Assembly: GCA_028683855.1 (NCBI GenBank)
Contig: JAQUHA010000019.1
Coordinates: 12,622 to 76,621, forward strand
DNA: 64,000 nt
Reading direction: 5' to 3'
DNA from: Desulfuromonadaceae bacterium
GTDB taxonomy: Bacteria > Desulfobacterota > Desulfuromonadia > Geobacterales > Pseudopelobacteraceae
Every line of letters starts with the position of its first letter. Within the stretch, counting starts at the first letter, position 1. Both the position numbers and the translations under genes were made by a program. A model generated the notes under the pieces. It was not told where the DNA came from. It saw only the letters and a list, made by a program, of their open reading frames with translations, and did not search any database. Positions 1 through 64,000 of this stretch are shown piece after piece.

Positions 1-207
1 ATCTGCACCATCACGAAAAAAATTCTTGATGTAAAACGGTTGGTGATATAGCAGCATGACCAGATCCGTTATTTCATATTTTTTAAGCAGTTCAACGATA
101 TGAAGCATGATTGGACGGTTGAAAAGCGGAATCATAGGTTTTGGCATACTTCCGGTGAGTGGTTGAATGCGGGTACCGAAGCCCCCCGCCATAATGACAG
201 CTTTCAT
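1..207 (-). CDS. sugar-phosphate nucleotidyltransferase (NTP_transferase family, mannose-1-P guanylyl-/glucose-1-P nucleotidyltransferase-like). Only the N-terminal 69 codons are present; the gene continues past the window start.
   Basis: Open-ended, so absent from the ORF track. Reverse strand from the ATG at 205-207 reads MKAVIMAGGFGTRIQPLTGSMPKPMIPLFNRPIMLHIVELLKKYEITDLV..., carrying the GxGTR...PK signature of sugar nucleotidyltransferases. A G-rich Shine-Dalgarno (GGGGGG) sits immediately upstream. Confidence 0.7.
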   Translation of the reverse strand, partial: MKAVIMAGGFGTRIQPLTGSMPKPMIPLFNRPIMLHIVELLKKYEITDLVMLLYHQPFYIKNFFRDGAD

Positions 208-221
208 AAACCCCCCTTTTG

Positions 222-247
222 TAAAAATCAGAATTTCTACGATTCTG
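222..247 (-). terminator. weak candidate intrinsic terminator after the response-regulator gene
   Basis: On the minus strand: CAGAAT-cgtagaa-ATTCTG (6-bp AT-rich stem) followed by ATTTTT, starting about 19 nt after the stop at 266. The stem is weak. Confidence 0.3.
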
Positions 248-265
248 GAAGAGCAGCTTCTGCTA

Positions 266-637
266 CTACTTCGCTTTTAACGCTTTTTTTGCCAGAACCC
301 GCGAAATTTCCTGTTTAAGTTCAGTAAGGTCGCCTGACTTTACTACATAGCCATCAGCCAGCCATGCCGAGAAATCATCTTTGTAGCAGGAGAATGCCGA
401 GCATAGAATTACCGGCATCTCATGACGCTCTTTAACCAGTTTTTGTAACAGCTCAATGCCGCTTTCATTTTTCAGCTTGATATCCAGAATTGCGAGATCA
501 AATGTGGCAAGCTGTAGTTTTTCGACCGCCTCGGCGCTGCTCGCAGCTGTCTCTACTTCATACCCCTCGTCTTTCAACTCTTCAGCGTACAGCAAGCGAA
601 TGTTTGCTTCATCATCTACTACAAGTAATCTGCTCAT
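266..637 (-). CDS. single-domain CheY-like response regulator (receiver only)
   Basis: MSRLLVVDDEANIRLLY...FDLAILDIKL...PVILCSAF...GYVVKS has the acidic pocket DD, the phospho-acceptor D in LDIKL and the conserved K. Its start overlaps the upstream kinase stop by 4 bp. Confidence 0.85.
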   Translation of the reverse strand: MSRLLVVDDEANIRLLYAEELKDEGYEVETAASSAEAVEKLQLATFDLAILDIKLKNESGIELLQKLVKERHEMPVILCSAFSCYKDDFSAWLADGYVVKSGDLTELKQEISRVLAKKALKAK

Positions 638-2259
638 GACTGCTCCTCCTTGTGAGTGGGAAGTGTTATGATATAACGAATACCCTCCGGCTCATCGGCT
701 ATCGCCAGAAATGGTATTCCCTGCTTTTCCAGCATGGTTTTACATAATGCCAAACCTAAGCCGGCACCAAGATCCCGGGTTTCTGAAAACGGAATGAGAA
801 GGTGATCAAGTTCAGCCTGAGTTATGTTGCGGCTTCGATCTTTAACTACAAGAACAACTCCGGATTCTCGATTTTCGGAAGTTATTGTGATGGTCTTGTC
901 TTCACCTACCCCGCTGATATCGCTCTGCAGGATCGTGCGGAGAGAGTAGGAGAGCTGCTTGAAGTCTATATATACCGGCGGAATATGATCTCCCGGAGTA
1001 TAGATTGTACCGTACCCCTCTGCTGTCAGAAGGTCAGAAGTGTCACGCAGAGCGGTTTCAATCAACTGATTAACATCCCAGAAATCACGAGTCGGATATA
1101 GTGAGTCGGAATAGTTGAGAATTTCATCCAGAACACCTTCAAGATGCCTGGTTTCAGCTACTATTGACTCGATGAAAGTCCGTCTCGGATCAGACTCTGA
1201 GCTGTTTTTAAGCATTGAGCGCGCAAATCCACCGATGACCATAAGCGGGTTGCGTACTGAATGAGCAATGCTTGAGGTTATACGTCCGACCAGAGCCATA
1301 TTCTCCATCCGGACTATTAAATCCTGCTGTTCCTTTAACTTCTTTCCAGCTTCAGTCACACGGTTAAGTTCCACCTGAAGCTTGTCATAAAGTGCCGCCC
1401 GCTCAATTGCAAATGCCACCGGAAAACTGAAACTCTCAAGCGAACGCATATCATCATCGCTGATCCTGCGATGTGTAATAAAGTTATCCGCTATAATCAT
1501 CCCTATACGTCTGGTACGCGAAATAAGCGGCATGAGCAGAAAAGTATCAACTCCGAGTAGTCGTGCCAGTTCAGCTGGAACATCCGGATTATTGAAAGCA
1601 TCTTCTATAAGAACAGGGTGTTGAGATGCGAGTGCTTTTACAATGATGTGATTTGTATCACTTATCGGTATGGTAAGCTGCTCAAGAATGTCGTGGAACT
1701 TTGCGCGCTCCGAACTGAGTTTGTTAAGGCGGAAATTCTGCGCGAGGGATTTCAGATCCATGTCTTTGCTGCTGATTTCGTTCCAGACCTGCCCCGCCTC
1801 TTCCAGTGTGCGGGGTCCGATCCCCAGATAACCATTTAGCAAGCCTGTTTCACGATCTTTCAACAGCAGAAAGGCTCGATTCATACCGAAGCCTTTCCCT
1901 GCGGTGATGGCGGTTAAAGCAACGGAGAGAACTTCATCAAGATCAACGGAACTCTGCAGCACATAACCGAGTTCATGAAGAAAACGGATTTCAAGTGTTT
2001 TAGTGTCAAGGAAGTTGCCAAGGGACTGGATCTGGTTTTTTTGTCTCTGATATTCACTAAGCAGAAGCGACAGGATGGGTGATAGAGGGTTAGAGGAGTC
2101 CTGAAAACGGGCAATATCAGCCGCCAGTCTGTCGCACTCGATACACTTTTGAAGCTGGCGCTGCTCTTTTAAATCAAGCAGCTCCTTTTCATCATTATGG
2201 ATGTTCAGGCATTCTCCCTGGGCAATACAATCTCTATTCCAGCAAAAATCCGAATCCAC
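634..2259 (-). CDS. soluble sensor histidine kinase with an N-terminal Cys cluster, a GAF-like domain and HisKA/HATPase domains
   Basis: H-box SSIAHSVRNPLMVIGGF and G-box DLGAGLGLALCK. A GAF-like central region (FGMNRAFLLL...IIADN). No transmembrane segment. GTG start with GAGG 7 nt upstream. Confidence 0.85.
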   Translation of the reverse strand: MDSDFCWNRDCIAQGECLNIHNDEKELLDLKEQRQLQKCIECDRLAADIARFQDSSNPLSPILSLLLSEYQRQKNQIQSLGNFLDTKTLEIRFLHELGYVLQSSVDLDEVLSVALTAITAGKGFGMNRAFLLLKDRETGLLNGYLGIGPRTLEEAGQVWNEISSKDMDLKSLAQNFRLNKLSSERAKFHDILEQLTIPISDTNHIIVKALASQHPVLIEDAFNNPDVPAELARLLGVDTFLLMPLISRTRRIGMIIADNFITHRRISDDDMRSLESFSFPVAFAIERAALYDKLQVELNRVTEAGKKLKEQQDLIVRMENMALVGRITSSIAHSVRNPLMVIGGFARSMLKNSSESDPRRTFIESIVAETRHLEGVLDEILNYSDSLYPTRDFWDVNQLIETALRDTSDLLTAEGYGTIYTPGDHIPPVYIDFKQLSYSLRTILQSDISGVGEDKTITITSENRESGVVLVVKDRSRNITQAELDHLLIPFSETRDLGAGLGLALCKTMLEKQGIPFLAIADEPEGIRYIITLPTHKEEQS

Positions 2260-2320
2260 GCTGAACCTCGTTAGATATTAGTAGAGTGGGAGTATAACAG
2301 TCATTTGTGAAGATGCAACT

Positions 2321-3802
2321 TTACTTCACATTCCAGGTTGTACCCTGTTGAGAATCAAGAAGCTGAATCCCTTTTGAGAGTAGCTGATCACGGATTTCAT
2401 CACTACGTCTGAAATTTTTTGCTCTGCGAGCCTCGGCTCGTTCCGCAATAAGCAGTTCTATATCTTCCGGCGATATGTCTATCTGTTCACTCTTGGATGC
2501 TTTTATCTCGTACAGCCAAAGTGCCGGTGCGGTTGTAAATAGACCAAGAACGCCCCCGACTTCCGCAAACAGATGACGGGTTCGAGCCATTAATGAAAGT
2601 GCAATCGGTGTGACTTCCAGATTCTCAGCCAGAAAGCGATTAGCTGTACGAACGGTATCAAACAGAACGCCGAGGGCAAGTGCGCTGTTAAAATCATCAT
2701 CCATGGCTTCTGTAAAACGGGTCAAAAACTGGTTCAATTTATCCTGAAGCTCCTGACCAACCTGACACAGAGATTCTACTGCTGTAACATCAGCTGAGAC
2801 GATGTCCCCTTTCAGTATTTCATCAAGAGCAGCCATGCATGAGTAGATCCGCTCCAGCCCCGATTGGGCATCATCCAGATTCTGATCCGAGAAATCAATC
2901 GGCGATCTGTAGTGAGCGGAGAGTATGAAAAACCGAAGGGTTTCGGGGTGATATTTTTTGAGAACCTCACGAATTGTAAAAAAGTTACCGAGAGATTTAC
3001 TCATTTTTTCGGCGTTTATATTGACAAAGCCGTTATGTATCCAGTAACGGACAAACTGACAGCCGTTTGCCCCTTCCGACTGGGCAATTTCATTTTCGTG
3101 GTGTGGAAATACGAGATCTTTGCCCCCTCCATGAATGTCAAAAGTTTTGCCAAGAAACTCCATACTCATTGCTGAGCACTCAATATGCCACCCGGGACGC
3201 CCGTTTCCCCACGGAGATTCCCACCACGGCTCTCCAGGTTTTGACCCTTTCCAGAGAGCAAAGTCCATCGGGTGACGTTTTTTATCTCCTACTTCAACTC
3301 TTGCCCCTGCCTGCATATCTTCAAGGTTTCTTCCTGAAAGCTTCAGATATTCCGGGAAGGTTTCTACCGCGTAATATACATCTCCGTCAGATGTATATGC
3401 GTACCCCTTGACGATAAGGGTTTCAATAATATTAATAATACCAGCTATATGGTCTGTTGCTTTTGGCTCGACGGTTGGTTTAGCCATTCCGAGAAGTGAC
3501 ATATCTTCATCGAAAGCCTGAATATAGCGATCTGCAACCGTCCTGTAATCGGTACCCTCCTGGTTTGCGCGGTTAATGATCTTGTCGTCAATGTCTGTAT
3601 AGTTTCTTATATATGTAACGTCATAACCGGCATATTTAAGATACCTGAAGATAATGTCAAAGACGATTCCGGCACGGGCGTGGCCGATATGACAATAATC
3701 ATATACTGTTACGCCGCAGACATACATACCGACCTTACCCGCTACCAACGGGACAAATATCTCTTTTTCACCTGTCAGGGTATTATAAATTCGTAACGCC
3801 AT
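2321..3802 (-). CDS. cysS: cysteine--tRNA ligase
   Basis: Class I aminoacyl-tRNA synthetase motifs HIGH (CHIGHARAG) and KMSKS ([10 protein letters not shown]), plus the CysRS-typical HIECS...FPHHENE. Confidence 0.97.
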
Positions 3803-3882
3803 TGGAAGGTACTCCAGTCATAAAATGTGTGGCATTATGCCTGCTTGCCGTATGGATGACAACAAGGGAATTGGTAGAAACA

Positions 3883-4254
3883 TCAAGCCTTCGGTGAAAT
3901 CGCAAGCTGATATATTTTTATCAGCACCAGAACCACAGCGGCACCGACAATATCCGCAACCAGATCAGCCCACTCTGCTGATCTGGTTTTTGTGAGAGTC
4001 CCCTGCATAATTTCTATCAGGATTCCAAGAGCGATGCCGTAGACAAATGAGTATTCAGCAGCACGTTTACGCGGATTAAGCGCGAGAAAAACAACATATG
4101 TTACTGTCGCAATAGCCGCAGCATGATTAAGCCTGTCCGACCCAAGTCCAACAGGAGCAGACTTACCAGGCATTAGCGCCAGCCATATAAGCGCCAATGT
4201 CAGGGTCGTGGCGAAAAACAGCCAAAAGGAATGACCTTTTTGATATTTAACCAC
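3883..4254 (-). CDS. VanZ-like small membrane protein
   Basis: Four hydrophobic segments. VanZ-type motifs DRLNHAAAI...Y and EIMQG...R...ADLVADIVGA. GTG start. Confidence 0.6.
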   Translation of the reverse strand: MVKYQKGHSFWLFFATTLTLALIWLALMPGKSAPVGLGSDRLNHAAAIATVTYVVFLALNPRKRAAEYSFVYGIALGILIEIMQGTLTKTRSAEWADLVADIVGAAVVLVLIKIYQLAISPKA

Positions 4255-4319
4255 ACCGTTTAACCTGCGTGAGAATGTAGCAAACCTCTGAGTTTTGTCC
4301 CGATTCCGTCAGCATTTAT

Positions 4320-6947
4320 CTATCTTAAGCCAAGGATAACCGTGCCGGCTGTCACGGCAACGTTAGCCAAAACTTGTGTCCAGTCTTTTATCTCTCTCAT
4401 CCATGCAGTTCTCTCAAGTTTTTGTGGAACAACCAGTGTGTCACCGGCTCCAAGCGAAGATGAAAGGAATCCGCCAAAGCTCCAATGACTCCCTTCAACA
4501 CTCCACTGCATACCGAAAGAAGATGATTGCTGACGACTATAAACCGTACCGTCTGCACGGATTATATACATCTCTGACGTTTCAGCATCCTTGGAGGGGC
4601 CACCCGATTTATTAAGATAATTTTCAACGCTATTATCAGGTTGATATATGAATGATGTTGGATTATAAACCTGCCCCATCACATTGACTACTCCAGGGCG
4701 AGGTGGAATAAAAAGCTTATCGCCCCCCTCCAGCAGTAGATCATACTCGCTAGTACTCAGATTATTAGCATCATTAAGCTGAATAACAACACGCCCCTCA
4801 GCTTTTAGGGTCTTCAGCCTGTCAATATTTTTTTTAAGCCCTTCCATTGAAGCTAGAGTTGCATCCAGCTCTGATTTAGAGGAGGCTATAGATGCCAACT
4901 CTGATTTTTTACTGAATAAATCAGCCTCCGTTTTTGAAAGGACATCATCCATTCTTTTTTGCTGCTGCTCCATTACGGAACGTCTGGTAAATTTTGCCCC
5001 GCGCAGATAAGCTTTATCAGTAAAACCACCTGCTCTATTGATAATTGAACTTAATTTTTCCCCCTTGTAAATCGGGTAAATTCCAGGAAAACGAAATTCA
5101 CCGGCAAGCGTTACATAGCGCTCAACCTCTTCCGTCCAGCTTGGAATTTTCCTCACTGAAAGCTCATCGAATGGCAAAAGAGTAATATTGTTTTCCGGAT
5201 CATTTTTAAGTGCCTTATCAAGATTGATTATCAAGGATGACATGGATACATTATCAGTACTCCGCTGCATTCGCGAAATTTCTGCATTCTTAAGAAAAGC
5301 CGTCATTTTTACGTTTCCGGAACTATAAATCAGGTCCCTCACAGTCATTCCCTTAAGAAGTCTATACTGACCTGGCTTCTGCACTTCACCGGAGACACGC
5401 ACATACGGCATCTCCTCCATATCCCATTTTGAATATATAGTTACGGTGTCAAACTCCTTAAGCTCCAGGTTGAAATCAGCTTCACCCGCTATCGCCTTGG
5501 CTGGGTTTATGACTATCATTTCAGGCTGATAACTCGGGGCGACCAGTCGATTAATAGTTCCAATGTTCTGGTGATATTCCGGCAGCAGGTTATCAGGAGG
5601 CAAAAGATCCGCCAATTTCATGCCCGGTTTTATAGCATAATCACCTGGTCTCAATACATAACCCGCTAAACGGACATAACCACGTACTGTGCTGTCAATA
5701 GGGAAAATTTTCACCAGATCCATATCTTTTATTGGAATATCTGCCGCCAAGGAATCTATGTTCGTGTCGGCAGACTGAGGCTCAAGATTTACGTCGACAA
5801 CACTTCTCTTCACATTGGCATCAACTCGCAATATTTGAAGCCGTTGGAGATATCCTGTAGAAACAATTCCGTCTGCAAGGTCAAGAAGATCTTTAAGTGT
5901 TTTCTCGTTTTTAAGCTCGAAAATTGCTGGGCGCCTCACGTTTCCAGATACTCCGACTACGGAACCTAATGATGGAATAAAAACAGTGTCACCAGATTGC
6001 AGTCGTATATCGCGGCTTTTATCCCCTTTTAGAAAAAATTCGTAGAGATCAACAGTATCTACAAGCTTGCCGTCACGCTTGATAGCGATAGAACGGAGGC
6101 TGCCGTTACGAGACGGCCCCCCTGCAGCCGAAAGTGCATTTAGAAGGGTTGACATTGATGATATATTATAATCCCCGGGAGCTTTAACATTTCCAACGAC
6201 ATACACCTTGATCATTCTGAGCTTACCCATTGTAACGCTCAGTTCAAAGTTTCTGTAAATACGCGAAAGCTGCCCGGTTAACAGCTGTGGAAGCTTGCCA
6301 AAGGTTACACCCGCAACTTGAACCGGTCCAACTTTAGGTATGACAACTTCTCCGTTGCGATTGACTTCAAGCGGCAATGATGCGTCTATTCCACCCCATA
6401 TTGTCAGATTAATCCGGTCTCCAGCCCCCAGAATATAGTCTGGTCCCACAGGGATATCACTTACAGCAACAAAAGGATCTGCGGCTGACTGGAAAAAATT
6501 GTAGCCAAATTGAGTGAGTCTTTTTAATGTAAACTTCTGTGGTGCTGTTTTAGTCGCATAATCGACGGAGTCGATCATAGCGGCTTCTACTGCTGAAGGT
6601 TCTGATACAATATCTGATACGACTTGCTGCCCGTCTGAACTGGAGTTAAGTGATGAATTGTTTTTTTGGTTAGCGTTTTGAAGAAATTCACCCGAACCTT
6701 CAGGAACTTGAGAGAGAGGGGTTGTCTGTTTACCAAAAGCTGATTCGGCACCCTGTGAGTATGTTGTGGTTGCAGGCGGTGCGGATGGCATAGCTACCTG
6801 AGAAGAGGGGATGCCAACTGCTGTAGCCGCCGAAATTACGGGGGCTACAGCAGTTGGCGCTACAGCAGTTTCAGCAAAAATATATGTTGCAGTACATACA
6901 GTAATCAAGAGCGCAGTTGCAACCGCTTTAAGCAGATTCTTCATCAA
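4320..6947 (-). CDS. polysaccharide export protein (Wza/KpsD-like Poly_export domain with several SLBB domains and a coiled-coil segment)
   Basis: Signal peptide. YILGAGDRINLTIWG is the Poly_export signature. The motif 'V.V.G.V..PG.Y.l..g.tl.dli..aGG' recurs at least 4 times (SLBB domains). The N-terminus has a low-complexity Ala/Pro/Ser linker. Confidence 0.8.
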   Translation of the reverse strand: MMKNLLKAVATALLITVCTATYIFAETAVAPTAVAPVISAATAVGIPSSQVAMPSAPPATTTYSQGAESAFGKQTTPLSQVPEGSGEFLQNANQKNNSSLNSSSDGQQVVSDIVSEPSAVEAAMIDSVDYATKTAPQKFTLKRLTQFGYNFFQSAADPFVAVSDIPVGPDYILGAGDRINLTIWGGIDASLPLEVNRNGEVVIPKVGPVQVAGVTFGKLPQLLTGQLSRIYRNFELSVTMGKLRMIKVYVVGNVKAPGDYNISSMSTLLNALSAAGGPSRNGSLRSIAIKRDGKLVDTVDLYEFFLKGDKSRDIRLQSGDTVFIPSLGSVVGVSGNVRRPAIFELKNEKTLKDLLDLADGIVSTGYLQRLQILRVDANVKRSVVDVNLEPQSADTNIDSLAADIPIKDMDLVKIFPIDSTVRGYVRLAGYVLRPGDYAIKPGMKLADLLPPDNLLPEYHQNIGTINRLVAPSYQPEMIVINPAKAIAGEADFNLELKEFDTVTIYSKWDMEEMPYVRVSGEVQKPGQYRLLKGMTVRDLIYSSGNVKMTAFLKNAEISRMQRSTDNVSMSSLIINLDKALKNDPENNITLLPFDELSVRKIPSWTEEVERYVTLAGEFRFPGIYPIYKGEKLSSIINRAGGFTDKAYLRGAKFTRRSVMEQQQKRMDDVLSKTEADLFSKKSELASIASSKSELDATLASMEGLKKNIDRLKTLKAEGRVVIQLNDANNLSTSEYDLLLEGGDKLFIPPRPGVVNVMGQVYNPTSFIYQPDNSVENYLNKSGGPSKDAETSEMYIIRADGTVYSRQQSSSFGMQWSVEGSHWSFGGFLSSSLGAGDTLVVPQKLERTAWMREIKDWTQVLANVAVTAGTVILGLR

Positions 6948-7140
6948 ATTTACCCCTTTGACTATTTAACTATTGATTAAGTTGAAGTGTAATGTGCGGG
7001 GCGATATTACGTTAGTAAATAGTAAAACGTCAATAACTTGATTTAAAACTACTATTTTGAATTTGCATCAATGATAATTCTGATGTAGATTAACGCCTTT
7101 AAAATATCCGTATTTTCAGTATACGAGGAGTTTTAAAAAT

Positions 7141-9054
7141 ATGCTGACTAAACGTCGTCTCTTGGTCTTTGTTTCAGATTTAATTATGATAGCGGCTGCC
7201 CTCTGCAGCGCTTTTCTACTGCGGTTTGACTTCATAATTCCATCAGCTCAGGCTGAACTTTTCTGGCAATGCCTGATGGTTGTTCTGATCGTAAAGCCGC
7301 TTGTCTTTCTGGTAACCGGTTTCTACAACAGTCTCTGGCGTTATGCGTCGGTGCAGGATGCAGTTGAAATACTCAAAGGTGTCACTATATCTTCGGTTCT
7401 AGCTGTCTCAGCTCTGTTTTTTCTTCGCCAGTTCACTCCGGTTCCACGCTCGATCTTTGTTCTTGATTTTATTCTTCTATTTACTCTGCTCGCCGCGAGT
7501 CGACTGATATGGCGTCTTTTGCGCGAGACTTACATCGTTGGGAGAAGTTGTGAAGGACCGCAGACTATCATTGTCGGCGCCGGTGAAGCGGGGAGTCTGT
7601 TGTTAAAAGATATACGAAGACAGCCCCATGCTGCTTATAATGTTTGCGGCTTTGTAGATGATGACCTCGAGAAAAAAGGGATGAAACTTCACGGGATTCC
7701 GGTTTTAGGAACTACAAAGCAGCTTAAGTCTCTAATCATCGCATACGAGATTGAAGATGTTATAATTGCAATGCCTTCAGCCAATGGCAAGACAATTCGG
7801 GATATAATAGATTCCTGCAAAAACGCAAATGTTACTTTTAAAACACTTCCTGGCATAAGCGATCTTATTGACGGTTCGCTGACAATCTCACAAATTAAAA
7901 ATGTTGAGATAGAGGATCTTCTCGGGCGTGAACCGGTACAGCTGGATAGAGAGCTGATATGCAATTATCTTACTGACAAGCGCGTTCTGGTGACCGGTGC
8001 CGGTGGCAGTATAGGGAGCGAAGTCTGCCGTCAGGTTGTTCAGTTCTCACCGGCAAAACTTATTTTACTCGATCAGTCTGAAACCGCACTGTATGAGATA
8101 GAGAAAGAGCTGGTTGCTAATTTTTCAAACGTAAGAATAATGCCTCTAATCGCGGACGTGCAGGATCGCGAAAAAATTATGGCGGCTTTTGAGGAGTTAA
8201 CTCCTGAGGTGGTATTTCATGCGGCAGCCTACAAGCATGTGCCGATGATGGAGTATAACCCGGCTCAGGCGGTTCTTAATAATGTATTTGGATCAAAGAA
8301 TATTGCTGATGCCGCCCATACATTCAAAAGCCGCAATATGGTTATGATATCCACCGATAAGGCGGTTAATCCGACTAACGTCATGGGGGCAACCAAAAGA
8401 GCTGCAGAAATATATATTCAGGCTCTTTCCAGAGCCAGCACGACCAAGTTCACTACGGTACGTTTTGGGAATGTTCTTGGGAGCAACGGCAGCGTCATAC
8501 CTCTGTTTAAAGAGCAGATCGCAAAGGGGGGACCGTTAACAGTTACAGACAAACGTATCATCCGATACTTCATGACCATTCCAGAGGCTACGCAACTTGT
8601 TCTGCAAGCGGGGAGCATGGGGCGCGGCAGCGAAATACTGCTGCTTGACATGGGTGAACCGGTACGGATAGTCGATCTGGCAGAAGAGCTTATCAGGCTG
8701 TCAGGCCTGACTCCGTATGAGGATATTGAGATCGTATTCACCGGCCTCCGCCCTGGTGAAAAACTGTTTGAGGAGCTGCTTATAGATGGAGAGGGGATAC
8801 TTCCTACTTCGCATGACAAAATAAAGGTTCTGGAGTCAGTTGACATAGACCTTGAATGGGTTAGAAATGAGCTTGACTCCCTGTATACTGCTGCACGCAC
8901 GAACTGCATCAAAGATATGATAGATATCATAAAGCGCCTGGTACCCGAATACAGACCTGCCTACAGCTTCAATGGCGATGCCCCACCGACGTTTCAACGA
9001 GTTCGTCCGGATCTTTTCCCTCGCACATCCAGAGTTGTTCAGATAAGGAAATAA
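7141..9054 (+). CDS. membrane-anchored nucleotide-sugar 4,6-dehydratase/epimerase (CapD/WbpM/PglF family)
   Basis: Four N-terminal transmembrane helices. Rossmann motif VLVTGAGGSIGSE. CapD-type catalytic region MISTDKAVNPTNVMGATKRAAE. Confidence 0.9.
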   Translation: MLTKRRLLVFVSDLIMIAAALCSAFLLRFDFIIPSAQAELFWQCLMVVLIVKPLVFLVTGFYNSLWRYASVQDAVEILKGVTISSVLAVSALFFLRQFTPVPRSIFVLDFILLFTLLAASRLIWRLLRETYIVGRSCEGPQTIIVGAGEAGSLLLKDIRRQPHAAYNVCGFVDDDLEKKGMKLHGIPVLGTTKQLKSLIIAYEIEDVIIAMPSANGKTIRDIIDSCKNANVTFKTLPGISDLIDGSLTISQIKNVEIEDLLGREPVQLDRELICNYLTDKRVLVTGAGGSIGSEVCRQVVQFSPAKLILLDQSETALYEIEKELVANFSNVRIMPLIADVQDREKIMAAFEELTPEVVFHAAAYKHVPMMEYNPAQAVLNNVFGSKNIADAAHTFKSRNMVMISTDKAVNPTNVMGATKRAAEIYIQALSRASTTKFTTVRFGNVLGSNGSVIPLFKEQIAKGGPLTVTDKRIIRYFMTIPEATQLVLQAGSMGRGSEILLLDMGEPVRIVDLAEELIRLSGLTPYEDIEIVFTGLRPGEKLFEELLIDGEGILPTSHDKIKVLESVDIDLEWVRNELDSLYTAARTNCIKDMIDIIKRLVPEYRPAYSFNGDAPPTFQRVRPDLFPRTSRVVQIRK

Positions 9055-9056
9055 AG

Positions 9057-10655
9057 ATGGTTCGCAAGTTTTTTTGTCTAATAAGCCTCGTACTGTCGTC
9101 AGCCACACCCTCCTGGTCTCTCTCTTCTGCCAATATCCCTCTCGATAGCCCCGTCTACTCTTATATCGAAAAACTGTCCGGTTTCGGTTTGATAACAACT
9201 GATATCAGAGGGGTCAAACCGTATAGCAAGGCTGAGGCTGCACGGCTTCTAATGGAGGCGGAAGAAAGGCTGAATAAAGCCGAAGTTCCTTTGGATCGTT
9301 TTGCAATTCAAGTAGTCGCAAGGCTGCGCGAAATGATTCCTCGCGAAATAGCCTTACGGGAGAATCCTGACAGAAAACCACGAACGATTGATTACAATCC
9401 GCTTTCATCACTACGCCTCCGCTATGTTTTTCTCGATGGAGCCGCTCGAAATTACCAGCGTGATGTCCACGACCCGGGAGACGATGGTGTATTTGGAATA
9501 GGCAGCGGCTTGAGACCCCCAAATCCCTATCCGTCAGCTGCTCATCAGAGAGGGGGCGAAGGAACCCCGCTTATTGAGAACAACAATGGCGTTATCTACC
9601 CTGACGGACATAATGGCGAAATTAGATGGGGGAGTGAGTTTTCAGTTTCTGATTCTGCAGTCGCTGTTCTTGAACCAACTCTGCAGAGTGATGGTGAGAA
9701 CACCTCCATACGACTGAATCGTGGTTATATCAAGATAGGTGGCAAATCCCTCGAACTGGAAGCAGGTAAAGATGAAAACTGGCTGGGGCTCGGCTATCGA
9801 GGAAATATAACTCTGACCAACAATGCGGAAAACTTTACAGAGATAAAACTATCGTCACCGGAACCTTTTGATGCACCATATATTGGCTCTATGAAATTCG
9901 CGTTTATCGCTTCACGTTTCGATTATAGCAAAGTAGGCAGCGTAGAACGTCAGCCCTGGTTTTATGCTTTGAAGCTTTCCACCCGACCGCTTGAAAACCT
10001 TGAGTTCGGATTCAACCTTGGGCGACAGGTGGGTGGTCCGGGGGTAAATAACGGTTTGGGGGATTCCCTTCGCGGCTTAATCGGTGGCACCAGCGATGAC
10101 AACTCCAATGGTCTTGCCGGCTTTGAAGCTCGTTATCGCATACCCAATCTCCGCAATATGGAGCTTTATGGTGAACTCTCCGGCGAAGACACCGCCCTTT
10201 TCTGGCCGATTGTTGAGAGTTATATTGCCGGCTTGTATATCCCGCGACTGACTGATGACGGGCGCAACGACTTCAGGTTTGAATTTTTTCAAGGGAATCA
10301 GATACTTTACACCCACACAACCTTCCCTGCCGGTTATATATACAAAAATATGCCGATTGGACACTCTCAAGGGGGAGCCACGCGCGATTTTTTCTTTCGT
10401 GCAAGCCACTGGTTCAATCCACGAAACAATCTGGCGCTGGAGTATTTTTATACTAATCGTGGATATATCGGGCGGATTGGTGCGCAGTCAATTGAGAGAA
10501 AGCATTCCGGCAGAGTTTTCTGGGATATACCGCTAACCGCCAATTTTGATCTCCAGCTTGGGTATGGTGTTGAAAAAATTCAGAATATGAATCTGGTGGC
10601 TGGAGTTGAGAAAACAAATCAGATAGCAAAGTTTGAGATCAGGTACAGATACTGA
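9057..10655 (+). CDS. outer-membrane beta-barrel protein, capsule-assembly Wzi-like
   Basis: Signal peptide. N-terminal helical motif IPLDSPVYSYIEKLSGFGLI as in Wzi-family proteins. Alternating beta-strand pattern throughout and a C-terminal aromatic residue (RYRY). Starts 2 nt after the dehydratase stop. Confidence 0.55.
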   Translation: MVRKFFCLISLVLSSATPSWSLSSANIPLDSPVYSYIEKLSGFGLITTDIRGVKPYSKAEAARLLMEAEERLNKAEVPLDRFAIQVVARLREMIPREIALRENPDRKPRTIDYNPLSSLRLRYVFLDGAARNYQRDVHDPGDDGVFGIGSGLRPPNPYPSAAHQRGGEGTPLIENNNGVIYPDGHNGEIRWGSEFSVSDSAVAVLEPTLQSDGENTSIRLNRGYIKIGGKSLELEAGKDENWLGLGYRGNITLTNNAENFTEIKLSSPEPFDAPYIGSMKFAFIASRFDYSKVGSVERQPWFYALKLSTRPLENLEFGFNLGRQVGGPGVNNGLGDSLRGLIGGTSDDNSNGLAGFEARYRIPNLRNMELYGELSGEDTALFWPIVESYIAGLYIPRLTDDGRNDFRFEFFQGNQILYTHTTFPAGYIYKNMPIGHSQGGATRDFFFRASHWFNPRNNLALEYFYTNRGYIGRIGAQSIERKHSGRVFWDIPLTANFDLQLGYGVEKIQNMNLVAGVEKTNQIAKFEIRYRY

Positions 10656-10695
10656 TCAAGCAACTATAGCTGTTTGGGAATTTACCGTACAGCCT

Positions 10696-10738
10696 CTTGC
10701 GAGGAACCCACTCGCAAGTTTCGTCCCTTCTTTTTTTT
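10696..10738 (+). terminator. intrinsic terminator after the Wzi-like gene
   Basis: CTTGCGAG-gaaccca-CTCGCAAG is a perfect 8-bp stem. It is followed by TTTCGTCCCTTCTTTTTTTT (T-rich tail). Confidence 0.55.
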
Positions 10739-10798
10739 ATAGAGATAGTGTAGAGTATCTTCGTACTTCTTGAATACACCCTTTTTTCGTGTGCAACC

Positions 10799-11191
10799 AT
10801 GACAGAATCACTAAAAAAAGTTTTGATTATTGATGACGACCCTTTCTTCCTGAAAGTTCTTACGGACAATTTCAGCGAAAATGGGTTCACTGTTTATAAC
10901 GCCAATGACGGTATTGAGGGTGTAAAAACCTATATCGAGAAACAGCCGAATGTCGTAATTTCCGATCTTGTCATGCCGCGCATGGGTGGGGTCAGCACCT
11001 GCATGGAGATCAGCCGGCTTGGGGGTGACACTCCACCTGTTATCGTCCTGCTGACATCAATGTTTCAGGAAACACCCCATGAGCACAGCGCTGCTGAGAT
11101 GGGAGCAAAAGTTCATATCCCGAAGTCAACGCGTCCGGTTGACATTGTTATCATCGTCGAGCAGCTGCTGGAGCGCGGCAAATACCTTTAG
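10799..11191 (+). CDS. single-domain response regulator (receiver)
   Basis: KKVLIIDDDPFFLKVL...VVISDLVMPRMGG...VLLTS...KVHIPKS shows the receiver-domain DD, D and K positions. Confidence 0.85.
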   Translation: MTESLKKVLIIDDDPFFLKVLTDNFSENGFTVYNANDGIEGVKTYIEKQPNVVISDLVMPRMGGVSTCMEISRLGGDTPPVIVLLTSMFQETPHEHSAAEMGAKVHIPKSTRPVDIVIIVEQLLERGKYL

Positions 11192-11201
11192 AGCCGGAAT
11201 C

Positions 11202-12791
11202 ATGCCTTTTATTTATCGCAACCTTTCACTCACCCCGGGTGATGATGAAAAAAAACTGCCCTCCATACTCGCAGCAAAAATTTCCGTCCCTTTAGAATCT
11301 ATTCTCGATTTTCGGATAATCCGCAAAGCAATAGATGCCAGAAAAAAACCTCATATCAAGATAATATACACACTTTCATTTTCATCTCTTGATGATTCAA
11401 TTAAACGCAGGCTTGGAGTTGAGCCGTCTCTGGAGTGGCAGGAAGAAAAGGGTGTCCCCAAACTTAATCAGATTGAATCAAAGCAACGGGTAGTGATTGT
11501 AGGAAGCGGGCCTGCCGGACTTTTTGCCGCTCTACGACTCTCGGAATACGGGTTGACTGCCACGGTAATAGAGCGGGGAGAGCCGGTAGAAAAGCGCTTT
11601 CTCTCAGTACAGCGTTTCTGGAAAGACGGCACTCTTAATACCGAATCCAATGTCCAGTTTGGCGAAGGTGGCGCGGGCACTTTTTCGGACGGGAAGCTTA
11701 CCTGCAGATCTAAAGATCTACTGGTGCCTTGGGTATTGGACAAACTTGTTCAGTTCGGCGCGCAGCCGGAGATTCGCTACCTTGCAAAAGCTCATATTGG
11801 CACCGATAGACTAAGAAGTGTCAACATAGCCATCAGACAAAAACTTCTGGATAAAGGATTTACTTTTCGCTTCGAGACCCGCCTGACAGATTTCTCCATA
11901 AAGAACGGACGTGTTACCGCTGTTACTCTCAATAACGAGGAAGAGATTGAGTGTGATAAGCTTATCCTTGCAACAGGTCATAGCGCAAGGGATACCTTTG
12001 AAATGCTGGAACGCCTGAACGTGCCGCTTCAGCGGAAACCTTTCGCTATGGGACTAAGGGTAGAACATCCCCAGGAGCTTATAAACAGGACTCAGTACGG
12101 CAGTTTCAAAAAGACCGAACTCCCTGCAGCCGACTACGCGCTTGCATGGAACAACACGGTTACAGGTCGCAGCGCTTATTCCTTCTGTATGTGCCCTGGC
12201 GGTGTTGTTGTGGGGGGAGCCTCGGAAGATGGCGGTGTTGTTACGAATGGCATGAGTGGACAGCTGCGAAATACGCACTATGCAAACAGCGCCCTGGTAG
12301 TAAATGTTCGTGAGGATGATTTTGAAGGTGCTGGACCGCTGGCAGGAGTTTGTCTGCAGCGGAAGTGGGAACAACAGGCTTATATCATGGGTGGAGGCGG
12401 ATTTATTGCCCCCGCGCAGAATCTGATGGAGTTTTTACGTCTTCCGGGGAGAGGAGGAGTAAGGACAAGTTATCGCCCTGGAGTCAGAGAAACAGACCTG
12501 GAGAGAGTCCTGCCACGTTTTATTGTAGATACACTGAGAGAAGGAATTGCGGATTTTGGACGGAAAATGAAGGGATTTATAACTTCTGAAGCAACACTTA
12601 TAGGTATTGAATCACGCACTTCATCGCCTGTGCGAGTACTGCGTGACAGCAACTTTGAGTCGGTCGGCGTTGCAGGTTTATATCCAACCGGCGAGGGTGC
12701 AGGTTACGCCGGCGGCATAATGAGTTCTGCCGTAGATGGCATACGAGTTGCGGATGTTATTGCACGGGGGCTAGCCGCGACAGACAATTAG
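11202..12791 (+). CDS. FAD-dependent oxidoreductase (COG2509-type uncharacterised flavoprotein)
   Basis: Dinucleotide-binding motif VVIVGSGPAGLFAALRL. Start moved to the ATG at 11202 (MPFIYRNLSL...), because the track start at 11079 would overlap the regulator gene by 113 nt in another frame. Confidence 0.8.
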   Translation: MPFIYRNLSLTPGDDEKKLPSILAAKISVPLESILDFRIIRKAIDARKKPHIKIIYTLSFSSLDDSIKRRLGVEPSLEWQEEKGVPKLNQIESKQRVVIVGSGPAGLFAALRLSEYGLTATVIERGEPVEKRFLSVQRFWKDGTLNTESNVQFGEGGAGTFSDGKLTCRSKDLLVPWVLDKLVQFGAQPEIRYLAKAHIGTDRLRSVNIAIRQKLLDKGFTFRFETRLTDFSIKNGRVTAVTLNNEEEIECDKLILATGHSARDTFEMLERLNVPLQRKPFAMGLRVEHPQELINRTQYGSFKKTELPAADYALAWNNTVTGRSAYSFCMCPGGVVVGGASEDGGVVTNGMSGQLRNTHYANSALVVNVREDDFEGAGPLAGVCLQRKWEQQAYIMGGGGFIAPAQNLMEFLRLPGRGGVRTSYRPGVRETDLERVLPRFIVDTLREGIADFGRKMKGFITSEATLIGIESRTSSPVRVLRDSNFESVGVAGLYPTGEGAGYAGGIMSSAVDGIRVADVIARGLAATDN

Positions 12792-12802
12792 TTGAACACC
12801 TT

Positions 12803-12850
12803 CTGACATTACCTTTTATATTCTGAACAGCAGATAAAAGGTAATGTCAG
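12803..12850. terminator. perfect 17-bp inverted repeat between convergent genes (candidate bidirectional terminator or binding site)
   Basis: CTGACATTACCTTTTAT (12803-12819), a 14-nt loop, then ATAAAAGGTAATGTCAG (12834-12850). It lies between the stops at 12791 (+) and 12879 (-). There is no long U-tract on either side. Confidence 0.5.
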
Positions 12851-12878
12851 TTACGGTTAAGAGAGTCTCTGATTCAAC

Positions 12879-14309
12879 TCACTGTTTTGGAATATCCAGT
12901 TTGAGATCAAGCTCACGAACCTTTCCCACTGTTTCGAGCGGCTTGTCGAATTTTGCCTTATCCCCTATCACAACTAGCTTAAAAGCATCAGGGCGAAGAT
13001 GTTTCTTTGCCGCTGCAAGTACTTCAGCCTTTGTTACTCTGGCAATATTATCCCGGTATTTATCCAGATAATCTACAGGATAACCATAATATTCAAGTCT
13101 TGCCCGCTGACTGACAATTGACGAGGGGCTGGTAAATCCGAACATAAACGAATTTATCATATATTCCCGCGCTGCATTCAATTCAGCATCCGTTACCTCG
13201 TTAATAGTCAGGTCCGTAATAATATTTTTCATAAGGTTGATTGTTCTGGATGTGGATTCCGCCTTGGTTTCTGTCTCTGCAATAAAACGACCTGTAAAGC
13301 GGCGACCGATATCAAACCGGCTGCTAACGCTATATGCAAGCCCCTGATTGGTGCGAATTTCCGTAGTAAGACGTGAGGTGAAACTGCCTCCAAGTATGTA
13401 GTCCAGTATGCGTATGGCGTAAATGTCCGGCGAATCCTTTGTTAAACCTAAATGCCCCATCCTTATAACAGTCTGATTCACATCTTTTTTACCGTAAATT
13501 ACTTCGCTGCTAAACTCCTGTTTTGGCTGTGCAATCTCAGGCGTTATCAAGGCAGGTTGTTTCTTACCAGCCTTGAATCTTTCATTCAACTCGCGTAAGA
13601 GCGTTGTTTTGTCAAAATCTCCGGATACAGCCAGAAGCATATTATCCAGTCTGTAGAAACGATTGTGAAAATCGATAAGTTCTGAGCGTTTGATTGAATT
13701 GACCGACTGGAACGTTTCAATATCACCTAGCGGGTGTCCGGCGTAAATAGTTCTATCAAGCTCTCTCTCGGCAATTTCCTTCGGATCATCGTTCTGACGC
13801 CGAAGATACTCAATCATCTGTCTGCGGAAAACTTCAATTCTTTTTTCACTGAAATCTGGTCGTAAAAGTACGTCACTGAATATCTGCAAGGTTCGGTTGA
13901 AATTCTTCTTCAGCGTTGTCAAGGAAACCGTTCCCATATCACTGCCTATAGAGCTCTCTACAGCAGAAGCCATAAATTCAAGCTCATCGTCCATATCCTC
14001 CGGGGACATCCCACCAGCTCCGCCGCTTCGCATCACAGAACCAACCATGCTTGACAATCCGGCTTTTTCGGCAGTCTCATAAACAGAGCCTGTTCTTACC
14101 ATTGCAGTCATATTTATTATCGGGAGCTCTGTATCACGCAGCAGGTAAACAGGCATACCGCAATCAAGCAGCACCCTTTCAGCCTGGGGTATCTTAAAGG
14201 TGAGCTCAGGAAATTTCATACTCCGCGGATTTGACAGCGGTTCGGCTGCCGTAGCGAGTGAAACCAGCAAAAATAGAAAAAAACAGACGGAAGATAACAG
14301 AAGCCTCAT
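12879..14309 (-). CDS. secreted M16-family (pitrilysin/insulinase-like) peptidase subunit lacking the HxxEH motif
   Basis: Signal peptide MRLLLSSVCFFLFLLVSLATAA. M16 fold-like sequence but no HxxEH motif. Its start overlaps the upstream M16 gene stop by 4 bp. Confidence 0.8.
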   Translation of the reverse strand: MRLLLSSVCFFLFLLVSLATAAEPLSNPRSMKFPELTFKIPQAERVLLDCGMPVYLLRDTELPIINMTAMVRTGSVYETAEKAGLSSMVGSVMRSGGAGGMSPEDMDDELEFMASAVESSIGSDMGTVSLTTLKKNFNRTLQIFSDVLLRPDFSEKRIEVFRRQMIEYLRRQNDDPKEIAERELDRTIYAGHPLGDIETFQSVNSIKRSELIDFHNRFYRLDNMLLAVSGDFDKTTLLRELNERFKAGKKQPALITPEIAQPKQEFSSEVIYGKKDVNQTVIRMGHLGLTKDSPDIYAIRILDYILGGSFTSRLTTEIRTNQGLAYSVSSRFDIGRRFTGRFIAETETKAESTSRTINLMKNIITDLTINEVTDAELNAAREYMINSFMFGFTSPSSIVSQRARLEYYGYPVDYLDKYRDNIARVTKAEVLAAAKKHLRPDAFKLVVIGDKAKFDKPLETVGKVRELDLKLDIPKQ

Positions 14310-15787
14310 TTGTCACCCCCTTTTTTTGTTATGAATCCGACCGTACGGTTCTCCCTGGTGAAATACTTCTTTGCCACCCGCATGATATCAGCCGGAGTAA
14401 CTCCGGCAATTTTGTCGCGATTCTCTGTCATATAGCGCCAACTTCCGGTGGTAGCTTCATACTCGGTAAGATTTCTCGCCAACCCTCCATTTGTACCCAT
14501 ACGGCGAGCCTCCTCGTATTCAATCTTGTTGAGAATCCTCTGCAGATCCCGTTCAGCTACAGGTGTGGTCTTCAGCAACTCCAGTTCTGTCTGCACAGCA
14601 TCTTCAACCTCTTTTACGGTATGAGGGGCGCGAGGATTCGCACTTACAACAAAAAGACCAGGATATCGGGAACCGGGAGCATCAAATGCTCCGATATCAG
14701 AGGCGACCTGCTGTTCAATGACCAGTTTTTTATAGAAGCGTGAAGTCCTGCCGCTTCCGAGAATCATGTTTATTACATCAAAAACGTAGTCGTCAGGAGT
14801 GGCAATAGCCGGTTTATGAAAACCGATTATCAACGTAGGCTCAGACTCTGCGAGCAGCTCTATACGCCTTTCACCCATCTGTTCCGGCTCAACCGCAGTA
14901 ACCGGCGGCACATCTTTGCCCGGCTTGATACCTCCAAAATAGCGCTCAACCAGCTCTATCGCCTTTTTTGTGTCTATGTCTCCCACGATCCCTACAATTG
15001 CATTGTTAGGAGCATAATAGTTATGGAAAAACTGCTCTGCTTTGGTTCGGGTCAAATTTTCAATATCAGACATCCAGCCAATCGTAGGCTGACCATAGGA
15101 GTGAGTCAGAAAGCTCGATGCAACAAAGGTTTCCCAAAGCTTACTCTCAGGGTTCGCATCATACGAACGCCTCCGCTCCTCCATTACAACAGCCCGTTCA
15201 GTGTAAAACTCCCTAAGCACAGCGTTCTGCAGTCTGTCAGACTCAATTGCAGCCCATAGTTCAAGTTTGTTTGAGGGGAGGCTTATCAGGTAGGTTGTGC
15301 CGTCGCGACTGGTAAACGCATTATAACCAACTCCGCCATTTTTTGAGTACAGTTCGAAAAACTCATCTTTTATGACATATTTAGCAGCGTCAGCTTCTAG
15401 AGAAGAGAGGCGTTTTTCAAGCGACGCCAGTTTTTCGGCACTCCCCTTTTCCCGTTTAGCCTTCTCTGCAGTTAACTCCAGGGCTGTCGCTTCGATAGCA
15501 TCCAGTATCGGTTTTTCGGAGGCGTAATCATTTGTTCCGAGAGTAGTAGTCCCCTTAAAGAGCATATGTTCAAGAAGATGTGCAATACCCCTTTCATCAC
15601 TCCGCTCATCTACACTCCCGACTTTGAAGCGAATCCAGGCAGAGACTGTTGGTGAAGTGTGACGCTCTACCATCAATAATTTCATTCCATTTTTCATTGT
15701 GTGCTCAACAACTTTTTCTTCAAGTGTTGCAGCACACAGATTGCTGCTTATCAACAATACAGCTACTATCGAGAGAAAATATTTCAT
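14306..15787 (-). CDS. secreted M16-family zinc peptidase (catalytic subunit)
   Basis: Signal peptide. Inverted zinc motif HLLEH (HxxEH) in GIAHLLEHMLFKGT. Confidence 0.9.
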   Translation of the reverse strand: MKYFLSIVAVLLISSNLCAATLEEKVVEHTMKNGMKLLMVERHTSPTVSAWIRFKVGSVDERSDERGIAHLLEHMLFKGTTTLGTNDYASEKPILDAIEATALELTAEKAKREKGSAEKLASLEKRLSSLEADAAKYVIKDEFFELYSKNGGVGYNAFTSRDGTTYLISLPSNKLELWAAIESDRLQNAVLREFYTERAVVMEERRRSYDANPESKLWETFVASSFLTHSYGQPTIGWMSDIENLTRTKAEQFFHNYYAPNNAIVGIVGDIDTKKAIELVERYFGGIKPGKDVPPVTAVEPEQMGERRIELLAESEPTLIIGFHKPAIATPDDYVFDVINMILGSGRTSRFYKKLVIEQQVASDIGAFDAPGSRYPGLFVVSANPRAPHTVKEVEDAVQTELELLKTTPVAERDLQRILNKIEYEEARRMGTNGGLARNLTEYEATTGSWRYMTENRDKIAGVTPADIMRVAKKYFTRENRTVGFITKKGGDK

Positions 15788-15856
15788 TCAGTTAAACTCC
15801 TTGGCAATGCTTTGAATCCGGCTCATTAAGCTGATTTACTATGTAAAACTCCCGCA

Positions 15857-16897
15857 TTACGGGAAGATTCCAGGGGTTCCAAGTCCCATTGTCTCCCTGA
15901 AACCGCAGATAAGATTCATATTCTGAACCGCCTGCCCTGAAGCCCCTTTTACCAGATTATCTATCGCTGAAACGACAATTATTCTGCCGGTTCGGGAATC
16001 CACCAGAGGCGAGATGTCGCAGAAGTTAGAACCCCGAACAAAAGCGGTGGATGGGAGAGAGCCATTTAAGAGAATCCGTACAAACGGCTCATCGGCATAA
16101 AACTCCTGATAAAGTTCTGAAAGAGCCTCATTGGAGATCGGTGATAGCGGTGTTGAATATATTGTTGACAGAATACCTCTATCCATCGGTACAAGGTGAG
16201 GAGTAAAAGTTATCTTAAGCTGTTTAGCCGCCAGCAGTGACAGCTCCTGCTCTATTTCTGGGGTATGCCGATGTACACCTCCAACTCCATAAGCCTTATA
16301 CCCTTCATTAACTTCGCAGTAGAGGCTCTCCACCTTTGCAGATCGCCCCGCGCCTGTCACCCCTGATGCCGAATCTGCAATAATGCTTGAAAGGTCAATT
16401 AAACCGTTTTTCAGCAGAGGAGCGAGCCCGAGTATAATACTGGTAGGATAGCATCCGGGATTAGCAACCAGCTTTGCCTCTCTTATCATACCCCTTCTGA
16501 TTTCCGGTAATCCGTAAACGGCGTTCTTCAGGTTGGCAGGATTTATGTGAGGTTCGTACCACTCCCCGTAAACAACCGGATCCGAAAGACGATAATCAGC
16601 GGAGAGGTCAATAACTTTCTTGCCAAGTTCAAGAAAGGTTGGCACTACTTCCATGGCGGCTTTGTGTGGCAGGGCGGTAAATATTATATCAGCCTGCTCC
16701 GCAATCCGAACCGGTTCCAGATTCTCAAGAACAGTGTCACATATCCCGCGAAGTGTAGGAAAAATATCTGATATAGGCTTACCCGCGCTCTGCTCAGATG
16801 TCAGGCAGGTTACCATGACTTCGGGATGCGACTGCAGTATCCGGATTAATTCCAAACCTGTATAACCGCTGGCACCTACAATAGCAATTTTCAACAT
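15857..16897 (-). CDS. argC: N-acetyl-gamma-glutamyl-phosphate reductase
   Basis: [17 protein letters not shown] (NAD(P)-binding) and the catalytic motif NPGCYPTS. Confidence 0.95.
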
Positions 16898-17020
16898 TAA
16901 TACTCCCCCTTAATGAAATTCAGACAGCACTGTTCCACAAAGCTATCGACTGTTCAGTATCAGCCGCAGCCTGATAAATTCGGTAATAGTCGTCCCACTA
17001 TATATCGAGCAGGTTTTAAA

Positions 17021-18373
17021 TTACAAGACAGCTTCGTGTAAATCCCGACGATGGTAGCGCCACGCGAAGGCGGCTCCACGAAAATACCAGTCAATCAGAA
17101 AAGCGCCCCACACCATGTAAAGAGAAAGATGCAGCCAGCTTGAGGCAACCCATGAAAGTGAAACCCGTATCCCCCACATTGCTACGAACGTGACAACAAA
17201 TACATAGAAAGTGTCACCGGTACCCCTTAGACTCCCCGCATATACAAATGATATTGCCAGCGGAACCTGTGCAAATGCCACCAGCCTCAAAAACATACTC
17301 CCTTTTTCGATAACTTCAGGATCCTGGCTGAAGAGACCGATAAGAAAATCTGGTGCAGTAAAAAAAAGTATTGCCATAACTCCCATAAGGGCAACGGCTA
17401 GTCTTAGAGCCTCTTTGTGACTCATTCTTGCTCTCTGGAGTTTGCCGGCACCTAGAGACTGCCCCATAAGAGTAGCTGCGGCAATTCCCATTCCTGCTCC
17501 CGGCATAAACGAGAGTGATTCTATGGACAAGCCGATCTGATGTGCCGCATAGGCGGTTGTACCGTATGCAATAATGAAACTTGAGTAAAAAAGCTGTCCA
17601 CTCTGCTGAGCTACACGCTCCAGCGCTACCGGCCAGCCAACATTCCATATCCTGCGAAAAAGGCTGAAATCAGGTTGATGGAAGCTTATATATTTTTTGC
17701 GCATTGCCTGAACAAACAGATAAGTAAATCCAACAAATTCAGAACTGTTTATAGCAATTGCCGCCCCCTTGACTCCAAGTGCCGGTGCTCCAAACCTGCC
17801 ATAAATAAGTGGCCACGCAATAAGTACGTGCAGAATATTTACCAGAATAATAGCCTTCATAGGAGTACGTGTGTCGCCCACCCCATGCATAATTCCTGAA
17901 ATAAGATTTAGACCTGTTGTCCAGATCATCCAGAGAAATACCAGCCTTATGTACTCTGCAGCCAACTCCTGCACATCAGGCCCGGCTCCCATAAGCCCGG
18001 CAATATCGCCCCCCCAGAACGATCCGGCTAACGCACATACAGCGGTCATAACTAAACCGAACAGACAGGCGGTATAAGCAGTACGCCCGGCATCTTCACG
18101 TCTTCCGGCGCCCCATAGATGGGAGATTACGACTGTTGTGCCTGTTGAGAGTCCCCAGAAAACAGTCATTGTTGTTGTCATGAGCAGCTGTCCAAGTCCG
18201 GTTGCAGCTATAGCGGAAGCTCCAAGTCCACCGGTCAGAAAGACATCAACAATTGATACCAGTCGCTGAAAAAGTGATGACAGCAGAACCGGAAGCGAGA
18301 GATTAACTACATTGCGGCGTATCGATACCGGCTTATTTGATTTCAGGAACATTTTGGTGAGAGTATGAGGCAT
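17021..18373 (-). CDS. MATE-family efflux transporter
   Basis: 450 aa with about 12 hydrophobic helices in two homologous halves, and a typical MATE N-terminus (...NLSLPVLLSSLFQRLVSIVDVFL). Confidence 0.88.
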   Translation of the reverse strand: MPHTLTKMFLKSNKPVSIRRNVVNLSLPVLLSSLFQRLVSIVDVFLTGGLGASAIAATGLGQLLMTTTMTVFWGLSTGTTVVISHLWGAGRREDAGRTAYTACLFGLVMTAVCALAGSFWGGDIAGLMGAGPDVQELAAEYIRLVFLWMIWTTGLNLISGIMHGVGDTRTPMKAIILVNILHVLIAWPLIYGRFGAPALGVKGAAIAINSSEFVGFTYLFVQAMRKKYISFHQPDFSLFRRIWNVGWPVALERVAQQSGQLFYSSFIIAYGTTAYAAHQIGLSIESLSFMPGAGMGIAAATLMGQSLGAGKLQRARMSHKEALRLAVALMGVMAILFFTAPDFLIGLFSQDPEVIEKGSMFLRLVAFAQVPLAISFVYAGSLRGTGDTFYVFVVTFVAMWGIRVSLSWVASSWLHLSLYMVWGAFLIDWYFRGAAFAWRYHRRDLHEAVL

Positions 18374-18481
18374 GAGTCCAGTGTCTGGTGTGAAAAGCCC
18401 AAGAGCCGATATAATTTATGATCCTCAATGGACACAACACAGGCTTGTATCGGATTGAAGTATTGAAGATTAAAGGGCGGC

Positions 18482-19414
18482 TTACATATAATCAAGCAGC
18501 GACAGTTTAGTCAGTTTAGCTGTGGCGGACAGCGACGCTTCAAAGGCGATCTGCTGATTGTTCTGCTGTATTCCGAGCTTTGCATAATCAACTTCCTGAA
18601 TACCGGTAGATATTGACAATAAAGTATTTTTATTATTGTCATTAAGTTTACTCATATTATCGAGTCTGGTTGTGCGGGAGAGAACATCGCTTGTAGCTAT
18701 TATGAGCTGTTTTGCTCCATCCTGAAGCGCCTGCGAAGCTGTTGAAATATCGGTTACGTTGCTAGGGGTCAGCCTGTCCCCTATGGCTGCAATCAGATTG
18801 TCAAAAGTATCCAGAATGTTTGTAGAACCATAATTTGGGGAACTCCCTGTACCAAGAAGAACTCTGTCTCCGGTAATATTCAGAGCCTGAAAGGAGCCCT
18901 GAGCAACCTCTATAGTAAGCTGCGTCCCGTCACCTGCAAACGAGTTGTCGATCGGTGGATTATCGGCGTTTGAATTCTTGAACGGTATAACACTATTGTT
19001 TGCACCCCCAAAAATATACTGATCTCCGTACTGGGTGTTTGCCATATCTATCAACTGACTTTTAAGGTCAACAAGCTGGTCGTGCGCACTCTGCCTGAGA
19101 TTTGGATCACTGCTGCCGCTGTTAATTGAACCGGTAACCTTTTGTGCCAGATTTACAATTGATGACAAGCCGTCCAGAGCCGTACTTGTAAATTTCAACC
19201 ATGAACTGGCTTTGCTTATGTTGCTTGAATACTGGTCAAGCGCTCTTACTTTATCACCCACTTCAAGCAGCACCCTGCTTGTAATAGGGTCGTCACTCGG
19301 TCGGTTAATGTTCTGCCCTGATGATATTAACTCCTGTGTATTATCAAGCCTTCTGCGGCTAAGCTGAATATTATAAAGAGAATTTTCTGCCGACATATTT
19401 GCAGTTACTCGCAT
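18482..19414 (-). CDS. flgL: flagellar hook-associated protein 3
   Basis: Flagellin-like N-terminus MRVTANMSAENSLYNIQLSRRRLDNTQELISSGQNINRPSDDP. Located directly after flgK. Confidence 0.85.
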   Translation of the reverse strand: MRVTANMSAENSLYNIQLSRRRLDNTQELISSGQNINRPSDDPITSRVLLEVGDKVRALDQYSSNISKASSWLKFTSTALDGLSSIVNLAQKVTGSINSGSSDPNLRQSAHDQLVDLKSQLIDMANTQYGDQYIFGGANNSVIPFKNSNADNPPIDNSFAGDGTQLTIEVAQGSFQALNITGDRVLLGTGSSPNYGSTNILDTFDNLIAAIGDRLTPSNVTDISTASQALQDGAKQLIIATSDVLSRTTRLDNMSKLNDNNKNTLLSISTGIQEVDYAKLGIQQNNQQIAFEASLSATAKLTKLSLLDYM

Positions 19415-19425
19415 AGGTTATGCTC

Positions 19426-20826
19426 CTATCTTACCATTGCAATGACTACGTCCATCATTTCAGTGGCAGTTGTAATGAGTTTGGCTGACGCCTGGTATGA
19501 ACGCTGATATTTGACCAGATTCGTAAGCTCTTCGTCCAACGAAACTCCTGAATTAGACTCTCTGAGAGTAGAGAGCTGCTTGGTAAAGGCTTCATCCTGA
19601 GTAACTGTTGTTTTGCTCGCCTGAACATCAAGCCCCACCTTACTCACAAGACTGTTGTAAAAGCTGCTGAACGTAGAAGAGGGGGTTTCTGATGGGACAG
19701 TGTACGCCCCGGTCAGTTTAGCTATCAAAAGTGCATTACTATTGTCGCCAGACAGAGCAATGTTGCCCGATGCTGCAATATTATTGACACTTAGTCCGGC
19801 ATCCAACGAAAAACCTGCCGCTGAACCCGCCGCCAGAACGGTAGGGGAGAAAAAATTCTGACCAGTCAGCCCTACAGGGCTGTAACCCGCTGAGTGCTGG
19901 CTGTTAACCGCGTCAATTATTGATTTTGCCAATGTATCAACCTGAGTCAGATAATACGGTATTATTGAGTCCCTTAGTACTACCGTAGCCCCCAACTCTC
20001 CGGAAGTCGGCCTCACTATTGTAAGAGACCCCTGAGCGGCTGTCAGCATGACGTCATAATTATCAGCAGTAGTATCTCTTCGTAGAGAAAATTTAGCCGA
20101 CGTAGAGCCGATTACAAGTGCTGACCCGTTGTCCGCATAAAAAACATCCGTTGTCCCGTCAAGATTTTCGGTAAAAGTTATGCCGGTTTTTTGTGACAGC
20201 TCTCTTATCAACTGATCCCGTTGATCCCTTATTTCATTTGCATTTCCACTAACCAGCTCTGTTGTTCTTATCTGACCGTTAAGCCGCGCAATATTTGACA
20301 GCGTATTATTTATGCTCTCTGTCAGAGGCACAAGCGAATCATTCTGAACCGTAATTGAATCGTTAAGAGCCTTACTGACGGAATGAAAATTATCAGCCAG
20401 TATCTGCCCTCTTGTCATTACCACCTGACGCTCTGACGCCCCCGCCGGGTTCAGCGTGAGATCCTGCCATGCACTGAAATAATTCGATATTGCGGTTCCT
20501 ATGCCGTCGCTGCTAACCTCGTTGAAAGATGGTTCAATCTGCTGAAGAACCATTGATTTTGTCGTATCGTAACCCTGCGTAGTCTCCGCGTTGGTCAACT
20601 GCTGCTGCAGCAAGCCATCATAATACCGCTCAACAGAGGCTATTTTGACTCCGGTTCCAAGAGGAAAACCGTTGTGGGAGGTCGGCGGTGCAGTCTCAAG
20701 CAATACACGCTGCCTTGAATAACCGGGAGTATTGACGTTAGCAATATTTTCTCCGGTCACCTCCTGTGCGACGCGATATATGTTAAGTCCGTTTTTGCCG
20801 ATCTCTATGGTTGAGCTTAGACTCAT
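19426..20826 (-). CDS. flgK: flagellar hook-associated protein 1
   Basis: N-terminal rod/hook motif GENIANVNTPGYSRQ and C-terminal LDEELTNLVKYQRSYQASAKLITT. Confidence 0.9.
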   Translation of the reverse strand: MSLSSTIEIGKNGLNIYRVAQEVTGENIANVNTPGYSRQRVLLETAPPTSHNGFPLGTGVKIASVERYYDGLLQQQLTNAETTQGYDTTKSMVLQQIEPSFNEVSSDGIGTAISNYFSAWQDLTLNPAGASERQVVMTRGQILADNFHSVSKALNDSITVQNDSLVPLTESINNTLSNIARLNGQIRTTELVSGNANEIRDQRDQLIRELSQKTGITFTENLDGTTDVFYADNGSALVIGSTSAKFSLRRDTTADNYDVMLTAAQGSLTIVRPTSGELGATVVLRDSIIPYYLTQVDTLAKSIIDAVNSQHSAGYSPVGLTGQNFFSPTVLAAGSAAGFSLDAGLSVNNIAASGNIALSGDNSNALLIAKLTGAYTVPSETPSSTFSSFYNSLVSKVGLDVQASKTTVTQDEAFTKQLSTLRESNSGVSLDEELTNLVKYQRSYQASAKLITTATEMMDVVIAMVR

Positions 20827-20827
20827 A

Positions 20828-21319
20828 TCACACCTCTCTGTTGATCATTATAGCACCTGTCGGCCTTTGCTGATAGCCCCCGGAAGAACCATACACGTTT
20901 GATTGATTTATAAGCCGTGTAATCAGATTAAGCGAGGCGGTGACAGAAGATGCGAAACGCTCGGCTATATCCCTGTTCAGAGTTGCTACCAGCTGAACGC
21001 TTATAGCTGTATCTCTCAGTTTCTTCTGCTTATCCAGCAGTTCGGGTTTACCCCGTTTTGCAATATGATCCGCAACCGTTCTAAGAAGCGTGGTCTCCGC
21101 CAGCCCTTCTCTCTTAGCCAGAGTGGCGACTGCCTTCTGAAGTGTCGGGGAGTGTGCCGATATTTTATCTGTAAGCTCTTCTTTTGACCTGTTGGAGACA
21201 GCCATCGCCGAGATGTTTATTTCTCCCATCTCAACCGTTTCCCGCTCAAGAGCCTGAAGAAGTTCATTCAGAAGTTTTGTCTGTTTATCCACGGCTTCAA
21301 TAAGATTTTGCAGTTCCAT
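20828..21319 (-). CDS. FlgN-like flagellar export chaperone
   Basis: Helical 163-aa protein (MELQNLIEAVDKQTKLLNELLQALERE...) sitting directly upstream of flgK, as flgN does. ATG at 21319 with GGAG 8 nt upstream; the track start at 21373 would overlap flgJ. Confidence 0.5.
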   Translation of the reverse strand: MELQNLIEAVDKQTKLLNELLQALERETVEMGEINISAMAVSNRSKEELTDKISAHSPTLQKAVATLAKREGLAETTLLRTVADHIAKRGKPELLDKQKKLRDTAISVQLVATLNRDIAERFASSVTASLNLITRLINQSNVYGSSGGYQQRPTGAIMINREV

Positions 21320-21344
21320 AAACTGGACTCCAGAGGAGAGTTTG

Positions 21345-21719
21345 CTACTCTTGATGATCAACTTTTGGAACAACTCTTGAGCTTTCCTGCCTGATAATAT
21401 CTTTTTCGATTATTTTGGCTATACCCAGACCGCGACCCTGTTTTACGGAAATATTCGCATATTCCTGATCCAGCATCGAGCGGTAAACCTCTTCACCATG
21501 ACCGCCACCTGTCAGGTTATCCTTGGCAACAGTCGAACGCATCGATTTCATCATCATTCCGACAAAGAGCGCTTCAAAATCCTGAGAGACTTTTTTTGCC
21601 TGAATACGCTGCTTTTCAGTCAGCGCCCCCCCTGAAGAGGCTTTTTGCAGAAGTTGTGCTTTGTCAACTGAACTTCCTGATATATCGGGCATTACTGCTG
21701 TACTGTACTTTATGTCCAT
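21345..21719 (-). CDS. flgJ: rod-binding protein (FlgJ N-terminal domain only, no muramidase domain)
   Basis: KKVSQDFEALFVGMMMKSMRSTV...YRSMLDQEYANISVKQGRGLGIAKIIEKD matches the FlgJ rod-binding region. Only 124 aa. Confidence 0.75.
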   Translation of the reverse strand: MDIKYSTAVMPDISGSSVDKAQLLQKASSGGALTEKQRIQAKKVSQDFEALFVGMMMKSMRSTVAKDNLTGGGHGEEVYRSMLDQEYANISVKQGRGLGIAKIIEKDIIRQESSRVVPKVDHQE

Positions 21720-21755
21720 ATAAGCTCTTATCGTCCTGGTAGAATATCTATGAAG

Positions 21756-22853
21756 TTATATTATCGAGAGCTCCCCCTGAAGCGCTCCGGCAGCCTTTAT
21801 AGCCTGAAGAATACTGATAAGATCCCGCGGAGTGACTCCAAGAAGATTAAGAGCCCTGACGACATCACCAATACTAGCCCCCTCCTGTAGCACCATAAGC
21901 CGCCTGTTCTCCTCTTCCACCTTCAAATCGGTACGGGGGACCACTTTTGTGTCACCCGTTTTGCTCAACGGAGAGGGTTGAGAAACAAGCGGTGTCTCCT
22001 TTATAACCAGTGAAAGGGTTCCGTGTGTAATCGCGACTGTTGAGATTCTTACGTTCTCCCCCAACACTATGGTGCCGGTTCGTTCGTTAAGAACAACCTT
22101 GGCAGGCATATCAGGCTTAACTTCAAGTCGCTCCAGAGCTGCTACAAACTCGACAGTACGATCCGAATAACCTTCCGGAATTCGCAAAGAGACTGAGCCC
22201 GGATCACTGCACGACGCAACTGAACTTTTAAATTTATCATTTATTGCAGCGGCAATCCGTGATGCCGTGGTAAAATCTGCAACAAATAGATTGAGATTTA
22301 ATGTAGTTCTACCGCTCAACGTATTCGGGAGTTCACGTTCAACCAAAGCCCCGTTAGGCACTCTGCCGGCTGTAGGATGGTTCTTTTGAGCAGTAGCACC
22401 TTGTCCGCCAAATGCAAACGAATTTGTCAGAACAGACCCCTGTGCAACAGCATAAACCTGATTATCCGCCCCCTTAAGGGGTGCCATCAGCAGGGTACCA
22501 CCGGCAATGCTTTTTGCATCTCCTATGGACGAAACCAGGACATCAAGACGATTCCCCTGCTTGGCAAATGGGGGGAGGTTTGCAGTAACCATAACAGCAG
22601 CAACGTTTTTTACCTTGATATCATTTATTGATGTGGATATACCCATCCGTTCCAGCATATTGACTACTGACTGCGTCTGGATTCTTGTCTGGTCGCTGTC
22701 ACCGGAACCGTTAAGTCCTACTACAAGCCCATAACCTATCAGCTGATTGTCCCGAACCCCTTCAAAACCGGCAAGATCCTTTATTCGTACAGCGTGCGCT
22801 GTTCCCGAAATGAACATAAGACATATAAACAGCGTTGTAGCGATTATTCTCAT
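21756..22853 (-). CDS. flgI: flagellar P-ring protein
   Basis: Signal peptide, then VRIKDLAGFEGVRDNQLIGYGLVVGLNGSGD, the canonical FlgI N-terminus. Confidence 0.95.
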   Translation of the reverse strand: MRIIATTLFICLMFISGTAHAVRIKDLAGFEGVRDNQLIGYGLVVGLNGSGDSDQTRIQTQSVVNMLERMGISTSINDIKVKNVAAVMVTANLPPFAKQGNRLDVLVSSIGDAKSIAGGTLLMAPLKGADNQVYAVAQGSVLTNSFAFGGQGATAQKNHPTAGRVPNGALVERELPNTLSGRTTLNLNLFVADFTTASRIAAAINDKFKSSVASCSDPGSVSLRIPEGYSDRTVEFVAALERLEVKPDMPAKVVLNERTGTIVLGENVRISTVAITHGTLSLVIKETPLVSQPSPLSKTGDTKVVPRTDLKVEEENRRLMVLQEGASIGDVVRALNLLGVTPRDLISILQAIKAAGALQGELSII

Positions 22854-22900
22854 ATATAATTACCTTTTTTGCCATTCTGTTACTATTTGCCTAAGTTCTT

Positions 22901-23575
22901 TTAAAACGGCCAGACCTTATCAAGGATACTCATTAACCACCCCGGACTCTGTTGGTCAGAAATTATACCCCTGCCAGAATAACTGATTTTGGCATCTGCA
23001 ACATAAATTGAATTCACAGTATTATCCTGAGCAACATCCCTCGGTCTTACCGTCCCTTCAAGAACAATTTCCTGGTCTTCATTGTTTACCTTTATGTTCC
23101 GCCGCCCCTCTATCAATAGATTTCCATTAGGGAGCACATCAACTACACGGGCGGTGATAGTGGCTTTCAGGCTTTCATCTCTCGATGTCGAACCACTACC
23201 GGAAAATTTGGAGGCGTTGCTTGCAGAGATAAGCTTGCTGAGATCAGCCAGGTACTGAGAAGCAACTTTTGACCCTTCGAGCCCCATAAAATTCGGGATT
23301 CCGGCACTTATCTCAGACCCTCTGGAAGTATCGGTTTTAGAGGCTTTGGAAGCGCTCGCAACTTCTGAAATTACAATAGTTAGAGTGTCACCTCTTCTGC
23401 GAGCCTTAAGATCATCGGTTAAACCGGCTGATGAGGACTGCCAGATGGAGCCGCTTGAATAGTCTGGAGCCGGTTTTGCCGGCGGCTCTTCAAAACCGGC
23501 TGTTTTAACATCTGTTTTCTGAACCGCACATCCAGACAGTAACAGCACTATTATAAGAGGGAATATAAGATTCAT
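22901..23575 (-). CDS. flgH: flagellar L-ring lipoprotein
   Basis: Lipobox LLLSGC. GDTLTIVISE...ITARVVDVLPNGNLLIEG...VRPRDV is typical FlgH. Confidence 0.92.
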   Translation of the reverse strand: MNLIFPLIIVLLLSGCAVQKTDVKTAGFEEPPAKPAPDYSSGSIWQSSSAGLTDDLKARRRGDTLTIVISEVASASKASKTDTSRGSEISAGIPNFMGLEGSKVASQYLADLSKLISASNASKFSGSGSTSRDESLKATITARVVDVLPNGNLLIEGRRNIKVNNEDQEIVLEGTVRPRDVAQDNTVNSIYVADAKISYSGRGIISDQQSPGWLMSILDKVWPF

Positions 23576-23599
23576 AAATTGATCCTTCGGTCGGGAGAG

Positions 23600-24313
23600 C
23601 TAAAAAGCCACCTGAACCGTAGTTGCGCTGATAACTCTGGCTGGTATTTCTTTGAGGGAGGTAAGATTCTGTACGCTTATAGTATCCCCTTCAGCTCCGG
23701 CGCTTCGTGCCTTTCCGGATACGGCAACTTTCAGCACCTCGTTCTCCGCAATTATTGTGACCATCTGACCCGCTTTAATCAGCGGCACTCTTTCAACCTG
23801 GTCAGAACGTACCGGTTGATTAGCTTTAAGGGTGGTTCGAGCCTTTTTGCCGACAACATCGCTTAGTGATCTTGCGGCAAGGCGTGAACCAGGTGAGAGC
23901 AGATACTCCTGCACAACAACGTCGGCTTCAGTCAATAGGTCGCCATACTCAATCTGATGCAGTGCAACGACCATATCTGTTTTTGCCTCAACATCAACAG
24001 TGACAGAAATGTTCCGAATAACGCGGTCATTCTGCCTGATTATAACCGTAAGATTTGTTTTACCCCACCCCTCCCACTGCTGAGGAGCGATAATTTCGTA
24101 ATCCATCTTACCTTCAGGCATTTTCAGATGTCGGTTTATTGATATTCTGTTTATATGCAGAGTCCAATTCATACCTGAACTACGGGCGATTATAAACGAT
24201 GTAACAAGTTCACGAATCTCCTGTTCCCGATTTGTGGCGGATGAGACATCACCTGGAGCTGAAAGGGTCAAAAGCATGAAGAGCAGTAAGATATGGGGTA
24301 ACGAAAATTTCAT
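23600..24313 (-). CDS. flgA: flagellar P-ring assembly chaperone
   Basis: Signal peptide from the ATG at 24313 (MKFSLPHILLLFMLLTLSAPG). C-terminal SAF-like region (LKANQPVRSDQVERVPLIKAGQMVTI...GDTISVQN). Confidence 0.8.
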   Translation of the reverse strand: MKFSLPHILLLFMLLTLSAPGDVSSATNREQEIRELVTSFIIARSSGMNWTLHINRISINRHLKMPEGKMDYEIIAPQQWEGWGKTNLTVIIRQNDRVIRNISVTVDVEAKTDMVVALHQIEYGDLLTEADVVVQEYLLSPGSRLAARSLSDVVGKKARTTLKANQPVRSDQVERVPLIKAGQMVTIIAENEVLKVAVSGKARSAGAEGDTISVQNLTSLKEIPARVISATTVQVAF

Positions 24314-24331
24314 ACGTGATCCAACCAATTC

Positions 24332-25120
24332 CTAGCGTTTAAGATTGTTGGCTGTCTGCAGCATTTCATCCGAAGCCTGAACTGCTTTGGAGTTAATTTC
24401 ATAGGCACGCTGACCGACGATCATATTAACCATCTCTTCGGCAACATTTACATTGCTCATCTCCAGCATCCCCTGACTTACCGTACCAAGGCCCCCCTGC
24501 CCAGGAACACCAATGGTTGCTGTTCCTGATGCGTCAGTCGGGAGATATATGTTTTTACCCTGGCTTGAAAGCCCTGAAGGGTTAGGAAATGAAGCCAGCT
24601 GTATGTTGCCTACAGAGGTTGTGGCGTTCTGCCCGGCGACCTGAACAGACACAGTACCGTCACTGCCGATGTTTATCTTGGTTGTACCCGGAAGTGTAAC
24701 TATTGAAGGGGATAGCGGGTTGCCATCGGCTGTTACGATCTGTCGGGTGCTGTCAAGCTTGAACGCACCGGATTTTGTATATCCAGTAGAGCCGTCAGGC
24801 ATTGTGATCGGGAAAAATCCATCCCCTTCGATTGCCAGATCGAGTTCGTTTCCTGTCTGAGTAAAATCACCCGCAGTGAATAATTTTGTAACCGCAGCGA
24901 GACGGCTGCCAAGACCTATCTGAATTCCGGTCGGAACCTGAGTGGCATTGGTGGCTGGAGAACCGGACGATTTCAGGTTCTGATAAATCAGATCCTGAAA
25001 ATCTGCGCGACTTCGTTTGAATCCTGTTGTATTTACGTTTGCAAGATTGTTGGCGACAACATCAATGTTTTTCTGTTGCCCCTGCATTCCTGAAGCAGCA
25101 GTCCATAATGCTCTGATCAT
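24332..25120 (-). CDS. flgG: flagellar distal rod protein
   Basis: MIRALWTAASGMQGQQKNIDVVANNLANVNTTGFKRSRADFQDL... and C-terminal GMLEMSNVNVAEEMVNMIVGQRAYE. Confidence 0.95.
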   Translation of the reverse strand: MIRALWTAASGMQGQQKNIDVVANNLANVNTTGFKRSRADFQDLIYQNLKSSGSPATNATQVPTGIQIGLGSRLAAVTKLFTAGDFTQTGNELDLAIEGDGFFPITMPDGSTGYTKSGAFKLDSTRQIVTADGNPLSPSIVTLPGTTKINIGSDGTVSVQVAGQNATTSVGNIQLASFPNPSGLSSQGKNIYLPTDASGTATIGVPGQGGLGTVSQGMLEMSNVNVAEEMVNMIVGQRAYEINSKAVQASDEMLQTANNLKR

Positions 25121-25157
25121 ATTATCTCCCCTTCAAATATAGTTTTAATTATTAAAA

Positions 25158-25895
25158 TCAGACTCTGCCAAGATCGTTAGCCGCTTTAGAAGCCATATCA
25201 TCAAAGCCTTTGATAACCTTTGAACATGCCTCAAAGTAACGATTTGTCTCAATAAGCTCAACCATTTCTGAAATGCTCTCGACGTTCGACCCCTCAATGT
25301 GCCCCTGCTGCACCTGAGCTTTACTTGCCTGAGTAGCTGCCTGGCTGTCTGTTGCCAAAAACAGAGCACTGCCTATCTTAGTCAAGTTATAAGGTTTGGT
25401 AAAATCTACAACTGTAATAGTACCGGATTGAACGCCGTCGACCATAACAACACCTTTAGGGTCAATCTGCACATTACTCCCGTCAATGCGAATAGGGGTT
25501 CCGCCTACCCCCTGCACAGGGTAGCCGTCGGCTGTCACAAGGTTGCCGTCTGCAGATGTCCTAAAATTCCCCTGCCTTGTATATGCAGTGCCTTCGGGTG
25601 TTGTTACAGCAAAAAAGCCGTCTCCGTCTATTGCCAGGTCAAGCGGGTTACCGCTCTGAGTTGTCGGTCCACTTGCATAATCGATATAAATATTCTCTTT
25701 CTGCAGTATTGGATCGGCAGTTGAACCCTGTGGCACTGCAGGCGGATTGATGTTCCCTGAAAGCAAACCTTCAAAGGACATTTTATCTTTCTTAAATCCC
25801 GGAGTATTCACGTTTGCGAGATTATTGCTGATTATGTCGAGTCTGCGCATTGCCGCCAGACTGCCGGAAACGGCTGAATATATACCGCTGTTCAT
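25158..25895 (-). CDS. flgF: flagellar proximal rod protein
   Basis: MNSGIYSAVSGSLAAMRRLDIISNNLANVNTPGFKKD... and C-terminal GHIEGSNVESISEMVELIETNRYFE. Confidence 0.85.
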   Translation of the reverse strand: MNSGIYSAVSGSLAAMRRLDIISNNLANVNTPGFKKDKMSFEGLLSGNINPPAVPQGSTADPILQKENIYIDYASGPTTQSGNPLDLAIDGDGFFAVTTPEGTAYTRQGNFRTSADGNLVTADGYPVQGVGGTPIRIDGSNVQIDPKGVVMVDGVQSGTITVVDFTKPYNLTKIGSALFLATDSQAATQASKAQVQQGHIEGSNVESISEMVELIETNRYFEACSKVIKGFDDMASKAANDLGRV

Positions 25896-25915
25896 AATTA
25901 TTTCCCTCTTGGTTT

Positions 25916-26662
25916 CTAATTCTTGTGCAGCTTGAGACGTCCGCGCAACCTGACCATAGCCTGACTGATTAACTGAGAGATTCTTGATTCTGTGAGACCC
26001 ATTGTTTCGCCGATCTCTTTTAGATTAAAGTCCTCATTATAGTAGAGGGTTACTGCTAGGCGCTCCTTTTCAGGCAGAGTATCTATAGCCCTACCGAGCG
26101 CCTCAGCCAATTGCATACTCATAACCTGCTGCTGCGGACTTTTTTCTTCAGCCTCGCAGAGGACATCAGCAAGACAGAGTGGATTACCATCTTCACCCTC
26201 CCAACTGTCATCCAGACTTATAAAAGTAAAGACGTGAACATCATCAAGAAGTTCAAAATATTCGTCTATACTTATACCAAGCGAATCTGCGACCTCTTCA
26301 CTCGTCGGGTTTCGACCAAGCAGATTTTCAAGATTGTGGAGCTCGCGTTCCAACCGTTTGTATTTATCCCGCATGGAGCGGCTGAGAACATCGTAAGAGC
26401 GGAGTTCATCAAGTATTGTGCCCCGTATATGCTGTTCCGCAAATGTTTTAAAGAGCACGCCACGCAACGGATCAAAACGGTCGGCTGCATTTATCAAGCC
26501 AATCATAGCCGAACTTGTCAGGTCCTGCTGATCAAGATGAGGCGGGAGTTTTGCAGATATTCTTCCGACAAGATAGCGCACCAGCGGAATATGATCAACA
26601 ATCAGCTTCTCCCTCTCTGCAGCTTGACAAAAGTCAGCAGTGCGGTCTGTTTCGCCCTGCAT
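25916..26662 (-). CDS. fliA: flagellar sigma factor sigma-28
   Basis: Region 2 (DLTSSAMIGLINAADRFDP...FKTFAEQHIRGTILDELR) and region 4 (LYYNEDFNLKEIGETMGLTESRISQL). ATG at 26662 with GGGGGGA upstream; the track's TTG at 26689 would overlap flhG. Confidence 0.9.
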   Translation of the reverse strand: MQGETDRTADFCQAAEREKLIVDHIPLVRYLVGRISAKLPPHLDQQDLTSSAMIGLINAADRFDPLRGVLFKTFAEQHIRGTILDELRSYDVLSRSMRDKYKRLERELHNLENLLGRNPTSEEVADSLGISIDEYFELLDDVHVFTFISLDDSWEGEDGNPLCLADVLCEAEEKSPQQQVMSMQLAEALGRAIDTLPEKERLAVTLYYNEDFNLKEIGETMGLTESRISQLISQAMVRLRGRLKLHKN

Positions 26663-26666
26663 AAAG

Positions 26667-27593
26667 TCAGTTCCCCCCTGCACAGTCAAGCATTCTTCGG
26701 AAGAAAAACTGGATATTCCCTTTAACCCTGTTCTGGCGTTTGTTCTCGATAACTCTCCTGGCTATTGTCGTAAAGCATTGTGCAGCTTCGGAGTCGGGGA
26801 AAAGTTCGGTGACGGCTTTTTGACGTTTAACAGCCTCAATAACCTTTTCGTCCTTTATGACACAGCCGAGGTAGTCCAGAGAAATGTCAAGAAACCGCCC
26901 GGCTACATTGGCAAGCTTGCGGAAAACTTCAAGTGCATCCTCACTGTCCTTTGCCATATTTACCAGAACTTTGAAGTGATGTTCCGAGTAACGGGTTGCC
27001 AGAAGCTTTATCAATGCGTAAGCGTCGGTTATAGATGTAGGCTCAGGGGTTACAACAACGAATATTTCCTGTGCCGCGACGGTAAAGTAGGTTACGTTTT
27101 CTGATATCCCTGCTTCAGTATCAACTATAAGTATATCGAACTGTTCCTCGAGCATATCAAGCTCGTCAAGCAGTTTCAGTTTTTCATGCTGCCCAAGACT
27201 TGTAAGTTCCTGCACACCCGAACCAGCCGGAATGATCTTGATACCCGCAGGTCCGTCAATAAGAATATCAACAATGCTTTTCTCGCCGTTCAGAACGTGA
27301 TTCAGGTTGTAGACCGGTGAAAGCCCCAAAAGGACGTCAAGATTGCCCAACCCCAGATCTGCATCTATCAAAAGAACCTTCTTGCCTTGAGCGGATAGCG
27401 CTATTGCAAGATTTGAAACTACATTACTCTTACCCACACCACCCTTGCCGCTAGTTACCGAAATAACCCTTATTCCCTGAGGATCAACCAGACCAAGCTG
27501 AGAAGAAGATTCCGCCTGCTGGCTTTTCTTTGCTGTACGAGCCATCTGGCGCAGAGTGTCAGCCTGATCACCTGTCCCTGTTACGCTGTTCAT
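26667..27593 (-). CDS. flhG: MinD/ParA-type ATPase regulating flagellar number (FlhG/FleN/YlxH)
   Basis: Deviant Walker A in SVTSGKGGVGKSNV. Located between flhF and fliA. Start overlaps the flhF stop by 4 bp. Confidence 0.88.
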   Translation of the reverse strand: MNSVTGTGDQADTLRQMARTAKKSQQAESSSQLGLVDPQGIRVISVTSGKGGVGKSNVVSNLAIALSAQGKKVLLIDADLGLGNLDVLLGLSPVYNLNHVLNGEKSIVDILIDGPAGIKIIPAGSGVQELTSLGQHEKLKLLDELDMLEEQFDILIVDTEAGISENVTYFTVAAQEIFVVVTPEPTSITDAYALIKLLATRYSEHHFKVLVNMAKDSEDALEVFRKLANVAGRFLDISLDYLGCVIKDEKVIEAVKRQKAVTELFPDSEAAQCFTTIARRVIENKRQNRVKGNIQFFFRRMLDCAGGN

Positions 27594-28924
27594 TCTGCCC
27601 CCTCACGAAAAATCATATCTGCCAGTTTTGCCGGTGTTGCAATCTCAATATCTTCCGGCACCCGCTGACCTGTTGTAAAATAGGCAATCTGAAGGTTGTC
27701 CTTCATCAGTAGATTGACCATATTACCGAAACTTTCACATTCATCAATTTTTGTAAACACTACCTTACTTATCTGGAAAATTCTGAACCGGTTCAGAATT
27801 TCTTCGAGCTCTCTGTCTTTCGTCGTTGCGGAGAGGCAGAGATAGACCTCCATAGGAATCTTATCTTCAAAAAAGTTCTTCATTTCATCCAGCTTTTCTT
27901 TGTCTTTGTGACTTCGACCTGCGGTGTCTATAAAAATGAGATCACAAGCGGAGTGTTTCTCAACAGCTTTTTCAAGCTCTTTCGGCGTTGAGGCCACCTC
28001 CAGGGGAATTCCCATTATCCGCGAATATGTTTTAAGCTGTTCAACAGCACCAACCCTGAAAATATCCATTGTAATCAGTGCTACCTTGTTACCTCTATTG
28101 AGCGCATACATTGCGGCGAGCTTCGCAGTTGTAGTCGTTTTGCCAACACCTGTAGGACCAACCAGCGCGATAATGCGCGGGGAATTTTTTTTGAGCTTCA
28201 GTGTACCGGCAAATTTTATGAGACGTCCAAGCGTTTCGCCTAATCTCCCTTTTACAGACTGGTTGCCGCTTTCAACTGGAAGAGTGTTCAATGTGTCAAT
28301 AATTTTTCTAATGAGATCAGTTGAAACACCACTTGATGCAAGTTCTCTTGCAAGCGGTGAATCATCCGGCAGTAGATCTTCGCCCGTTTGAATTCTTAAA
28401 TTGCTGTCTTCAGGTATTGTCGGCCACTGAACATCCTTCGTGTCGACGCCATGACTCTTAGCCAGAGTAGCCAGAAGGAGCTTCTTGATTTCTTCAAGAT
28501 CCGAACGTGGAATATTCTTAAGGTTTATTCCGCTATGTTGTGTTTCAGCCGCCTCATCTTCACTGCTCTGTTTTGCTTCTGCTCTAGCCTCCTCTTCACG
28601 GCGTGTAAGCGATTCAACCTTTTCCCGCAGATCCTTCAGTTCTCGCGCAAGCGGAGCAAGCATTGAACTCTCCATCTCTTCACGAGCCGTCCTTTCACGC
28701 GGGGGGGGCTCTCTATATGCAACTGGGGTGGGCTGTGGCGGAGCCGTTTTTCGCACAGGGTCTATTGCAGCGGTAACCCGGTAGACCTGCTTGCTGAAAA
28801 AACCGAGAAAGCCGCCGGTCTGCTCTTTTTTAGTAGAAAGTATCATTGCGTCCGGCCCAAGCTCAGCCTTTACCATACGCAAAGCTTCCGGCATACTTGC
28901 CGCTTGAAATGTTTTAACCAGCAT
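27590..28924 (-). CDS. flhF: flagellar biosynthesis SRP-type GTPase
   Basis: G1 motif LVGPTGVGKTTTTAKLA and G3 motif IDTAGRS. Acidic and basic B-domain. The NG domain is FtsY/Ffh-like. Confidence 0.9.
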   Translation of the reverse strand: MLVKTFQAASMPEALRMVKAELGPDAMILSTKKEQTGGFLGFFSKQVYRVTAAIDPVRKTAPPQPTPVAYREPPPRERTAREEMESSMLAPLARELKDLREKVESLTRREEEARAEAKQSSEDEAAETQHSGINLKNIPRSDLEEIKKLLLATLAKSHGVDTKDVQWPTIPEDSNLRIQTGEDLLPDDSPLARELASSGVSTDLIRKIIDTLNTLPVESGNQSVKGRLGETLGRLIKFAGTLKLKKNSPRIIALVGPTGVGKTTTTAKLAAMYALNRGNKVALITMDIFRVGAVEQLKTYSRIMGIPLEVASTPKELEKAVEKHSACDLIFIDTAGRSHKDKEKLDEMKNFFEDKIPMEVYLCLSATTKDRELEEILNRFRIFQISKVVFTKIDECESFGNMVNLLMKDNLQIAYFTTGQRVPEDIEIATPAKLADMIFREGAE

Positions 28925-30998
28925 TGAAACTTACCACCCCTAGAGACTGAATTTTAATATTCTGAGGTATTTCATTGTGTGAAAGCACAGCCATATGAGG
29001 CACAAAGCGCTCAATCAGCTTCCGGACGTGACGTCTTATCGAAGGTGAAGCAAGAAGAACCGGCTGAGCGCCGCTTGATCCAAAGCGCTCTGACATCATG
29101 CGCACAGAAGCAATTATCTGCTGGGCAACAGCAGGTTCAATGGCGAGATAATTCCCCTGATCGGAGGGCTGAATCGCCTCAGCAATTGTATCTTCAACCT
29201 CCCGATCCATTGTTACCAGAAAAAGAGTCTCGTCCTCCATCTTATACTGATCCACAATAAATCTCCCCAAGCCCTGCCTTACAAACTCGGTCAATACATC
29301 GGGATCCTTTGTCAATGAGGCGTAATCTGCAAGGCTCTCAAGAATTGTACGCATATCACGGATTGAGACACCCTCTTTAAGGAGGTTTTTAACAACTCTC
29401 AGCACCGTACCAAGATTTAGCAGTGCAGGTATAAGCTCATCAACAACTTTAGGTGCTAATACTGCAACATTGTCAAGAAGCTGCTGCATCTCCTGCCGAC
29501 CAACCAGCTCATGCGAGTAGCGTTTGATAATCTCACTTATATGGGTAGCGACAACCGTCGTACTGTCTACAACCGTATAGCCGTTGATCTGTGCCTGATC
29601 TCTCTCTTCATTTCTGATCCAGACTGCAGGGAGCCCAAAGACCGGCTCTTTAGTTGCGACCCCCGGCAGAGTGGCAGTTACCCCTCCTGAATCCATTGCC
29701 AGATATTGACCCGTAAGCTCACTGCCGCCGATTCTTGCCCCACGTATCAGCAGATTGTATTCGTACGGTTTAAGCTGCAGATTGTCATGGATGTGAATGG
29801 GCGGCACAACGAAACCCATTTTCTGTGCAGTCTGCCGCCTGATGGAGCGTATCCGCTCCAACAGCTCTCCGTTTTGGGCGGCATCCACCATCGGCACCAG
29901 CCCGTAACCAACCTCCAGTTCAAGAACATCAAGCGGCCTGATGTTTGATGCCTGATCTATTGACTCTTCACCCGCAGTTGTCTCTGCAACTGCTGACTCC
30001 TCAACAACTTCAGCTTTCTCTCTAGCCATTTTAGCAACCAGAAATGCCACAGCCGAGAGTAGCAAAAAGGCAAAATGAGGGAGACCGGGAATAAGTGCAA
30101 AGAGAAACATTACACCGGAAGCCACAAAAAAAGCCTTTGGATAGTTAAGAAACTGTCCGGTCAACTCCTGCCCGAAACTATTTTCGTCAGCGGAACGGGT
30201 TACAAGAATACCGGCGGCGGTTGAAATTACAAGCGCTGGAACCTGTGCTACAAGCCCTTCACCAATAGTCAGAAGTGTGTAGTTCGCAAGAGCATCCATA
30301 ATCGGCATACCCTGCTGCCAGACACCTATTATCAAGCCGCCGAAAATATTGACGAGGACTATCAGAATTCCTGCGATTGCATCTCCTCGTACAAACTTGC
30401 TTGCACCGTCCATAGATCCGTAAAAATCAGCCTCACGCGATATCTTCATGCGTCTGATTTTTGCCTCTTTGTCGGTCAGAAGTCCTGCTGAAAGATCTGC
30501 GTCTATAGCCATCTGCTTGCCCGGCATAGCATCCAGCGTAAAACGGGCGGCAACCTCTGCAACACGACCGGCACCTTTGGTGATAACAACAAAATTAATG
30601 ATTACAAGGATCAGAAACAGTACAGCTCCAACAACGTAGTTACCACCCACCACAAACTGTCCGAAAGCTTTTATGACTGCACCGGCTGATTCAGCCCCTT
30701 CACTTCCATGAAGCAATATAAGTCTGGTTGATGCAATATTGAGCGCCAGTCGAAAGAGGGTAGTTACCAGCAGTACAGATGGAAACACTGAAAAATCAAG
30801 TGGTTGTATAGTGTATAGACAAATCAGCAGAATTGAAAGGGCAACGGTTATATTTGCAGCCAGAAAAATATCCAGCACAAAAGCCGGAAGTGGAATTATC
30901 ATCAGCGCCAGAATGCCGATAAGTCCGAGCGCTACATATATATCCGAGTTTTTGCGAAATCCGCTCAACTCTATCGCTTCAACTGATCCATTTGCCAT
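28914..30998 (-). CDS. flhA: flagellar type III export gate protein
   Basis: 694 aa with the FHIPEP motif region (...VITKGAGRVAEVAARFTLDAMPGKQMAIDADL...) and a cytoplasmic C-terminal domain. Confidence 0.97.
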   Translation of the reverse strand: MANGSVEAIELSGFRKNSDIYVALGLIGILALMIIPLPAFVLDIFLAANITVALSILLICLYTIQPLDFSVFPSVLLVTTLFRLALNIASTRLILLHGSEGAESAGAVIKAFGQFVVGGNYVVGAVLFLILVIINFVVITKGAGRVAEVAARFTLDAMPGKQMAIDADLSAGLLTDKEAKIRRMKISREADFYGSMDGASKFVRGDAIAGILIVLVNIFGGLIIGVWQQGMPIMDALANYTLLTIGEGLVAQVPALVISTAAGILVTRSADENSFGQELTGQFLNYPKAFFVASGVMFLFALIPGLPHFAFLLLSAVAFLVAKMAREKAEVVEESAVAETTAGEESIDQASNIRPLDVLELEVGYGLVPMVDAAQNGELLERIRSIRRQTAQKMGFVVPPIHIHDNLQLKPYEYNLLIRGARIGGSELTGQYLAMDSGGVTATLPGVATKEPVFGLPAVWIRNEERDQAQINGYTVVDSTTVVATHISEIIKRYSHELVGRQEMQQLLDNVAVLAPKVVDELIPALLNLGTVLRVVKNLLKEGVSIRDMRTILESLADYASLTKDPDVLTEFVRQGLGRFIVDQYKMEDETLFLVTMDREVEDTIAEAIQPSDQGNYLAIEPAVAQQIIASVRMMSERFGSSGAQPVLLASPSIRRHVRKLIERFVPHMAVLSHNEIPQNIKIQSLGVVSFNAG

Positions 30999-31047
30999 AG
31001 TTTACTGTTAATAACCTCATTTTTTGGGTTTATCACCGGCTAAATTC

Positions 31048-31063
31048 TGCAATAATCATGCCG
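31048..31063 (-). promoter_or_regulatory. candidate sigma-54 (-24/-12) promoter for the flhA operon
   Basis: The minus strand reads CGGCATG-ATTA-TTGCA, compared with the consensus TGGCACG-N4-TTGCW. GG and GC have the canonical spacing. It sits about 50 nt upstream of the flhA ATG (30998). Confidence 0.4.
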
Positions 31064-31253
31064 TCTGAATGACATGATACTGTCACCCAACTCCTCTCCA
31101 CTCCTGACTGCCACTTTACTGACTTAGGTCGATGAGCTGCTGCCATTAAGTCATAAAGAGATTGTCTGTCAAAGCATTGAACGCGTCGGATAATTGACTT
31201 GATTATGTTTATTCTTCGCCCCTTTCTCTAACTTGCATACCTGAGTAGTATAA

Positions 31254-32270
<1,017 letters not shown>

Positions 32271-32271
32271 G

Positions 32272-32448
32272 GTGAATACGATTTTGACAGATGGTGATAC
32301 AGAACTTGAAAAACTACTCCACGATGTACGCAGAACCATCTCGGATAACAAACTGTTTCTGGCAAGACTGCTGAGTGAAACCGGTGAAGACGAATCCGAT
32401 GATGAGACTGGAGCTGCCGTTCAGGAGAGGGAGTTTGAAGAGTTGTAG
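32272..32448 (+). CDS. small acidic hypothetical protein (58 aa from a GTG start)
   Basis: ORF directly after the trxB stop. GTG at 32272 preceded by GGAAAAG. Product VNTILTDGDTELEKLLHDVRRTISDNKLFLARLL...DESDDETGA... No recognisable family. Confidence 0.3.
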   Translation: MNTILTDGDTELEKLLHDVRRTISDNKLFLARLLSETGEDESDDETGAAVQEREFEEL

Positions 32449-32523
32449 CGGCGGTTTTAAGATCTGACTCTTATCTTAACGTCCGGGCGATATGAATTTA
32501 GAGATAAGCAAGAAAACAGGTGG

Positions 32524-35500
32524 TCAGCCTGGCATCAATCTTTTGAGCACACTCTTAGCCGTATCCAGAATCTCTTCAAATGAGGTATCTTTCATAGTGC
32601 AGACAAGCTTATAGTCGGGAGTGAACTGATATTTTTTCGGTTCGCTCCGCATCATGCTTATGATTGTATCCGGTTTTGCGGGTGTACGCGGGTGGAAAGA
32701 TATGACCACCGCTTTTCCGTCAAAATCAATCTGCCGCACAATGAGCTGCTTCAATAGAATCCGTAGTTTCATAATCTCGAACAGGTACGAAGTCGCCAAT
32801 GGATATTTGCCGAACCGGTCAATAACCTCGTTCTGTACATCAAGAACGTCATCTTCACTCTCAGCCTGAGTAAGTTTTTTGTAGATAACCAGTCGCTGTC
32901 CAGCCTCTCTTACATAGTTTTCAGGTATAAAGGCTGGTACTTTCAGATTTATTTCCGGTTCAACACGCTCTACAGACTCTTCACCGCGCATTTTCGCTAT
33001 AGTCTCTTCCAGCATCTGGTTATACAGTTCAAACCCGATTTCTGTTACCGTCCCCGACTGCCTGTTACCCAGCATATCGCCTGCCCCACGGATTTCCATA
33101 TCATGTGTAGCTATACGGAAACCTGCTCCAAGTTCGGATATCTCCTGCAGAACACGTAACCGCTCTCGAGCATCGGAACTGATGGCTGCTTCACCCGGTA
33201 TCAGCAGATATGTGTAACCTCGCTGGGTTGATCTGCCTACACGACCGCGCAGTTGATAAAGCTGTGAAAGTCCAAACTTATCAGCGTGATCGACAATAAG
33301 TGTATTTGCGTTCGGAATATCAAGACCCGATTCAATTATGGTAGTACAGAGGAGAAGATTGGTTTCTCCATGCATAAAGCCGAGCATAACCTTCTCCAGT
33401 TCATGTTCGCCCATCTGTCCGTGTCCAACCGCTATCTTTGCCTCAGGGATAAGTTGAGCGAGGAGTTCCGCTCTTTTGCCGATAGTTTGCACGCGGTTGT
33501 GAACAAAGAACACCTGCCCACCACGTCGCAGTTCACGCATAACAGCCTCACGGATAAGATCTTCGGAGAAACGTGACACAACAGTTTTTACAGCCAGGCG
33601 ATCCACCGGAGGCGTATCAATAATTGAAAGGTCGCGAATCCCCATCATTGACATATAAAGTGTCCGCGGTATAGGTGTTGCCGTTAGAGTCATAACGTCT
33701 ACTACTGCTCGGAACGACTTCAGGCTTTCCTTGTCCTTAACTCCGAAACGCTGCTCTTCATCGATAATCATAAGCCCGAGATCCTTGAATGCAACATCCT
33801 TTTGAAGAAGGCGATGAGTCCCGATGATTATATCTATATCACCCTTTTTTAGACGTTCAAGGATATCCTTCTGCTCCTTTGCAGTACGGAAACGGGAGAG
33901 AACCTCTACAGTAACCGGATAATCCTTAAGCCGTTCACGGAAAGTTTCGTAGTGCTGCTGGGCAAGGATTGTGGTCGGGACAAGGATTCCGACCTGCTTG
34001 CCGTCAAGGGCTGATTTGAAAGCTCCCCGAAGGGCGACCTCTGTTTTACCATAACCTACATCACCGCAAACCAGACGATCCATCGGCTTTGAATGTTGCA
34101 TATCGGCGAGTACATCCTGAATTGCGGAGAGCTGATCCGGAGTCTCCTCCCAGGCAAAAGAGGCTTCAAACTCCCTGTACATTTCATCTGGCGGAGAGAA
34201 GGAGAAACCTTCGCTGAGTTGTCTGCGGGCGTAAATTTCCAACAGCTCACCTGCAAGCTCCTCTATATTTTTGCGTGCTTTCCCCTTAGACTTTTCCCAG
34301 GAAACTCCACCGAGTTTGTCGAGAGACGGATGACTCCCCTCCGGTCCGATATATGGCTGAACCAGCCCAAGACGATCCACAGGGAGAAACAGTTTGTCTG
34401 ACCCCGCATACTCAATCAGCAGAAAATCACCGGCTGTATTTCCCACGCTTATATGCTGAAGTCCACGGTACAGACCAATGCCGTGATCTATATGAACCAT
34501 ATAGTCGCCGGGCTTGAGTTCAGCCAAAGAAGCAAGGAGCTGTTTTTTACGCACCTCCGAGATGCCCCGTCTGCGAACCCTTTTACCGAAAAGTTCTTCT
34601 TCTGCAATCAGTGTAAAACGCGAAGAGTTGAGCCTGAAGCCTCTCGACATATCACCTGTAACAATCAATACCGATGACAGAAACTCTTTACGCCCCAACT
34701 GTTCCTGAAAACCATGTTCAGAGATGAAGCATGGGATCTTGTATGGCGTAAGAAGATCTTTCAGACGCTCTGCCTGAGGATGCTGATGGCAGACGATAGA
34801 AACTTGTTCCCCGCTATCGAGCCATTTACGGAGAGTATCCGCAAACGGTGCAAGAGCATGGCTGCTCTCTTTTGAAACAGTTATTCGCAGGTCGCTGTTG
34901 TTTTGACAATCGACATTAAAGGTTGAATTCTCGATGAATGCCTCTGTCAGAAAATCGGGCAGCTCTATAACCGTACGATTTTTGATAATGCTGCTGAGTT
35001 CTGTTTCATCAAGAAACAGCTCTTTCACAGGAGAGTGGGGCATTCCGCCGACTGCAGCCTTTGTAACGCCAGCCTCAATCTCTTCGTATACTGAAATGGC
35101 AGAGTAATTAATTGCGTCAGGATCCAGCATCATGAGAGGGGTATTAGATGGTATATAGTCAAAGAACGTTTCAAGGTTGGGGTGAAGAAGCGGCTGCAGA
35201 AAATCTATCCCCTGAAAATAGACAGCATTCTGGAGATCTTCAAGGATAGTTCGACGGCGATTTGCCGGTATGTCAAGATCGTCACAGACCTTTTTAAGAC
35301 GTGGCGAAATATCGGCAAGCAGTTCGTCCGAAAGGATCAGTTCCCTTGAGGGGAGAAGCATCAACTCCTCGATCGGCTGCAGTGAACGCTGCGTCAGAGG
35401 ATCAAAAGCACGGATAGTTTCGACGGTATCTCCGAAAAACTCTATTCTGACCGGCGTAGTCAGGTTTGGAGGAAATATGTCCAGAATGCCACCACGTACA

Positions 35501-36009
35501 GCAAATGTTCCTCTATCCTCAACTAAAGGGACATTTGCGTATCCAATACGAATCAGCCTTGCCAGCAACTCATCACGTTCAAAATCCTCACCAGCCAGCA
35601 GATAGCAGGAAGCATCATTAAGAGTTTTCCTTGGCAATACACGCTGTAAAGCTGCTGCCACAGGAATAACGGTTATACGGGAGAGGCGGTTCTGCAACCT
35701 AAAAAGTGCGTCGAGACGAGCACCGGTAACGTCCGGATGAGGTGAGGAGGCTGAAAAGGGGGCGCAATCCCACGCTTGAAAAAGTGTGATACCTAGATTG
35801 CCGCCTGTAAAAAACCCAAGCTCCCTGCAGAACTCTTCGGCTGCTTCCTGAGTGGGGAGTATGATTACGGCGCTTTCAAGACCGGCTTCTGCAAGCTCGG
35901 CAACGAGGAGAGCCGGAGCCGACCCTTTGAGCCCCCTGGCTGTAACTTTGCGCTCACCTCGGCGAAGTGCGGCAAGTATATCGATTGTCTGTGGTATCAG
36001 AGAGGACAT
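32524..36009 (-). CDS. mfd: transcription-repair coupling factor
   Basis: 1161 aa. Superfamily-2 helicase motifs (CGDVGYGKTEVALR, DEEQRFG, TATPIPRT) and a UvrB-homology N-terminus. Confidence 0.97.
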   Translation of the reverse strand: MSSLIPQTIDILAALRRGERKVTARGLKGSAPALLVAELAEAGLESAVIILPTQEAAEEFCRELGFFTGGNLGITLFQAWDCAPFSASSPHPDVTGARLDALFRLQNRLSRITVIPVAAALQRVLPRKTLNDASCYLLAGEDFERDELLARLIRIGYANVPLVEDRGTFAVRGGILDIFPPNLTTPVRIEFFGDTVETIRAFDPLTQRSLQPIEELMLLPSRELILSDELLADISPRLKKVCDDLDIPANRRRTILEDLQNAVYFQGIDFLQPLLHPNLETFFDYIPSNTPLMMLDPDAINYSAISVYEEIEAGVTKAAVGGMPHSPVKELFLDETELSSIIKNRTVIELPDFLTEAFIENSTFNVDCQNNSDLRITVSKESSHALAPFADTLRKWLDSGEQVSIVCHQHPQAERLKDLLTPYKIPCFISEHGFQEQLGRKEFLSSVLIVTGDMSRGFRLNSSRFTLIAEEELFGKRVRRRGISEVRKKQLLASLAELKPGDYMVHIDHGIGLYRGLQHISVGNTAGDFLLIEYAGSDKLFLPVDRLGLVQPYIGPEGSHPSLDKLGGVSWEKSKGKARKNIEELAGELLEIYARRQLSEGFSFSPPDEMYREFEASFAWEETPDQLSAIQDVLADMQHSKPMDRLVCGDVGYGKTEVALRGAFKSALDGKQVGILVPTTILAQQHYETFRERLKDYPVTVEVLSRFRTAKEQKDILERLKKGDIDIIIGTHRLLQKDVAFKDLGLMIIDEEQRFGVKDKESLKSFRAVVDVMTLTATPIPRTLYMSMMGIRDLSIIDTPPVDRLAVKTVVSRFSEDLIREAVMRELRRGGQVFFVHNRVQTIGKRAELLAQLIPEAKIAVGHGQMGEHELEKVMLGFMHGETNLLLCTTIIESGLDIPNANTLIVDHADKFGLSQLYQLRGRVGRSTQRGYTYLLIPGEAAISSDARERLRVLQEISELGAGFRIATHDMEIRGAGDMLGNRQSGTVTEIGFELYNQMLEETIAKMRGEESVERVEPEINLKVPAFIPENYVREAGQRLVIYKKLTQAESEDDVLDVQNEVIDRFGKYPLATSYLFEIMKLRILLKQLIVRQIDFDGKAVVISFHPRTPAKPDTIISMMRSEPKKYQFTPDYKLVCTMKDTSFEEILDTAKSVLKRLMPG

Positions 36010-36043
36010 TAAATCTCTTATGCTTTGAACAGTTTAAAGCTAC

Positions 36044-36604
36044 TCAATGTTTACGAAGACCGGCTTTAAGCTTTGGCTTGCCATCCTGAATGACCACTCT
36101 GAAGGCGATTCGGTCAGTTCCAAGTTTAGCGGCAAGAATCGGCTTCTGTTTCTCAATTGTGTTTGCCACAAGATCTCTGGTGATTTTATCTATAGGGAGT
36201 TTACAGGCTATTCGCGCCTCACGGAATTCATGAACCAAACGATCAATTTCTTCCTCAGGAGAGGGCGAAGAGTGCTCAAACTCCTTCTTTACAGGCCTGT
36301 CTTTTTGACGAAGGTGAAGATCGCTGATAAACCTGTCTCGTGAATACCGCCCCTCTTCCATCAATTTAAGGACTCTGTTCCAGTGTTCACGGTAGGTATT
36401 AAGACGTGCCACCAACATAGTAAAACGGTGCTTGTACATTGTGTTGTTTATCGGGGTACCGGTGTAGCGACGCACAAGCTTTTCAACCTCTGCAAGCAGA
36501 ACAAGCGGCTCACGTTTTTCAAGACCGATGAAGTACTGCTCGTATCTGGTTATCAACTCGTTTAATTTTTTATCAAGGAGTATTACATCCTCAGCTATTG
36601 CCAT
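36044..36604 (-). CDS. conserved hypothetical protein (helical, basic)
   Basis: 186-aa ORF upstream of mfd on the same strand, with coding-like composition. No motif I can name. Confidence 0.55.
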   Translation of the reverse strand: MAIAEDVILLDKKLNELITRYEQYFIGLEKREPLVLLAEVEKLVRRYTGTPINNTMYKHRFTMLVARLNTYREHWNRVLKLMEEGRYSRDRFISDLHLRQKDRPVKKEFEHSSPSPEEEIDRLVHEFREARIACKLPIDKITRDLVANTIEKQKPILAAKLGTDRIAFRVVIQDGKPKLKAGLRKH

Positions 36605-36782
36605 TAAGAACCTCTTTGTAAGGTCTGCCGATAAACCTCTAGCACTATAGTCAAATATGCTGATAAGTAAAGACCAAAGATAGCCGAGATTGATGCAACT
36701 CCCCTAATCTCTTGCGCTTTAGCTCTTTATCGCATAAAGTGTGGAAAGTTTTTTTCATTTTTATTTAATGGAGCTTATCGAT

Positions 36783-38159
36783 ATGAAACCACTTGCATCT
36801 ATAGTGCTTGCGGCCGGAAAAGGCACACGGATGAAATCATCCACAATCAAGGTACTGCACAGCGTTGCCGGCTTGCAAATGATCTCATGGCCGGTTGCCG
36901 CTGCACGTGAGGCAGGCTCAGATACCGTTGTTGTGGTGGTGGGGCATCAGGCAAACGCTGTTCAGGGAGTTTTTCGTGGAGCAAGTGACATCCGTTGCGC
37001 CATGCAGGAGGAGCAGCTCGGTACCGGACACGCAGTCGCCTGCGCGCTGGATGCCCTCACAGGATTTCGAGGTACAGTTTTGATTCTTTGCGGAGACACG
37101 CCGCTGCTCCGTCCTGAAACATTGAAAAAAATGCTGGCGTACCACCACGACAGCGGAGCTGCCGTCACGGTGCTTACCGCTTTGATGGATGACCCTTACG
37201 GATACGGCAGGGTGGTTCGAGACTCTTCCGGCATGGTCTGCCGCATTGTAGAGCAGAAAGATGCCAGCATTGAAGAGCAGGAGATAAGAGAGATAAACAG
37301 CGGCATCTACTGCATGGATTCACTTTTCCTGTTCGATAACATAAGAGCAATTGGCAGTAATAATGCCCAAGGAGAGTACTACCTTACTGATCTGCTGTCA
37401 ATCGCCGTCAGCAAGGGATTGACCTGCATAGCTATGCCTGCATCAGACCCTGATGAGATTATGGGTGTAAATGACAGGGTACAACTGGCCGAAGCCGACT
37501 GTCTGCTCCGTGGGCGTATAAATCGCGAACATATGTTAAACGGCGTAAGTATGATTGACCCACTTACAACATATATCGAACATGGGGTTTCAATTGGTGC
37601 CGACACGGTTATTCACCCCGGTTGCCGTATTTGCGCAGGTACAGTTATAGGTAGTGGTTGCGAGATTGAGCAGAATGTAATCATCTCAGGCTGCCGTATC
37701 GGAAATGACTGTCACATCAAGGCATCTTCCGTACTGGAACAGTCAGAGCTTGGCGAAGATGTTGCGATCGGCCCTATGGCACATCTGCGCCCCGGTACGG
37801 TTCTGAGTAACAAGGTCAAGATAGGCAATTTTGTTGAAACTAAAAAAGTTATTATGGGAGAGGGGTCTAAAGCATCTCATCTTACATATCTTGGGGATGC
37901 CGAAATAGGGAGCGGCGTTAACATCGGCTGCGGCACCATCACCTGCAATTATGACGGAGTCAACAAACACCGCACTATTATTGGCGACAACGTATTCATA
38001 GGGAGCGATGTACAGTTGGTGGCGCCTGTAAATGTCGGCAGCAACTCACTGGTTGCGGCAGGCACGACCGTAACTGTTGATGTCCCGCCGGATTCACTTG
38101 CACTTTCGAGAGTTCCGCAGTTAAACAAGGTTGGGTGGAAACTTAAAAAGAAATCCTGA
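36783..38159 (+). CDS. glmU: bifunctional UDP-N-acetylglucosamine diphosphorylase / glucosamine-1-phosphate N-acetyltransferase
   Basis: LAAGKGTRMKS signature, then left-handed beta-helix hexapeptide repeats in the C-terminal half. ATG at 36783 (MKPLASIVLAAGKG); the track's GTG at 36741 adds 14 unlikely residues. Confidence 0.95.
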   Translation: MKPLASIVLAAGKGTRMKSSTIKVLHSVAGLQMISWPVAAAREAGSDTVVVVVGHQANAVQGVFRGASDIRCAMQEEQLGTGHAVACALDALTGFRGTVLILCGDTPLLRPETLKKMLAYHHDSGAAVTVLTALMDDPYGYGRVVRDSSGMVCRIVEQKDASIEEQEIREINSGIYCMDSLFLFDNIRAIGSNNAQGEYYLTDLLSIAVSKGLTCIAMPASDPDEIMGVNDRVQLAEADCLLRGRINREHMLNGVSMIDPLTTYIEHGVSIGADTVIHPGCRICAGTVIGSGCEIEQNVIISGCRIGNDCHIKASSVLEQSELGEDVAIGPMAHLRPGTVLSNKVKIGNFVETKKVIMGEGSKASHLTYLGDAEIGSGVNIGCGTITCNYDGVNKHRTIIGDNVFIGSDVQLVAPVNVGSNSLVAAGTTVTVDVPPDSLALSRVPQLNKVGWKLKKKS

Positions 38160-38188
38160 TCAATAGTCAATGTAGAGGGTAGATAAGT

Positions 38189-39895
38189 TCACGCTGCAGC
38201 CGACTCCACCCGGTTTCTACCGGATGATTTAGCCTGATATAAGAGGTTATCTACCCTCATCAGGATTTCAGAAACTGTTTCACTCTTTGTACAGATCACT
38301 GACACAACACCCAGACTCGCTGTAACATATTCTGATACGTTCGACCCTTTATGCGGAATATTGAGAGCCTGTATGCCGATCCGGATCTTCTCCGCCATCA
38401 GCACTGCACCATCAATGTCGGTTTCAGGCAGTATGCAGGCAAACTCTTCGCCTCCATAACGGGCTGCAATATCAACGGAACGACCAGTTGATTCGGCAAG
38501 AACGCGGGCTACCTTTTTCAGGCATTCATCACCTTCAACGTGTCCATAATTATCGTTAAACGCCTTAAAATGGTCGATATCCAAAAGTATCAACGACAGG
38601 CGAATTCCTGAACGGATGTGCCTTAAATACTCTCTTGCCAACAGCTCGTCAAAATGTCTTCTATTTGCTATACCGGTTAAACCATCGGTATTACTCAAAG
38701 CCTCCAGTTTGCTGTTGGACTCCTCAAGTGCTTTTTCAGAGCGTTTCTGCTCAGTTATGTCACTAAAAGACCATACTCTCCCAACAACAGAATTATCCAG
38801 TCTCTGCGGTTGCGAAAATCTCTTGAAATAACGCCCGTCAACCAGGCTGAGAGTGTCGTAACTGGACTCATCCGGATTGTTGTACAGATACATGACTTTT
38901 TCAAAAAATTCATCAGGATTGATTACCTGGGCTTTTATATGATTTGTAACGGGATACTTGGTATGTGTATTCATAAGCTCTTCAGGTATATGCCAAAGAT
39001 CCATAAACTTTTTATTCCAACGGGCTATATGCCCATTTCTATCTGTAACAAGAACTCCATCGGCAGTCGACTCAAGAGTGGCATTAAGAAGAGAGAATGA
39101 TTTTAAAAGCGCATCCTCTGCCTCCTTCTGAAGCTTGCTGCCAAGCAGAAACCTTCGAGTGGCAAATCCGGAGAGCATAACCCCCAGAAACCAGATAGCC
39201 CCATGCGTTGTCAGATCTGAATATAACTGACTTCTTGTCGCCTCTGCCAATGGCTGAACCGGTAGAGTAACGCATAATCCACCCCGTATATCACCGATTT
39301 TGTACCCCTGGACGGCGTGACATTTAAGACATGATTTTTCTGTTATGAAGACCCGCATAAACCGAATAAAAGGTTTACCGTCAATTTCCAGCATTTCAGA
39401 GATCTCTTCACCCCCGGATTTAAGAGATTCCAGAGCTTTCCTCTCCCATGGATCAGGAAAATTTTCAGGGCGGATAGGATTGAGGCTGGTGAGGTGGGCT
39501 GTTGCAGCAGAAGAGCCTGACTCTTTAGCCAGCTGATAAACCTGACGCGTCATATATGCCGGATTTATTAAAGTCAGAGCACGACCTGAAGGTGTTGTTA
39601 TGTCACGTTCAGGTATGTTAGACAGATACTTATTAGGCTGATTTTTATCAGTAATTGGCGCATATACACCGCCATGAGAAGACCCCCAGCTGCGATAAAC
39701 AATATCCCTATTAATTGCAGTTCTGGCTTCTGATTCCGCCAGCATACGGAGTGATTCTTTATCGTTCCTCACGGTAAAAAAAGCAGATACAAAGAGTAGC
39801 AGAGTCCATGAGAATACGAAAGTCCAGGCGTACCGCTTGATACTGGCATTATGCTTATTATCATTCATGTTCGGCGACGGTTCTGGAACAGTCAA
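38189..39895 (-). CDS. membrane diguanylate cyclase: periplasmic DUF3365-like c-type heme domain, PAS domain, GGDEF domain
   Basis: Two transmembrane segments flank a roughly 170-aa domain carrying CLKCH (CxxCH; nt 39317-39331). PAS-like middle region. GGDEF domain with active site RYGGEEF and I-site RSVD 5 residues upstream. Confidence 0.9.
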   Translation of the reverse strand: MTVPEPSPNMNDNKHNASIKRYAWTFVFSWTLLLFVSAFFTVRNDKESLRMLAESEARTAINRDIVYRSWGSSHGGVYAPITDKNQPNKYLSNIPERDITTPSGRALTLINPAYMTRQVYQLAKESGSSAATAHLTSLNPIRPENFPDPWERKALESLKSGGEEISEMLEIDGKPFIRFMRVFITEKSCLKCHAVQGYKIGDIRGGLCVTLPVQPLAEATRSQLYSDLTTHGAIWFLGVMLSGFATRRFLLGSKLQKEAEDALLKSFSLLNATLESTADGVLVTDRNGHIARWNKKFMDLWHIPEELMNTHTKYPVTNHIKAQVINPDEFFEKVMYLYNNPDESSYDTLSLVDGRYFKRFSQPQRLDNSVVGRVWSFSDITEQKRSEKALEESNSKLEALSNTDGLTGIANRRHFDELLAREYLRHIRSGIRLSLILLDIDHFKAFNDNYGHVEGDECLKKVARVLAESTGRSVDIAARYGGEEFACILPETDIDGAVLMAEKIRIGIQALNIPHKGSNVSEYVTASLGVVSVICTKSETVSEILMRVDNLLYQAKSSGRNRVESAAA

Positions 39896-40046
39896 AGTTT
39901 ATCTCCCTTTAACATCTGTAGCTTTTCTGCTGTAAAACAGCTGTTAAACAAACAAAGGTTCTACGAAATTATCCCGTAAAACCTTTTCCTTCTGGAAGAA
40001 ACACAATTTTGACATCCCTGCTTACTTGACCAGTCAATTAAACCGG

Positions 40047-40724
40047 CTATCCGATATCGATCTCGACCTTATCACCTTCCGACACTCTCAGTTTCTTTTC
40101 AATGCCGGGTCCGACAACAATTGTCCCGTCATACTGCTGCCCCATGTCTTTCATAACCATTACAGGAAAAGTTCCGCTTGTTCCGGCAGTTCTATTTGTC
40201 AGCTTCAGTTTTTTGAATGTGCTCTTATGGAAGTCCGAGATGAACTGACAGGTTGGCTGGCTGACAGCTATCATACCTAGAGAGTCAAAGCTGGCACTAG
40301 CCTGCTTATTGGCAAGATGGCTAATACTCATTCTAAGCAATGCATCATCCTGAACTGCGTTCTCCTGAACGGCTGATGAAGATTCTAACTCTGCCAGCTT
40401 CGCATCAAGCTTCTGTGCGGCAAGATTAAGTGTTATGGAAAGAACCTGAAGATTTATGTTGTTGGCACAAAGGAGGAAAAGCGATGCGCCGGAAATTCTT
40501 TTTACAAGAACACGACCGTCCGCATAACGTAAATCCAGAAGTTCGAGTGTCTGAGACATCTGCAGTCCGTACGAGCACTCCTGAGTAAGAGCCGCTGCTC
40601 TCTGAAGAGATGCCGTCTCTATAAGAGCTGGAAAGGCATGATCAAGGAGCTCACCGCTATGAGTGAAGAGCGCAGAGCCGATAACTCCATCAACGCTGTT
40701 TATCTGCTGTAAAATATCCTTCAT
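40047..40724 (-). CDS. Roadblock/LC7 (MglB-like) domain protein with an unassigned C-terminal small domain
   Basis: N-terminus MKDILQQINSVDGVIGSALFTHSGELL... follows the Roadblock/LC7 pattern. C-terminal ...DGTIVVGPGIEKKLRVSEGDKVEIDIG. GAGGAA Shine-Dalgarno overlaps the upstream gene stop. Confidence 0.6.
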   Translation of the reverse strand: MKDILQQINSVDGVIGSALFTHSGELLDHAFPALIETASLQRAAALTQECSYGLQMSQTLELLDLRYADGRVLVKRISGASLFLLCANNINLQVLSITLNLAAQKLDAKLAELESSSAVQENAVQDDALLRMSISHLANKQASASFDSLGMIAVSQPTCQFISDFHKSTFKKLKLTNRTAGTSGTFPVMVMKDMGQQYDGTIVVGPGIEKKLRVSEGDKVEIDIG

Positions 40725-40736
40725 TGAGCTGTTCCT

Positions 40737-41528
40737 CTACTTTGCCGGTATAAGCGCACTCTTGATCTCTGTTTCCACCGCATCAAGATTGCAGCCGGGC
40801 TTTACAGCAATACTCAGGTAGTGCTGTTTGGAGTCATACAGTAAAAGGTTGTAATTCGAGGTATGAACCGCAGCTGCCTTGATATCACCAAGCCCCAGCA
40901 ACTCACCGATTCCGGATCCGCTCTTCGCGAGAAACACCCCTTTTGCAGCCAACGAAACAGCCTCAATGCTCGAATCCTGAACAGGAAGCCCCTGCTGTTT
41001 GTCGAGCAGTACAGCGTAGGTGATATTGTTTATTTCCTGGAGTCTCGCAGCTATTTTACTCATTGTACGGCGAGGAGTCACAGCAGGACCGGCGGATTTA
41101 TTGGCGGCTGCTCCCGCATTTTCCTCATCCAGACGGCGCAGCGCCTCAAGTAGTAGAAAGTCTGTGCGGTAATGTATAGTGCAGACGTTTGAAGTCATCT
41201 CAGGCTGAATAGTAAAAGTGCCGCCCGGCCATTTTATAATCTCATAAATAGCCTGTTCACCGGATTCATCACCCTGTTCGGCATGAATTATCTCTCCATC
41301 AACAAAGTAGATTACACCGTAGCTCTCCCCGTATTCTACGGAAATTGCCCCGGTATATTTGTTGTGCCCCTTCAGCTGAATAACATCAGTAAGGGAAAGT
41401 CCCGCAACCGCGCCTTTAAAACCGCTTACATTTTGTGACATCTGTACCAACCTGTCGCAGGTATAAAGTCTTGTCTGCTCATTTTTAATAAATGCGGTAT
41501 TTAAAACATAATCAAGGGGTAAGTTCAA
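40737..41528 (-). CDS. DUF4388 (PATAN-type N-domain) plus Roadblock/LC7 domain protein
   Basis: FKGAVAGLSLTDVIQLKGHNKYTGAISVEYGESYGVIYFVDGEIIHAE...GEQAIYEIIKWPGGTFTI is the DUF4388 signature. The C-terminal half is Roadblock-like. The track start is TTG at 41528; the ATG at 41441 (MSQNVSGFKG) is an equally plausible start. Confidence 0.65.
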   Translation of the reverse strand: MNLPLDYVLNTAFIKNEQTRLYTCDRLVQMSQNVSGFKGAVAGLSLTDVIQLKGHNKYTGAISVEYGESYGVIYFVDGEIIHAEQGDESGEQAIYEIIKWPGGTFTIQPEMTSNVCTIHYRTDFLLLEALRRLDEENAGAAANKSAGPAVTPRRTMSKIAARLQEINNITYAVLLDKQQGLPVQDSSIEAVSLAAKGVFLAKSGSGIGELLGLGDIKAAAVHTSNYNLLLYDSKQHYLSIAVKPGCNLDAVETEIKSALIPAK

Positions 41529-41544
41529 GTACGAATGTAATCTG

Positions 41545-41582
41545 GATAAAAGAAAACCCCGCCGGTCACCCGACGGGGTTAT
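41545..41582 (-). terminator. rho-independent terminator after the CoA-transferase gene
   Basis: The minus strand reads AACCCCGTCGG-GTGA-CCGGCGGGGTT (11-bp stem including one G-U pair) followed by TTCTTTTAT, about 22 nt after the stop at 41603. Confidence 0.8.
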
Positions 41583-41602
41583 TATAAATCAGAAAATCAA
41601 TG

Positions 41603-43201
41603 TTAGTCTTCGCAGAGATCTACTTTCACATCCCAGTTTTTAAGTTTCATTGTACCGTTTTTCTCAAGGTTGAGGTGCATTTTGAAAGCGCGATCCCACA
41701 GTTGCGGCTCATGTCCAACCTTACGCTTGAGGCAGTCTGCCTCGGCAATGTTGAGGTATTCGGTAAGCTGTGCTTTGTAGTCTGGATGTGCGCATTTCTC
41801 GATGATTTTGCGAGCACGCTCTTTCGGTGCCAGACCACGCAGGTCAGCAAGACCCTGCTCGGTGATAACGCAGTCAAGATCGTGCTCGGTGTGATCTATA
41901 TGCGAGCAGTGCGGTACTACGCAGGAGATACCGGTCGGATCGGTCTTTGAAGGTCGTGAAGACGGAGTATGCATCATCTTCAGGAAGCCGTTACGGAGGA
42001 AGTCACCGGAACCGCCAAGACCGTTGATCATGCGTGTACCACCAACAAGAGTTGAGTTGGCGTGAGCATAGATATCTATCTCAACAGGGGTATTCATGGC
42101 GATACACCCTAAACGACGTATTGGCTCAGGTGCATTTGAGATTGAGAGAGGACGAAGTGTTATTTTGTCAAAATATTTGTCCATGTTGGCAAAAAATCTT
42201 GGGAAGCCCGGCTCTGCTGAAAGGGAAAGAGAGCAGGAAGATGCCGCATCCAGTTTGCCGGAGTCAAAGAGGTCAAGCATGGTGTCCTGAAGAACTTCAG
42301 TATAAACCGTAAGATTGCTGAAAGGGCCTTTTGCAAGACCACCAATAACAGCGTTGGCTATTGAACCAACTCCTGACTGGAGTGGAAGAAGATTTTTAGG
42401 GAGACGCCCCGCCTTCACTTCCTGTGTAAAAAATTCGATTACATGATTTGCAATCGCTTCAGAAGTATCATCCTGCTCGGCAAAAGCACGACCCTGATCA
42501 CGGAGTTTTGATTCAACTACTGCAATGACCTTGCTTGGATCGCATGGAATCGAAGTGGAACCGATTCTGGAATCAGCTTTTGTTATGTCGAAAACCTGAC
42601 GGTTTGGAGGAGTCAGAGGGGTTATAAGGTCGTGAATCCCTTCGAAAGAAGGTTGGCCGGTGTTCACCTCGATTATGATTCTGTCGCAAATCATAAGTAT
42701 TTCAGGGATAACACCACAGGAAGATGTAGGAACCAGACTGCCATCTTCTTTAATTGCTGAAACTTCGATAATAGCAAGATCAAGCTTTCCGCTTGGGGAA
42801 TCCTTGGTGTAAAAACCGTATCCCAAATCCTGTGCAAATAGTGAAAGGTGTTTGTCGCCCATACGAATGCGACCCTGGTTAATACCGGCAGCGATATTTT
42901 TACCGGTCTGGTATGGCCAGCGACGGTCAATCATATCGTTAATTGCCCAACGGTCTTCGGTTTCAGCTCCTACGGAAGCGCCGATGAACAGGTTGAATTT
43001 GAGTTTGCCCTGGAGGTTGTTTTTTTCTACGTGCTCAGCAAGAGCAATAGGTACTACTTTGGGGTAGCCGGCAGGGGTAAAGCCGGACCAGCCAAGGTTC
43101 ATGCCGTCTTTGAAAAAATCAATCGTTTGCTCAGGTGTCATCACTTTGTTTAAAAGTGATTTACATTGTACTCGATCCTGCAGTGTTCCGTAATCAGACA
43201 T
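41603..43201 (-). CDS. acetyl-CoA hydrolase/transferase family protein (Ach1 / succinyl:acetate CoA-transferase-like)
   Basis: 532 aa. N-terminus ...[33 protein letters not shown]... and ...[13 protein letters not shown]... are typical of the AcetylCoA_hydro/transferase family. Confidence 0.88.
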
Positions 43202-43407
43202 TTACTACCTCCAGTTTGTTTATTGTGTTTACAGGTTTATGTCCTGTGTTGAAAAGCTTGATTATTATCACCGCTCAAAAGAATAATATTATGCAAAATC
43301 AATATGTTATATCACACACAACAAGTCATCCACTAAATTAAAACCGGATTTTACGCATAGGACTATGTTTCGTCAAGATAAAAAGTATACGTGTATTATC
43401 CGGATTC

Positions 43408-43698
43408 CTAACTTTCATAATCTACCGCTACGATCGAAGAACAGACAGATTTCATGTAAGGTATTATCTCATTTGCGTGGTACGGATGAACCTGATATGC
43501 CTTGAGATCTTCGAGAGAATCGAAGCGGGTCGTAAGGGCTATATCGTAGGAGCGCTCAGATTTCACAACATCAACACCAGCTTCAAGGTGGCGCAACAGA
43601 TCAATTCTGCCATCCATGGTCAGAATTTTGTTTCTTGTTGCGGTAATATTTGCGTCCGTCGGATCAGCCAGTTTAAATAAAACGATATGAGTAATCAT
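43408..43698 (-). CDS. Dabb (stress-responsive A/B barrel) family protein
   Basis: 96 aa. MITHIVLFKLADPT...FDSLEDLKAYQVHPYH follows the canonical Dabb pattern. Confidence 0.8.
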   Translation of the reverse strand: MITHIVLFKLADPTDANITATRNKILTMDGRIDLLRHLEAGVDVVKSERSYDIALTTRFDSLEDLKAYQVHPYHANEIIPYMKSVCSSIVAVDYES

Positions 43699-43771
43699 TC
43701 AGAAGTTTCCCTTTCATCAGATAGCGGTTATCAAACAGTTGCAGTCTGTATACATCCAGTGAATTAAACTG

Positions 43772-44518
43772 TCAATGAGGCTTAGCGGCGTCAATGTTTA
43801 TATTTTTTCCAGCTGGTGTGAGTTGACGCAGAAAAGCCACATAAGCCCCTGCTCCACCCATTTCGCGAGGTGCCGGAGCAAATTCAAGAACGGTCGCTTT
43901 ACCTGCATCACGAAGCCAGGCGGCAACAGCCTGATGAAGCACAGGCTCTTCAGCAGAGTGTATCCCCTTGCCGGTAATTATCAAAACTGCTTTTTGCCCC
44001 TTCTGCTGTGCAGATTGTAGAAAAGGGGCGAGCGCCTCCAGAGCCTCTTCACGCGTCAGACCATGCAGGTCAAGCTGGTAATCCACTGACACAACACCAC
44101 GCCTTACCTGTCGGAGGCGATTCCCGGCAAGAGGCTGTAATTCATCCTCATCAGGAAGGTCGTCGCAGAATTTGGTGTCCATCTTAAGACGGCTGATCTC
44201 TTCTGCAAAAACAGCTGCTTCAATAACAGCCGCTCTTTCAGCACCCATTGCAACTTCTTTCTGTATTTTATGCAGCTGATTTTCTTCTGGCTTAATCTGT
44301 TTTTTCACCGACTTGCCGATTGGAGTTACATCAGCAAAAGCCTGAAGAAAAAGATTCATTCCGCACTCTGGCGACTCTTCAGTTTTAGTTACAACAGTTT
44401 TGACCGGCACATCAATGGCAGGTTCAGGTAGGACAACCCCTTTTAGTGAACTAAAAGGGGTTACTTGAAACTCTTTAGGCCTGGGGATGCTCGCAGGGCT
44501 CTTTTTTTTCTTTGCCAC
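43772..44518 (-). CDS. Smr-domain protein
   Basis: C-terminal Smr domain: LDLHGLTREEALEAL...AVLIITGKGIHS...VLHQAV..WL. Confidence 0.8.
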   Translation of the reverse strand: MAKKKKSPASIPRPKEFQVTPFSSLKGVVLPEPAIDVPVKTVVTKTEESPECGMNLFLQAFADVTPIGKSVKKQIKPEENQLHKIQKEVAMGAERAAVIEAAVFAEEISRLKMDTKFCDDLPDEDELQPLAGNRLRQVRRGVVSVDYQLDLHGLTREEALEALAPFLQSAQQKGQKAVLIITGKGIHSAEEPVLHQAVAAWLRDAGKATVLEFAPAPREMGGAGAYVAFLRQLTPAGKNINIDAAKPH

Positions 44519-44522
44519 CGCC

Positions 44523-45365
44523 TCAGTCCTTCGCTACCAGAGTTATTTCTATGCGGCGATTACCGGCTCGTCCCTCTTTTGTTGAGTTGTCCGCAACCGG
44601 TTTGTGTTCGGCAAACGCCGTCGCCGATAAATTGGCAGGATCAATTCCCTGCTGCTGTAGAAATTTTGCAACATTGATAGCCCGTGCAGCTGAAAGCTCC
44701 CAGTTTGTGGGAAATGTACGTATCAAAACACCTGATATCTGAATATTATCAGTATGACCTTCAATCCGGATTGCCTTATCAGTCACGTTTTTAAGAGTCT
44801 CCACCATTTTATCAAGGATTTCAAAACCTTCCTCTTTTATATCTGCTTTTCCGGAGTCAAAAAGGATTGCAGCCTCCATATTAACCGTCAACTTACCTTT
44901 CAGTTCCGATATTGTAACCTGCCCCTTGGCTATCTCATTTTTCATGTTGGAAAGAAGCTTCTCATAAGTACCGCTAAGCTCTTTAACCTTCTCTTCTTTT
45001 GCCTTCTGAAGCTCCGCAATATCATCAGCCAGACGCTTGTTTTCCACTCTCATATCAGCTACCTGCTGACGCAGCTCGGCAATGTTCTTTGACAAAGTAT
45101 CCGACTTAGCTCTGAGTATATTCTCCAGCTGTTTTTTATCATCAGAAAGAATCGCTGTATCTTCTGTTAAGCGTTTAAATCGATTCTGCAGATCTGCATT
45201 CTCGGAAGAGAGTTTTTTGTAAGTCTGCTGCAGTGTAGCAAGGTCTTTGGATAAAGCATCAGCCTCTTCAACCTTTTTCAGGTATCTGCTTTCAGCTACA
45301 AGACAGCCGCTGGCAGAGAGCATAAATAAGCCACAGCAAAGAAAAACAAACAGACGTCTACACAT
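44523..45365 (-). CDS. OmpA/MotB-domain lipoprotein with a long coiled coil
   Basis: From the ATG at 45365: MCRRLFVFLCCGLFMLSASGC (lipobox). About 130 aa of heptad-like coiled coil. OmpA-like peptidoglycan-binding domain (IEGHTDN...NWELSAARAINVAKFL...GRAGNRRIEI). Confidence 0.85.
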   Translation of the reverse strand: MCRRLFVFLCCGLFMLSASGCLVAESRYLKKVEEADALSKDLATLQQTYKKLSSENADLQNRFKRLTEDTAILSDDKKQLENILRAKSDTLSKNIAELRQQVADMRVENKRLADDIAELQKAKEEKVKELSGTYEKLLSNMKNEIAKGQVTISELKGKLTVNMEAAILFDSGKADIKEEGFEILDKMVETLKNVTDKAIRIEGHTDNIQISGVLIRTFPTNWELSAARAINVAKFLQQQGIDPANLSATAFAEHKPVADNSTKEGRAGNRRIEITLVAKD

Positions 45366-45555
45366 TTGATCAAACCCCCATCGAATTATTATGGCTGCAA
45401 CTTGTAGCACAAAAACATTATTTTCGTAATAACGAAATATGAGGCTCTATTACTTCTCTCTGCAGACAGAACCTGCCGTAAACTTGACATATAGCACCTT
45501 TACGTCTACAAGAAACCGGATAATTTATGTTTATATCTATTGTAACGGAGTATCG

Positions 45556-46335
45556 ATGAAATTCAGAATTTCATTTGTAGGAGCGGGACCCGGAGCTACT
45601 GACCTGATTACTGTGCGTGGCTCACGCCTCCTTGGCAAAGCTGATGTTGTCATATATGCAGGCAGCCTGGTAGATAGAAAACTTGTACAGTTATATGCAG
45701 CCAAAGCAGATATTTATGATTCTGCAGGCATGACTCTTACAGAAGTTATCACCCTTATGGTTACTACCGTAGAGGCAGGAGGCACTGTTGTTAGACTGCA
45801 TACCGGCGATCCATCAATATATGGCGCAATCCAGGAACAGATGGAGGAGCTTGACCACCTCGGAATAGAGTATCAGGTCGTTCCCGGAGTAACCAGCGCC
45901 TTTGCCGCCGCAGCCGCTCTCAAACAGGAGCTTACGCTGCCGGAACTGACCCAGACCGTAATTTTCACCCGCATTGAGGGGCGCACTCCGGTCCCGGAAC
46001 GGGAAAAATTGAGCAAAATAGCCATGATCGGCGCAACTATGGTTATATATCTCTCGGTTGGGATGGCGGATAAAGTTGTCGAGCAGCTGTTGCAGGGTGC
46101 CTACACACCTGAAACTTCTGCCGCAGTTGTATGCAGAGCCTCCTGGGACGATGAAGAGATAATTCAGTGTAAACTTTCTGATCTTGCCGAAAAGGTTAAA
46201 CTGGCTGGTATTGACCGCCATGCACTGATAGTTGTAGGTGACGTTCTTGCCGCCAGGCGTGAAGGTCTTAAAGCAAAATCGCTTCTTTACGACAGTGAAT
46301 TTTCACACGGATTCAGAGAGGGCAAAGTAGTTTAG
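45556..46335 (+). CDS. cbiF: (cobalt-)precorrin-4 C11-methyltransferase
   Basis: MKFRISFVGAGPGATDLITVRG...VVRLHTGDPSIYGA... is a tetrapyrrole methylase. ATG at 45556 with GGAG upstream; the track start at 45439 adds a non-coding-looking extension. Confidence 0.88.
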   Translation: MKFRISFVGAGPGATDLITVRGSRLLGKADVVIYAGSLVDRKLVQLYAAKADIYDSAGMTLTEVITLMVTTVEAGGTVVRLHTGDPSIYGAIQEQMEELDHLGIEYQVVPGVTSAFAAAAALKQELTLPELTQTVIFTRIEGRTPVPEREKLSKIAMIGATMVIYLSVGMADKVVEQLLQGAYTPETSAAVVCRASWDDEEIIQCKLSDLAEKVKLAGIDRHALIVVGDVLAARREGLKAKSLLYDSEFSHGFREGKVV

Positions 46336-47412
46336 ATGCGATTAGCAGTTATTGCGATAACCGGAAACGGTGCAGAACTGGCAAGAACAGTGAGCAATTT
46401 TTTTGAAGGTGCAGAGCTTTTTGTTTCAAACCGTTATGCGTCATATTCAAGCTCACCGGAAAATATTTTTGAACCAAAGGAGTTGAGAAATCTGCTCAGC
46501 TCAATATGGAAAGCTTATGACGGTTTCATATTTATAATGGCAACAGGTATTGTTGTTAGAATGATAGCAAAATTAATGGAATCCAAATCGTCAGACCCTG
46601 CGGTAGTTGTTATGGATGAAGCCGGAAAATTTGCAATTTCGCTTCTGTCGGGACATCTTGGGGGGGCGAACACTCTGGCGCAACTATGTGCCTCCGCAAC
46701 AGGGGGGGAGGCTGTCATTACCACGGCTACAGATGTAAATAACCTCCCATCCTTTGATCTCCTTGCAAAAGAACATGGCTGGCTGATTGACGATATCAGC
46801 CGCATCAAAATCCTCAACTCTCTCCTTCTTGATAAAAAAGAAATCGCTGTTGTTGACACGAGCGGGCAAACCTCTGGATGGTTGAACGGAAGAGGAGATA
46901 TAAACTTCTACGATACTTTTGCTGAAGCACTCCGCTCTGGAGCTGCCGGGTTTCTGTTTGTTACTAACAGAGAGCTGTTGCCGGAAGAGCTGCGTGACAA
47001 CCTGCTCATTCTACGCCCACGCAATCTGGTGTTAGGCATCGGTTGCAATCGCGGCACAACATCTCACGAGTTGGAAGCATTTCTGCTGCACCATCTCGGA
47101 CACCTTTCCCTCTCCGCAAAAAGCGTTGCCTGTCTGGCAACCATCGCAGCCAAGAGTGATGAAGTCGGACTGATTGAACTGTCAGAACGTCTTGCAGTTC
47201 CGCTCCATTGCTTTGAGGCAGACGAACTGAATAAAATCAATTGTCCTTCCCCCCCCTCAGATCATGCTTTTGCCGCTGTAGGCGCTACCGGGGTTGCAGA
47301 ACCATCCGCCATCCTCGCGTCAAACGGCGGGAAACTACTGTTGAAAAAAGTGAAAAACGCAAATGTAACTCTGGCAGTTGCAGAAATTGAGGAAAAATGG
47401 GTATCGAAATGA
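46336..47412 (+). CDS. cbiG: cobalt-precorrin-5A hydrolase
   Basis: 358 aa with two-domain CbiG-like organisation (N-terminal ...IAITGNGAELA..., C-terminal ...LGIGCNRGT...). The ATG directly follows the cbiF stop. Confidence 0.8.
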   Translation: MRLAVIAITGNGAELARTVSNFFEGAELFVSNRYASYSSSPENIFEPKELRNLLSSIWKAYDGFIFIMATGIVVRMIAKLMESKSSDPAVVVMDEAGKFAISLLSGHLGGANTLAQLCASATGGEAVITTATDVNNLPSFDLLAKEHGWLIDDISRIKILNSLLLDKKEIAVVDTSGQTSGWLNGRGDINFYDTFAEALRSGAAGFLFVTNRELLPEELRDNLLILRPRNLVLGIGCNRGTTSHELEAFLLHHLGHLSLSAKSVACLATIAAKSDEVGLIELSERLAVPLHCFEADELNKINCPSPPSDHAFAAVGATGVAEPSAILASNGGKLLLKKVKNANVTLAVAEIEEKWVSK

Positions 47413-48398
47413 AACCAATCATAGCAATAACAATGGGAGACCCATCCGGAGTCGGACCAGAAATAATCATAAAAGCAATCAGTTCCGGAGAAACTGCAGA
47501 CAACTGTACTCCGTTCGTGATTGGCGACAAACCGGCTATGGAGAGGGCTGTTTCTATCTGCAACTCACCCCTGAAAATCGCTTTAATAACTGAACCTAGA
47601 GAAGCTCAAACCCTTCCTGCCGGCATACTCCCGCTGCTTGCACTGTCAGACCTTACAGCATCGGACATTGTATATGGAGCGCCGTCTGCCGCCGCCGGTG
47701 ATGCAGTTTACCAATATATCTGTCACGCAGCCAAACTCTGCCTTTCCGGTAAAGTTGCCGCAATGGTAACCGCTCCGATAAATAAAGAGGCTATGCACAG
47801 AGCCGGTCACGACTACCCTGGCCATACGGAACTATTGGCGGATCTCTGCGGTACGGACGATTTTGTTATGATGCTGGCAGGCGATATTCTTCGAGTGGGT
47901 CTTGTTACGATTCACGAGGCGATTGAAGATATACCGAGGCTTGTGACTTTTGAGCAGGTTCTTAAAACCATTAGAATCACCGCTAAAGCAGTTAATCGAC
48001 TTACCGGGAAAAAAGATGCTGAAATTGCGGTGTTGGCCCTCAACCCGCACTGCGGCGAAGGGGGTAAATTCGGAAATCAGGATACTGATATAATCGAACC
48101 GGCGATAAAAGCTGCCCGGAACGAGGGTATTAATGCAGTTGGTCCACTCTCGGCTGACACTCTCTTTTACTTTGCGGCAAAAGGTAATTATGACGGCGTA
48201 GTAGCCATGTATCACGATCAGGGGCTTATTCCGTTAAAAATGCTGCACTTTGACGATGCTGTAAACATTACGCTCGGACTCCCGATAATCCGCACCTCTG
48301 TAGACCACGGCACCGCATACAATCTTGCAGGAACAGGAACAGCATCCGAAAAGAGCCTTGTTGCCGCCGTCAGAATGGCGGTAGGAATGATACAGTAA
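47397..48398 (+). CDS. pdxA: 4-hydroxythreonine-4-phosphate dehydrogenase family (PdxA-like)
   Basis: IAITMGDPSGVGPEI, GHTELLA, MYHDQGLIPLK and SVDHGTA motifs. Start at 47397 (GAGGA Shine-Dalgarno) or 47409 (ATGA overlap with the cbiG stop). Confidence 0.85.
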   Translation: MGIEMKPIIAITMGDPSGVGPEIIIKAISSGETADNCTPFVIGDKPAMERAVSICNSPLKIALITEPREAQTLPAGILPLLALSDLTASDIVYGAPSAAAGDAVYQYICHAAKLCLSGKVAAMVTAPINKEAMHRAGHDYPGHTELLADLCGTDDFVMMLAGDILRVGLVTIHEAIEDIPRLVTFEQVLKTIRITAKAVNRLTGKKDAEIAVLALNPHCGEGGKFGNQDTDIIEPAIKAARNEGINAVGPLSADTLFYFAAKGNYDGVVAMYHDQGLIPLKMLHFDDAVNITLGLPIIRTSVDHGTAYNLAGTGTASEKSLVAAVRMAVGMIQ

Positions 48399-48487
48399 AT
48401 TTTGTTTTTTTACTGGAAAGATAAGCAATTAATACTTATAGTGTGCCAATCTGAGCTTAAAGCGGTACTAATATAAAGGAGTTTTTT

Positions 48488-49336
48488 ATGAAAAAGTTAT
48501 GTTTCCTGCTGATCTTTATTCTCGCCTGCGCAGTTTCTGCTTTTGCGGCATCTTCCTATGATAAGGATATAGTTATTCTGGATCAGAGCAGAAACGACAA
48601 GGTCACAGCTGTTTTTAAAGAGATGATTGATTCCTACAGAGAAAAGGATGTGAGAGGTTTTTTTGAGCATATATCTGAGGATCGTTTTATACAGGATTAC
48701 ATGACATTTCATGAAGCTATCTTACTTGATATGAGGATGCAGGATATCCTGAGCGTCGATACCTGGATAAATAAAATTACTACTGACGGCATTAAACGCT
48801 ACCTTTATGTACGATGGGAAAAGAGGTATGAAGACACTGATTCAGACAAAGAGATCAGGCAACTGGGTTCTTCAAGGTTTCTTTTTGATGAAATTGATGG
48901 TGAATATAAGCTTGTTGAGATTGCCGGAAACCACTTTTGGGGAGGAAGCCTCCCTGAATGGAAAGCCGAAGTTCCTCCAATCTCTGGTCAGGAAAAAGAG
49001 ACCACAGTAAATGCAGCTGGCTTGAATATTCCACCTACTGCCAACGCGGGGACGAATCAGCGGGTTGTTACCGGCTCTGTTGTAACTCTGGATGGTAGCG
49101 GCAGCAGCGATGCAAACGGCGATACACTAACTTATACTTGGAGCGTATCATCCAAGCCTGTCGGAAGCACAGTGGCGCTCTCAAGTAAATCAGCCGTAAC
49201 TCCTTCATTTACAACTAATTCCGTTGGTACTTATATTTTCAATTTGATAGTTAATGATGGGAAAGTTAATAGCACCATATCTACTGTCAAGGTAGTGGTA
49301 ATCGCAAATAGCGGTTCTATTTCGGTTGGTTGGTAA
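48488..49336 (+). CDS. secreted protein: NTF2-like N-domain plus one PKD/Ig-like domain
   Basis: Signal peptide MKKLCFLLIFILACAVSAFA. C-terminal ANAGTNQRVVTGSVVTLDGSGSSDANGDTLTYTWSV...GTYIFNLIVNDG is a PKD-type repeat. AAAGGAG Shine-Dalgarno. Confidence 0.75.
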   Translation: MKKLCFLLIFILACAVSAFAASSYDKDIVILDQSRNDKVTAVFKEMIDSYREKDVRGFFEHISEDRFIQDYMTFHEAILLDMRMQDILSVDTWINKITTDGIKRYLYVRWEKRYEDTDSDKEIRQLGSSRFLFDEIDGEYKLVEIAGNHFWGGSLPEWKAEVPPISGQEKETTVNAAGLNIPPTANAGTNQRVVTGSVVTLDGSGSSDANGDTLTYTWSVSSKPVGSTVALSSKSAVTPSFTTNSVGTYIFNLIVNDGKVNSTISTVKVVVIANSGSISVGW

Positions 49337-49347
49337 GGGAGAGACTA

Positions 49348-50643
49348 ATGAAATCAGGATATTTATTTACATTGGGCTTCCTGTTAGCAACGATGCTGAC
49401 ATTATTTACGGGATGCGGCTCAAATAGCGCAGCAACTAACACATCAAAAAGTAACGGCACAGGCTCGATAACCGCCAAACTGATATGGTCTGACGACAGC
49501 TCAATATCAGAAACCAAATCTACGGCTAAAGCAGCTGACGGTGTCGTTACTGTCAGGATTATTGTCTCTGGCACGGGCTTTTCAGATATACAGAAAGATT
49601 TCCCTGCCGTAGATACTGGCGGTGTTATCGATGAGGTGCCTGCCGGTGGCGGACGTACCCTAAAGGCACATGGGCTTAACTCAAACGGCGTTGTCATATA
49701 CCAAGGGGAAATTAGCAACATTACCGTTCAAGCCGGTAAGCTTACAGATATTGGGGTTATTGAAATGCTTTCAGTCAATGTTGCTCCGATGGCAAATGCA
49801 GGGGCAAATCAGAGTGTAATTTCAGGAAGCATTGTAACGCTCAACGGAAGCGGGAGCAGCGACGCGAATGGTGATTTGCTGACATATAGCTGGACTTTCT
49901 CCTCTAAGCCAGCAGGGAGCAGCACTGTTCTCTCAGCTACAGCTGTTGCGAATCCAACATTTACAGCCGATGTTACAGGCACATATATTTTGGCGTTGGT
50001 GGTTAACGACGGGACTGCAAACAGCTCTGCTGCCTCAGTTACAGTTACCGCGTCAGACGCCAACGCTGCTCCGGTGGCAAATGCAGGGGCAAATCAGAGT
50101 GTAATTTCAGGAAGCATTGTAACGCTCAACGGAAGCGGGAGCAGCGACGCGAATGGTGATTTGCTGACTTATAGCTGGGGTTTCACATCTAAACCTGTAG
50201 GAAGCAGCGCGACTCTCTCAGCTACAGCAGCCTTGAATCCCACCTTTACTGCGGATTTAGCTGGAAATTATGTTTTAAGTCTGGTGGTCAACGATGGGTC
50301 TTTAAATAGTGCAGCGGCTTCAGTCACCATTACAGCAACTATTGGCTATCCTGATCTGATTATCAGTAATATAGAATGTCCAATGTTTGGCGGTGCAATG
50401 CCAATCTCGTTCGATATTGTAAATACAGGATCTGTCACAGCATTGGGACCAATTGAATACGTCCCTTCTTGGAAGTATCTGTCAACTGACGTAAAAACAT
50501 ATATCGGCAATATCCCTGCAGATAGCTCAATTCACATTGAAACGCTTTCGGACTGCTATCCTGCTGACAATAATTCTGTCGTAGTCGATCCCAACAATCT
50601 CATAACAGAGTCAGACGAGACCAATAATTCAACCGGATTTTAA
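49348..50643 (+). CDS. lipoprotein: Ig-like domain, two PKD-like repeats and a C-terminal CARDB-like domain
   Basis: Lipobox LFTGC. Two copies of ANAGANQSVISGSIVTLNGSGSSDANGDLLTYSW. The C-terminus (PDLIISNIECP...VNTGSV...VVVDPNNLITESDETNNS) resembles CARDB. ATG at 49348 with GGGAG upstream. Confidence 0.75.
   Translation: MKSGYLFTLGFLLATMLTLFTGCGSNSAATNTSKSNGTGSITAKLIWSDDSSISETKSTAKAADGVVTVRIIVSGTGFSDIQKDFPAVDTGGVIDEVPAGGGRTLKAHGLNSNGVVIYQGEISNITVQAGKLTDIGVIEMLSVNVAPMANAGANQSVISGSIVTLNGSGSSDANGDLLTYSWTFSSKPAGSSTVLSATAVANPTFTADVTGTYILALVVNDGTANSSAASVTVTASDANAAPVANAGANQSVISGSIVTLNGSGSSDANGDLLTYSWGFTSKPVGSSATLSATAALNPTFTADLAGNYVLSLVVNDGSLNSAAASVTITATIGYPDLIISNIECPMFGGAMPISFDIVNTGSVTALGPIEYVPSWKYLSTDVKTYIGNIPADSSIHIETLSDCYPADNNSVVVDPNNLITESDETNNSTGF
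49782..50351 (+). repeat. tandem 285-bp (95-codon) PKD-module duplication with a nearly identical 5' segment
   Basis: 49790-49883 is identical to 50075-50168 (94 bp), flanked by single mismatches at 49789/50074 and 49884/50169. The rest of each unit has clearly diverged. Confidence 0.9.
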
Positions 50644-50654
50644 CAAGGAGTTAT

Positions 50655-52232
50655 ATGAAACGGCTAGTTGTTGTTACTTTACTGCTCTGCGCGACATCGG
50701 TTGCAGGAGCGGAAACTACGGGTAAAGAATGGCAGGCATCCGGACGCTTAACATCGGACATCACATTTACAAATATTGAAGGTGGCAGCAATACTGATAG
50801 TGATAGAGAGAAAACCACTCACAACGAGGAGTTGAATCTTAATCTGTCGGGTCCACTTTGGAATGGGGAGTCCGGCATTGAAACCAGGTCAAGAACCACC
50901 AACGATGACCGGATACAAAATGGTGGAGTTGAACTGCTCTATTTTAATTCCTATTACAGAGATAAAATATGGTTGGCGGAAGCTGGAGATGTTGCTGCGG
51001 GTCTTAATCCATACATTTACAGCGGAAGCCTAAAGGGATTGAAAGCCGTTTACAAATCACCCGAAAAGAGTGACGCCTGGCACTATACTCTGATTTCCGG
51101 ACTGAACAAAGGACTCTGGAGAGATTTTTATAGCAGCACCTCCGACGAAGCTCCAACCGCTTTTGCAGGCGCCTTTGAGGCTAAATATCTTTATGAAACT
51201 GCAAAGACAATCTCATTCAGCATTGCCGGACTACAGGAATATCTCTCCACTGTTAATAAAAATACCGCTGTTGCCGGTTCAGAAGGGTTTGGGGTTGGAC
51301 TCGATGGTTCATGGCGATTTAACAGACTTGTCACACTTTCAGGAAGAACGGCTTTGACCAGAGGAACAAATGACATAAGGAACGATATTCCAAACTCATA
51401 CCATAATGCCATACTCCTCAAACTACTCACAAAACCGATAGCTCCGCTCAGAAGCACTTTTACCTACCAACGGGTAAGCACCGGTTTCGTTTCTTTCGGT
51501 GGAAGCGGCAATCAAGATAAAGAGCAGATTGAAAATGCAACAACTTGGGATATAGGGTCATCACTCACGGCAAATCTGGATTTGAGAGCAAGCCGTGACA
51601 ATCTCAACGGAGATCTCGGTGCTACGCAGAAAAATTACTATGAATATGGACAACTAACCTACTATCCCGATTTTATCAAAAGAGGAGAGCTGACAATTCA
51701 AGCCTCAAATAAAGATGTCACCGGGAGGGGAACGGACAACAAGCAGTTGACTATCGGAACCGATTTCGCTCTTCGCAGCAAATCAGGATGGAGATATGGA
51801 GTTGGGTATGAGTTTGGTGACTATAGCGACAACAAGTCAGCAGTTTCTTCGCAGACGACTAATATCTACAGGGCGCTGCTTGGCTATAAACATAACCTGA
51901 CGGATGACCGCTCATACAGAATGACACTGAGCGCAAACTATCTCGACATCACGGCACAGCAAAATAAAATTGGTTTCAAAGTTGACGCTGGATATAGCCA
52001 CAACAGAAAGCTCTCCATGGATCTGCTTTATATGACAGACTATGTTGATATGCGTCAGAATGATGATACTGCAAACTCAACTTATCAGCTCAGAGCGAAT
52101 TACGTTCTGGATGAAAAAGGGAAGTATATTGTGCAGTTGTCACTTGAAGAGCGTGATATCGATGTGGATAATCAGCCCACAAGCAGCTACAACGAAACTA
52201 TCGGGAAGATTTCCCTCGCGATGAATTTTTAA
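50655..52232 (+). CDS. outer-membrane beta-barrel protein of unassigned family
   Basis: Signal peptide MKRLVVVTLLLCATSVAGA. Alternating-hydrophobic, Y/G/N/D/T-rich strand pattern throughout. C-terminal ...ISLAMNF (terminal Phe). AAGGAG Shine-Dalgarno. No POTRA-like or plug-like N-domain visible. Confidence 0.7.
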   Translation: MKRLVVVTLLLCATSVAGAETTGKEWQASGRLTSDITFTNIEGGSNTDSDREKTTHNEELNLNLSGPLWNGESGIETRSRTTNDDRIQNGGVELLYFNSYYRDKIWLAEAGDVAAGLNPYIYSGSLKGLKAVYKSPEKSDAWHYTLISGLNKGLWRDFYSSTSDEAPTAFAGAFEAKYLYETAKTISFSIAGLQEYLSTVNKNTAVAGSEGFGVGLDGSWRFNRLVTLSGRTALTRGTNDIRNDIPNSYHNAILLKLLTKPIAPLRSTFTYQRVSTGFVSFGGSGNQDKEQIENATTWDIGSSLTANLDLRASRDNLNGDLGATQKNYYEYGQLTYYPDFIKRGELTIQASNKDVTGRGTDNKQLTIGTDFALRSKSGWRYGVGYEFGDYSDNKSAVSSQTTNIYRALLGYKHNLTDDRSYRMTLSANYLDITAQQNKIGFKVDAGYSHNRKLSMDLLYMTDYVDMRQNDDTANSTYQLRANYVLDEKGKYIVQLSLEERDIDVDNQPTSSYNETIGKISLAMNF

Positions 52233-52257
52233 GCTAGTACATCAAGAGGGGATTCCC

Positions 52258-55200
52258 ATGCGCAAGATCATATCTTATCTGTTTCTTACAGTGCTGTTAT
52301 TTTACGGAGAGACAAACGCAACCACATTAAATGTTGCACAAATGGCCTCTATCAGTCCGGTAATTGTGACCAATGCGGGATTGATTGATGAGATTATGAT
52401 CAATGGGAGGCGCTTTGATTCCCTCAACAAACGAACAATTGAATTTTACAAAGATGATCTGAAAGATGGAAAAGTTCTTATTACCGGACTTCTGGAGCGC
52501 GAAGATGGGGGCGCTTTGGATGATTTACAGGTCGAGATAACCACAGATGGAGGGACAACATGGAGCCGCGCGGCGGGTCATGCCAACTGGGAATGGTTTT
52601 TCCAACCTCAAACAGGCAAAACGTACGAGTTCTCGATCCGCGTTGTTCAGGCGATCCCTGCCAGCGATCTGATAATTCCCGTACCTTCTACATTAAGTAT
52701 CGCCGGCTTTTCATTTACCCCCGACAGTAGTGCAACCCTGGTAGGCGGGCTTCTTAGCGGAACCGGAAAAATCACCATACCTTATTTTGAACAGTTCTCG
52801 CTGCCGCAGGATGTCGCTGTAGCTTTTGATGATTTGAATATTGCCAACGGCGTGGTGATTTCCGGTAAAGTGACCAGTCAGACCCCATTCACATTATCAA
52901 CAGATGCAGTAGATATTTCCGTCTCAAAGCTGGTTATCTCTGCGACACCTGATCACAGCACACTTGAAGGCAGCGCAAAACTGAAAGGTTTTCTCGGGGC
53001 ACTGCCCGTGCTACCCCTTGAAAACGGCAGCAAACTCCTGGTGAGTTCGTTTCAGGCTAGCGTAGCGGTAAACTCGCAATCATTCGTTATCTGGCAGGAA
53101 AAAGGGGTCAAGCTCACGCTTGGCGATGGCTCCGTCCGTGTGAATTATAATCTGGGTGACAGCAAAACGACGCTTGACCTGAGCGGTTTAACGACTTCGG
53201 TAAAATTCGGTACTCTGCTGACTGATGCCGCCAACACGAGTGACTCGATAACGGCATCTCTTTTATCGGCAGTCGGAACGGTATATTCTCTCCGGACAGT
53301 TGGTCAGGCATATCTGCTGAATAGTGCGATTACCCTGAACAACGCGGCAATGAGCATTGATATTGCCGATATCAATGCGCCAAAAATTACCTTGAACAGC
53401 TCAATAGATTTTTCCGGTTACAACCACGCAATCATAAAGAAACTTACCGGTGGCACCATTACTGCGGATATTTCCAAAACCGGATTTAGCGCTGCTATCA
53501 GTTTTGCCAACGCATTGGCTCCGGCAACTCTACTTAATCGCGGCGGGCTGGACAAAAATGTCCGGATGGAATTCACTGCTCCCCCTGAATTCTCAATTTC
53601 CATAGCGAAAAACGGTGATCTACCGACATTTAATCTTAACGGTTTATCAGCCAAACTGAACTTCGGCGATCTTTTGACAAACGCCAAGGCGCAAGGTGCT
53701 GAAACGGCAACATCGGTGGTGGCGAATATTGCCTTTGCTGCGGACTCTGCAAGTAATGTGATCCTCTCTTTTCCTGAAACCGCAGTTGCCTATCTGCCTG
53801 GAGGGAAATTTGGGCTGGCCGGTATTAACGCAAGTTTGAATCCTGGGGATCTTTCCGTGTCAATCAATGCCAGCGCCAATCTCGATGCCTATGCTGATCC
53901 GGTTTTCAACGCCTTCAGCGGGACAGCTGTACGGGTTGCGGTCGCCTCGACGGGGGTTACGGCAAGCCTGACGGCTGACAGCGGAATAGATCCAATCGTT
54001 CTTATGAATCGGGGCGGGGCTGGAAAAGATGTGCTTCTCACTGTTAACGGGACTCCATCGGCAACTCTGACGATCGGCGGCAATACGGTCGATTTAAGCT
54101 TTGGCGCATTAAACGCCTCGGTAAAATTTGGCGATATCCTTCAAAGCGCCAAAGGCTCTTTTGCACCTGTTGTAGCAAGCCTGCAAAGCGCCGCCGATAA
54201 TGCGCGACAGTACACACTTTCCTTTCCAAACGGTCCTCTCTATCTCCTTGGCAGTTCGTTCGGGCTTGAAGGGGTAAGTGCAGGCTTCAACCTCGGCGAC
54301 AAAACGATCAGCCTGACCGGCAGCGCCAATCTCCAGGATTACAGCGCTCCGCTGCTGAAAGCCATGAGCGGCTCCACGCTCAGCGCGACCATCGCCCCGG
54401 CAGGTTTTTCCGCCACACTGACGCCAGTCGGCCAATTAGCCCCCTTCACCGTTCTTGATCGCGGCGGTTCCGGTAAAGACGTGCAGGTCGCCTTTACCAC
54501 TCCACCAACGGTTCGTCTCACTCTACGGGGTGGGGATATTGATTTTGGCTTGGACGGCGGGTCTGCCGAGATCCGTTTTGGTGATCTGCTGGAGCAAGCC
54601 GTTGCTACGTTGACCGCACAGCAAAACGAAGCACGGCAGACAATTAGCGGTATGTATAACTGGAGTCTGGAAGGGCGCAGAAAGCTTATTGACGAGTCCA
54701 AAATGTTTCTTAGCTCTCTCAAAGGATCACTTGATCTGAAAACCATAACCACTCCGAAGATCTCTTTCAATGCTCAGGCGGATCTGCATGAATACGGCGG
54801 ACTGTTCTCCACGGTAACCAATGCGCAGCTCAGCAACGCGCTTATTTCAGGGGCAGGAGTAAGCGGCACACTCGCCGTCAATATCGGCAGTATTGATATC
54901 TGGCAGGAAAAAGGGGTCAAGGTCGTATTTACTGAAAATCCATCGCTCCGTTTTGCTCTTGGCGGCAGCGGATTTTCACTCGGCTTTGCAAGCATCGCCG
55001 GAAATCTGAATTTTGGGGCATTACTGGAAAATGCCGTCGCGGAAATCAGGAGAGCTACTCCTGACACCAGTGAGCTTGAAGTTGATGCCAAAAATGCTAC
55101 AACCACGGCGACTGCCGAGATGCTCTGGAATATCAACGGAGCTAAAAAGCTTGCAGGGAGCACCGTCTCTCTACAAAACCTTGCCGGTACGCTTAATATT

Positions 55201-58200
55201 GCCGATATTTCCGCCCCTTCGATTAGCCTTAATGCCACGGCAGATCTTAGTCAATACGGTGGAATATTAAGCAGCGTCAGCAGCGCCGCTCTTGAAGGTG
55301 TAACCATCTCGAAAACCGGCTTGAAAGGGACATTGTCTACCTCGCTCCGGGAGATCGATATCTGGAAAGACAAAAACGTCAAGCTCTCTCTGACCACCCC
55401 CGCGAAGTTCAAGCTGGATGTGACAAGTAGCGGCGTCAGCGTTGGCATTGGTGAGCTGAATGGTTCGGTTGATTTTGGCGATCTGCTGAACAATGCCACG
55501 GCACAGCTTAACACTGTCAGCAACGGAGTGCATGGCTGGGCACTGAATGAGGTACATGCCCTCGATAGTGGCTCTATCAAGTTACAGAACCTGGCGGGGC
55601 AGGTCGATCTTACTGATTTGAGCAAACCCCGGATCGGGATGAACGGGCAGATTGATCTGAAGGGTTATGGCGGTATTTTCAGTCAGCTTGAACCGGTTGC
55701 CGTAGAGAATGCAACCATTACTCTGGATGGCTTCAAGGCCGATGTCAGCGTGCCGCTGGTGGCGGTTGATATCTGGGAGACAAAAAAAGTCAAGGTGAAC
55801 TTTACCGGCGCAACACCGCCACTCCTGAATATGGCCGTGACACGCGACGGATTGAAAGCGGGGCTTTCTAATCTGAGCGCGAAACTTCAGTTCGGTGATC
55901 TGCTCGGCGGTATTGAGGCGGAGCTGACGCAGGCAGTAGGTCTGCCAACGCAGCCATCGCTTTATAAATGGAGTGTGCCAGATGTTCCCAATCCCCGAAC
56001 CCTGCTCACCGACAACCTGGGTAGTGTAACCGTTTCAGGTATAAACGGGACATTCAACCTGAGTGACCTGTCCAATCCTGCCATTGTCTTTGACGCCGCC
56101 GCCGATTTCAGCAGCTATTCGTTACCAGGATTCACTCTTAGTACGGTTGCGCTTGACGATGCCCGGATTTCTCGCAGCGGCATCGAATGGAATATGAGGG
56201 TGCAGGGGGAAACAACCATTACGGTTCTCGATCTTGGCGAAGAGAGCCAGGATGTCCGTCTCGTCCTTGCCGGATCGACCACTGCCGGAACAAACGGCGT
56301 AGGAGCTGACGGGAGTGCAAAGCTCTATTTCGGAGCGTTGTTCGACAGCGTGGAGCCGGTCGTTCTCGTGAAGGATGGGAATAATTTCACCTTTCCCGCC
56401 ATCAATAAAACATTCACCTATATCAAAGCAGGGCAGAGCATCAGTTTTTCCGACCTTTACGGAACAGTTACAAAAGTTGGAGACGCCTATAAAATCTCGC
56501 TTGGCGGCACGGCAGAGCTCCAATCAACCCTCCTTTCTAAAATCGGAACGCAGAGCATAAATTTCAGCGACCTCGAAATCAGCAGCGCCGGTTTCAAAGG
56601 GTCTATAAATGCAACATGGATCAATCAAACCTTTGATATTTTAGGCGGCAAAGCAAAAATTGTCCTCAGGAGCGCAACTGTTGCTATCGATTCAAGCGCC
56701 ACGCTGCCAATCAAGCTGACAGCGCTTGACGGAAGCCTGGATCTGACTCCTCTGTTTGCCGCCGGGCAGTCAGCACTGGGCGCACTCTCCATGAACGGAG
56801 CGCAGCTTGGCTGGACTCTGCCAAACGCATCGTTCACTTACAAAGATAATTTCATCTTCAAAAACCTGAGCGGCACTCTTGATCTTGACAACCTGACGAC
56901 ACCATCAATCGGTTTGTCAGGTAACTTCAGCTACAAAGGTATTACCGGCCTCGACCTTGCGCTGAACAACTTTTCCGTCACCGCTGCCGGTTTGAGCGGC
57001 ACGGTTGCCCTCGCCAACGGGGCTATTGCTGTTGGAACTCTTAGTGGGCTTAAGCTGACATCCTTGAGCGCGACCTTCGGGGGTACGGATACTATCTCCG
57101 GCTCAGTTGCCCTAACTTACAGTAACAACAGCTTTCTCGGTTCCGGAAAAGCTGTGAACCTGGCGTTTGGGGCAAACATAAGTGAGAACGGCATTGGCGA
57201 CTTGACGCTCAGCGGCACCGCTCCAAATGTAGAAATTGCGAATTTTGCCAAACTGATATTTACAAATGTCGCTGCAACACCTGCGTGGGAAAACTTCTCT
57301 ATCACCCTCGACGGCACCGTAAAACCGGACAATCCTCTATTTAAAGCTGCGAGCAGTCTTGAGTTAAAAGGACTTAAAATATCAAGCAGTGGTATTAGTG
57401 TTGAGGGCGCAGGAATGGAATTTGACGTCAGCGGCGCCAATGCTTTGCTGGGTGGTTTTCCTCTGAGTATCAGCAAACTCGGTATCGGATTTGATGATAG
57501 TACATTTTACCTGAGTGCTAAAGGTGAGCTTAGCCTGGATATTGCGAAAGCCGGCGCCGGTGTCAAACTAAAAAGCAACGGTGGACTGAGCGTTGACAAT
57601 ATCTCCATTGCAGTCACTCAACCGGCAGTGAGTTTTGGCGGTGAAGTTGCCTGGTATAGCAGCGACCCGACTTTTGGCAATGGTTTTGGTGCGTCGGGAC
57701 TTTCTCTCAAAATAGCTGAGATGTTCAGCGTAACCGGTACATTTAAAACAGGTACATCAACAGGCGGGCGATATTGGATGGCCAAAGCACAGGGGGGCCT
57801 TGGAGGCGGAATCCCGATGACACCGCTGCCACTTAGCATATACGAAGCAGGCGGCGGTGCAGCGTATAACATGACGTATAGAGAAGCGGAAAAAGATTTT
57901 GTGCCGGGCAACGCTAAGAACGTCGTCATTATCCTTTCATCCCTGATCGGTACTAACGATGTCGGTTATACTTGGCATGGCCAGTTTGAAATAGCGTTGG
58001 ACAGTGCAAAGCAGATTACCGCCACGGGAGACAGCTACCTGCTCAGCGAAAAAGATAAAAAACCTGGCGATAGAAAGATCTCGGCAATAGCGACATTGAC
58101 GTCCGACAGTTTCCAGATCAACGGAGATGCCAACATTACCTACGAAATTTTCAACTTTAACGGTAATCTGGATATCCTGATGAGCTCAAGCGCCCAGCAT

Positions 58201-60156
58201 GTTTACGTCGGGACAAACAGAGACATGGTCAGTATCAGCCTTGTTCCTTTGGGGCTAAGTGCGCGTGGCTACTTCATGATCGACAACAGGCAGCTTGCTT
58301 TTGGGGCACTGTATGAACTGAAGAAGAGATTGTCTCTCGACTGGTGGGGACCAAATCCGTGGGTTGCCATTGACGCTGAAGCGGGAGCTGAAGGGCGAAT
58401 CTATTACAATCCGTTTTTCATGGATCTTGGCGCACATGCAGCAGTAACGCTTTCAGCCGGATATGGCAGCGTATTCAGCGGCTCACTCGGTATGGGCATG
58501 GATCTCCGTTTTAGAGCGCCGGATCCGACTTATGCCAAGGTGAAGCTTAAATTCTATCTGCCGGTTTACGATGGCTGGGTTTCATTTACCACCTATTTCC
58601 CTTCAAAACCCGCCAGCGTCAGCAGTGACAGCTATCCTCCGTTAATCAACGAGATCGAACCGGGTCAGGATAGTGATGTTTCGCTCTTCCCTGCTCTTAC
58701 CGTATCGACGACACTTGCAAGCGATGGCACGCTGTTTGCCAAAGATGACAGCATTGAGGAAAAAGACAAAATATACCACTCTGAGGTAGTGGGGCTGAAA
58801 TTAACCGACACGCAGACAAATCAGAATATTCCGTTGGCAACAAAACTGGCAGCGGGAAACGAGCATGAATTCATCCCACGCCAACTGCTGGCTCCCGGTC
58901 ACAGCTACACCTTCAGTGGAAAAGTTAATCTCCTGAAAAATAATAAAGTTGTCAAAACTGACAGTATCAATAAAACCTTTGCTACAACTACGGCTGATGA
59001 ACTGAAATTTGACGAGATCATCGAACTGGTTACCCCGCTGCCATTGGCCGTCAATGTAATGAATGAAGTACAAATCGTAATGAAGTATAAGGACATCATC
59101 AATTACCTGCCGAGAAGGGAGCAGGATCCGCATGTGCAGTACCGGCTGAAGGTTACCAACCAGAAAGACGAGGTAATCACCGGAACGACTTCCTATCATG
59201 AGGCGACGCGCAGCGTGATTTTCCAGCCAGGCAAGGATCTGGTGCGCGCAGTCTATTATTGCCGCTATGAGGCGACTGGAGAAGTCAGGAATACGGTCAA
59301 AAACGACAGGGGAGAGTATCTGAATCCGTTCAAAAACTTCCAGGTAGATAGTGTGCAGAACGCATCTTCGGGCAATTCCTCTGCTCTTTCTCTTGCAGGC
59401 AGTGCCACTGCACATACAGCTCATCTGGACCGTTATACCTACTATACCCATGACCGCTACAAGATCACAATTACTGACCCTGTCGAGAAAGTGGTTTATT
59501 TTTCGACATTTACAGCGAAGCACAGCCTGACCGCCACAGAAAGCCTACAACGATTTGATGGGATGAATGAGCGGCTCGATCCCTCTCTTTCAATAATGAC
59601 GGATACGGGTGATGCCAAACGGGTCTACCTGAAAGTCAACTCCGCTTTGGGCGCTATCGGCATCGAAGAGGGGATTGGCCTTGGTTATCGTCTGACAACA
59701 ACATGGCAGGTTGAGGGTGGAGCAGATGTTATCATCACCGATAACCATGAGGCATACTGGCCGGACAAATATATGCTCGATCTCGGCGTCAGGAAAAACT
59801 TCACGCTTCCGGTCAGCGCTCTCAAAAGTGCTGTTATCGAGTATTACAACACAACCACCAACGCGGCTCTGCTTACGCAAGTAGTGCGGATAGTCAACGG
59901 CGGAACGACAAACCAGAGTCAGCATGAAGCGGATATGCAAGGTGTAGCCGATAGAGTGAAAGGGACCTCTGGCAGGGGGCAGCTTACTGGCAGTGTGGCG
60001 GGCGCAGGTGGTTTTACAGGTGTAGGTGGCATGGCTGGTTCCGGTGGTTTTGCCGGCTCGGGCGGTGGCGGTTTGGCTGGAGGAGGCCTGCAGGGGGTGG
60101 AAGGCATTGGTGGTGATATTGGAGCGCAATTAGATTTTCAGGGGGGTGGACTATGA
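52258..60156 (+). CDS. giant (2,632-aa) secreted repeat protein of unknown function
   Basis: Uninterrupted 7.9-kb ORF with a GAGGGG Shine-Dalgarno and signal peptide MRKIISYLFLTVLLFYGETNA. Asp-box TTDGGTTW (52540-52563). At least 8 modules of about 150 aa. Ig-like C-terminal domains. Gly-rich tail. Apparently only one Cys. Confidence 0.88.
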   Translation: MRKIISYLFLTVLLFYGETNATTLNVAQMASISPVIVTNAGLIDEIMINGRRFDSLNKRTIEFYKDDLKDGKVLITGLLEREDGGALDDLQVEITTDGGTTWSRAAGHANWEWFFQPQTGKTYEFSIRVVQAIPASDLIIPVPSTLSIAGFSFTPDSSATLVGGLLSGTGKITIPYFEQFSLPQDVAVAFDDLNIANGVVISGKVTSQTPFTLSTDAVDISVSKLVISATPDHSTLEGSAKLKGFLGALPVLPLENGSKLLVSSFQASVAVNSQSFVIWQEKGVKLTLGDGSVRVNYNLGDSKTTLDLSGLTTSVKFGTLLTDAANTSDSITASLLSAVGTVYSLRTVGQAYLLNSAITLNNAAMSIDIADINAPKITLNSSIDFSGYNHAIIKKLTGGTITADISKTGFSAAISFANALAPATLLNRGGLDKNVRMEFTAPPEFSISIAKNGDLPTFNLNGLSAKLNFGDLLTNAKAQGAETATSVVANIAFAADSASNVILSFPETAVAYLPGGKFGLAGINASLNPGDLSVSINASANLDAYADPVFNAFSGTAVRVAVASTGVTASLTADSGIDPIVLMNRGGAGKDVLLTVNGTPSATLTIGGNTVDLSFGALNASVKFGDILQSAKGSFAPVVASLQSAADNARQYTLSFPNGPLYLLGSSFGLEGVSAGFNLGDKTISLTGSANLQDYSAPLLKAMSGSTLSATIAPAGFSATLTPVGQLAPFTVLDRGGSGKDVQVAFTTPPTVRLTLRGGDIDFGLDGGSAEIRFGDLLEQAVATLTAQQNEARQTISGMYNWSLEGRRKLIDESKMFLSSLKGSLDLKTITTPKISFNAQADLHEYGGLFSTVTNAQLSNALISGAGVSGTLAVNIGSIDIWQEKGVKVVFTENPSLRFALGGSGFSLGFASIAGNLNFGALLENAVAEIRRATPDTSELEVDAKNATTTATAEMLWNINGAKKLAGSTVSLQNLAGTLNIADISAPSISLNATADLSQYGGILSSVSSAALEGVTISKTGLKGTLSTSLREIDIWKDKNVKLSLTTPAKFKLDVTSSGVSVGIGELNGSVDFGDLLNNATAQLNTVSNGVHGWALNEVHALDSGSIKLQNLAGQVDLTDLSKPRIGMNGQIDLKGYGGIFSQLEPVAVENATITLDGFKADVSVPLVAVDIWETKKVKVNFTGATPPLLNMAVTRDGLKAGLSNLSAKLQFGDLLGGIEAELTQAVGLPTQPSLYKWSVPDVPNPRTLLTDNLGSVTVSGINGTFNLSDLSNPAIVFDAAADFSSYSLPGFTLSTVALDDARISRSGIEWNMRVQGETTITVLDLGEESQDVRLVLAGSTTAGTNGVGADGSAKLYFGALFDSVEPVVLVKDGNNFTFPAINKTFTYIKAGQSISFSDLYGTVTKVGDAYKISLGGTAELQSTLLSKIGTQSINFSDLEISSAGFKGSINATWINQTFDILGGKAKIVLRSATVAIDSSATLPIKLTALDGSLDLTPLFAAGQSALGALSMNGAQLGWTLPNASFTYKDNFIFKNLSGTLDLDNLTTPSIGLSGNFSYKGITGLDLALNNFSVTAAGLSGTVALANGAIAVGTLSGLKLTSLSATFGGTDTISGSVALTYSNNSFLGSGKAVNLAFGANISENGIGDLTLSGTAPNVEIANFAKLIFTNVAATPAWENFSITLDGTVKPDNPLFKAASSLELKGLKISSSGISVEGAGMEFDVSGANALLGGFPLSISKLGIGFDDSTFYLSAKGELSLDIAKAGAGVKLKSNGGLSVDNISIAVTQPAVSFGGEVAWYSSDPTFGNGFGASGLSLKIAEMFSVTGTFKTGTSTGGRYWMAKAQGGLGGGIPMTPLPLSIYEAGGGAAYNMTYREAEKDFVPGNAKNVVIILSSLIGTNDVGYTWHGQFEIALDSAKQITATGDSYLLSEKDKKPGDRKISAIATLTSDSFQINGDANITYEIFNFNGNLDILMSSSAQHVYVGTNRDMVSISLVPLGLSARGYFMIDNRQLAFGALYELKKRLSLDWWGPNPWVAIDAEAGAEGRIYYNPFFMDLGAHAAVTLSAGYGSVFSGSLGMGMDLRFRAPDPTYAKVKLKFYLPVYDGWVSFTTYFPSKPASVSSDSYPPLINEIEPGQDSDVSLFPALTVSTTLASDGTLFAKDDSIEEKDKIYHSEVVGLKLTDTQTNQNIPLATKLAAGNEHEFIPRQLLAPGHSYTFSGKVNLLKNNKVVKTDSINKTFATTTADELKFDEIIELVTPLPLAVNVMNEVQIVMKYKDIINYLPRREQDPHVQYRLKVTNQKDEVITGTTSYHEATRSVIFQPGKDLVRAVYYCRYEATGEVRNTVKNDRGEYLNPFKNFQVDSVQNASSGNSSALSLAGSATAHTAHLDRYTYYTHDRYKITITDPVEKVVYFSTFTAKHSLTATESLQRFDGMNERLDPSLSIMTDTGDAKRVYLKVNSALGAIGIEEGIGLGYRLTTTWQVEGGADVIITDNHEAYWPDKYMLDLGVRKNFTLPVSALKSAVIEYYNTTTNAALLTQVVRIVNGGTTNQSQHEADMQGVADRVKGTSGRGQLTGSVAGAGGFTGVGGMAGSGGFAGSGGGGLAGGGLQGVEGIGGDIGAQLDFQGGGL
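52750..56345 (+). repeat. protein-level tandem array of about 150-aa modules marked by the motif [KNRQDY]-F-G-x-[LI]-[LF]
   Basis: The motif Phe falls at aa 317, 469, 624, 774, 919, 1073, 1212 and 1358 (nt 53206, 53662, 54127, 54577, 55012, 55474, 55891, 56329), giving spacings of 139-155 aa. The units are diverged at nucleotide level. More degenerate units appear to continue to about aa 1750. Confidence 0.8.
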
Positions 60157-62105
60157 CAAGCGCGTTTCTGAAAATGGCGGTTTCGGCTCTCTTTATTATC
60201 GGCATGGCAGGGGATCTTTATGCAGAACCGCCCGCAACGCTTACCGCATACGCAAAGTTCAGCAATAATCAGGTTCAGCTCAAGTGGCTGATCCCGAAAT
60301 ACTCGGATGCCAACAGTTATACTATCTACAGGGGCTCAAAGGGAGAGCCGGGGCGGTTGCTGGCAACGCTCACTCCTGTTAGCGACGATGCATTAACGGC
60401 GATGGGATTCGACAAGGATTACCGCGAGTTCATTCATCCGTACAAAGACGTCAAAACCCTTGACGACAGTATTATGGTTGCCAAGACAGCAAAGCAGGTG
60501 GACGCCTTCAGAATACTCCGTCTTATGCAGGACAACAGGTTTGCCAAGCATCTCGGCCAATATTTTGTTGATACCGATGTTAAGCCGGGCATGACGTACC
60601 ATTACCGGATTGAACTGCTCAACAATGATAAAACGATTGCCCGAGCATCGATTGACGTAGCAACGAAGGAAACTTCCGGATCAACTGTTATGTGGGTTCA
60701 GGCGCAGGATACGGAAAAAGGCGTTACATTGAACTGGGAAAACAGTGCTGAATTTTCGTTCTATCATCTGTATAGAAAGCTCGACGGAGAGAAAGAGCAC
60801 ACCCGGTTGACGAAACAGCCGATTTATGTGGCGCCGTCATCATCCGTCGAGACCAGATACCTTTATCAGGATACAGCACTGAAGGAGGGGCAAAGGGCGC
60901 ATTATTATGTCCGCAAAGTCGATCAGTTCGGTGACGAAGGCAAAGCCTCCTACCAGGTTTCCGGTGAAATCAAAGTGGACAGGAAACCGGCAAGGGTGAC
61001 TAATATCTTTGTGAAAAACAGCGACAGGAAGATCTCCCTCCGCTGGAAAAAAGGGGAAAATATTCTGGGATACAACATCTACAGAAGTCTCAATCACAAA
61101 ACCGGATTCAAGAAGATCAACAGCGATCCCGTCAAAGAAGAAGCATACTTTGATCACGACTTCAGCACTGGCAAGAGTTACTACTACATTGTAACAGCCG
61201 TAAATATGCACGGCGAGTCCACTCCATCAGACGCGATGCTTGCCTATGCTCGTGACGTAACACCACCTGATGCGCCAACCGCCTTGACTTTCAGTGTCAC
61301 GCCGGGAACCGCGCATTTGAAATGGCAGGGAGTTGCAACCCCTGATCTGCTCGGATACCGCGTCTATATGTCGATGGACAGGCAGGCTGAGTCCTGGGCA
61401 ATGATTACCAAAAAAGAGGTGGCAGAGCCGTCTTATCTGCATGAACGAGCAAAGACACTCAGCCGTCACAATTACTATTACCGGGTAACAGCCGTGGACA
61501 AGGCGTTCAATGAGAGCGCTCCCTCTAACATTATTGAGGTCAAACTCCCGGATGTTACAAAGCCCGAACAGCCGGTCGTTGACCAGTTTCACGTCTATCC
61601 CGGAAAAATCCTGATCCAGTGGAGCCAGATAGCGCTTTATGATTTCAGTCACTACAATATTTACCGGAAAACGGGTGCTGCCTTAACCAAACTCAACGAT
61701 GTTCCGCTCAAGGTACTTCTTTATACCGATGCCAAGCCAGACTTGGGATTGAACGAATATGTCGTCACCTCGGTTGATCAAAGCGGCAATGAATCGGATA
61801 GAAAGGTCTCACTGGCTGTGCACGCCCACGATGGAGAGCCGGCGACTGTTTCGGGTTTATCAGTAAAACCCGTGACAAAGGGGGTTGAACTGTCATTTGT
61901 GTGTGGCGATGAGGATTATACAGGGTTTGAGGTGTATCGAAGCAGCGGCAGCGATAAAAAATATCATAATATCTCCGGATTCCGGAAAGGAACCCGGTTT
62001 GTCGATACTCGTGTAGTACATAAGCAGGTATATTTTTATATGATTAAAGCATTTGATCGTTCCGGGAATGTCAGAGAAAGCAGAAGTGTTAAAATAAAGT
62101 ATTGA
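60153..62105 (+). CDS. secreted protein with about six fibronectin type III-like domains
   Basis: Signal peptide. FN3 end-motifs recur: HYRIELLN, HYYVRKVDQFGDEG, YYYIVTAVNMHGES, YYYRVTAVDKAFNES, EYVVTSVDQSGNES, YFYMIKAFDRSGNV. The ATG overlaps the giant gene's stop (ATGA). Confidence 0.8.
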   Translation: MTSAFLKMAVSALFIIGMAGDLYAEPPATLTAYAKFSNNQVQLKWLIPKYSDANSYTIYRGSKGEPGRLLATLTPVSDDALTAMGFDKDYREFIHPYKDVKTLDDSIMVAKTAKQVDAFRILRLMQDNRFAKHLGQYFVDTDVKPGMTYHYRIELLNNDKTIARASIDVATKETSGSTVMWVQAQDTEKGVTLNWENSAEFSFYHLYRKLDGEKEHTRLTKQPIYVAPSSSVETRYLYQDTALKEGQRAHYYVRKVDQFGDEGKASYQVSGEIKVDRKPARVTNIFVKNSDRKISLRWKKGENILGYNIYRSLNHKTGFKKINSDPVKEEAYFDHDFSTGKSYYYIVTAVNMHGESTPSDAMLAYARDVTPPDAPTALTFSVTPGTAHLKWQGVATPDLLGYRVYMSMDRQAESWAMITKKEVAEPSYLHERAKTLSRHNYYYRVTAVDKAFNESAPSNIIEVKLPDVTKPEQPVVDQFHVYPGKILIQWSQIALYDFSHYNIYRKTGAALTKLNDVPLKVLLYTDAKPDLGLNEYVVTSVDQSGNESDRKVSLAVHAHDGEPATVSGLSVKPVTKGVELSFVCGDEDYTGFEVYRSSGSDKKYHNISGFRKGTRFVDTRVVHKQVYFYMIKAFDRSGNVRESRSVKIKY

Positions 62106-62127
62106 CTTTAGTTCAACGGAGAACCAA

Positions 62128-63333
62128 TTGAACCCAAAAGATAAATCTCGAATAGTCGGCGCGGAAACAGTCAGAATGCTTGAACTTGGACACCCCTGGG
62201 TTGTCGCTGATGGATATACAAAAAAATGGCGACCTGGTAAAGCCGGAGAAATTGTAGAGCTTTGCGACAGTAGTGGGCGTTTCATAGCCTCAGCCCTTCT
62301 TGATCCTGCGGAGAGAATAATAGCCAGAGTACTCGATCGAAATCCGATGAGACTGGACAGTAAGTGGCTGATCAAGCGATTTCAGAACGCCATCAATCTT
62401 CGCAAAAATCATGCAGACTTGAAAAATTCAAATGCATACCGCCTTGTAAATGCCGAAGGGGACGGACTTCCGGGTCTGACGGTTGACAGGTATGCAGACT
62501 ATCTCATGCTTCAGCTTTACAGCTCAGCCTGGCGTCCGCACCTGAAAACCGTAACAGATATTCTGCAGGAGCTGATCTCACCAATCGGGATATACGAAAA
62601 GAGCCGTCCTCAGAATACAAGGGGTCTTGAAGCGACGAGTGACAGCAAAAAATACGGCAATCTTCTTGCTGGTAGAGCCGCGCCTAATCGTCTTGAAGTT
62701 ATGGAAAACGGACTTACTTTTCTAGTTACTCTTGAGCATGGGCTGAATACCGGTCTTTTTCTCGACCAGCGCAACAACAGACGGGATCTTATGAAAAGAG
62801 CAGCAGGAAAGCGGGTTCTGAATCTCTTCTCCTATACGGGCGCTTTTTCAGTTGCGGCTGCGGCAGCCGGATCGGAACAGGTTACAAGCGTCGATGCCTC
62901 AGCTTCATACAGCGACTGGGCAAAGGATAATTTTGCGGCAAACCGAATCAATCATAAACAGCACAACTTTATTGTCGGTGACTGCCTGACTGTATTGGCA
63001 AAACTGAAACAGGACAATAAACGCTTCGATATAATACTTATGGATCCACCCTCTTTTTCGACAACAGCAAAAAACCGCTTCACAACACGCGGAGGAACAT
63101 CTGATCTGGTTGCATCCTCACTCCATCTCCTCCACGATGGCGGGCTTCTGATAACTTCATCAAACCATCAGAAGGTGGATATTGCCGATTATCTAAAAGA
63201 GTTGAGAAGGGGTGCTTTACAATCGGGCTGTGAACAGAGGGTGATCTCTCAACTCGGACAGCCGGAAGACTTTCCGTATCCGGTAACTTTTCCCGAGGGG
63301 CGTTATCTTAAGTATGTTATTTCTGTGAAGTAA
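62128..63333 (+). CDS. rlmI: class I SAM-dependent rRNA methyltransferase (RlmI-like, PUA plus methyltransferase domains)
   Basis: HPWV near the N-terminus, NTGLFLDQRNNR, LNLFSYTGAFS and MDPPSFS motifs. TTG start with GGAG 6 nt upstream. Confidence 0.78.
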   Translation: MNPKDKSRIVGAETVRMLELGHPWVVADGYTKKWRPGKAGEIVELCDSSGRFIASALLDPAERIIARVLDRNPMRLDSKWLIKRFQNAINLRKNHADLKNSNAYRLVNAEGDGLPGLTVDRYADYLMLQLYSSAWRPHLKTVTDILQELISPIGIYEKSRPQNTRGLEATSDSKKYGNLLAGRAAPNRLEVMENGLTFLVTLEHGLNTGLFLDQRNNRRDLMKRAAGKRVLNLFSYTGAFSVAAAAAGSEQVTSVDASASYSDWAKDNFAANRINHKQHNFIVGDCLTVLAKLKQDNKRFDIILMDPPSFSTTAKNRFTTRGGTSDLVASSLHLLHDGGLLITSSNHQKVDIADYLKELRRGALQSGCEQRVISQLGQPEDFPYPVTFPEGRYLKYVISVK

Positions 63334-63391
63334 AATAAGTTGAAAAGCAGGTATAACCGACGCGTTAGCCTGCATAAAGGAGAATGAGCAG

Positions 63392-64000
63392 ATGACTACG
63401 CCAGGTCAATTGAAAGAATTGTATAAACAAGGGCAGAATATCAGTGCATTCTTACGCAAAGAAATGGGCGTAGAACATAACACACATGAAATTATAGAGA
63501 CTTCATATGATTTACAAACTGGAAGTTATATTGCTGCCATGCAAGATGAAAAGATGTTGAAACACCAGAAAGAATATACACAAGAAATAGCCGCTACAAT
63601 TCTCTCGTTGTACGAACCAAACTCTATACTTGAAGCTGGAGTTGGAGAGGCGACCACATTGTCTGGTGTTTTGCAACATATGCAAAGCGAAATCCACGCT
63701 TATGGATTCGACTTAAGCTGGTCAAGAGTCGCGTATGCGAAAAAGTGGCTTAAGAGCAAAGGCTTTAACAATACCTTTTTATGCTCGGGAGACCTGTTCA
63801 ATATTCCATTTCTTGATAATTCAGTTGACGTTGTGTACACCTCTCATTCTATTGAACCTAATGGCGGTAATGAAGAACCAATTTTACGAGAGTTGTATCG
63901 GGTTGCCAGAAAGTACTTGATCCTTTTAGAGCCTGGATACGAACTTGCCAGTGATGAATCAAGACAAAGGATGGATTCTCACGGATACTGCAAAAATCTA
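63392..64000 (+). CDS. class I SAM-dependent methyltransferase (type 11-like), partial; runs off the window end
   Basis: Open-ended, so absent from the ORF track. AAAGGAG Shine-Dalgarno 8 nt before the ATG at 63392, then 203 in-frame codons to nt 64000: MTTPGQLKELYKQGQNISAFL...ILEAGVGEATTL...VDVVYTSHSIEP...ARKYLILLEPG. Markedly lower GC than its neighbours. Confidence 0.65.
   Translation, partial: MTTPGQLKELYKQGQNISAFLRKEMGVEHNTHEIIETSYDLQTGSYIAAMQDEKMLKHQKEYTQEIAATILSLYEPNSILEAGVGEATTLSGVLQHMQSEIHAYGFDLSWSRVAYAKKWLKSKGFNNTFLCSGDLFNIPFLDNSVDVVYTSHSIEPNGGNEEPILRELYRVARKYLILLEPGYELASDESRQRMDSHGYCKNL

What the first reader, a model, noticed from the sequence alone, without database searches (positions are those of the whole stretch)
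48488..62105. Five-gene envelope operon built around a 2,632-aa repeat protein: candidate undescribed surface assembly or secretion system
Five same-strand genes are packed with gaps of 11, 11 and 25 nt and a 4-nt overlap, each with its own Shine-Dalgarno. Every product carries a signal peptide or lipobox. They are an NTF2-like/PKD protein, an Ig/PKD x2/CARDB lipoprotein, a 525-aa beta-barrel outer-membrane protein ending in Phe, the 2,632-aa repeat protein and a protein with about six FN3 domains. I see none of the usual routes for exporting or anchoring a giant adhesin-like protein. There are no T1SS ABC/MFP genes, no TpsB/POTRA transporter or TPS domain, no autotransporter barrel at the giant protein's C-terminus, and no sortase or exosortase sorting signal. 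A dedicated barrel, a lipoprotein and Ig-like accessory proteins beside one giant substrate suggest a self-contained module whose mechanism no characterised system explains.
Basis: partly seen in the sequence, partly recalled or inferred. Interest (0 to 1): 0.8.

Follow-up and report, generated by a model that had tools for sequence, protein, structure and literature searches.

The report
Uncharacterised giant-protein and outer-membrane barrel module
Five co-oriented genes encode a 276-kDa all-beta protein, a plug-less 26-strand outer-membrane barrel and Ig-like helper proteins; the set recurs in other bacteria, matches no characterised export or anchoring system, and may be a new way of mounting a giant protein on the cell envelope.

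Summary
Five tightly packed + strand genes (48488-62105) each have a Shine-Dalgarno site and a Sec signal peptide or lipobox.

The gene set is a local variant of a conserved four-gene module. I found that module in 23 loci from Campylobacterota and Desulfuromonadales MAGs:
- a secreted protein with a private N-domain plus CARDB (split and PKD-expanded here into g1 and g2);
- a ~525-aa barrel;
- a 2,600-3,700-aa giant;
- a six-FN3 protein.

AlphaFold2 gives a confident 26-strand barrel with short loops and no plug. Its nearest solved folds are MtrB and the FimD/PapC usher pores.

The giant has an Asp-box Ig-like head and 10-11 repeats of ~150 aa. These are followed by a core distantly related to DUF6603, Ig-like C-terminal domains and a Gly-rich tail. 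It has no Pfam, NCBIfam or PDB match.

The triad of core-domain protein, g5-family FN3 protein and homologous barrel recurs in very distant loci. The core domain defines about 1,800 unnamed protein clusters.

T1SS, TPS, autotransporter, usher, MtrCAB, TamAB, Lpt, T9SS and sortase membership tests all fail.

Relatives often carry an N-terminal FecR domain beside CHASE2 sensors. My best reading (about 0.45) is a giant fibre held at or threaded through the barrel, with its N-terminus in the periplasm. The function is untested.

The parts
48414..48442 (+). Promoter-like site (TGGAAA-17-TATAGT) in the 89-nt gap before g1
   Evidence: This is a consensus match only, and the number of sites in the region is no higher than in shuffled sequence, so the evidence is weak.
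48488..49336 (+). g1: secreted 282-aa protein. It has a signal peptide, a family-private N-domain (res 22-170, nt 48551-48997) and one PKD domain (nt ~49024-49299).
   Evidence: The N-domain is 45-66% identical to the first gene of every related locus. It has 23 detectable relatives, all orthologues. It has no Pfam or PDB match.
49348..50643 (+). g2: 431-aa lipoprotein (lipobox LFTG|C). It has an unassigned N-terminal region, two PKD domains (49776-50051 and 50061-50336) and a CARDB-like C-terminal domain (~50350-50631).
   Evidence: The CARDB part aligns with the C-terminal half of the single first gene of relatives.
50655..52232 (+). g3: 525-aa outer-membrane beta-barrel. The model has 26 strands, no plug or periplasmic domain, inter-strand connections of 16 residues or fewer, and a C-terminal Phe.
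   Evidence: AlphaFold2 gives pLDDT 85.3 and pTM 0.72. The top Foldseek PDB hits are MtrB 6r2q_B (E 4.6e-11) and then FimD/PapC. There are 46 homologue clusters. The generic OMP_b-brl family matches 23 of 31 members, and MtrB_PioB matches 1 of 31.
52258..60156 (+). g4: the 2,632-aa giant protein (276 kDa, one Cys), with a signal peptide at its N-terminus
   Evidence: It has no Pfam, NCBIfam or PDB sequence match.
52372..52662 (+). g4 head: an Asp-box Ig-like domain (res ~39-135) with the motif ...TTDGGTTWS.... It is the best-conserved part of the giant.
   Evidence: The same domain ends the short FecR proteins that sit beside the barrel in L014, L015 and L002.
52960..57402 (+). g4 repeat region: 10-11 copies of a ~150-aa all-beta unit (res 235-1715)
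   Evidence: Self-comparison and an iterated HMM. The AlphaFold2 model of the last two units shows 8-10 strands per unit.
57205..58887 (+). g4 core (res 1650-2210): a DUF6603-related all-beta region with invariant G, W, Y, D and H positions
   Evidence: DUF6603 matches 7 of 14 orthologues, best E 3.5e-10. The window copy itself is below detection. A profile search finds 1,814 representative clusters.
58855..60012 (+). g4 C-terminal region (res 2200-2585): predicted beta-sandwich (Ig-like) domains, poorly conserved
60013..60153 (+). g4 Gly-rich tail, ending in a short strand-like motif (...AQLDFQGGGL)
   Evidence: A comparable tail and end motif (for example xEFNLGGxF) occur in 10 of 13 giants.
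60153..62105 (+). g5: 650-aa secreted protein with six FN3-like units. It overlaps the g4 stop by 4 nt.
   Evidence: Full-length homologues follow the giant in all complete related loci. They also accompany distant core-domain proteins, with E values from 3e-27 to 2.7e-67.

Best explanation
The five genes form one operon. It encodes a lineage-specific version of a conserved and so far uncharacterised outer-membrane module.

**Shown**
- All products are Sec-exported.
- g3 is a plug-less 26-strand barrel with short loops.
- g4 is a Cys-poor, all-beta giant. It has a conserved Asp-box head, 10-11 beta-rich repeats, a DUF6603-related core, Ig-like C-terminal domains and a Gly-rich tail.
- g5 is a six-FN3 protein.
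- g1 plus g2 correspond to the single N-domain+CARDB gene of relatives.
- Barrel, giant and FN3 protein co-occur from Campylobacterota and Desulfuromonadales to distant phyla.

**Inferred mechanism**
- The wide barrel cannot stay empty. It serves as the dedicated outer-membrane sheath or portal for the giant.
- The giant's head docks at the barrel complex, together with the highly conserved g1 N-domain.
- The N-terminal end stays in the periplasm. In many relatives a FecR domain sits there, beside CHASE2 sensors.
- The C-terminal ~2,500 residues are passed through the barrel and fold outside as a fibre tens of nanometres long. It would act as an adhesin or contact sensor.
- The topology would resemble an inverse autotransporter or LapA, but with a separate barrel.
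- The FN3 protein and the CARDB/PKD proteins would act as an obligatory partner, chaperone or decoration.
- The window copy lacks the FecR head and any neighbouring CHASE2 gene, so it would be a purely structural or adhesive version.
For: - **Operon anatomy:**
- **Barrel fold:** 26 strands, pLDDT 85, and no loop longer than 16 residues. The nearest folds are MtrB and then the FimD/PapC pores. Both are barrels that hold a protein in their lumen.
- **Barrel lumen:** at least 12 invariant charged or polar residues lie inside predicted strands (R78, R80, E109, D112, R221, R273, E290, R374, E498, R500, E514 and others). This points to a conserved lumen surface.
- **Close synteny:** conserved in 23 loci.
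- **Distant triad:** it is found in L024, L026, L029 and, in part, L030. The g5 homologues score E 3e-27 to 2.7e-67. The barrel profile-profile comparison gives probability 95.5% and E 1.5e-8 over 482 columns.
- **Head-domain logic:** the Asp-box domain is the best-conserved part of the giant. Beside the barrel it also occurs on short FecR proteins with no payload (L014) or a different payload (L015).
- **FecR/CHASE2 link:** FecR heads occur in more than 10 giants, and CHASE2 genes are adjacent in L001, L004/5, L006/7, L014 and L015.
- **Published precedents:** FecR-CHASE2 pairing (PMC5192318) and CHASE2 sensing through an outer-membrane barrel (PMC13001267).
- **Passenger-like composition:** one Cys in 2,632 residues, no transmembrane segment, and a repetitive beta-rich sequence.
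Against: - No result shows surface exposure, or any physical contact between the giant and the barrel.
- The giant-fragment model is only moderate (pLDDT 67, pTM 0.34). Its overall shape is therefore unknown.
- No co-folding could be run.
- The window copy lacks both FecR and CHASE2. The topology argument is therefore borrowed from relatives.
- FecR domains may not always be periplasmic. L002 has a FecR protein with a TbpB-like domain next to a Slam gene.
- Two DUF6603-type relatives (L025, L027) lack signal peptides and barrels. The core domain is therefore not intrinsically an outer-membrane device.
- All carriers are MAGs, and there are no expression or phenotype data.
Confidence: 0.45

Rival explanations
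1. Periplasmic or envelope-spanning structure. The giant stays inside the outer membrane and uses the barrel complex only as its outer-membrane anchor. It would serve as a scaffold, or as a bridge for hydrophobic cargo, in the manner of TamB/AsmA or the Lpt bridge with LptD/LptE. In that picture the g1 N-domain plugs the barrel as LptE plugs LptD.
For: - The top Foldseek hits of the giant fragment are LptD and the ApoB100 beta-belt. Both are amphipathic antiparallel sheets that handle lipid.
- LptD also has 26 strands and appears among the barrel hits.
- The g1 N-domain (~145 aa) is the most conserved element and is about the size of LptE.
- The repeat period of ~150 aa resembles that of repeating beta-groove units. 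That comparison rests on my own knowledge and was not tested.
Against: - The Foldseek TM-scores are only about 0.1.
- There are no AsmA, TamB/DUF490, LptD or LptE Pfam matches.
- hhalign against E. coli TamB gives probability below 1%.
- The giant has a cleavable signal peptide rather than an inner-membrane anchor.
- The barrel has no POTRA or beta-jellyroll domain.
- A protein of 2,600-3,700 residues with 10-11 repeats would be far longer than the periplasm is wide (inference).
- The payload is variable or absent in L014 and L015, which fits display better than a conduit.
Confidence: 0.2
2. Primarily a trans-envelope signalling device. The barrel, together with the N-domain/CARDB protein, receives an external cue and passes it through a FecR-Asp-box protein to CHASE2 kinases or HD-GYP enzymes. 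The giants would be elaborated sensor heads. The window copy would be a degenerate or rewired version.
For: - Mini-variants consist of a barrel, a FecR-Asp-box protein of 347 or 948 aa, and CHASE2 (L014, L015).
- FecR heads are present on many giants, with CHASE2 genes directly downstream.
- Published precedents are the FecR-CHASE2 biofilm operon (PMC5192318) and CHASE2 sensing through the outer-membrane barrel NsrA (PMC13001267).
- Two-component and c-di-GMP genes flank several loci.
Against: - The window operon has no FecR domain. No CHASE2 gene lies in the 64-kb window or in the 5.6 kb beyond it.
- Several other giants also lack FecR (L003, L016, L018, L020, L023).
- The cross-phylum triad (barrel, core protein, FN3 protein) shows no such link in the loci examined.
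- A 276-kDa repeat protein is an expensive sensor.
Confidence: 0.15
3. Secretion pore with a released substrate. The barrel exports the giant into the medium or matrix, in the manner of two-partner secretion, and does not retain it. The giant would act as a matrix or S-layer-like component.
For: - The partnership of a separate barrel with a giant beta-rich, Cys-poor substrate resembles TpsB/TpsA in logic.
- A Gly-rich tail with a terminal strand-like motif in 10 of 13 giants could be a recognition or release element.
Against: - There is no TPS domain, POTRA domain or Omp85 barrel.
- The conserved N-terminal head, often with FecR, argues for a retained end.
- The C-terminal motif is absent from the Desulfuromusa-type giants.
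Confidence: 0.12
4. No system at all. The genes are unrelated envelope genes that happen to be adjacent. The barrel is a generic porin, and the giant is handled by machinery encoded elsewhere.
For: - No direct interaction data exist.
- The barrel hits only the generic OMP_b-brl family.
- The promoter and terminator scans are uninformative.
Against: - Gene order is conserved in 23 loci, down to 23% identity for the giant.
- The triad recurs across phyla with rearranged order.
- The genes are translationally coupled, with an 11-25 nt spacing or a 4-nt overlap.
Confidence: 0.03

Closest known systems
MtrB/PioB-type porin sheath of porin-cytochrome complexes (MtrCAB, PDB 6r2q)
   Same: Both are 26-strand barrels without a plug or periplasmic domains, of the kind that enclose a partner protein. 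MtrB is the best Foldseek match (E 4.6e-11, TMq 0.51). One orthologue matches Pfam MtrB_PioB at E 6.6e-6. MtrCAB also includes a surface lipoprotein partner.
   Different: The operon has no multihaem cytochrome and no CXXCH motif. The window barrel does not match MtrB_PioB. At 525 aa it is shorter than the MtrB chain (649 residues in the entry), and its loops are short. The partner is a 276-kDa haem-free beta protein.
Chaperone-usher pili (FimD/PapC ushers)
   Same: Both use a large barrel as a dedicated portal for Ig-like subunits. The usher pores are the second-best structural matches (E 1.8e-9 to 1e-7, TMq about 0.5).
   Different: Ushers have 24 strands plus a plug, an N-terminal domain and two C-terminal domains. 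This barrel has none of those. There is no Usher or PapD-chaperone Pfam match and no pilin-sized subunits.
Type V secretion: two-partner secretion, and inverse autotransporters (intimin/invasin)
   Same: Both involve a Sec-exported, Cys-poor, repetitive beta-rich giant with an outer-membrane barrel and no ATPase. The proposed topology (N-terminus in the periplasm, C-terminal passenger outside) is that of inverse autotransporters.
   Different: There is no TPS domain, no POTRA/Omp85 (16-strand) transporter, and no 12-strand beta-domain in the giant. The barrel is a separate 26-strand protein.
TamAB and AsmA-like bridges; LptD/LptE
   Same: Both pair a giant all-beta protein with an outer-membrane barrel. 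LptD also has 26 strands and is plugged by a small partner. LptD tops the weak Foldseek list for the giant fragment.
   Different: There are no family matches by Pfam or NCBIfam. hhalign against TamB gives probability below 1%. The giant has a cleavable signal peptide rather than a membrane anchor. The barrel is not Omp85 and has no jellyroll domain.
Pfam DUF6603 (PF20248), a family of unknown function
   Same: The giant's core (res ~1650-2210) is distantly related. Seven of 14 orthologues match, best E 3.5e-10.
   Different: The window protein itself does not reach detection. Only part of the Pfam model is covered (positions ~320-445 of 502). DUF6603 has no described function and no literature.
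FecR-CHASE2 signalling pairs, and NsrA-dependent CHASE2 sensing
   Same: Relatives of the giant start with a FecR domain and sit beside CHASE2 kinases or HD-GYP proteins. Both the FecR-CHASE2 pairing and a route from an outer-membrane barrel to CHASE2 are published (PMC5192318, PMC13001267).
   Different: The window operon has neither FecR nor CHASE2. No homology between NsrA and this barrel was tested.

Membership tests
Type I secretion adhesin (LapA/RTX type) | Adjacent ABC transporter, membrane-fusion protein and TolC-like gene | tested here: not met
   A Pfam survey of the ORFs of 200 aa or more tested across the 64-kb window, and the public contig's gene calls for about 5.6 kb beyond g5, found none of these genes.
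Type I secretion adhesin (LapA/RTX type) | No Sec signal peptide; C-terminal secretion signal with RTX GGxGxD arrays | tested here: not met
   The giant has an N-terminal signal peptide. There are only two isolated GGxGxD matches and no RTX Pfam hit.
Two-partner secretion (T5bSS) | TPS (haemagglutination activity) domain at the N-terminus of the substrate | tested here: not met
   There is no Pfam or NCBIfam match at E up to 0.1.
Two-partner secretion (T5bSS) | Omp85-type 16-strand transporter with POTRA domains | tested here: not met
   The barrel model has 26 strands and starts directly after the signal peptide. There are no POTRA, ShlB or Omp85 matches.
Classical or inverse autotransporter | Beta-domain within the same polypeptide as the passenger | tested here: not met
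   The giant has no Autotransporter or inverse-autotransporter beta-domain match. Its C-terminus is a Gly-rich tail.
Chaperone-usher pathway | Usher with a plug domain and N- and C-terminal periplasmic domains | tested here: not met
   The 525 residues are all used by 26 strands with short connections. There is no Usher Pfam match. Only fold-level similarity was found.
Chaperone-usher pathway | PapD-like periplasmic chaperone and pilin subunits | tested here: not met
   None was found among g1, g2 or g5.
MtrB/PioB porin-cytochrome complex | Barrel belongs to the MtrB_PioB family (PF11854) | tested here: inconclusive
   MtrB is the best structural match. PF11854 is hit by only 1 of 31 orthologues (E 6.6e-6) and not by the window protein.
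MtrB/PioB porin-cytochrome complex | Multihaem c-type cytochrome partner (CXXCH motifs) | tested here: not met
   There are no CXXCH motifs in any of the five proteins.
TamAB / AsmA-like | AsmA or TamB (DUF490) domains and an N-terminal membrane anchor | tested here: not met
   There are no Pfam matches. hhalign of the repeat and core profiles against E. coli TamB gives probability 0.3-0.4%. All close homologues have cleavable-type signal peptides.
LptD/LptE | LptD family barrel with an N-terminal beta-jellyroll; LptE lipoprotein | tested here: not met
   There are no LptD, OstA or LptE matches. The barrel has no N-terminal domain. The first-gene products of relatives are not lipoproteins.
Type IX secretion substrate | C-terminal Por_Secre_tail sorting domain | tested here: not met
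   No match was found in any of the five proteins.
Sortase / exosortase / rhombosortase substrates | C-terminal sorting signal with a transmembrane helix (LPXTG, PEP-CTERM, GlyGly-CTERM, MYXO-CTERM) | tested here: not met
   There is no hydrophobic segment outside the signal peptides. NCBIfam hits to sortase-dependent proteins cover only the PKD domains.
DUF6603 (PF20248) | Match to the Pfam model above its gathering score | tested here: inconclusive
   The window giant has no hit. Orthologues P0005 and P0002 reach 29.3 and 29.5 bits against a cutoff of 27, over a partial model. Seven of 14 core segments match.
The conserved triad defined here (core-domain protein + g5-family FN3 protein + ~530-aa barrel) | All three gene families adjacent on one strand | tested here: met
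   The window and 23 close loci carry all three. Distant loci L024, L026 and L029 carry all three, and L030 carries two.

The most novel reading that the evidence does not exclude
This is the founding example of an unrecognised, phylogenetically widespread outer-membrane pathway. A plug-less 26-strand barrel and an obligatory six-FN3 partner would translocate and hold Sec-exported giant beta-proteins that carry a DUF6603-like core. That would amount to a new secretion or anchoring 'type'. In many lineages the periplasmic end of the fibre is a FecR domain that reports to CHASE2 sensors. The assembly would then double as a surface-to-cytoplasm contact or mechano-sensing tether, and would supply the long-missing input for CHASE2 domains.
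Probability: 0.25. Interest if true: 0.88.

Novelty: categorically new. Interest (0 to 1): 0.72.

Why it matters
How diderm bacteria move and hold very large proteins across the outer membrane is known for only a handful of routes (types I, V and IX, and ushers). This module uses none of their components, yet it is conserved.

The barrel, the FN3 partner and the core-domain protein recur across distant phyla. The core domain marks roughly 1,800 protein clusters, and not one of them has a name or a paper.

If the barrel does sheath or export the giant, that is a new envelope mechanism. It would also explain a sizeable block of 'dark' giant proteins in sulfur- and metal-cycling bacteria, where attachment to minerals, electrodes or partner cells matters.

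The repeated FecR/CHASE2 wiring in relatives gives a concrete and testable candidate for what CHASE2 sensors listen to. If the reading is wrong, the work still defines three new protein families and their linkage.

Tried and rejected
- **Sequence searches.** Pfam, NCBIfam and PDB sequence searches of the giant and the barrel were empty. PDB profile searches with the core (A4) and the C-terminal region (A5) gave only chance hits.
- **g1 N-domain.** The PDB profile search hit only the CARDB part. A permissive Pfam scan found no NTF2/SnoaL-type family, so I dropped the 'NTF2-like' label.
- **Foldseek on the giant fragment.** Against PDB and the viral library it gave TM about 0.1 only. I rejected phage tail-fibre and eCIS-type readings for lack of any support.
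- **TamB relationship.** Tested by hhalign against E. coli TamB and rejected.
- **Haem, RTX and C-terminal anchor motifs.** Searched for; no haem motif or C-terminal anchor, and only two isolated GGxGxD matches with no RTX array.
- **Promoter and terminator scan.** No better than shuffled sequence.
- **Distant hits.** Pfam on seven distant core-domain hits found nothing. A cluster-name look-up returned only 'hypothetical protein'.
- **Literature.** Searches for DUF6603/PF20248 returned nothing. One general search was uninformative.
- **Single-sequence hhalign.** The barrel profile against single distant outer-membrane proteins was inconclusive. It became significant only after the three distant proteins were aligned together.

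Full report
**1. The observation**

The region 48488-62105 holds five + strand ORFs and no competing long ORFs. ORF listing starts g2 at TTG 49330. ATG 49348 is preceded by GGGAGAG and opens a textbook lipoprotein signal (MKSGYLFTLGFLLATMLTLFTG|C). The public contig's own gene call also gives 431 aa.

With that start the spacings are 11, 11 and 25 nt and a 4-nt overlap, exactly as reported. Every start has an AG-rich Shine-Dalgarno motif.

g1, g3, g4 and g5 have N-terminal basic-hydrophobic-small-residue signals. I judged these by eye, because no predictor was available. No other hydrophobic segment, haem motif or RTX array is present.

The 89-nt gap upstream contains one promoter-like site. 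No terminator follows g5. An RlmI-like methyltransferase gene starts 22 nt later.

**2. Domain content**

- Pfam confirms one PKD domain in g1, two in g2, and fn3 in g5. An iterated HMM resolves six FN3-like units in g5.
- CARDB in g2 is just below the Pfam threshold.
- The barrel and the giant match nothing in Pfam, NCBIfam or the PDB sequence set.
It has no Pfam or PDB match even at permissive thresholds. A profile search of 5.8 billion proteins finds only 23 relatives, all orthologues.

**3. The barrel**

With a 31-sequence alignment, AlphaFold2 gives a confident model (pLDDT 85.3, pTM 0.72). It has 26 beta-strands that begin right after the signal peptide. There is no plug or periplasmic domain, and no connection is longer than 16 residues.

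The best Foldseek PDB matches are MtrB of the MtrCAB complex (E 4.6e-11, TMq 0.51) and then the FimD/PapC usher pores. LptD ranks lower. These are barrels whose lumen is filled by a protein.

Many invariant charged residues fall inside predicted strands, which suggests a conserved lumen. At family level only the generic OMP_b-brl model is hit (23 of 31 members), and MtrB_PioB is hit by one orthologue.

**4. The giant**

It is 276 kDa, acidic, and has a single Cys. Its parts, in order, are:

- a signal peptide;
- an Asp-box Ig-like head (res ~39-135), the best-conserved segment;
- 10-11 copies of a ~150-aa unit between residues 235 and 1715;
- a unique core (res 1650-2210);
- poorly conserved Ig-like C-terminal domains;
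- a Gly-rich tail ending in a short strand-like motif, shared by 10 of 13 giants.

An AlphaFold2 model of residues 1381-2580 is moderate (pLDDT 67, pTM 0.34). It is almost entirely beta. Each repeat shows 8-10 strands, and the core shows long hairpins.

Foldseek finds only weak matches, with TM about 0.1. These include LptD, the ApoB100 beta-belt, ushers, and tandem Ig arrays such as filamin and cadherins. The viral library adds nothing.

DUF6603 (PF20248) matches the core in 7 of 14 orthologues, best E 3.5e-10, but not in the window copy. DUF6603 has no literature. hhalign against E. coli TamB is negative.

**5. Conservation of the neighbourhood**

Full-length giant homologues (23-42% identity) and barrel homologues (31-82% identity) lie on the same contigs. 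The context of 23 loci shows one order: [N-domain+CARDB protein, 260-350 aa] - [barrel] - [giant] - [FN3 protein, ~650 aa].

The loci come from two groups of MAGs:
- Campylobacterota: Sulfurospirillum, Sulfurimonas, Arcobacteraceae and Campylobacteraceae;
- Desulfuromonadaceae and Desulfuromusa.

The first gene of relatives combines the g1 N-domain with the CARDB domain that here ends g2. The window's g1 and g2 are therefore a split, PKD-expanded derivative. Its three PKD copies are at 49024-49299, 49776-50051 and 50061-50336. The conserved core is four genes, and the lipoprotein is lineage-specific.

**6. A wider triad**

A profile of the core was searched against 1.84 billion representative proteins. 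It finds 1,814 clusters at E up to 1e-3 and 934 at E up to 1e-10. The sampled hits have no Pfam domains and no names.

I inspected six distant contexts.

| Locus | Gene order |
|---|---|
| L026 | [1060][core 1262][530-aa OMP][717-aa FN3] |
| L024 | [core 1454][469][240][689 FN3-like][550-aa OMP] |
| L029 | [RCC1 1380][core 1711][675 FN3][549-aa OMP] |
| L030 | [753][core 2176][685 FN3] |

- L024 has T9SS-type neighbours.
- The FN3 proteins are full-length g5 homologues, with E values of 3e-27, 1e-40 and 2.7e-67.
- The three ~530-550-aa outer-membrane proteins, aligned together, match the barrel profile end to end. hhalign gives probability 95.5% and E 1.5e-8 over 482 columns.
- L025 and L027 carry DUF6603-type proteins with no signal peptide and no barrel. 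Their upstream ~1,500-aa neighbours contain g5-like FN3 repeats.

The barrel, the FN3 partner and the core-domain protein are therefore an old, cross-phylum association. The N-domain/CARDB protein and the Asp-box head belong to the Campylobacterota/Desulfuromonadales branch.

**7. Signalling link in relatives**

More than ten giants begin with a FecR domain and a helical linker before the Asp-box head. CHASE2 kinases or HD-GYP proteins lie directly downstream, or divergently adjacent, in L001, L004/5, L006/7, L014 and L015.

The head also occurs without the giant's body:
- In L014 the gene after the barrel is a 347-aa FecR-linker-Asp-box protein. It stops right after the head and is followed by CHASE2.
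- In L015 a 948-aa protein has the same head followed by short tandem repeats and an acidic, Gly-rich tail.
- L002 has both a 466-aa head-only paralogue and a giant.

The head is therefore the constant element beside the barrel, and the C-terminal payload varies.

Published work pairs periplasmic FecR-domain proteins with CHASE2 kinases (PMC5192318). It also shows CHASE2 cyclases sensing an external protein through an outer-membrane barrel, NsrA (PMC13001267).

The window copy has no FecR domain. No CHASE2 gene lies in the window or in the 5.6 kb beyond it.

**8. Mechanism**

*Shown:* Sec export of all parts; a wide plug-less barrel; an all-beta repetitive giant; conserved linkage of the gene families.

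*Inferred:*
- A 26-strand barrel with short loops must be filled.
- The constant head, with or without the very conserved g1 N-domain, docks there.
- The FecR-bearing N-terminus of relatives places that end in the periplasm.
- The variable C-terminal body would therefore be passed through the barrel and displayed, driven by folding outside as in type V systems.
- g5 would be an obligatory partner whose role is undefined.

I put this at about 0.45.

*Rivals:*
- a periplasmic scaffold or hydrophobic-cargo bridge (0.2);
- a primarily signalling device (0.15);
- a pore with a released substrate (0.12);
- coincidence (0.03).

**9. Comparison with known systems, and novelty**

Every membership test against T1SS, TPS, autotransporters, ushers, MtrCAB, TamAB, Lpt, T9SS and sortase-type sorting fails on at least one defining feature. 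DUF6603 and MtrB_PioB membership are inconclusive. The system works most like a porin sheath or an inverse autotransporter with a detached barrel, but it is a member of neither.

The component families are unnamed, there is no literature, and the triad recurs across phyla. I therefore rate it categorically new in kind, while stressing that its function is untested and all carriers are MAGs.

**10. Limits**

- I could not inspect model coordinates.
- There is no AlphaFold DB library.
- No signal-peptide predictor was available.
- Only six distant contexts were sampled.

Noticed in passing
window 49024-49299, 49776-50051, 50061-50336: Three PKD-domain copies span the g1/g2 boundary. The two in g2 are 81% identical at DNA level and lie 285 nt apart, which indicates a recent tandem duplication. 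The g1 copy is 60% identical. Relatives have no PKD domain at this position.
   Followed up: partly
L014 9213-13713; L015 16-6756: 'Mini' variants of the module consist of an N-domain+CARDB protein, the barrel, a short FecR-linker-Asp-box protein (347 aa or 948 aa) and a CHASE2 gene. No giant lies on the sequenced stretch. The contigs end there, so a giant elsewhere cannot be excluded.
   Followed up: partly
L015 2948-5794: The 948-aa FecR-Asp-box protein continues with six tandem ~17-aa repeats (KVITTEPIVVKFKSFGQ) and then a long acidic, Ser/Asp-rich, Gly-rich low-complexity tail.
   Followed up: no
L002 1494-5217: Just upstream of the module lie a TonB_C protein, a Slam-type gene (TPR + SlipAM) and a 513-aa protein that combines FecR with a TbpB-like C-lobe barrel domain. 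The last could be a Slam-exported, surface-located FecR protein, which would complicate the assumption that FecR is always periplasmic.
   Followed up: no
L025 3447-14837; L027 2067-16052: These DUF6603-type relatives (2,278 and 2,683 aa) have no recognisable signal peptide and no barrel gene. Each is preceded by a ~1,500-aa protein whose C-terminus carries g5-like FN3 repeats. The pairing of core domain and FN3 may therefore predate the outer-membrane context.
   Followed up: partly
L004 11720-21611 vs L005 11720-21611: Two near-identical Desulfuromusa contigs differ in how the giant gene is called. One has a single ORF of more than 3,680 aa. The other has it split into 2,129 + 1,552 aa, which suggests a frameshift or an assembly difference.
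   Followed up: no
window 54001-62000: G+C in the giant and g5 genes is 0.49-0.53, against 0.44-0.47 in the flanks. The window's barrel and giant are also closer to Campylobacterota homologues (barrel 53-55%, giant up to 42% identity) than to Desulfuromusa ones (barrel 33%, giant about 25%), although the host is a Desulfuromonadaceae MAG. This may reflect horizontal transfer, or it may reflect the Gly/Ala-rich composition.
   Followed up: no
window 62128-63333: An RlmI-like PUA + SAM methyltransferase gene starts 22 nt after g5 with no terminator-like site between them. It may be co-transcribed. It is not conserved next to the module in other loci.
   Followed up: partly
window 4320-10655 and 18482-30998: The rest of the window carries a capsule-export pair (Wza-like Poly_export/SLBB, and Wzi) and a flagellar cluster (FlgL/K, FlgI, FlgH, FlgA, FlgG, FlgF, FlhG, FlhF, FlhA). 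A Tll0287-like/PAS/GGDEF sensor lies at 38189-39895 (-), and an OmpA-family coiled-coil protein at 44523-45410 (-).
   Followed up: no
window 60013-60153 and the equivalent ends of L001, L002, L006, L010, L011, L017, L019, L020: The giants end in a Gly-rich tail followed by a short alternating hydrophobic motif that often ends in Phe (AEFNLGGAF, EQFNLGAKF, VKIIIDTGF; here AQLDFQGGGL). The motif is reminiscent of an outer-membrane-protein beta-signal or a donor strand. It is absent from the Desulfuromusa-type giants.
   Followed up: partly

What the first reader, a model, noticed from the sequence alone, without database searches (positions are those of the whole stretch)
52258..60156. Architecture of the giant protein: Asp-box domain, about 150-aa module array, globular Gly/aromatic-rich core, two Ig-like domains, Gly-rich tail
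Reading the ORF shows several regions. A signal peptide is followed by a roughly 110-aa beta-sandwich-like domain carrying a single Asp-box (TTDGGTTW). Next come about 1,600 aa of repeated modules rich in A/G/S/T/L/N. A region at about aa 1800-2100 has many G/W/Y/F residues (GEVAWYSSDPTFGNGFGASG..., LDWWGPNPWVAIDAEAGAEGRIYYNPFF...). Two Ig-like segments follow (...IPRQLLAPGHSYTFSGKVNL..., ...YRLKVTNQKDEVITGTTSY...), then a Gly-rich tail. I found only one Cys in 2,632 residues, which fits an extracytoplasmic fibre. I cannot match this combination to a named adhesin family by eye. The amphipathic strand-rich repeats could equally indicate a periplasm-spanning AsmA/TamB-like groove protein.
Basis: partly seen in the sequence, partly recalled or inferred. 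Interest (0 to 1): 0.7.

Follow-up and report, generated by a model that had tools for sequence, protein, structure and literature searches.

The report
Giant secreted beta-repeat envelope protein
This 2,632-residue secreted protein is the main part of a conserved but unstudied four-gene cell-envelope system found in sulfur- and metal-cycling bacteria; its repeat unit resembles no solved structure, and it is not a TamB-type lipid bridge.

Summary
The ORF (52258-60156, +) is real and its described layout is largely correct. It has a signal peptide, a ~100-aa domain with one conserved Asp-box, and an array of ~150-aa modules (8 clear, then divergent copies to about aa 1745). There is one Cys.

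No named family fits. A confident model of two modules (pLDDT 89.8, pTM 0.80) matches nothing in the PDB or in viral models. Sequence, profile and fold tests all reject AsmA/TamB.

New context: the gene sits in a tightly packed cassette. The order is a small CARDB/PKD protein, a ~525-aa outer-membrane beta-barrel, the giant, and a ~650-aa fn3-array protein. This order held in every related locus long enough to check (Campylobacterota, Desulfobacterota). The core plus the fn3 partner also recur as a pair in Bacteroidota. Relatives with an extra N-terminal FecR domain, and only those, have a CHASE2 sensor gene beside the cassette.

Best reading (about 0.45): an outer-membrane-associated fibre of an uncharacterised envelope system. 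Its location and function are inferred, not shown.

The parts
48488..49336 (+). g1: small secreted protein. It has a conserved ~170-aa N-terminal domain of unknown type and a C-terminal PKD domain (CARDB in 7 of 8 orthologues).
   Evidence: Pfam. It is 39-63% identical to the first gene of the cassette in 7 other loci and is found in 12 of 15 genome loci.
49330..50643 (+). g2: predicted lipoprotein (lipobox LFTGC) with 2 PKD domains and a CARDB domain. This extra gene is specific to the window.
   Evidence: Pfam and sequence reading. Only its CARDB end matches the relatives' small protein.
50655..52232 (+). g3: 525-aa outer-membrane beta-barrel protein with a signal peptide and a C-terminal beta-signal (...KISLAMNF).
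   Evidence: 5 of 9 orthologues hit Pfam OMP_b-brl (best E = 5e-8) and 3 of 9 hit DUF2490. The terminal Phe is invariant. It lies upstream of the giant in 14 of 15 genome loci.
52258..52320 (+). Signal peptide of the giant protein (aa 1-21, MRKIISYLFLTVLLFYGETNA).
   Evidence: Direct reading. There is no other TM-like segment. Relatives have equivalent N-termini.
52369..52662 (+). N-terminal ~100-aa domain with a single Asp-box (TTDGGTTW, aa 95-102, nt 52540-52563). It is the most conserved part of the family.
   Evidence: Alignment A7 has 58% mean column identity and 22 invariant columns. Pfam BNR is weak in 8 of 11 members. The motif matches the Asp-box hairpin of the sulfite-oxidase Ig-like domain.
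52765..56343 (+). Eight clear all-beta modules of ~150 aa (aa 170-1362), each ending in FG[DAT]L[LF].
   Evidence: The AF2 model of modules 5-6 has pLDDT 89.8 and pTM 0.80. It has no structural match in the PDB or BFVD.
56344..57489 (+). Divergent module copies (aa 1363-1744). The distant subfamily repeats this unit 3-4 times.
   Evidence: hhalign of modules against this region: probability 98%, E = 1.8e-13. BLAST shows the unit repeated in P0011-P0018. The model is a beta-meander with pLDDT about 70-80.
57490..58677 (+). Gly/aromatic-rich conserved core (aa 1745-2140). It is a divergent DUF6603-type domain and is unrelated to the modules.
   Evidence: The profile finds 1,875 cluster representatives at E <= 1e-3. 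5 of 11 family cores hit Pfam DUF6603, best E = 3e-7. hhalign against the modules gives 1.5%.
58678..59343 (+). Two probable Ig-like beta-sandwich domains (aa 2141-2362). The only Cys (aa 2335) lies here, in a conserved Y-x-Y-C motif.
   Evidence: AF2 pLDDT 70-90. Foldseek matches tandem Ig domains. Big_5 is weak. The Cys motif was read in relatives.
59344..59430 (+). Low-complexity linker, predicted disordered (aa 2363-2391).
   Evidence: pLDDT 26-40.
59431..59943 (+).
   Evidence: The model shows strands and one 14-residue helix, pLDDT 62-77. It is conserved in close relatives (A11). There is no PDB sequence match.
59944..60156 (+). Gly-rich tail (aa 2563-2632) with a terminal motif (...LDFQGGGL), then the stop codon.
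   Evidence: 37% Gly. Relatives end in [FM]NLGxx[FRI].
60153..62105 (+). g5: secreted 650-aa fn3-array protein. Its start codon overlaps the giant's stop codon (4-nt overlap).
   Evidence: Pfam fn3. There are 8 orthologues (A9). Full-length homologues follow distant core-bearing proteins in Bacteroidota (hhalign 99.6-99.8%).

Best explanation
The ORF encodes the main structural subunit of an uncharacterised, Sec-dependent, outer-membrane-associated envelope system. The system is made of four conserved proteins: g1, the g3 beta-barrel, the giant, and the g5 fn3 array.

Proposed mechanism, with each step's status:
1. All components are exported by Sec. The signal peptides are shown; export itself is inferred.
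2. The highly conserved N-terminal Asp-box domain docks the giant to the co-occurring outer-membrane barrel g3 and/or to g1. This is inferred from co-occurrence: the N-domain, g1 and g3 are found together only in this family.
3. About 10-11 copies of a rigid 150-aa all-beta module form an extended stalk. Its length is tuned by copy number. The repeats, the confident rigid two-module model and the 7-11 copy variation are shown; the stalk role is inferred.
4. The DUF6603-like core, the Ig-like domains and the C-terminal domain form the working end, acting together with the fn3-array protein g5. This is inferred from the cross-phylum conservation of the core-g5 gene pair.
5. In relatives, an added N-terminal FecR domain couples the apparatus to a CHASE2 sensor kinase or cyclase, so its state can be signalled across the inner membrane. 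The window protein lacks this add-on.

The most likely role is a surface or envelope fibre for attachment, matrix building or contact sensing. It is not a member of the AsmA/TamB, TpsA, RTX-adhesin or BIg families.
For: - Signal peptides are present on g1, g2 (with a lipobox), g3, the giant and g5.
- g3 is an OM beta-barrel: OMP_b-brl in 5 of 9 orthologues (E = 5e-8) and an invariant C-terminal Phe.
- The genes are tightly packed, with gaps of -7, 11, 25 and -4 nt.
- The cassette order is conserved in 8 metagenomic loci. It also holds in 15 species-representative genome loci wherever the contig reaches: g3 in 14 of 15, g5 in 8 of 8. This is true even where the giants are only 23-26% identical.
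- The N-domain is the most conserved part, at 58% column identity against 34% overall.
- The module count varies from 7 to 11.
- The module-pair model has pLDDT 89.8 and pTM 0.80.
- Distant core-bearing proteins in Bacteroidota are immediately followed by full-length g5 homologues: 3 of 3 tested by hhalign (99.6-99.8%), and a fourth locus has the same layout.
- The FecR extension and a CHASE2 neighbour go together: 6 of 9 FecR loci have one, against 0 of 14 non-FecR loci. Of the other three FecR loci, two are too short to judge.
- The partner proteins carry PKD, CARDB and fn3 domains, which are typical of extracytoplasmic binding proteins.
Against: - There are no localisation or expression data.
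- Nothing shows that g3 transports or anchors the giant. g3 lacks POTRA and any other hallmark of a known secretion system.
- The FecR-CHASE2 link in relatives implies that the N-terminus stays in the periplasm. Most or all of the protein could therefore be periplasmic.
- The core model has low confidence (pLDDT 50-70), so its role is open.
- PKD, CARDB and fn3 domains also occur in periplasmic proteins.
- No predicted-structure library for cellular proteins (AlphaFold DB) was available, so a structural relative among predicted models may exist.
Confidence: 0.45

Rival explanations
1. Periplasmic scaffold or trans-periplasmic bridge. The giant stays in the periplasm with its N-terminus near the inner membrane and its C-terminal end at the g3 barrel. 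It works like an AsmA/TamB-type bridge or a periplasmic belt without being a family member.
For: - The protein is all-beta with amphipathic strands.
- It has a dedicated OM barrel partner.
- The FecR-CHASE2 association in relatives places the N-terminus in the periplasm.
- There is no recognisable OM translocation domain.
Against: - There is no sequence, profile or fold similarity to AsmA/TamB.
- The N-terminus is a cleavable-type signal peptide, not a signal anchor.
- The partner is not an Omp85 protein.
- The module number varies from 7 to 11, and about 1,575 aa of modules is long for the periplasm.
- Ig-like, fn3, PKD and CARDB content fits a binding role better than lipid transport.
Confidence: 0.17
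2. Self-anchored outer-membrane protein. The Gly/aromatic-rich core is itself a membrane-embedded beta-barrel or sheet, so the giant is anchored in the OM in an autotransporter-like way. The arrays on either side would then lie in the periplasm or on the surface.
For: - The core is rich in Gly, Trp, Tyr and Phe and is predicted to contain 10-17-residue amphipathic antiparallel strands.
- Weak Foldseek hits of the C-terminal model include LptD, OmpT, AlgE and PapC barrels.
Against: - Those hits have TM <= 0.14 on a model with pLDDT 50-70.
- The core lies internally, not at a terminus.
- The giant's C-terminus does not carry the classic beta-signal that g3 has.
- A separate barrel gene, g3, is always present.
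- The core profile shows no match to any solved OMP sequence.
Confidence: 0.12
3. Released effector or toxin. The giant is secreted into the medium and its core inserts into target membranes as a beta-pore-former. The modules would act as a delivery stalk.
For: - The core has long amphipathic beta-hairpins.
- Weak leukocidin/haemolysin hits appear for the module model.
- One distant Bacteroidota locus lies next to a PT-HINT toxin gene and an Imm49 immunity gene.
Against: - All structural hits are non-significant (E >= 0.065, TM <= 0.2).
- No immunity gene or toxin domain occurs in the conserved cassette.
- The toxin neighbour is seen in only one distant locus.
Confidence: 0.05

Closest known systems
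AsmA/TamB-like proteins (TamB-TamA translocation and assembly module)
   Same: A large all-beta envelope protein encoded directly next to an outer-membrane beta-barrel gene. The strands are amphipathic.
   Different: - No AsmA or DUF490 domains.
- No profile similarity to E. coli TamB (0.2-1.8%).
- No fold match.
- A cleavable-type signal peptide instead of a signal anchor.
- The partner lacks POTRA/Omp85 domains.
- The protein is twice TamB's length, with a variable module number and Ig-like C-terminal domains.
Two-partner secretion (TpsA/TpsB, e.g. FhaB/FhaC)
   Same: - A Sec-exported giant beta-rich protein.
- A well-conserved N-terminal domain just after the signal peptide.
- A long repeat region and a distinct C-terminal part.
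- A dedicated OM barrel encoded beside it.
   Different: - No TPS (haemagglutination activity) domain and no haemagglutinin repeats.
- The barrel has no POTRA/ShlB domains.
- Two further conserved partners exist (g1, g5).
- The module model shows strand hairpins with short turns and has no beta-helix match.
Giant repeat adhesins exported by type I secretion (LapA, SiiE, MpIBP: BIg/RTX adhesins)
   Same: A giant, Cys-poor protein with a variable-copy repeat stalk and distinct terminal domains. An adhesion or surface role is plausible.
   Different: - It has an N-terminal Sec signal peptide.
- It has no RTX, BIg or VCBS repeats.
- No ABC transporter, MFP or TolC genes lie nearby.
- The repeat fold has no solved counterpart.
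Pfam DUF6603 (PF20248), a family of unknown function
   Same: The cores of relatives match profile positions ~320-443 of 502, just above the gathering score (29.3-29.5 bits against 27). The window core belongs to the same alignment.
   Different: The window protein itself does not reach any reportable score. Only about a quarter of the Pfam profile is matched. The family has no known function, and the paper library holds no mention of DUF6603.
FecA-FecR surface signalling, and FecR-domain proteins encoded beside CHASE2 cyclases (e.g. Sinorhizobium SMc02177, PMC5498481)
   Same: In relatives, the giant starts with a FecR domain, and a CHASE2 kinase or cyclase gene is adjacent. The E. coli FecR domain contacts the periplasmic part of an OM protein (as stated in PMC5498481).
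   Different: The window protein has no FecR domain and no CHASE2 neighbour. There is no sigma/anti-sigma pair and no TonB-dependent receptor in the cassette.

Membership tests
AsmA/TamB-like | AsmA, AsmA_2 or TamB/DUF490 domain detectable by sequence | tested here: not met
   No such Pfam hit at E <= 1 in the window protein, or at E <= 0.1 in P0002, P0003 and P0005. NCBIfam finds nothing.
AsmA/TamB-like | Profile similarity to a bona fide TamB | tested here: not met
   hhalign of the module, divergent-module and core profiles against E. coli K-12 TamB gives probabilities of 0.2%, 1.8% and 0.5%.
AsmA/TamB-like | Beta-taco fold resembling solved TamB structures | tested here: not met
   The two-module model (pLDDT 89.8) has no PDB hit at E <= 1e-3, with best TM 0.20. 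No TamB appears in the top 50 for the C-terminal model. Model coordinates could not be inspected directly.
AsmA/TamB-like | N-terminal inner-membrane signal anchor | tested here: not met
   A 13-residue hydrophobic region is followed by TNA|TT. No 19-residue window reaches a membrane-helix level of hydrophobicity (maximum 1.51). Cleavage itself is not shown.
AsmA/TamB-like | Omp85-type partner (POTRA plus Bac_surface_Ag) | tested here: not met
   g3 and its 8 orthologues hit only generic OMP_b-brl and DUF2490.
Two-partner secretion (TpsA) | N-terminal TPS / haemagglutination-activity domain | tested here: not met
   No Pfam hit in the giant or in the N-domain profile members beyond weak BNR.
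Two-partner secretion (TpsA) | TpsB partner with POTRA and ShlB-type barrel | tested here: not met
   g3 orthologues lack these domains.
Type I secreted RTX/BIg adhesins | No Sec signal; C-terminal RTX repeats or secretion signal; ABC/MFP/TolC genes nearby | tested here: not met
   A Sec-type signal peptide is present. There are no RTX or BIg hits. No transporter genes occur in any of the 8 annotated contexts.
Pfam DUF6603 (PF20248) | Match to the family profile above the gathering score | tested here: inconclusive
   The window core gives no hit. Relatives P0002 and P0005 score 29.5 and 29.3 bits against a cut-off of 27, covering profile positions 321-443 of 502. 5 of 11 family cores match, best E = 3e-7.
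FecR-domain proteins (PF04773) | FecR domain present | tested here: not met
   It is absent from the window protein and no FecR-like sequence occurs anywhere in the window. It is present at aa ~49-145 of P0003 and P0005.
Sialidase-type BNR/Asp-box beta-propellers | Several Asp-boxes spaced through a ~350-aa propeller | tested here: not met
   There is a single Asp-box in a ~100-aa domain. BNR hits are at motif level only, and a 16-residue match falls on the Asp-box hairpin of the sulfite-oxidase Ig-like domain.
Bacterial Ig-like domains (e.g. Big_5) | Profile match or Ig-like beta-sandwich fold in aa 2141-2362 | tested here: inconclusive
   Big_5 appears in 2 of 9 members at E >= 0.025. A TCR V-domain matches at E = 0.18. 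Foldseek matches tandem Ig domains (LdtMt2 A+B, probability 1.0, TM 0.37), but the aligned query range was not reported.

The most novel reading that the evidence does not exclude
The cassette is a new kind of envelope machine. A non-Omp85 outer-membrane barrel (g3) would export or anchor a Sec-delivered giant fibre through its conserved Asp-box N-domain. The fibre would be built from a repeat fold with no solved counterpart. An ancient core-plus-fn3 pair shared with Bacteroidota would form its working end. In many species the machine would be wired through a FecR domain to CHASE2 sensors, giving a trans-envelope contact- or surface-sensing system.
Probability: 0.22. Interest if true: 0.8.

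Novelty: new variant of a known kind. Interest (0 to 1): 0.55.

Why it matters
Giant secreted repeat proteins are common, but this one defines a coherent and conserved system that no source has named.

- It is a four-gene cassette present in Sulfurimonas, Sulfurospirillum, Halarcobacter, Desulfuromusa, Desulfobacteraceae and this Desulfuromonadaceae genome. These bacteria live on mineral, sulfide and sediment surfaces, where attachment matters.
- Its repeat module is confidently predicted yet matches no solved structure.
- Its core domain has about 1,900 cluster-level relatives, all unannotated.
- The strict FecR-CHASE2 co-occurrence offers a testable clue to what CHASE2 sensors perceive. That input is not established (my own knowledge, not checked here).

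If g3 proves to export or anchor the giant, this would add a new route for placing very large proteins at the Gram-negative outer membrane.

Tried and rejected
- Self-BLAST of the giant at E <= 1e-3, and again at relaxed settings, found no internal repeats. Motif spacing and HMMs were needed instead.
- Foldseek with the whole 1,200-residue C-terminal model gave only weak, non-specific hits: ROS1, ApoB100, LptD and Ig arrays, all TM <= 0.12.
- The search for homologous proteins with the core alignment returned nothing, probably because low-complexity words swamped the candidate list. That search was wasted.
- A first repeat-aware alignment of overlapping three-module windows was staggered by MAFFT onto identical segments (A4) and was discarded. 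Non-overlapping, same-parity module pairs worked (A5/A6).
- Literature searches for DUF6603 (0 papers) and for FecR/CHASE2/giant found nothing relevant, apart from a FecR gene beside a CHASE2 cyclase locus in Sinorhizobium.
- Cluster look-ups gave no organism or protein names.
- The ~310-aa genes upstream of the Bacteroidota core proteins are not g1 homologues (0.1-0.2%).
- The Spirosoma 564-aa upstream protein compared with g3 is inconclusive (19%).
- A MotA/MotB pair seen upstream in L002 is not mirrored in the window. The window ORF 43772-44518 is an Smr protein.
- There are no DNA-level tandem repeats in the gene.
- The promoter/terminator scan was not informative, with counts near the shuffle expectation.
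Full report
**1.

A single ORF of 2,632 codons occupies 52258-60156 on the + strand. An RBS-like AGAGGGG precedes the ATG. It is 100% identical to a hypothetical protein (PHN84_10560) of a Desulfuromonadaceae metagenome-assembled genome. It has one Cys, at aa 2335.

The N-terminus (MRK, 13 hydrophobic residues..TNA|TT) reads as a Sec signal peptide. No other segment is hydrophobic enough for a membrane helix.

**2. Anatomy of the giant protein**

- *N-domain (aa ~38-135).* It carries one Asp-box (TTDGGTTW, aa 95-102). It is the best-conserved part of the family, with 58% mean column identity and 22 invariant columns, even against relatives that are 23-26% identical overall. Only motif-level matches exist: Pfam BNR is weak in 8 of 11 members, and there is a 16-residue match to the Asp-box hairpin of the sulfite-oxidase Ig-like domain. 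It is therefore a small Asp-box-bearing domain and not a sialidase-type propeller. Its fold was not modelled.
- *Clear modules (aa 170-1362).* Eight modules of ~150 aa, 19-38% identical to each other, each end in FG[DAT]L[LF]. A non-circular test confirms them. HMMs built from modules 2-4 or 5-7 recover the left-out modules at 18-51 bits, while 200 shuffles reach at most 5.1 bits. There are no DNA-level repeats, so the duplications are old.
- *Divergent modules (aa 1363-1744).* This region is built from divergent copies of the same module (hhalign 98%, E = 1.8e-13). Relatives carry 7-11 detectable modules. A distant subfamily instead repeats the unit equivalent to aa ~1386-1785 three or four times.
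- *Core (aa 1745-2140).* It is a separate domain unrelated to the modules (hhalign 1.5%). It is Gly- and aromatic-rich and has many invariant Gly, Trp, Tyr and Pro columns.
- *Ig-like region (aa ~2141-2362).* It is predicted as two beta-rich domains with pLDDT 70-90. Foldseek matches tandem Ig domains, but sequence support is weak.
The Gly-rich tail follows (37% Gly). Many relatives end in a conserved [FM]NLGxx[FRI] motif. The window protein ends in ...LDFQGGGL.

**3. What it is not**

Pfam, NCBIfam and PDB sequence searches give nothing for the window protein.

A repeat-aware alignment of 27 in-register module pairs gave a confident AlphaFold2 model of modules 5-6, with pLDDT 89.8 and pTM 0.80. 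Each module has about 11-12 short strands. The high pTM indicates that the two modules pack rigidly against each other. Foldseek finds no solved structure at E <= 1e-3 (best E = 0.065, TM <= 0.20) and nothing in the viral model library. No AlphaFold DB library was available, so the most that can be claimed is "no solved counterpart".

The AsmA/TamB alternative fails every test run here:
- There are no AsmA or DUF490 domains in the protein or its relatives.
- hhalign against E. coli TamB gives 0.2-1.8%.
- There is no TamB fold match.
- The N-terminus is a signal peptide rather than a signal anchor.
- The partner barrel is not an Omp85 protein.
- The module number is variable.

The TpsA and RTX/BIg adhesin families also fail their defining features; see the membership table.

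**4. Context: a conserved cassette**

The giant is the fourth of five tightly packed, co-directional genes, with gaps of -7, 11, 25 and -4 nt.

- *g1* is a small secreted protein with a conserved ~170-aa N-terminal domain. Its C-terminal domain is PKD in the window and CARDB in 7 of 8 orthologues.
- *g2* is a window-specific PKD/CARDB lipoprotein.
- *g3* is a 525-aa outer-membrane beta-barrel. OMP_b-brl matches 5 of 9 orthologues (E = 5e-8), and the beta-signal ...KLSFxxNF ends in an invariant terminal Phe.
- *g5* is a secreted ~650-aa fn3 array whose start codon overlaps the giant's stop codon.

The order g1-g3-giant-g5 recurs in all 8 metagenomic loci examined. It also recurs in 15 species-representative genome loci wherever the contig is long enough: g3 in 14 of 15 and g5 in 8 of 8. 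Carriers are Sulfurimonas, Sulfurospirillum, Halarcobacter and other Campylobacterales, plus Desulfuromusa and Desulfobacteraceae.

**5. A wider superfamily**

A profile of the core finds 1,875 cluster representatives at E <= 1e-3 and 890 at <= 1e-10 among 1.84 billion proteins. About 45 of these clusters belong to the giant family proper. Five of 11 family cores reach Pfam DUF6603, and two relatives score just above its gathering cut-off.

The distant members are secreted proteins of 1,200-2,100 aa, many from Bacteroidota. All are labelled "hypothetical".

In four of four distant loci the core-bearing gene is immediately followed by a ~695-720-aa gene. In the three tested by hhalign, that gene is a full-length g5 homologue (99.6-99.8%, E = 8e-30 to 8e-24). 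The core and g5 therefore form an ancient pair. The Asp-box N-domain, g1 and g3 are specific to the giant family.

**6. Link to signalling**

Most Campylobacterota relatives have an extra ~235-270-aa N-terminal extension with a Pfam FecR domain. A CHASE2 histidine kinase or cyclase gene lies beside the cassette in 6 of 9 FecR-bearing loci. Two of the remaining three are too short to judge. None of the 14 loci without FecR has one, and that includes the window.

The E. coli FecR domain contacts the periplasmic part of an outer-membrane protein, and a FecR-domain protein is encoded beside a CHASE2 cyclase locus in Sinorhizobium (PMC5498481). This suggests that the giant's N-terminus is periplasmic in those species. 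The window protein lacks this add-on.

**7. Most likely mechanism (confidence about 0.45)**

The giant is the main subunit of an outer-membrane-associated fibre. It is exported by Sec. Its conserved N-domain docks it to g3 and/or g1. A variable-length rigid module stalk extends it. Its working end consists of the core, the Ig-like domains and the C-terminal domain, acting with g5.

*Shown:* the signal peptides, the barrel features of g3, the repeats, the confident module model, the cassette conservation, the core-g5 pairing and the FecR-CHASE2 association.

*Inferred:* who binds whom, whether the array lies outside or inside the outer membrane, and the biological role (attachment, matrix or contact sensing).

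*Rivals:* a periplasmic scaffold or bridge (0.17), a self-anchored protein whose core is a membrane barrel (0.12), and a released pore-forming effector (0.05).

**8. Novelty and score**

The protein and its family are unnamed, and the held literature contains nothing on them. Giant secreted repeat proteins with a dedicated barrel are a known kind of system. This one differs in its repeat fold, its partners and its signalling link, so I rate it a new variant of a known kind.

Interest is 0.55. The system is coherent, conserved and testable, but its function is not yet demonstrated, and giant surface proteins are not surprising in themselves.

Noticed in passing
window 52258-60156, compared with L005/L020 (Desulfuromusa) and L001-L003, L007-L009 (Campylobacterota-type): The window protein comes from a Desulfuromonadaceae MAG. 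It is closer to the Campylobacterota-type giants (32-39% identity) than to those of Desulfuromusa and Desulfobacteraceae (23-26%). g3 and g5 show the same pattern. The giant gene's GC content (0.50-0.53) is above that of its flanks (0.44-0.47). This suggests horizontal transfer of the whole cassette, although Gly/Ala codon bias could explain the GC difference.
   Followed up: partly
window 49330-50643: g2 is an extra lipoprotein gene (2 PKD domains plus CARDB) between g1 and g3. It is absent from all other loci examined. Its PKD repeats are 45-55% identical to the PKD domain of g1, which suggests a local duplication or domain shuffle.
   Followed up: partly
window aa 2335 of the giant (about nt 59260-59262): The only Cys sits in a Y-x-Y-C motif. 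The motif is kept in most close relatives (P0002-P0006, P0008, P0009) and is replaced by Ser in P0007 (read). A single conserved Cys in a secreted protein could mark an intermolecular disulfide or a modification site.
   Followed up: no
window 59944-60153 and the C-termini of relatives: After the Gly-rich linker, many family members end in a conserved motif [FM]NLGxx[FRI]. It does not fit any C-terminal sorting signal I know of, such as PEP-CTERM, GlyGly-CTERM, the T9SS CTD or the classic OMP beta-signal (my own knowledge, not tested). It could be a docking strand.
   Followed up: partly
L010 (Sulfurimonas sp. MAG, 6.8-kb contig): A FecR plus Asp-box N-terminal region (2996-4018) is followed only ~1.8 kb later by a CHASE2 gene (5825-6754). 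This is either a short FecR-Asp-box protein without the module array, or a misassembly.
   Followed up: no
L015 and L019 (same Sulfurospirillum MAG, CAZBPU01): There are two copies of the giant's N-terminal region in one genome. No g3 gene was detected upstream of the L015 copy.
   Followed up: no
L029 (Bacteroidota-type metagenome contig): The distant core-bearing gene lies just downstream of a 2,167-aa fn3/PT-HINT protein and an Imm49 immunity gene, which is a polymorphic-toxin arrangement. This was seen in one locus only.
   Followed up: no
L009 (1-1217 and 4591-5991): This locus has two additional stand-alone FecR-domain proteins, one upstream of the cassette and one between g3 and the giant. 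It has no CHASE2 gene within 6 kb.
   Followed up: no
window 4320-10655: A capsule/polysaccharide export cluster lies elsewhere in the window: a Wza-like Poly_export/SLBB protein (4320-6947, - strand), a Polysacc_synt_2 protein (7141-9054) and Wzi (9057-10655). It is unrelated to the finding, but it shows a second envelope-surface system in the same region.
   Followed up: no
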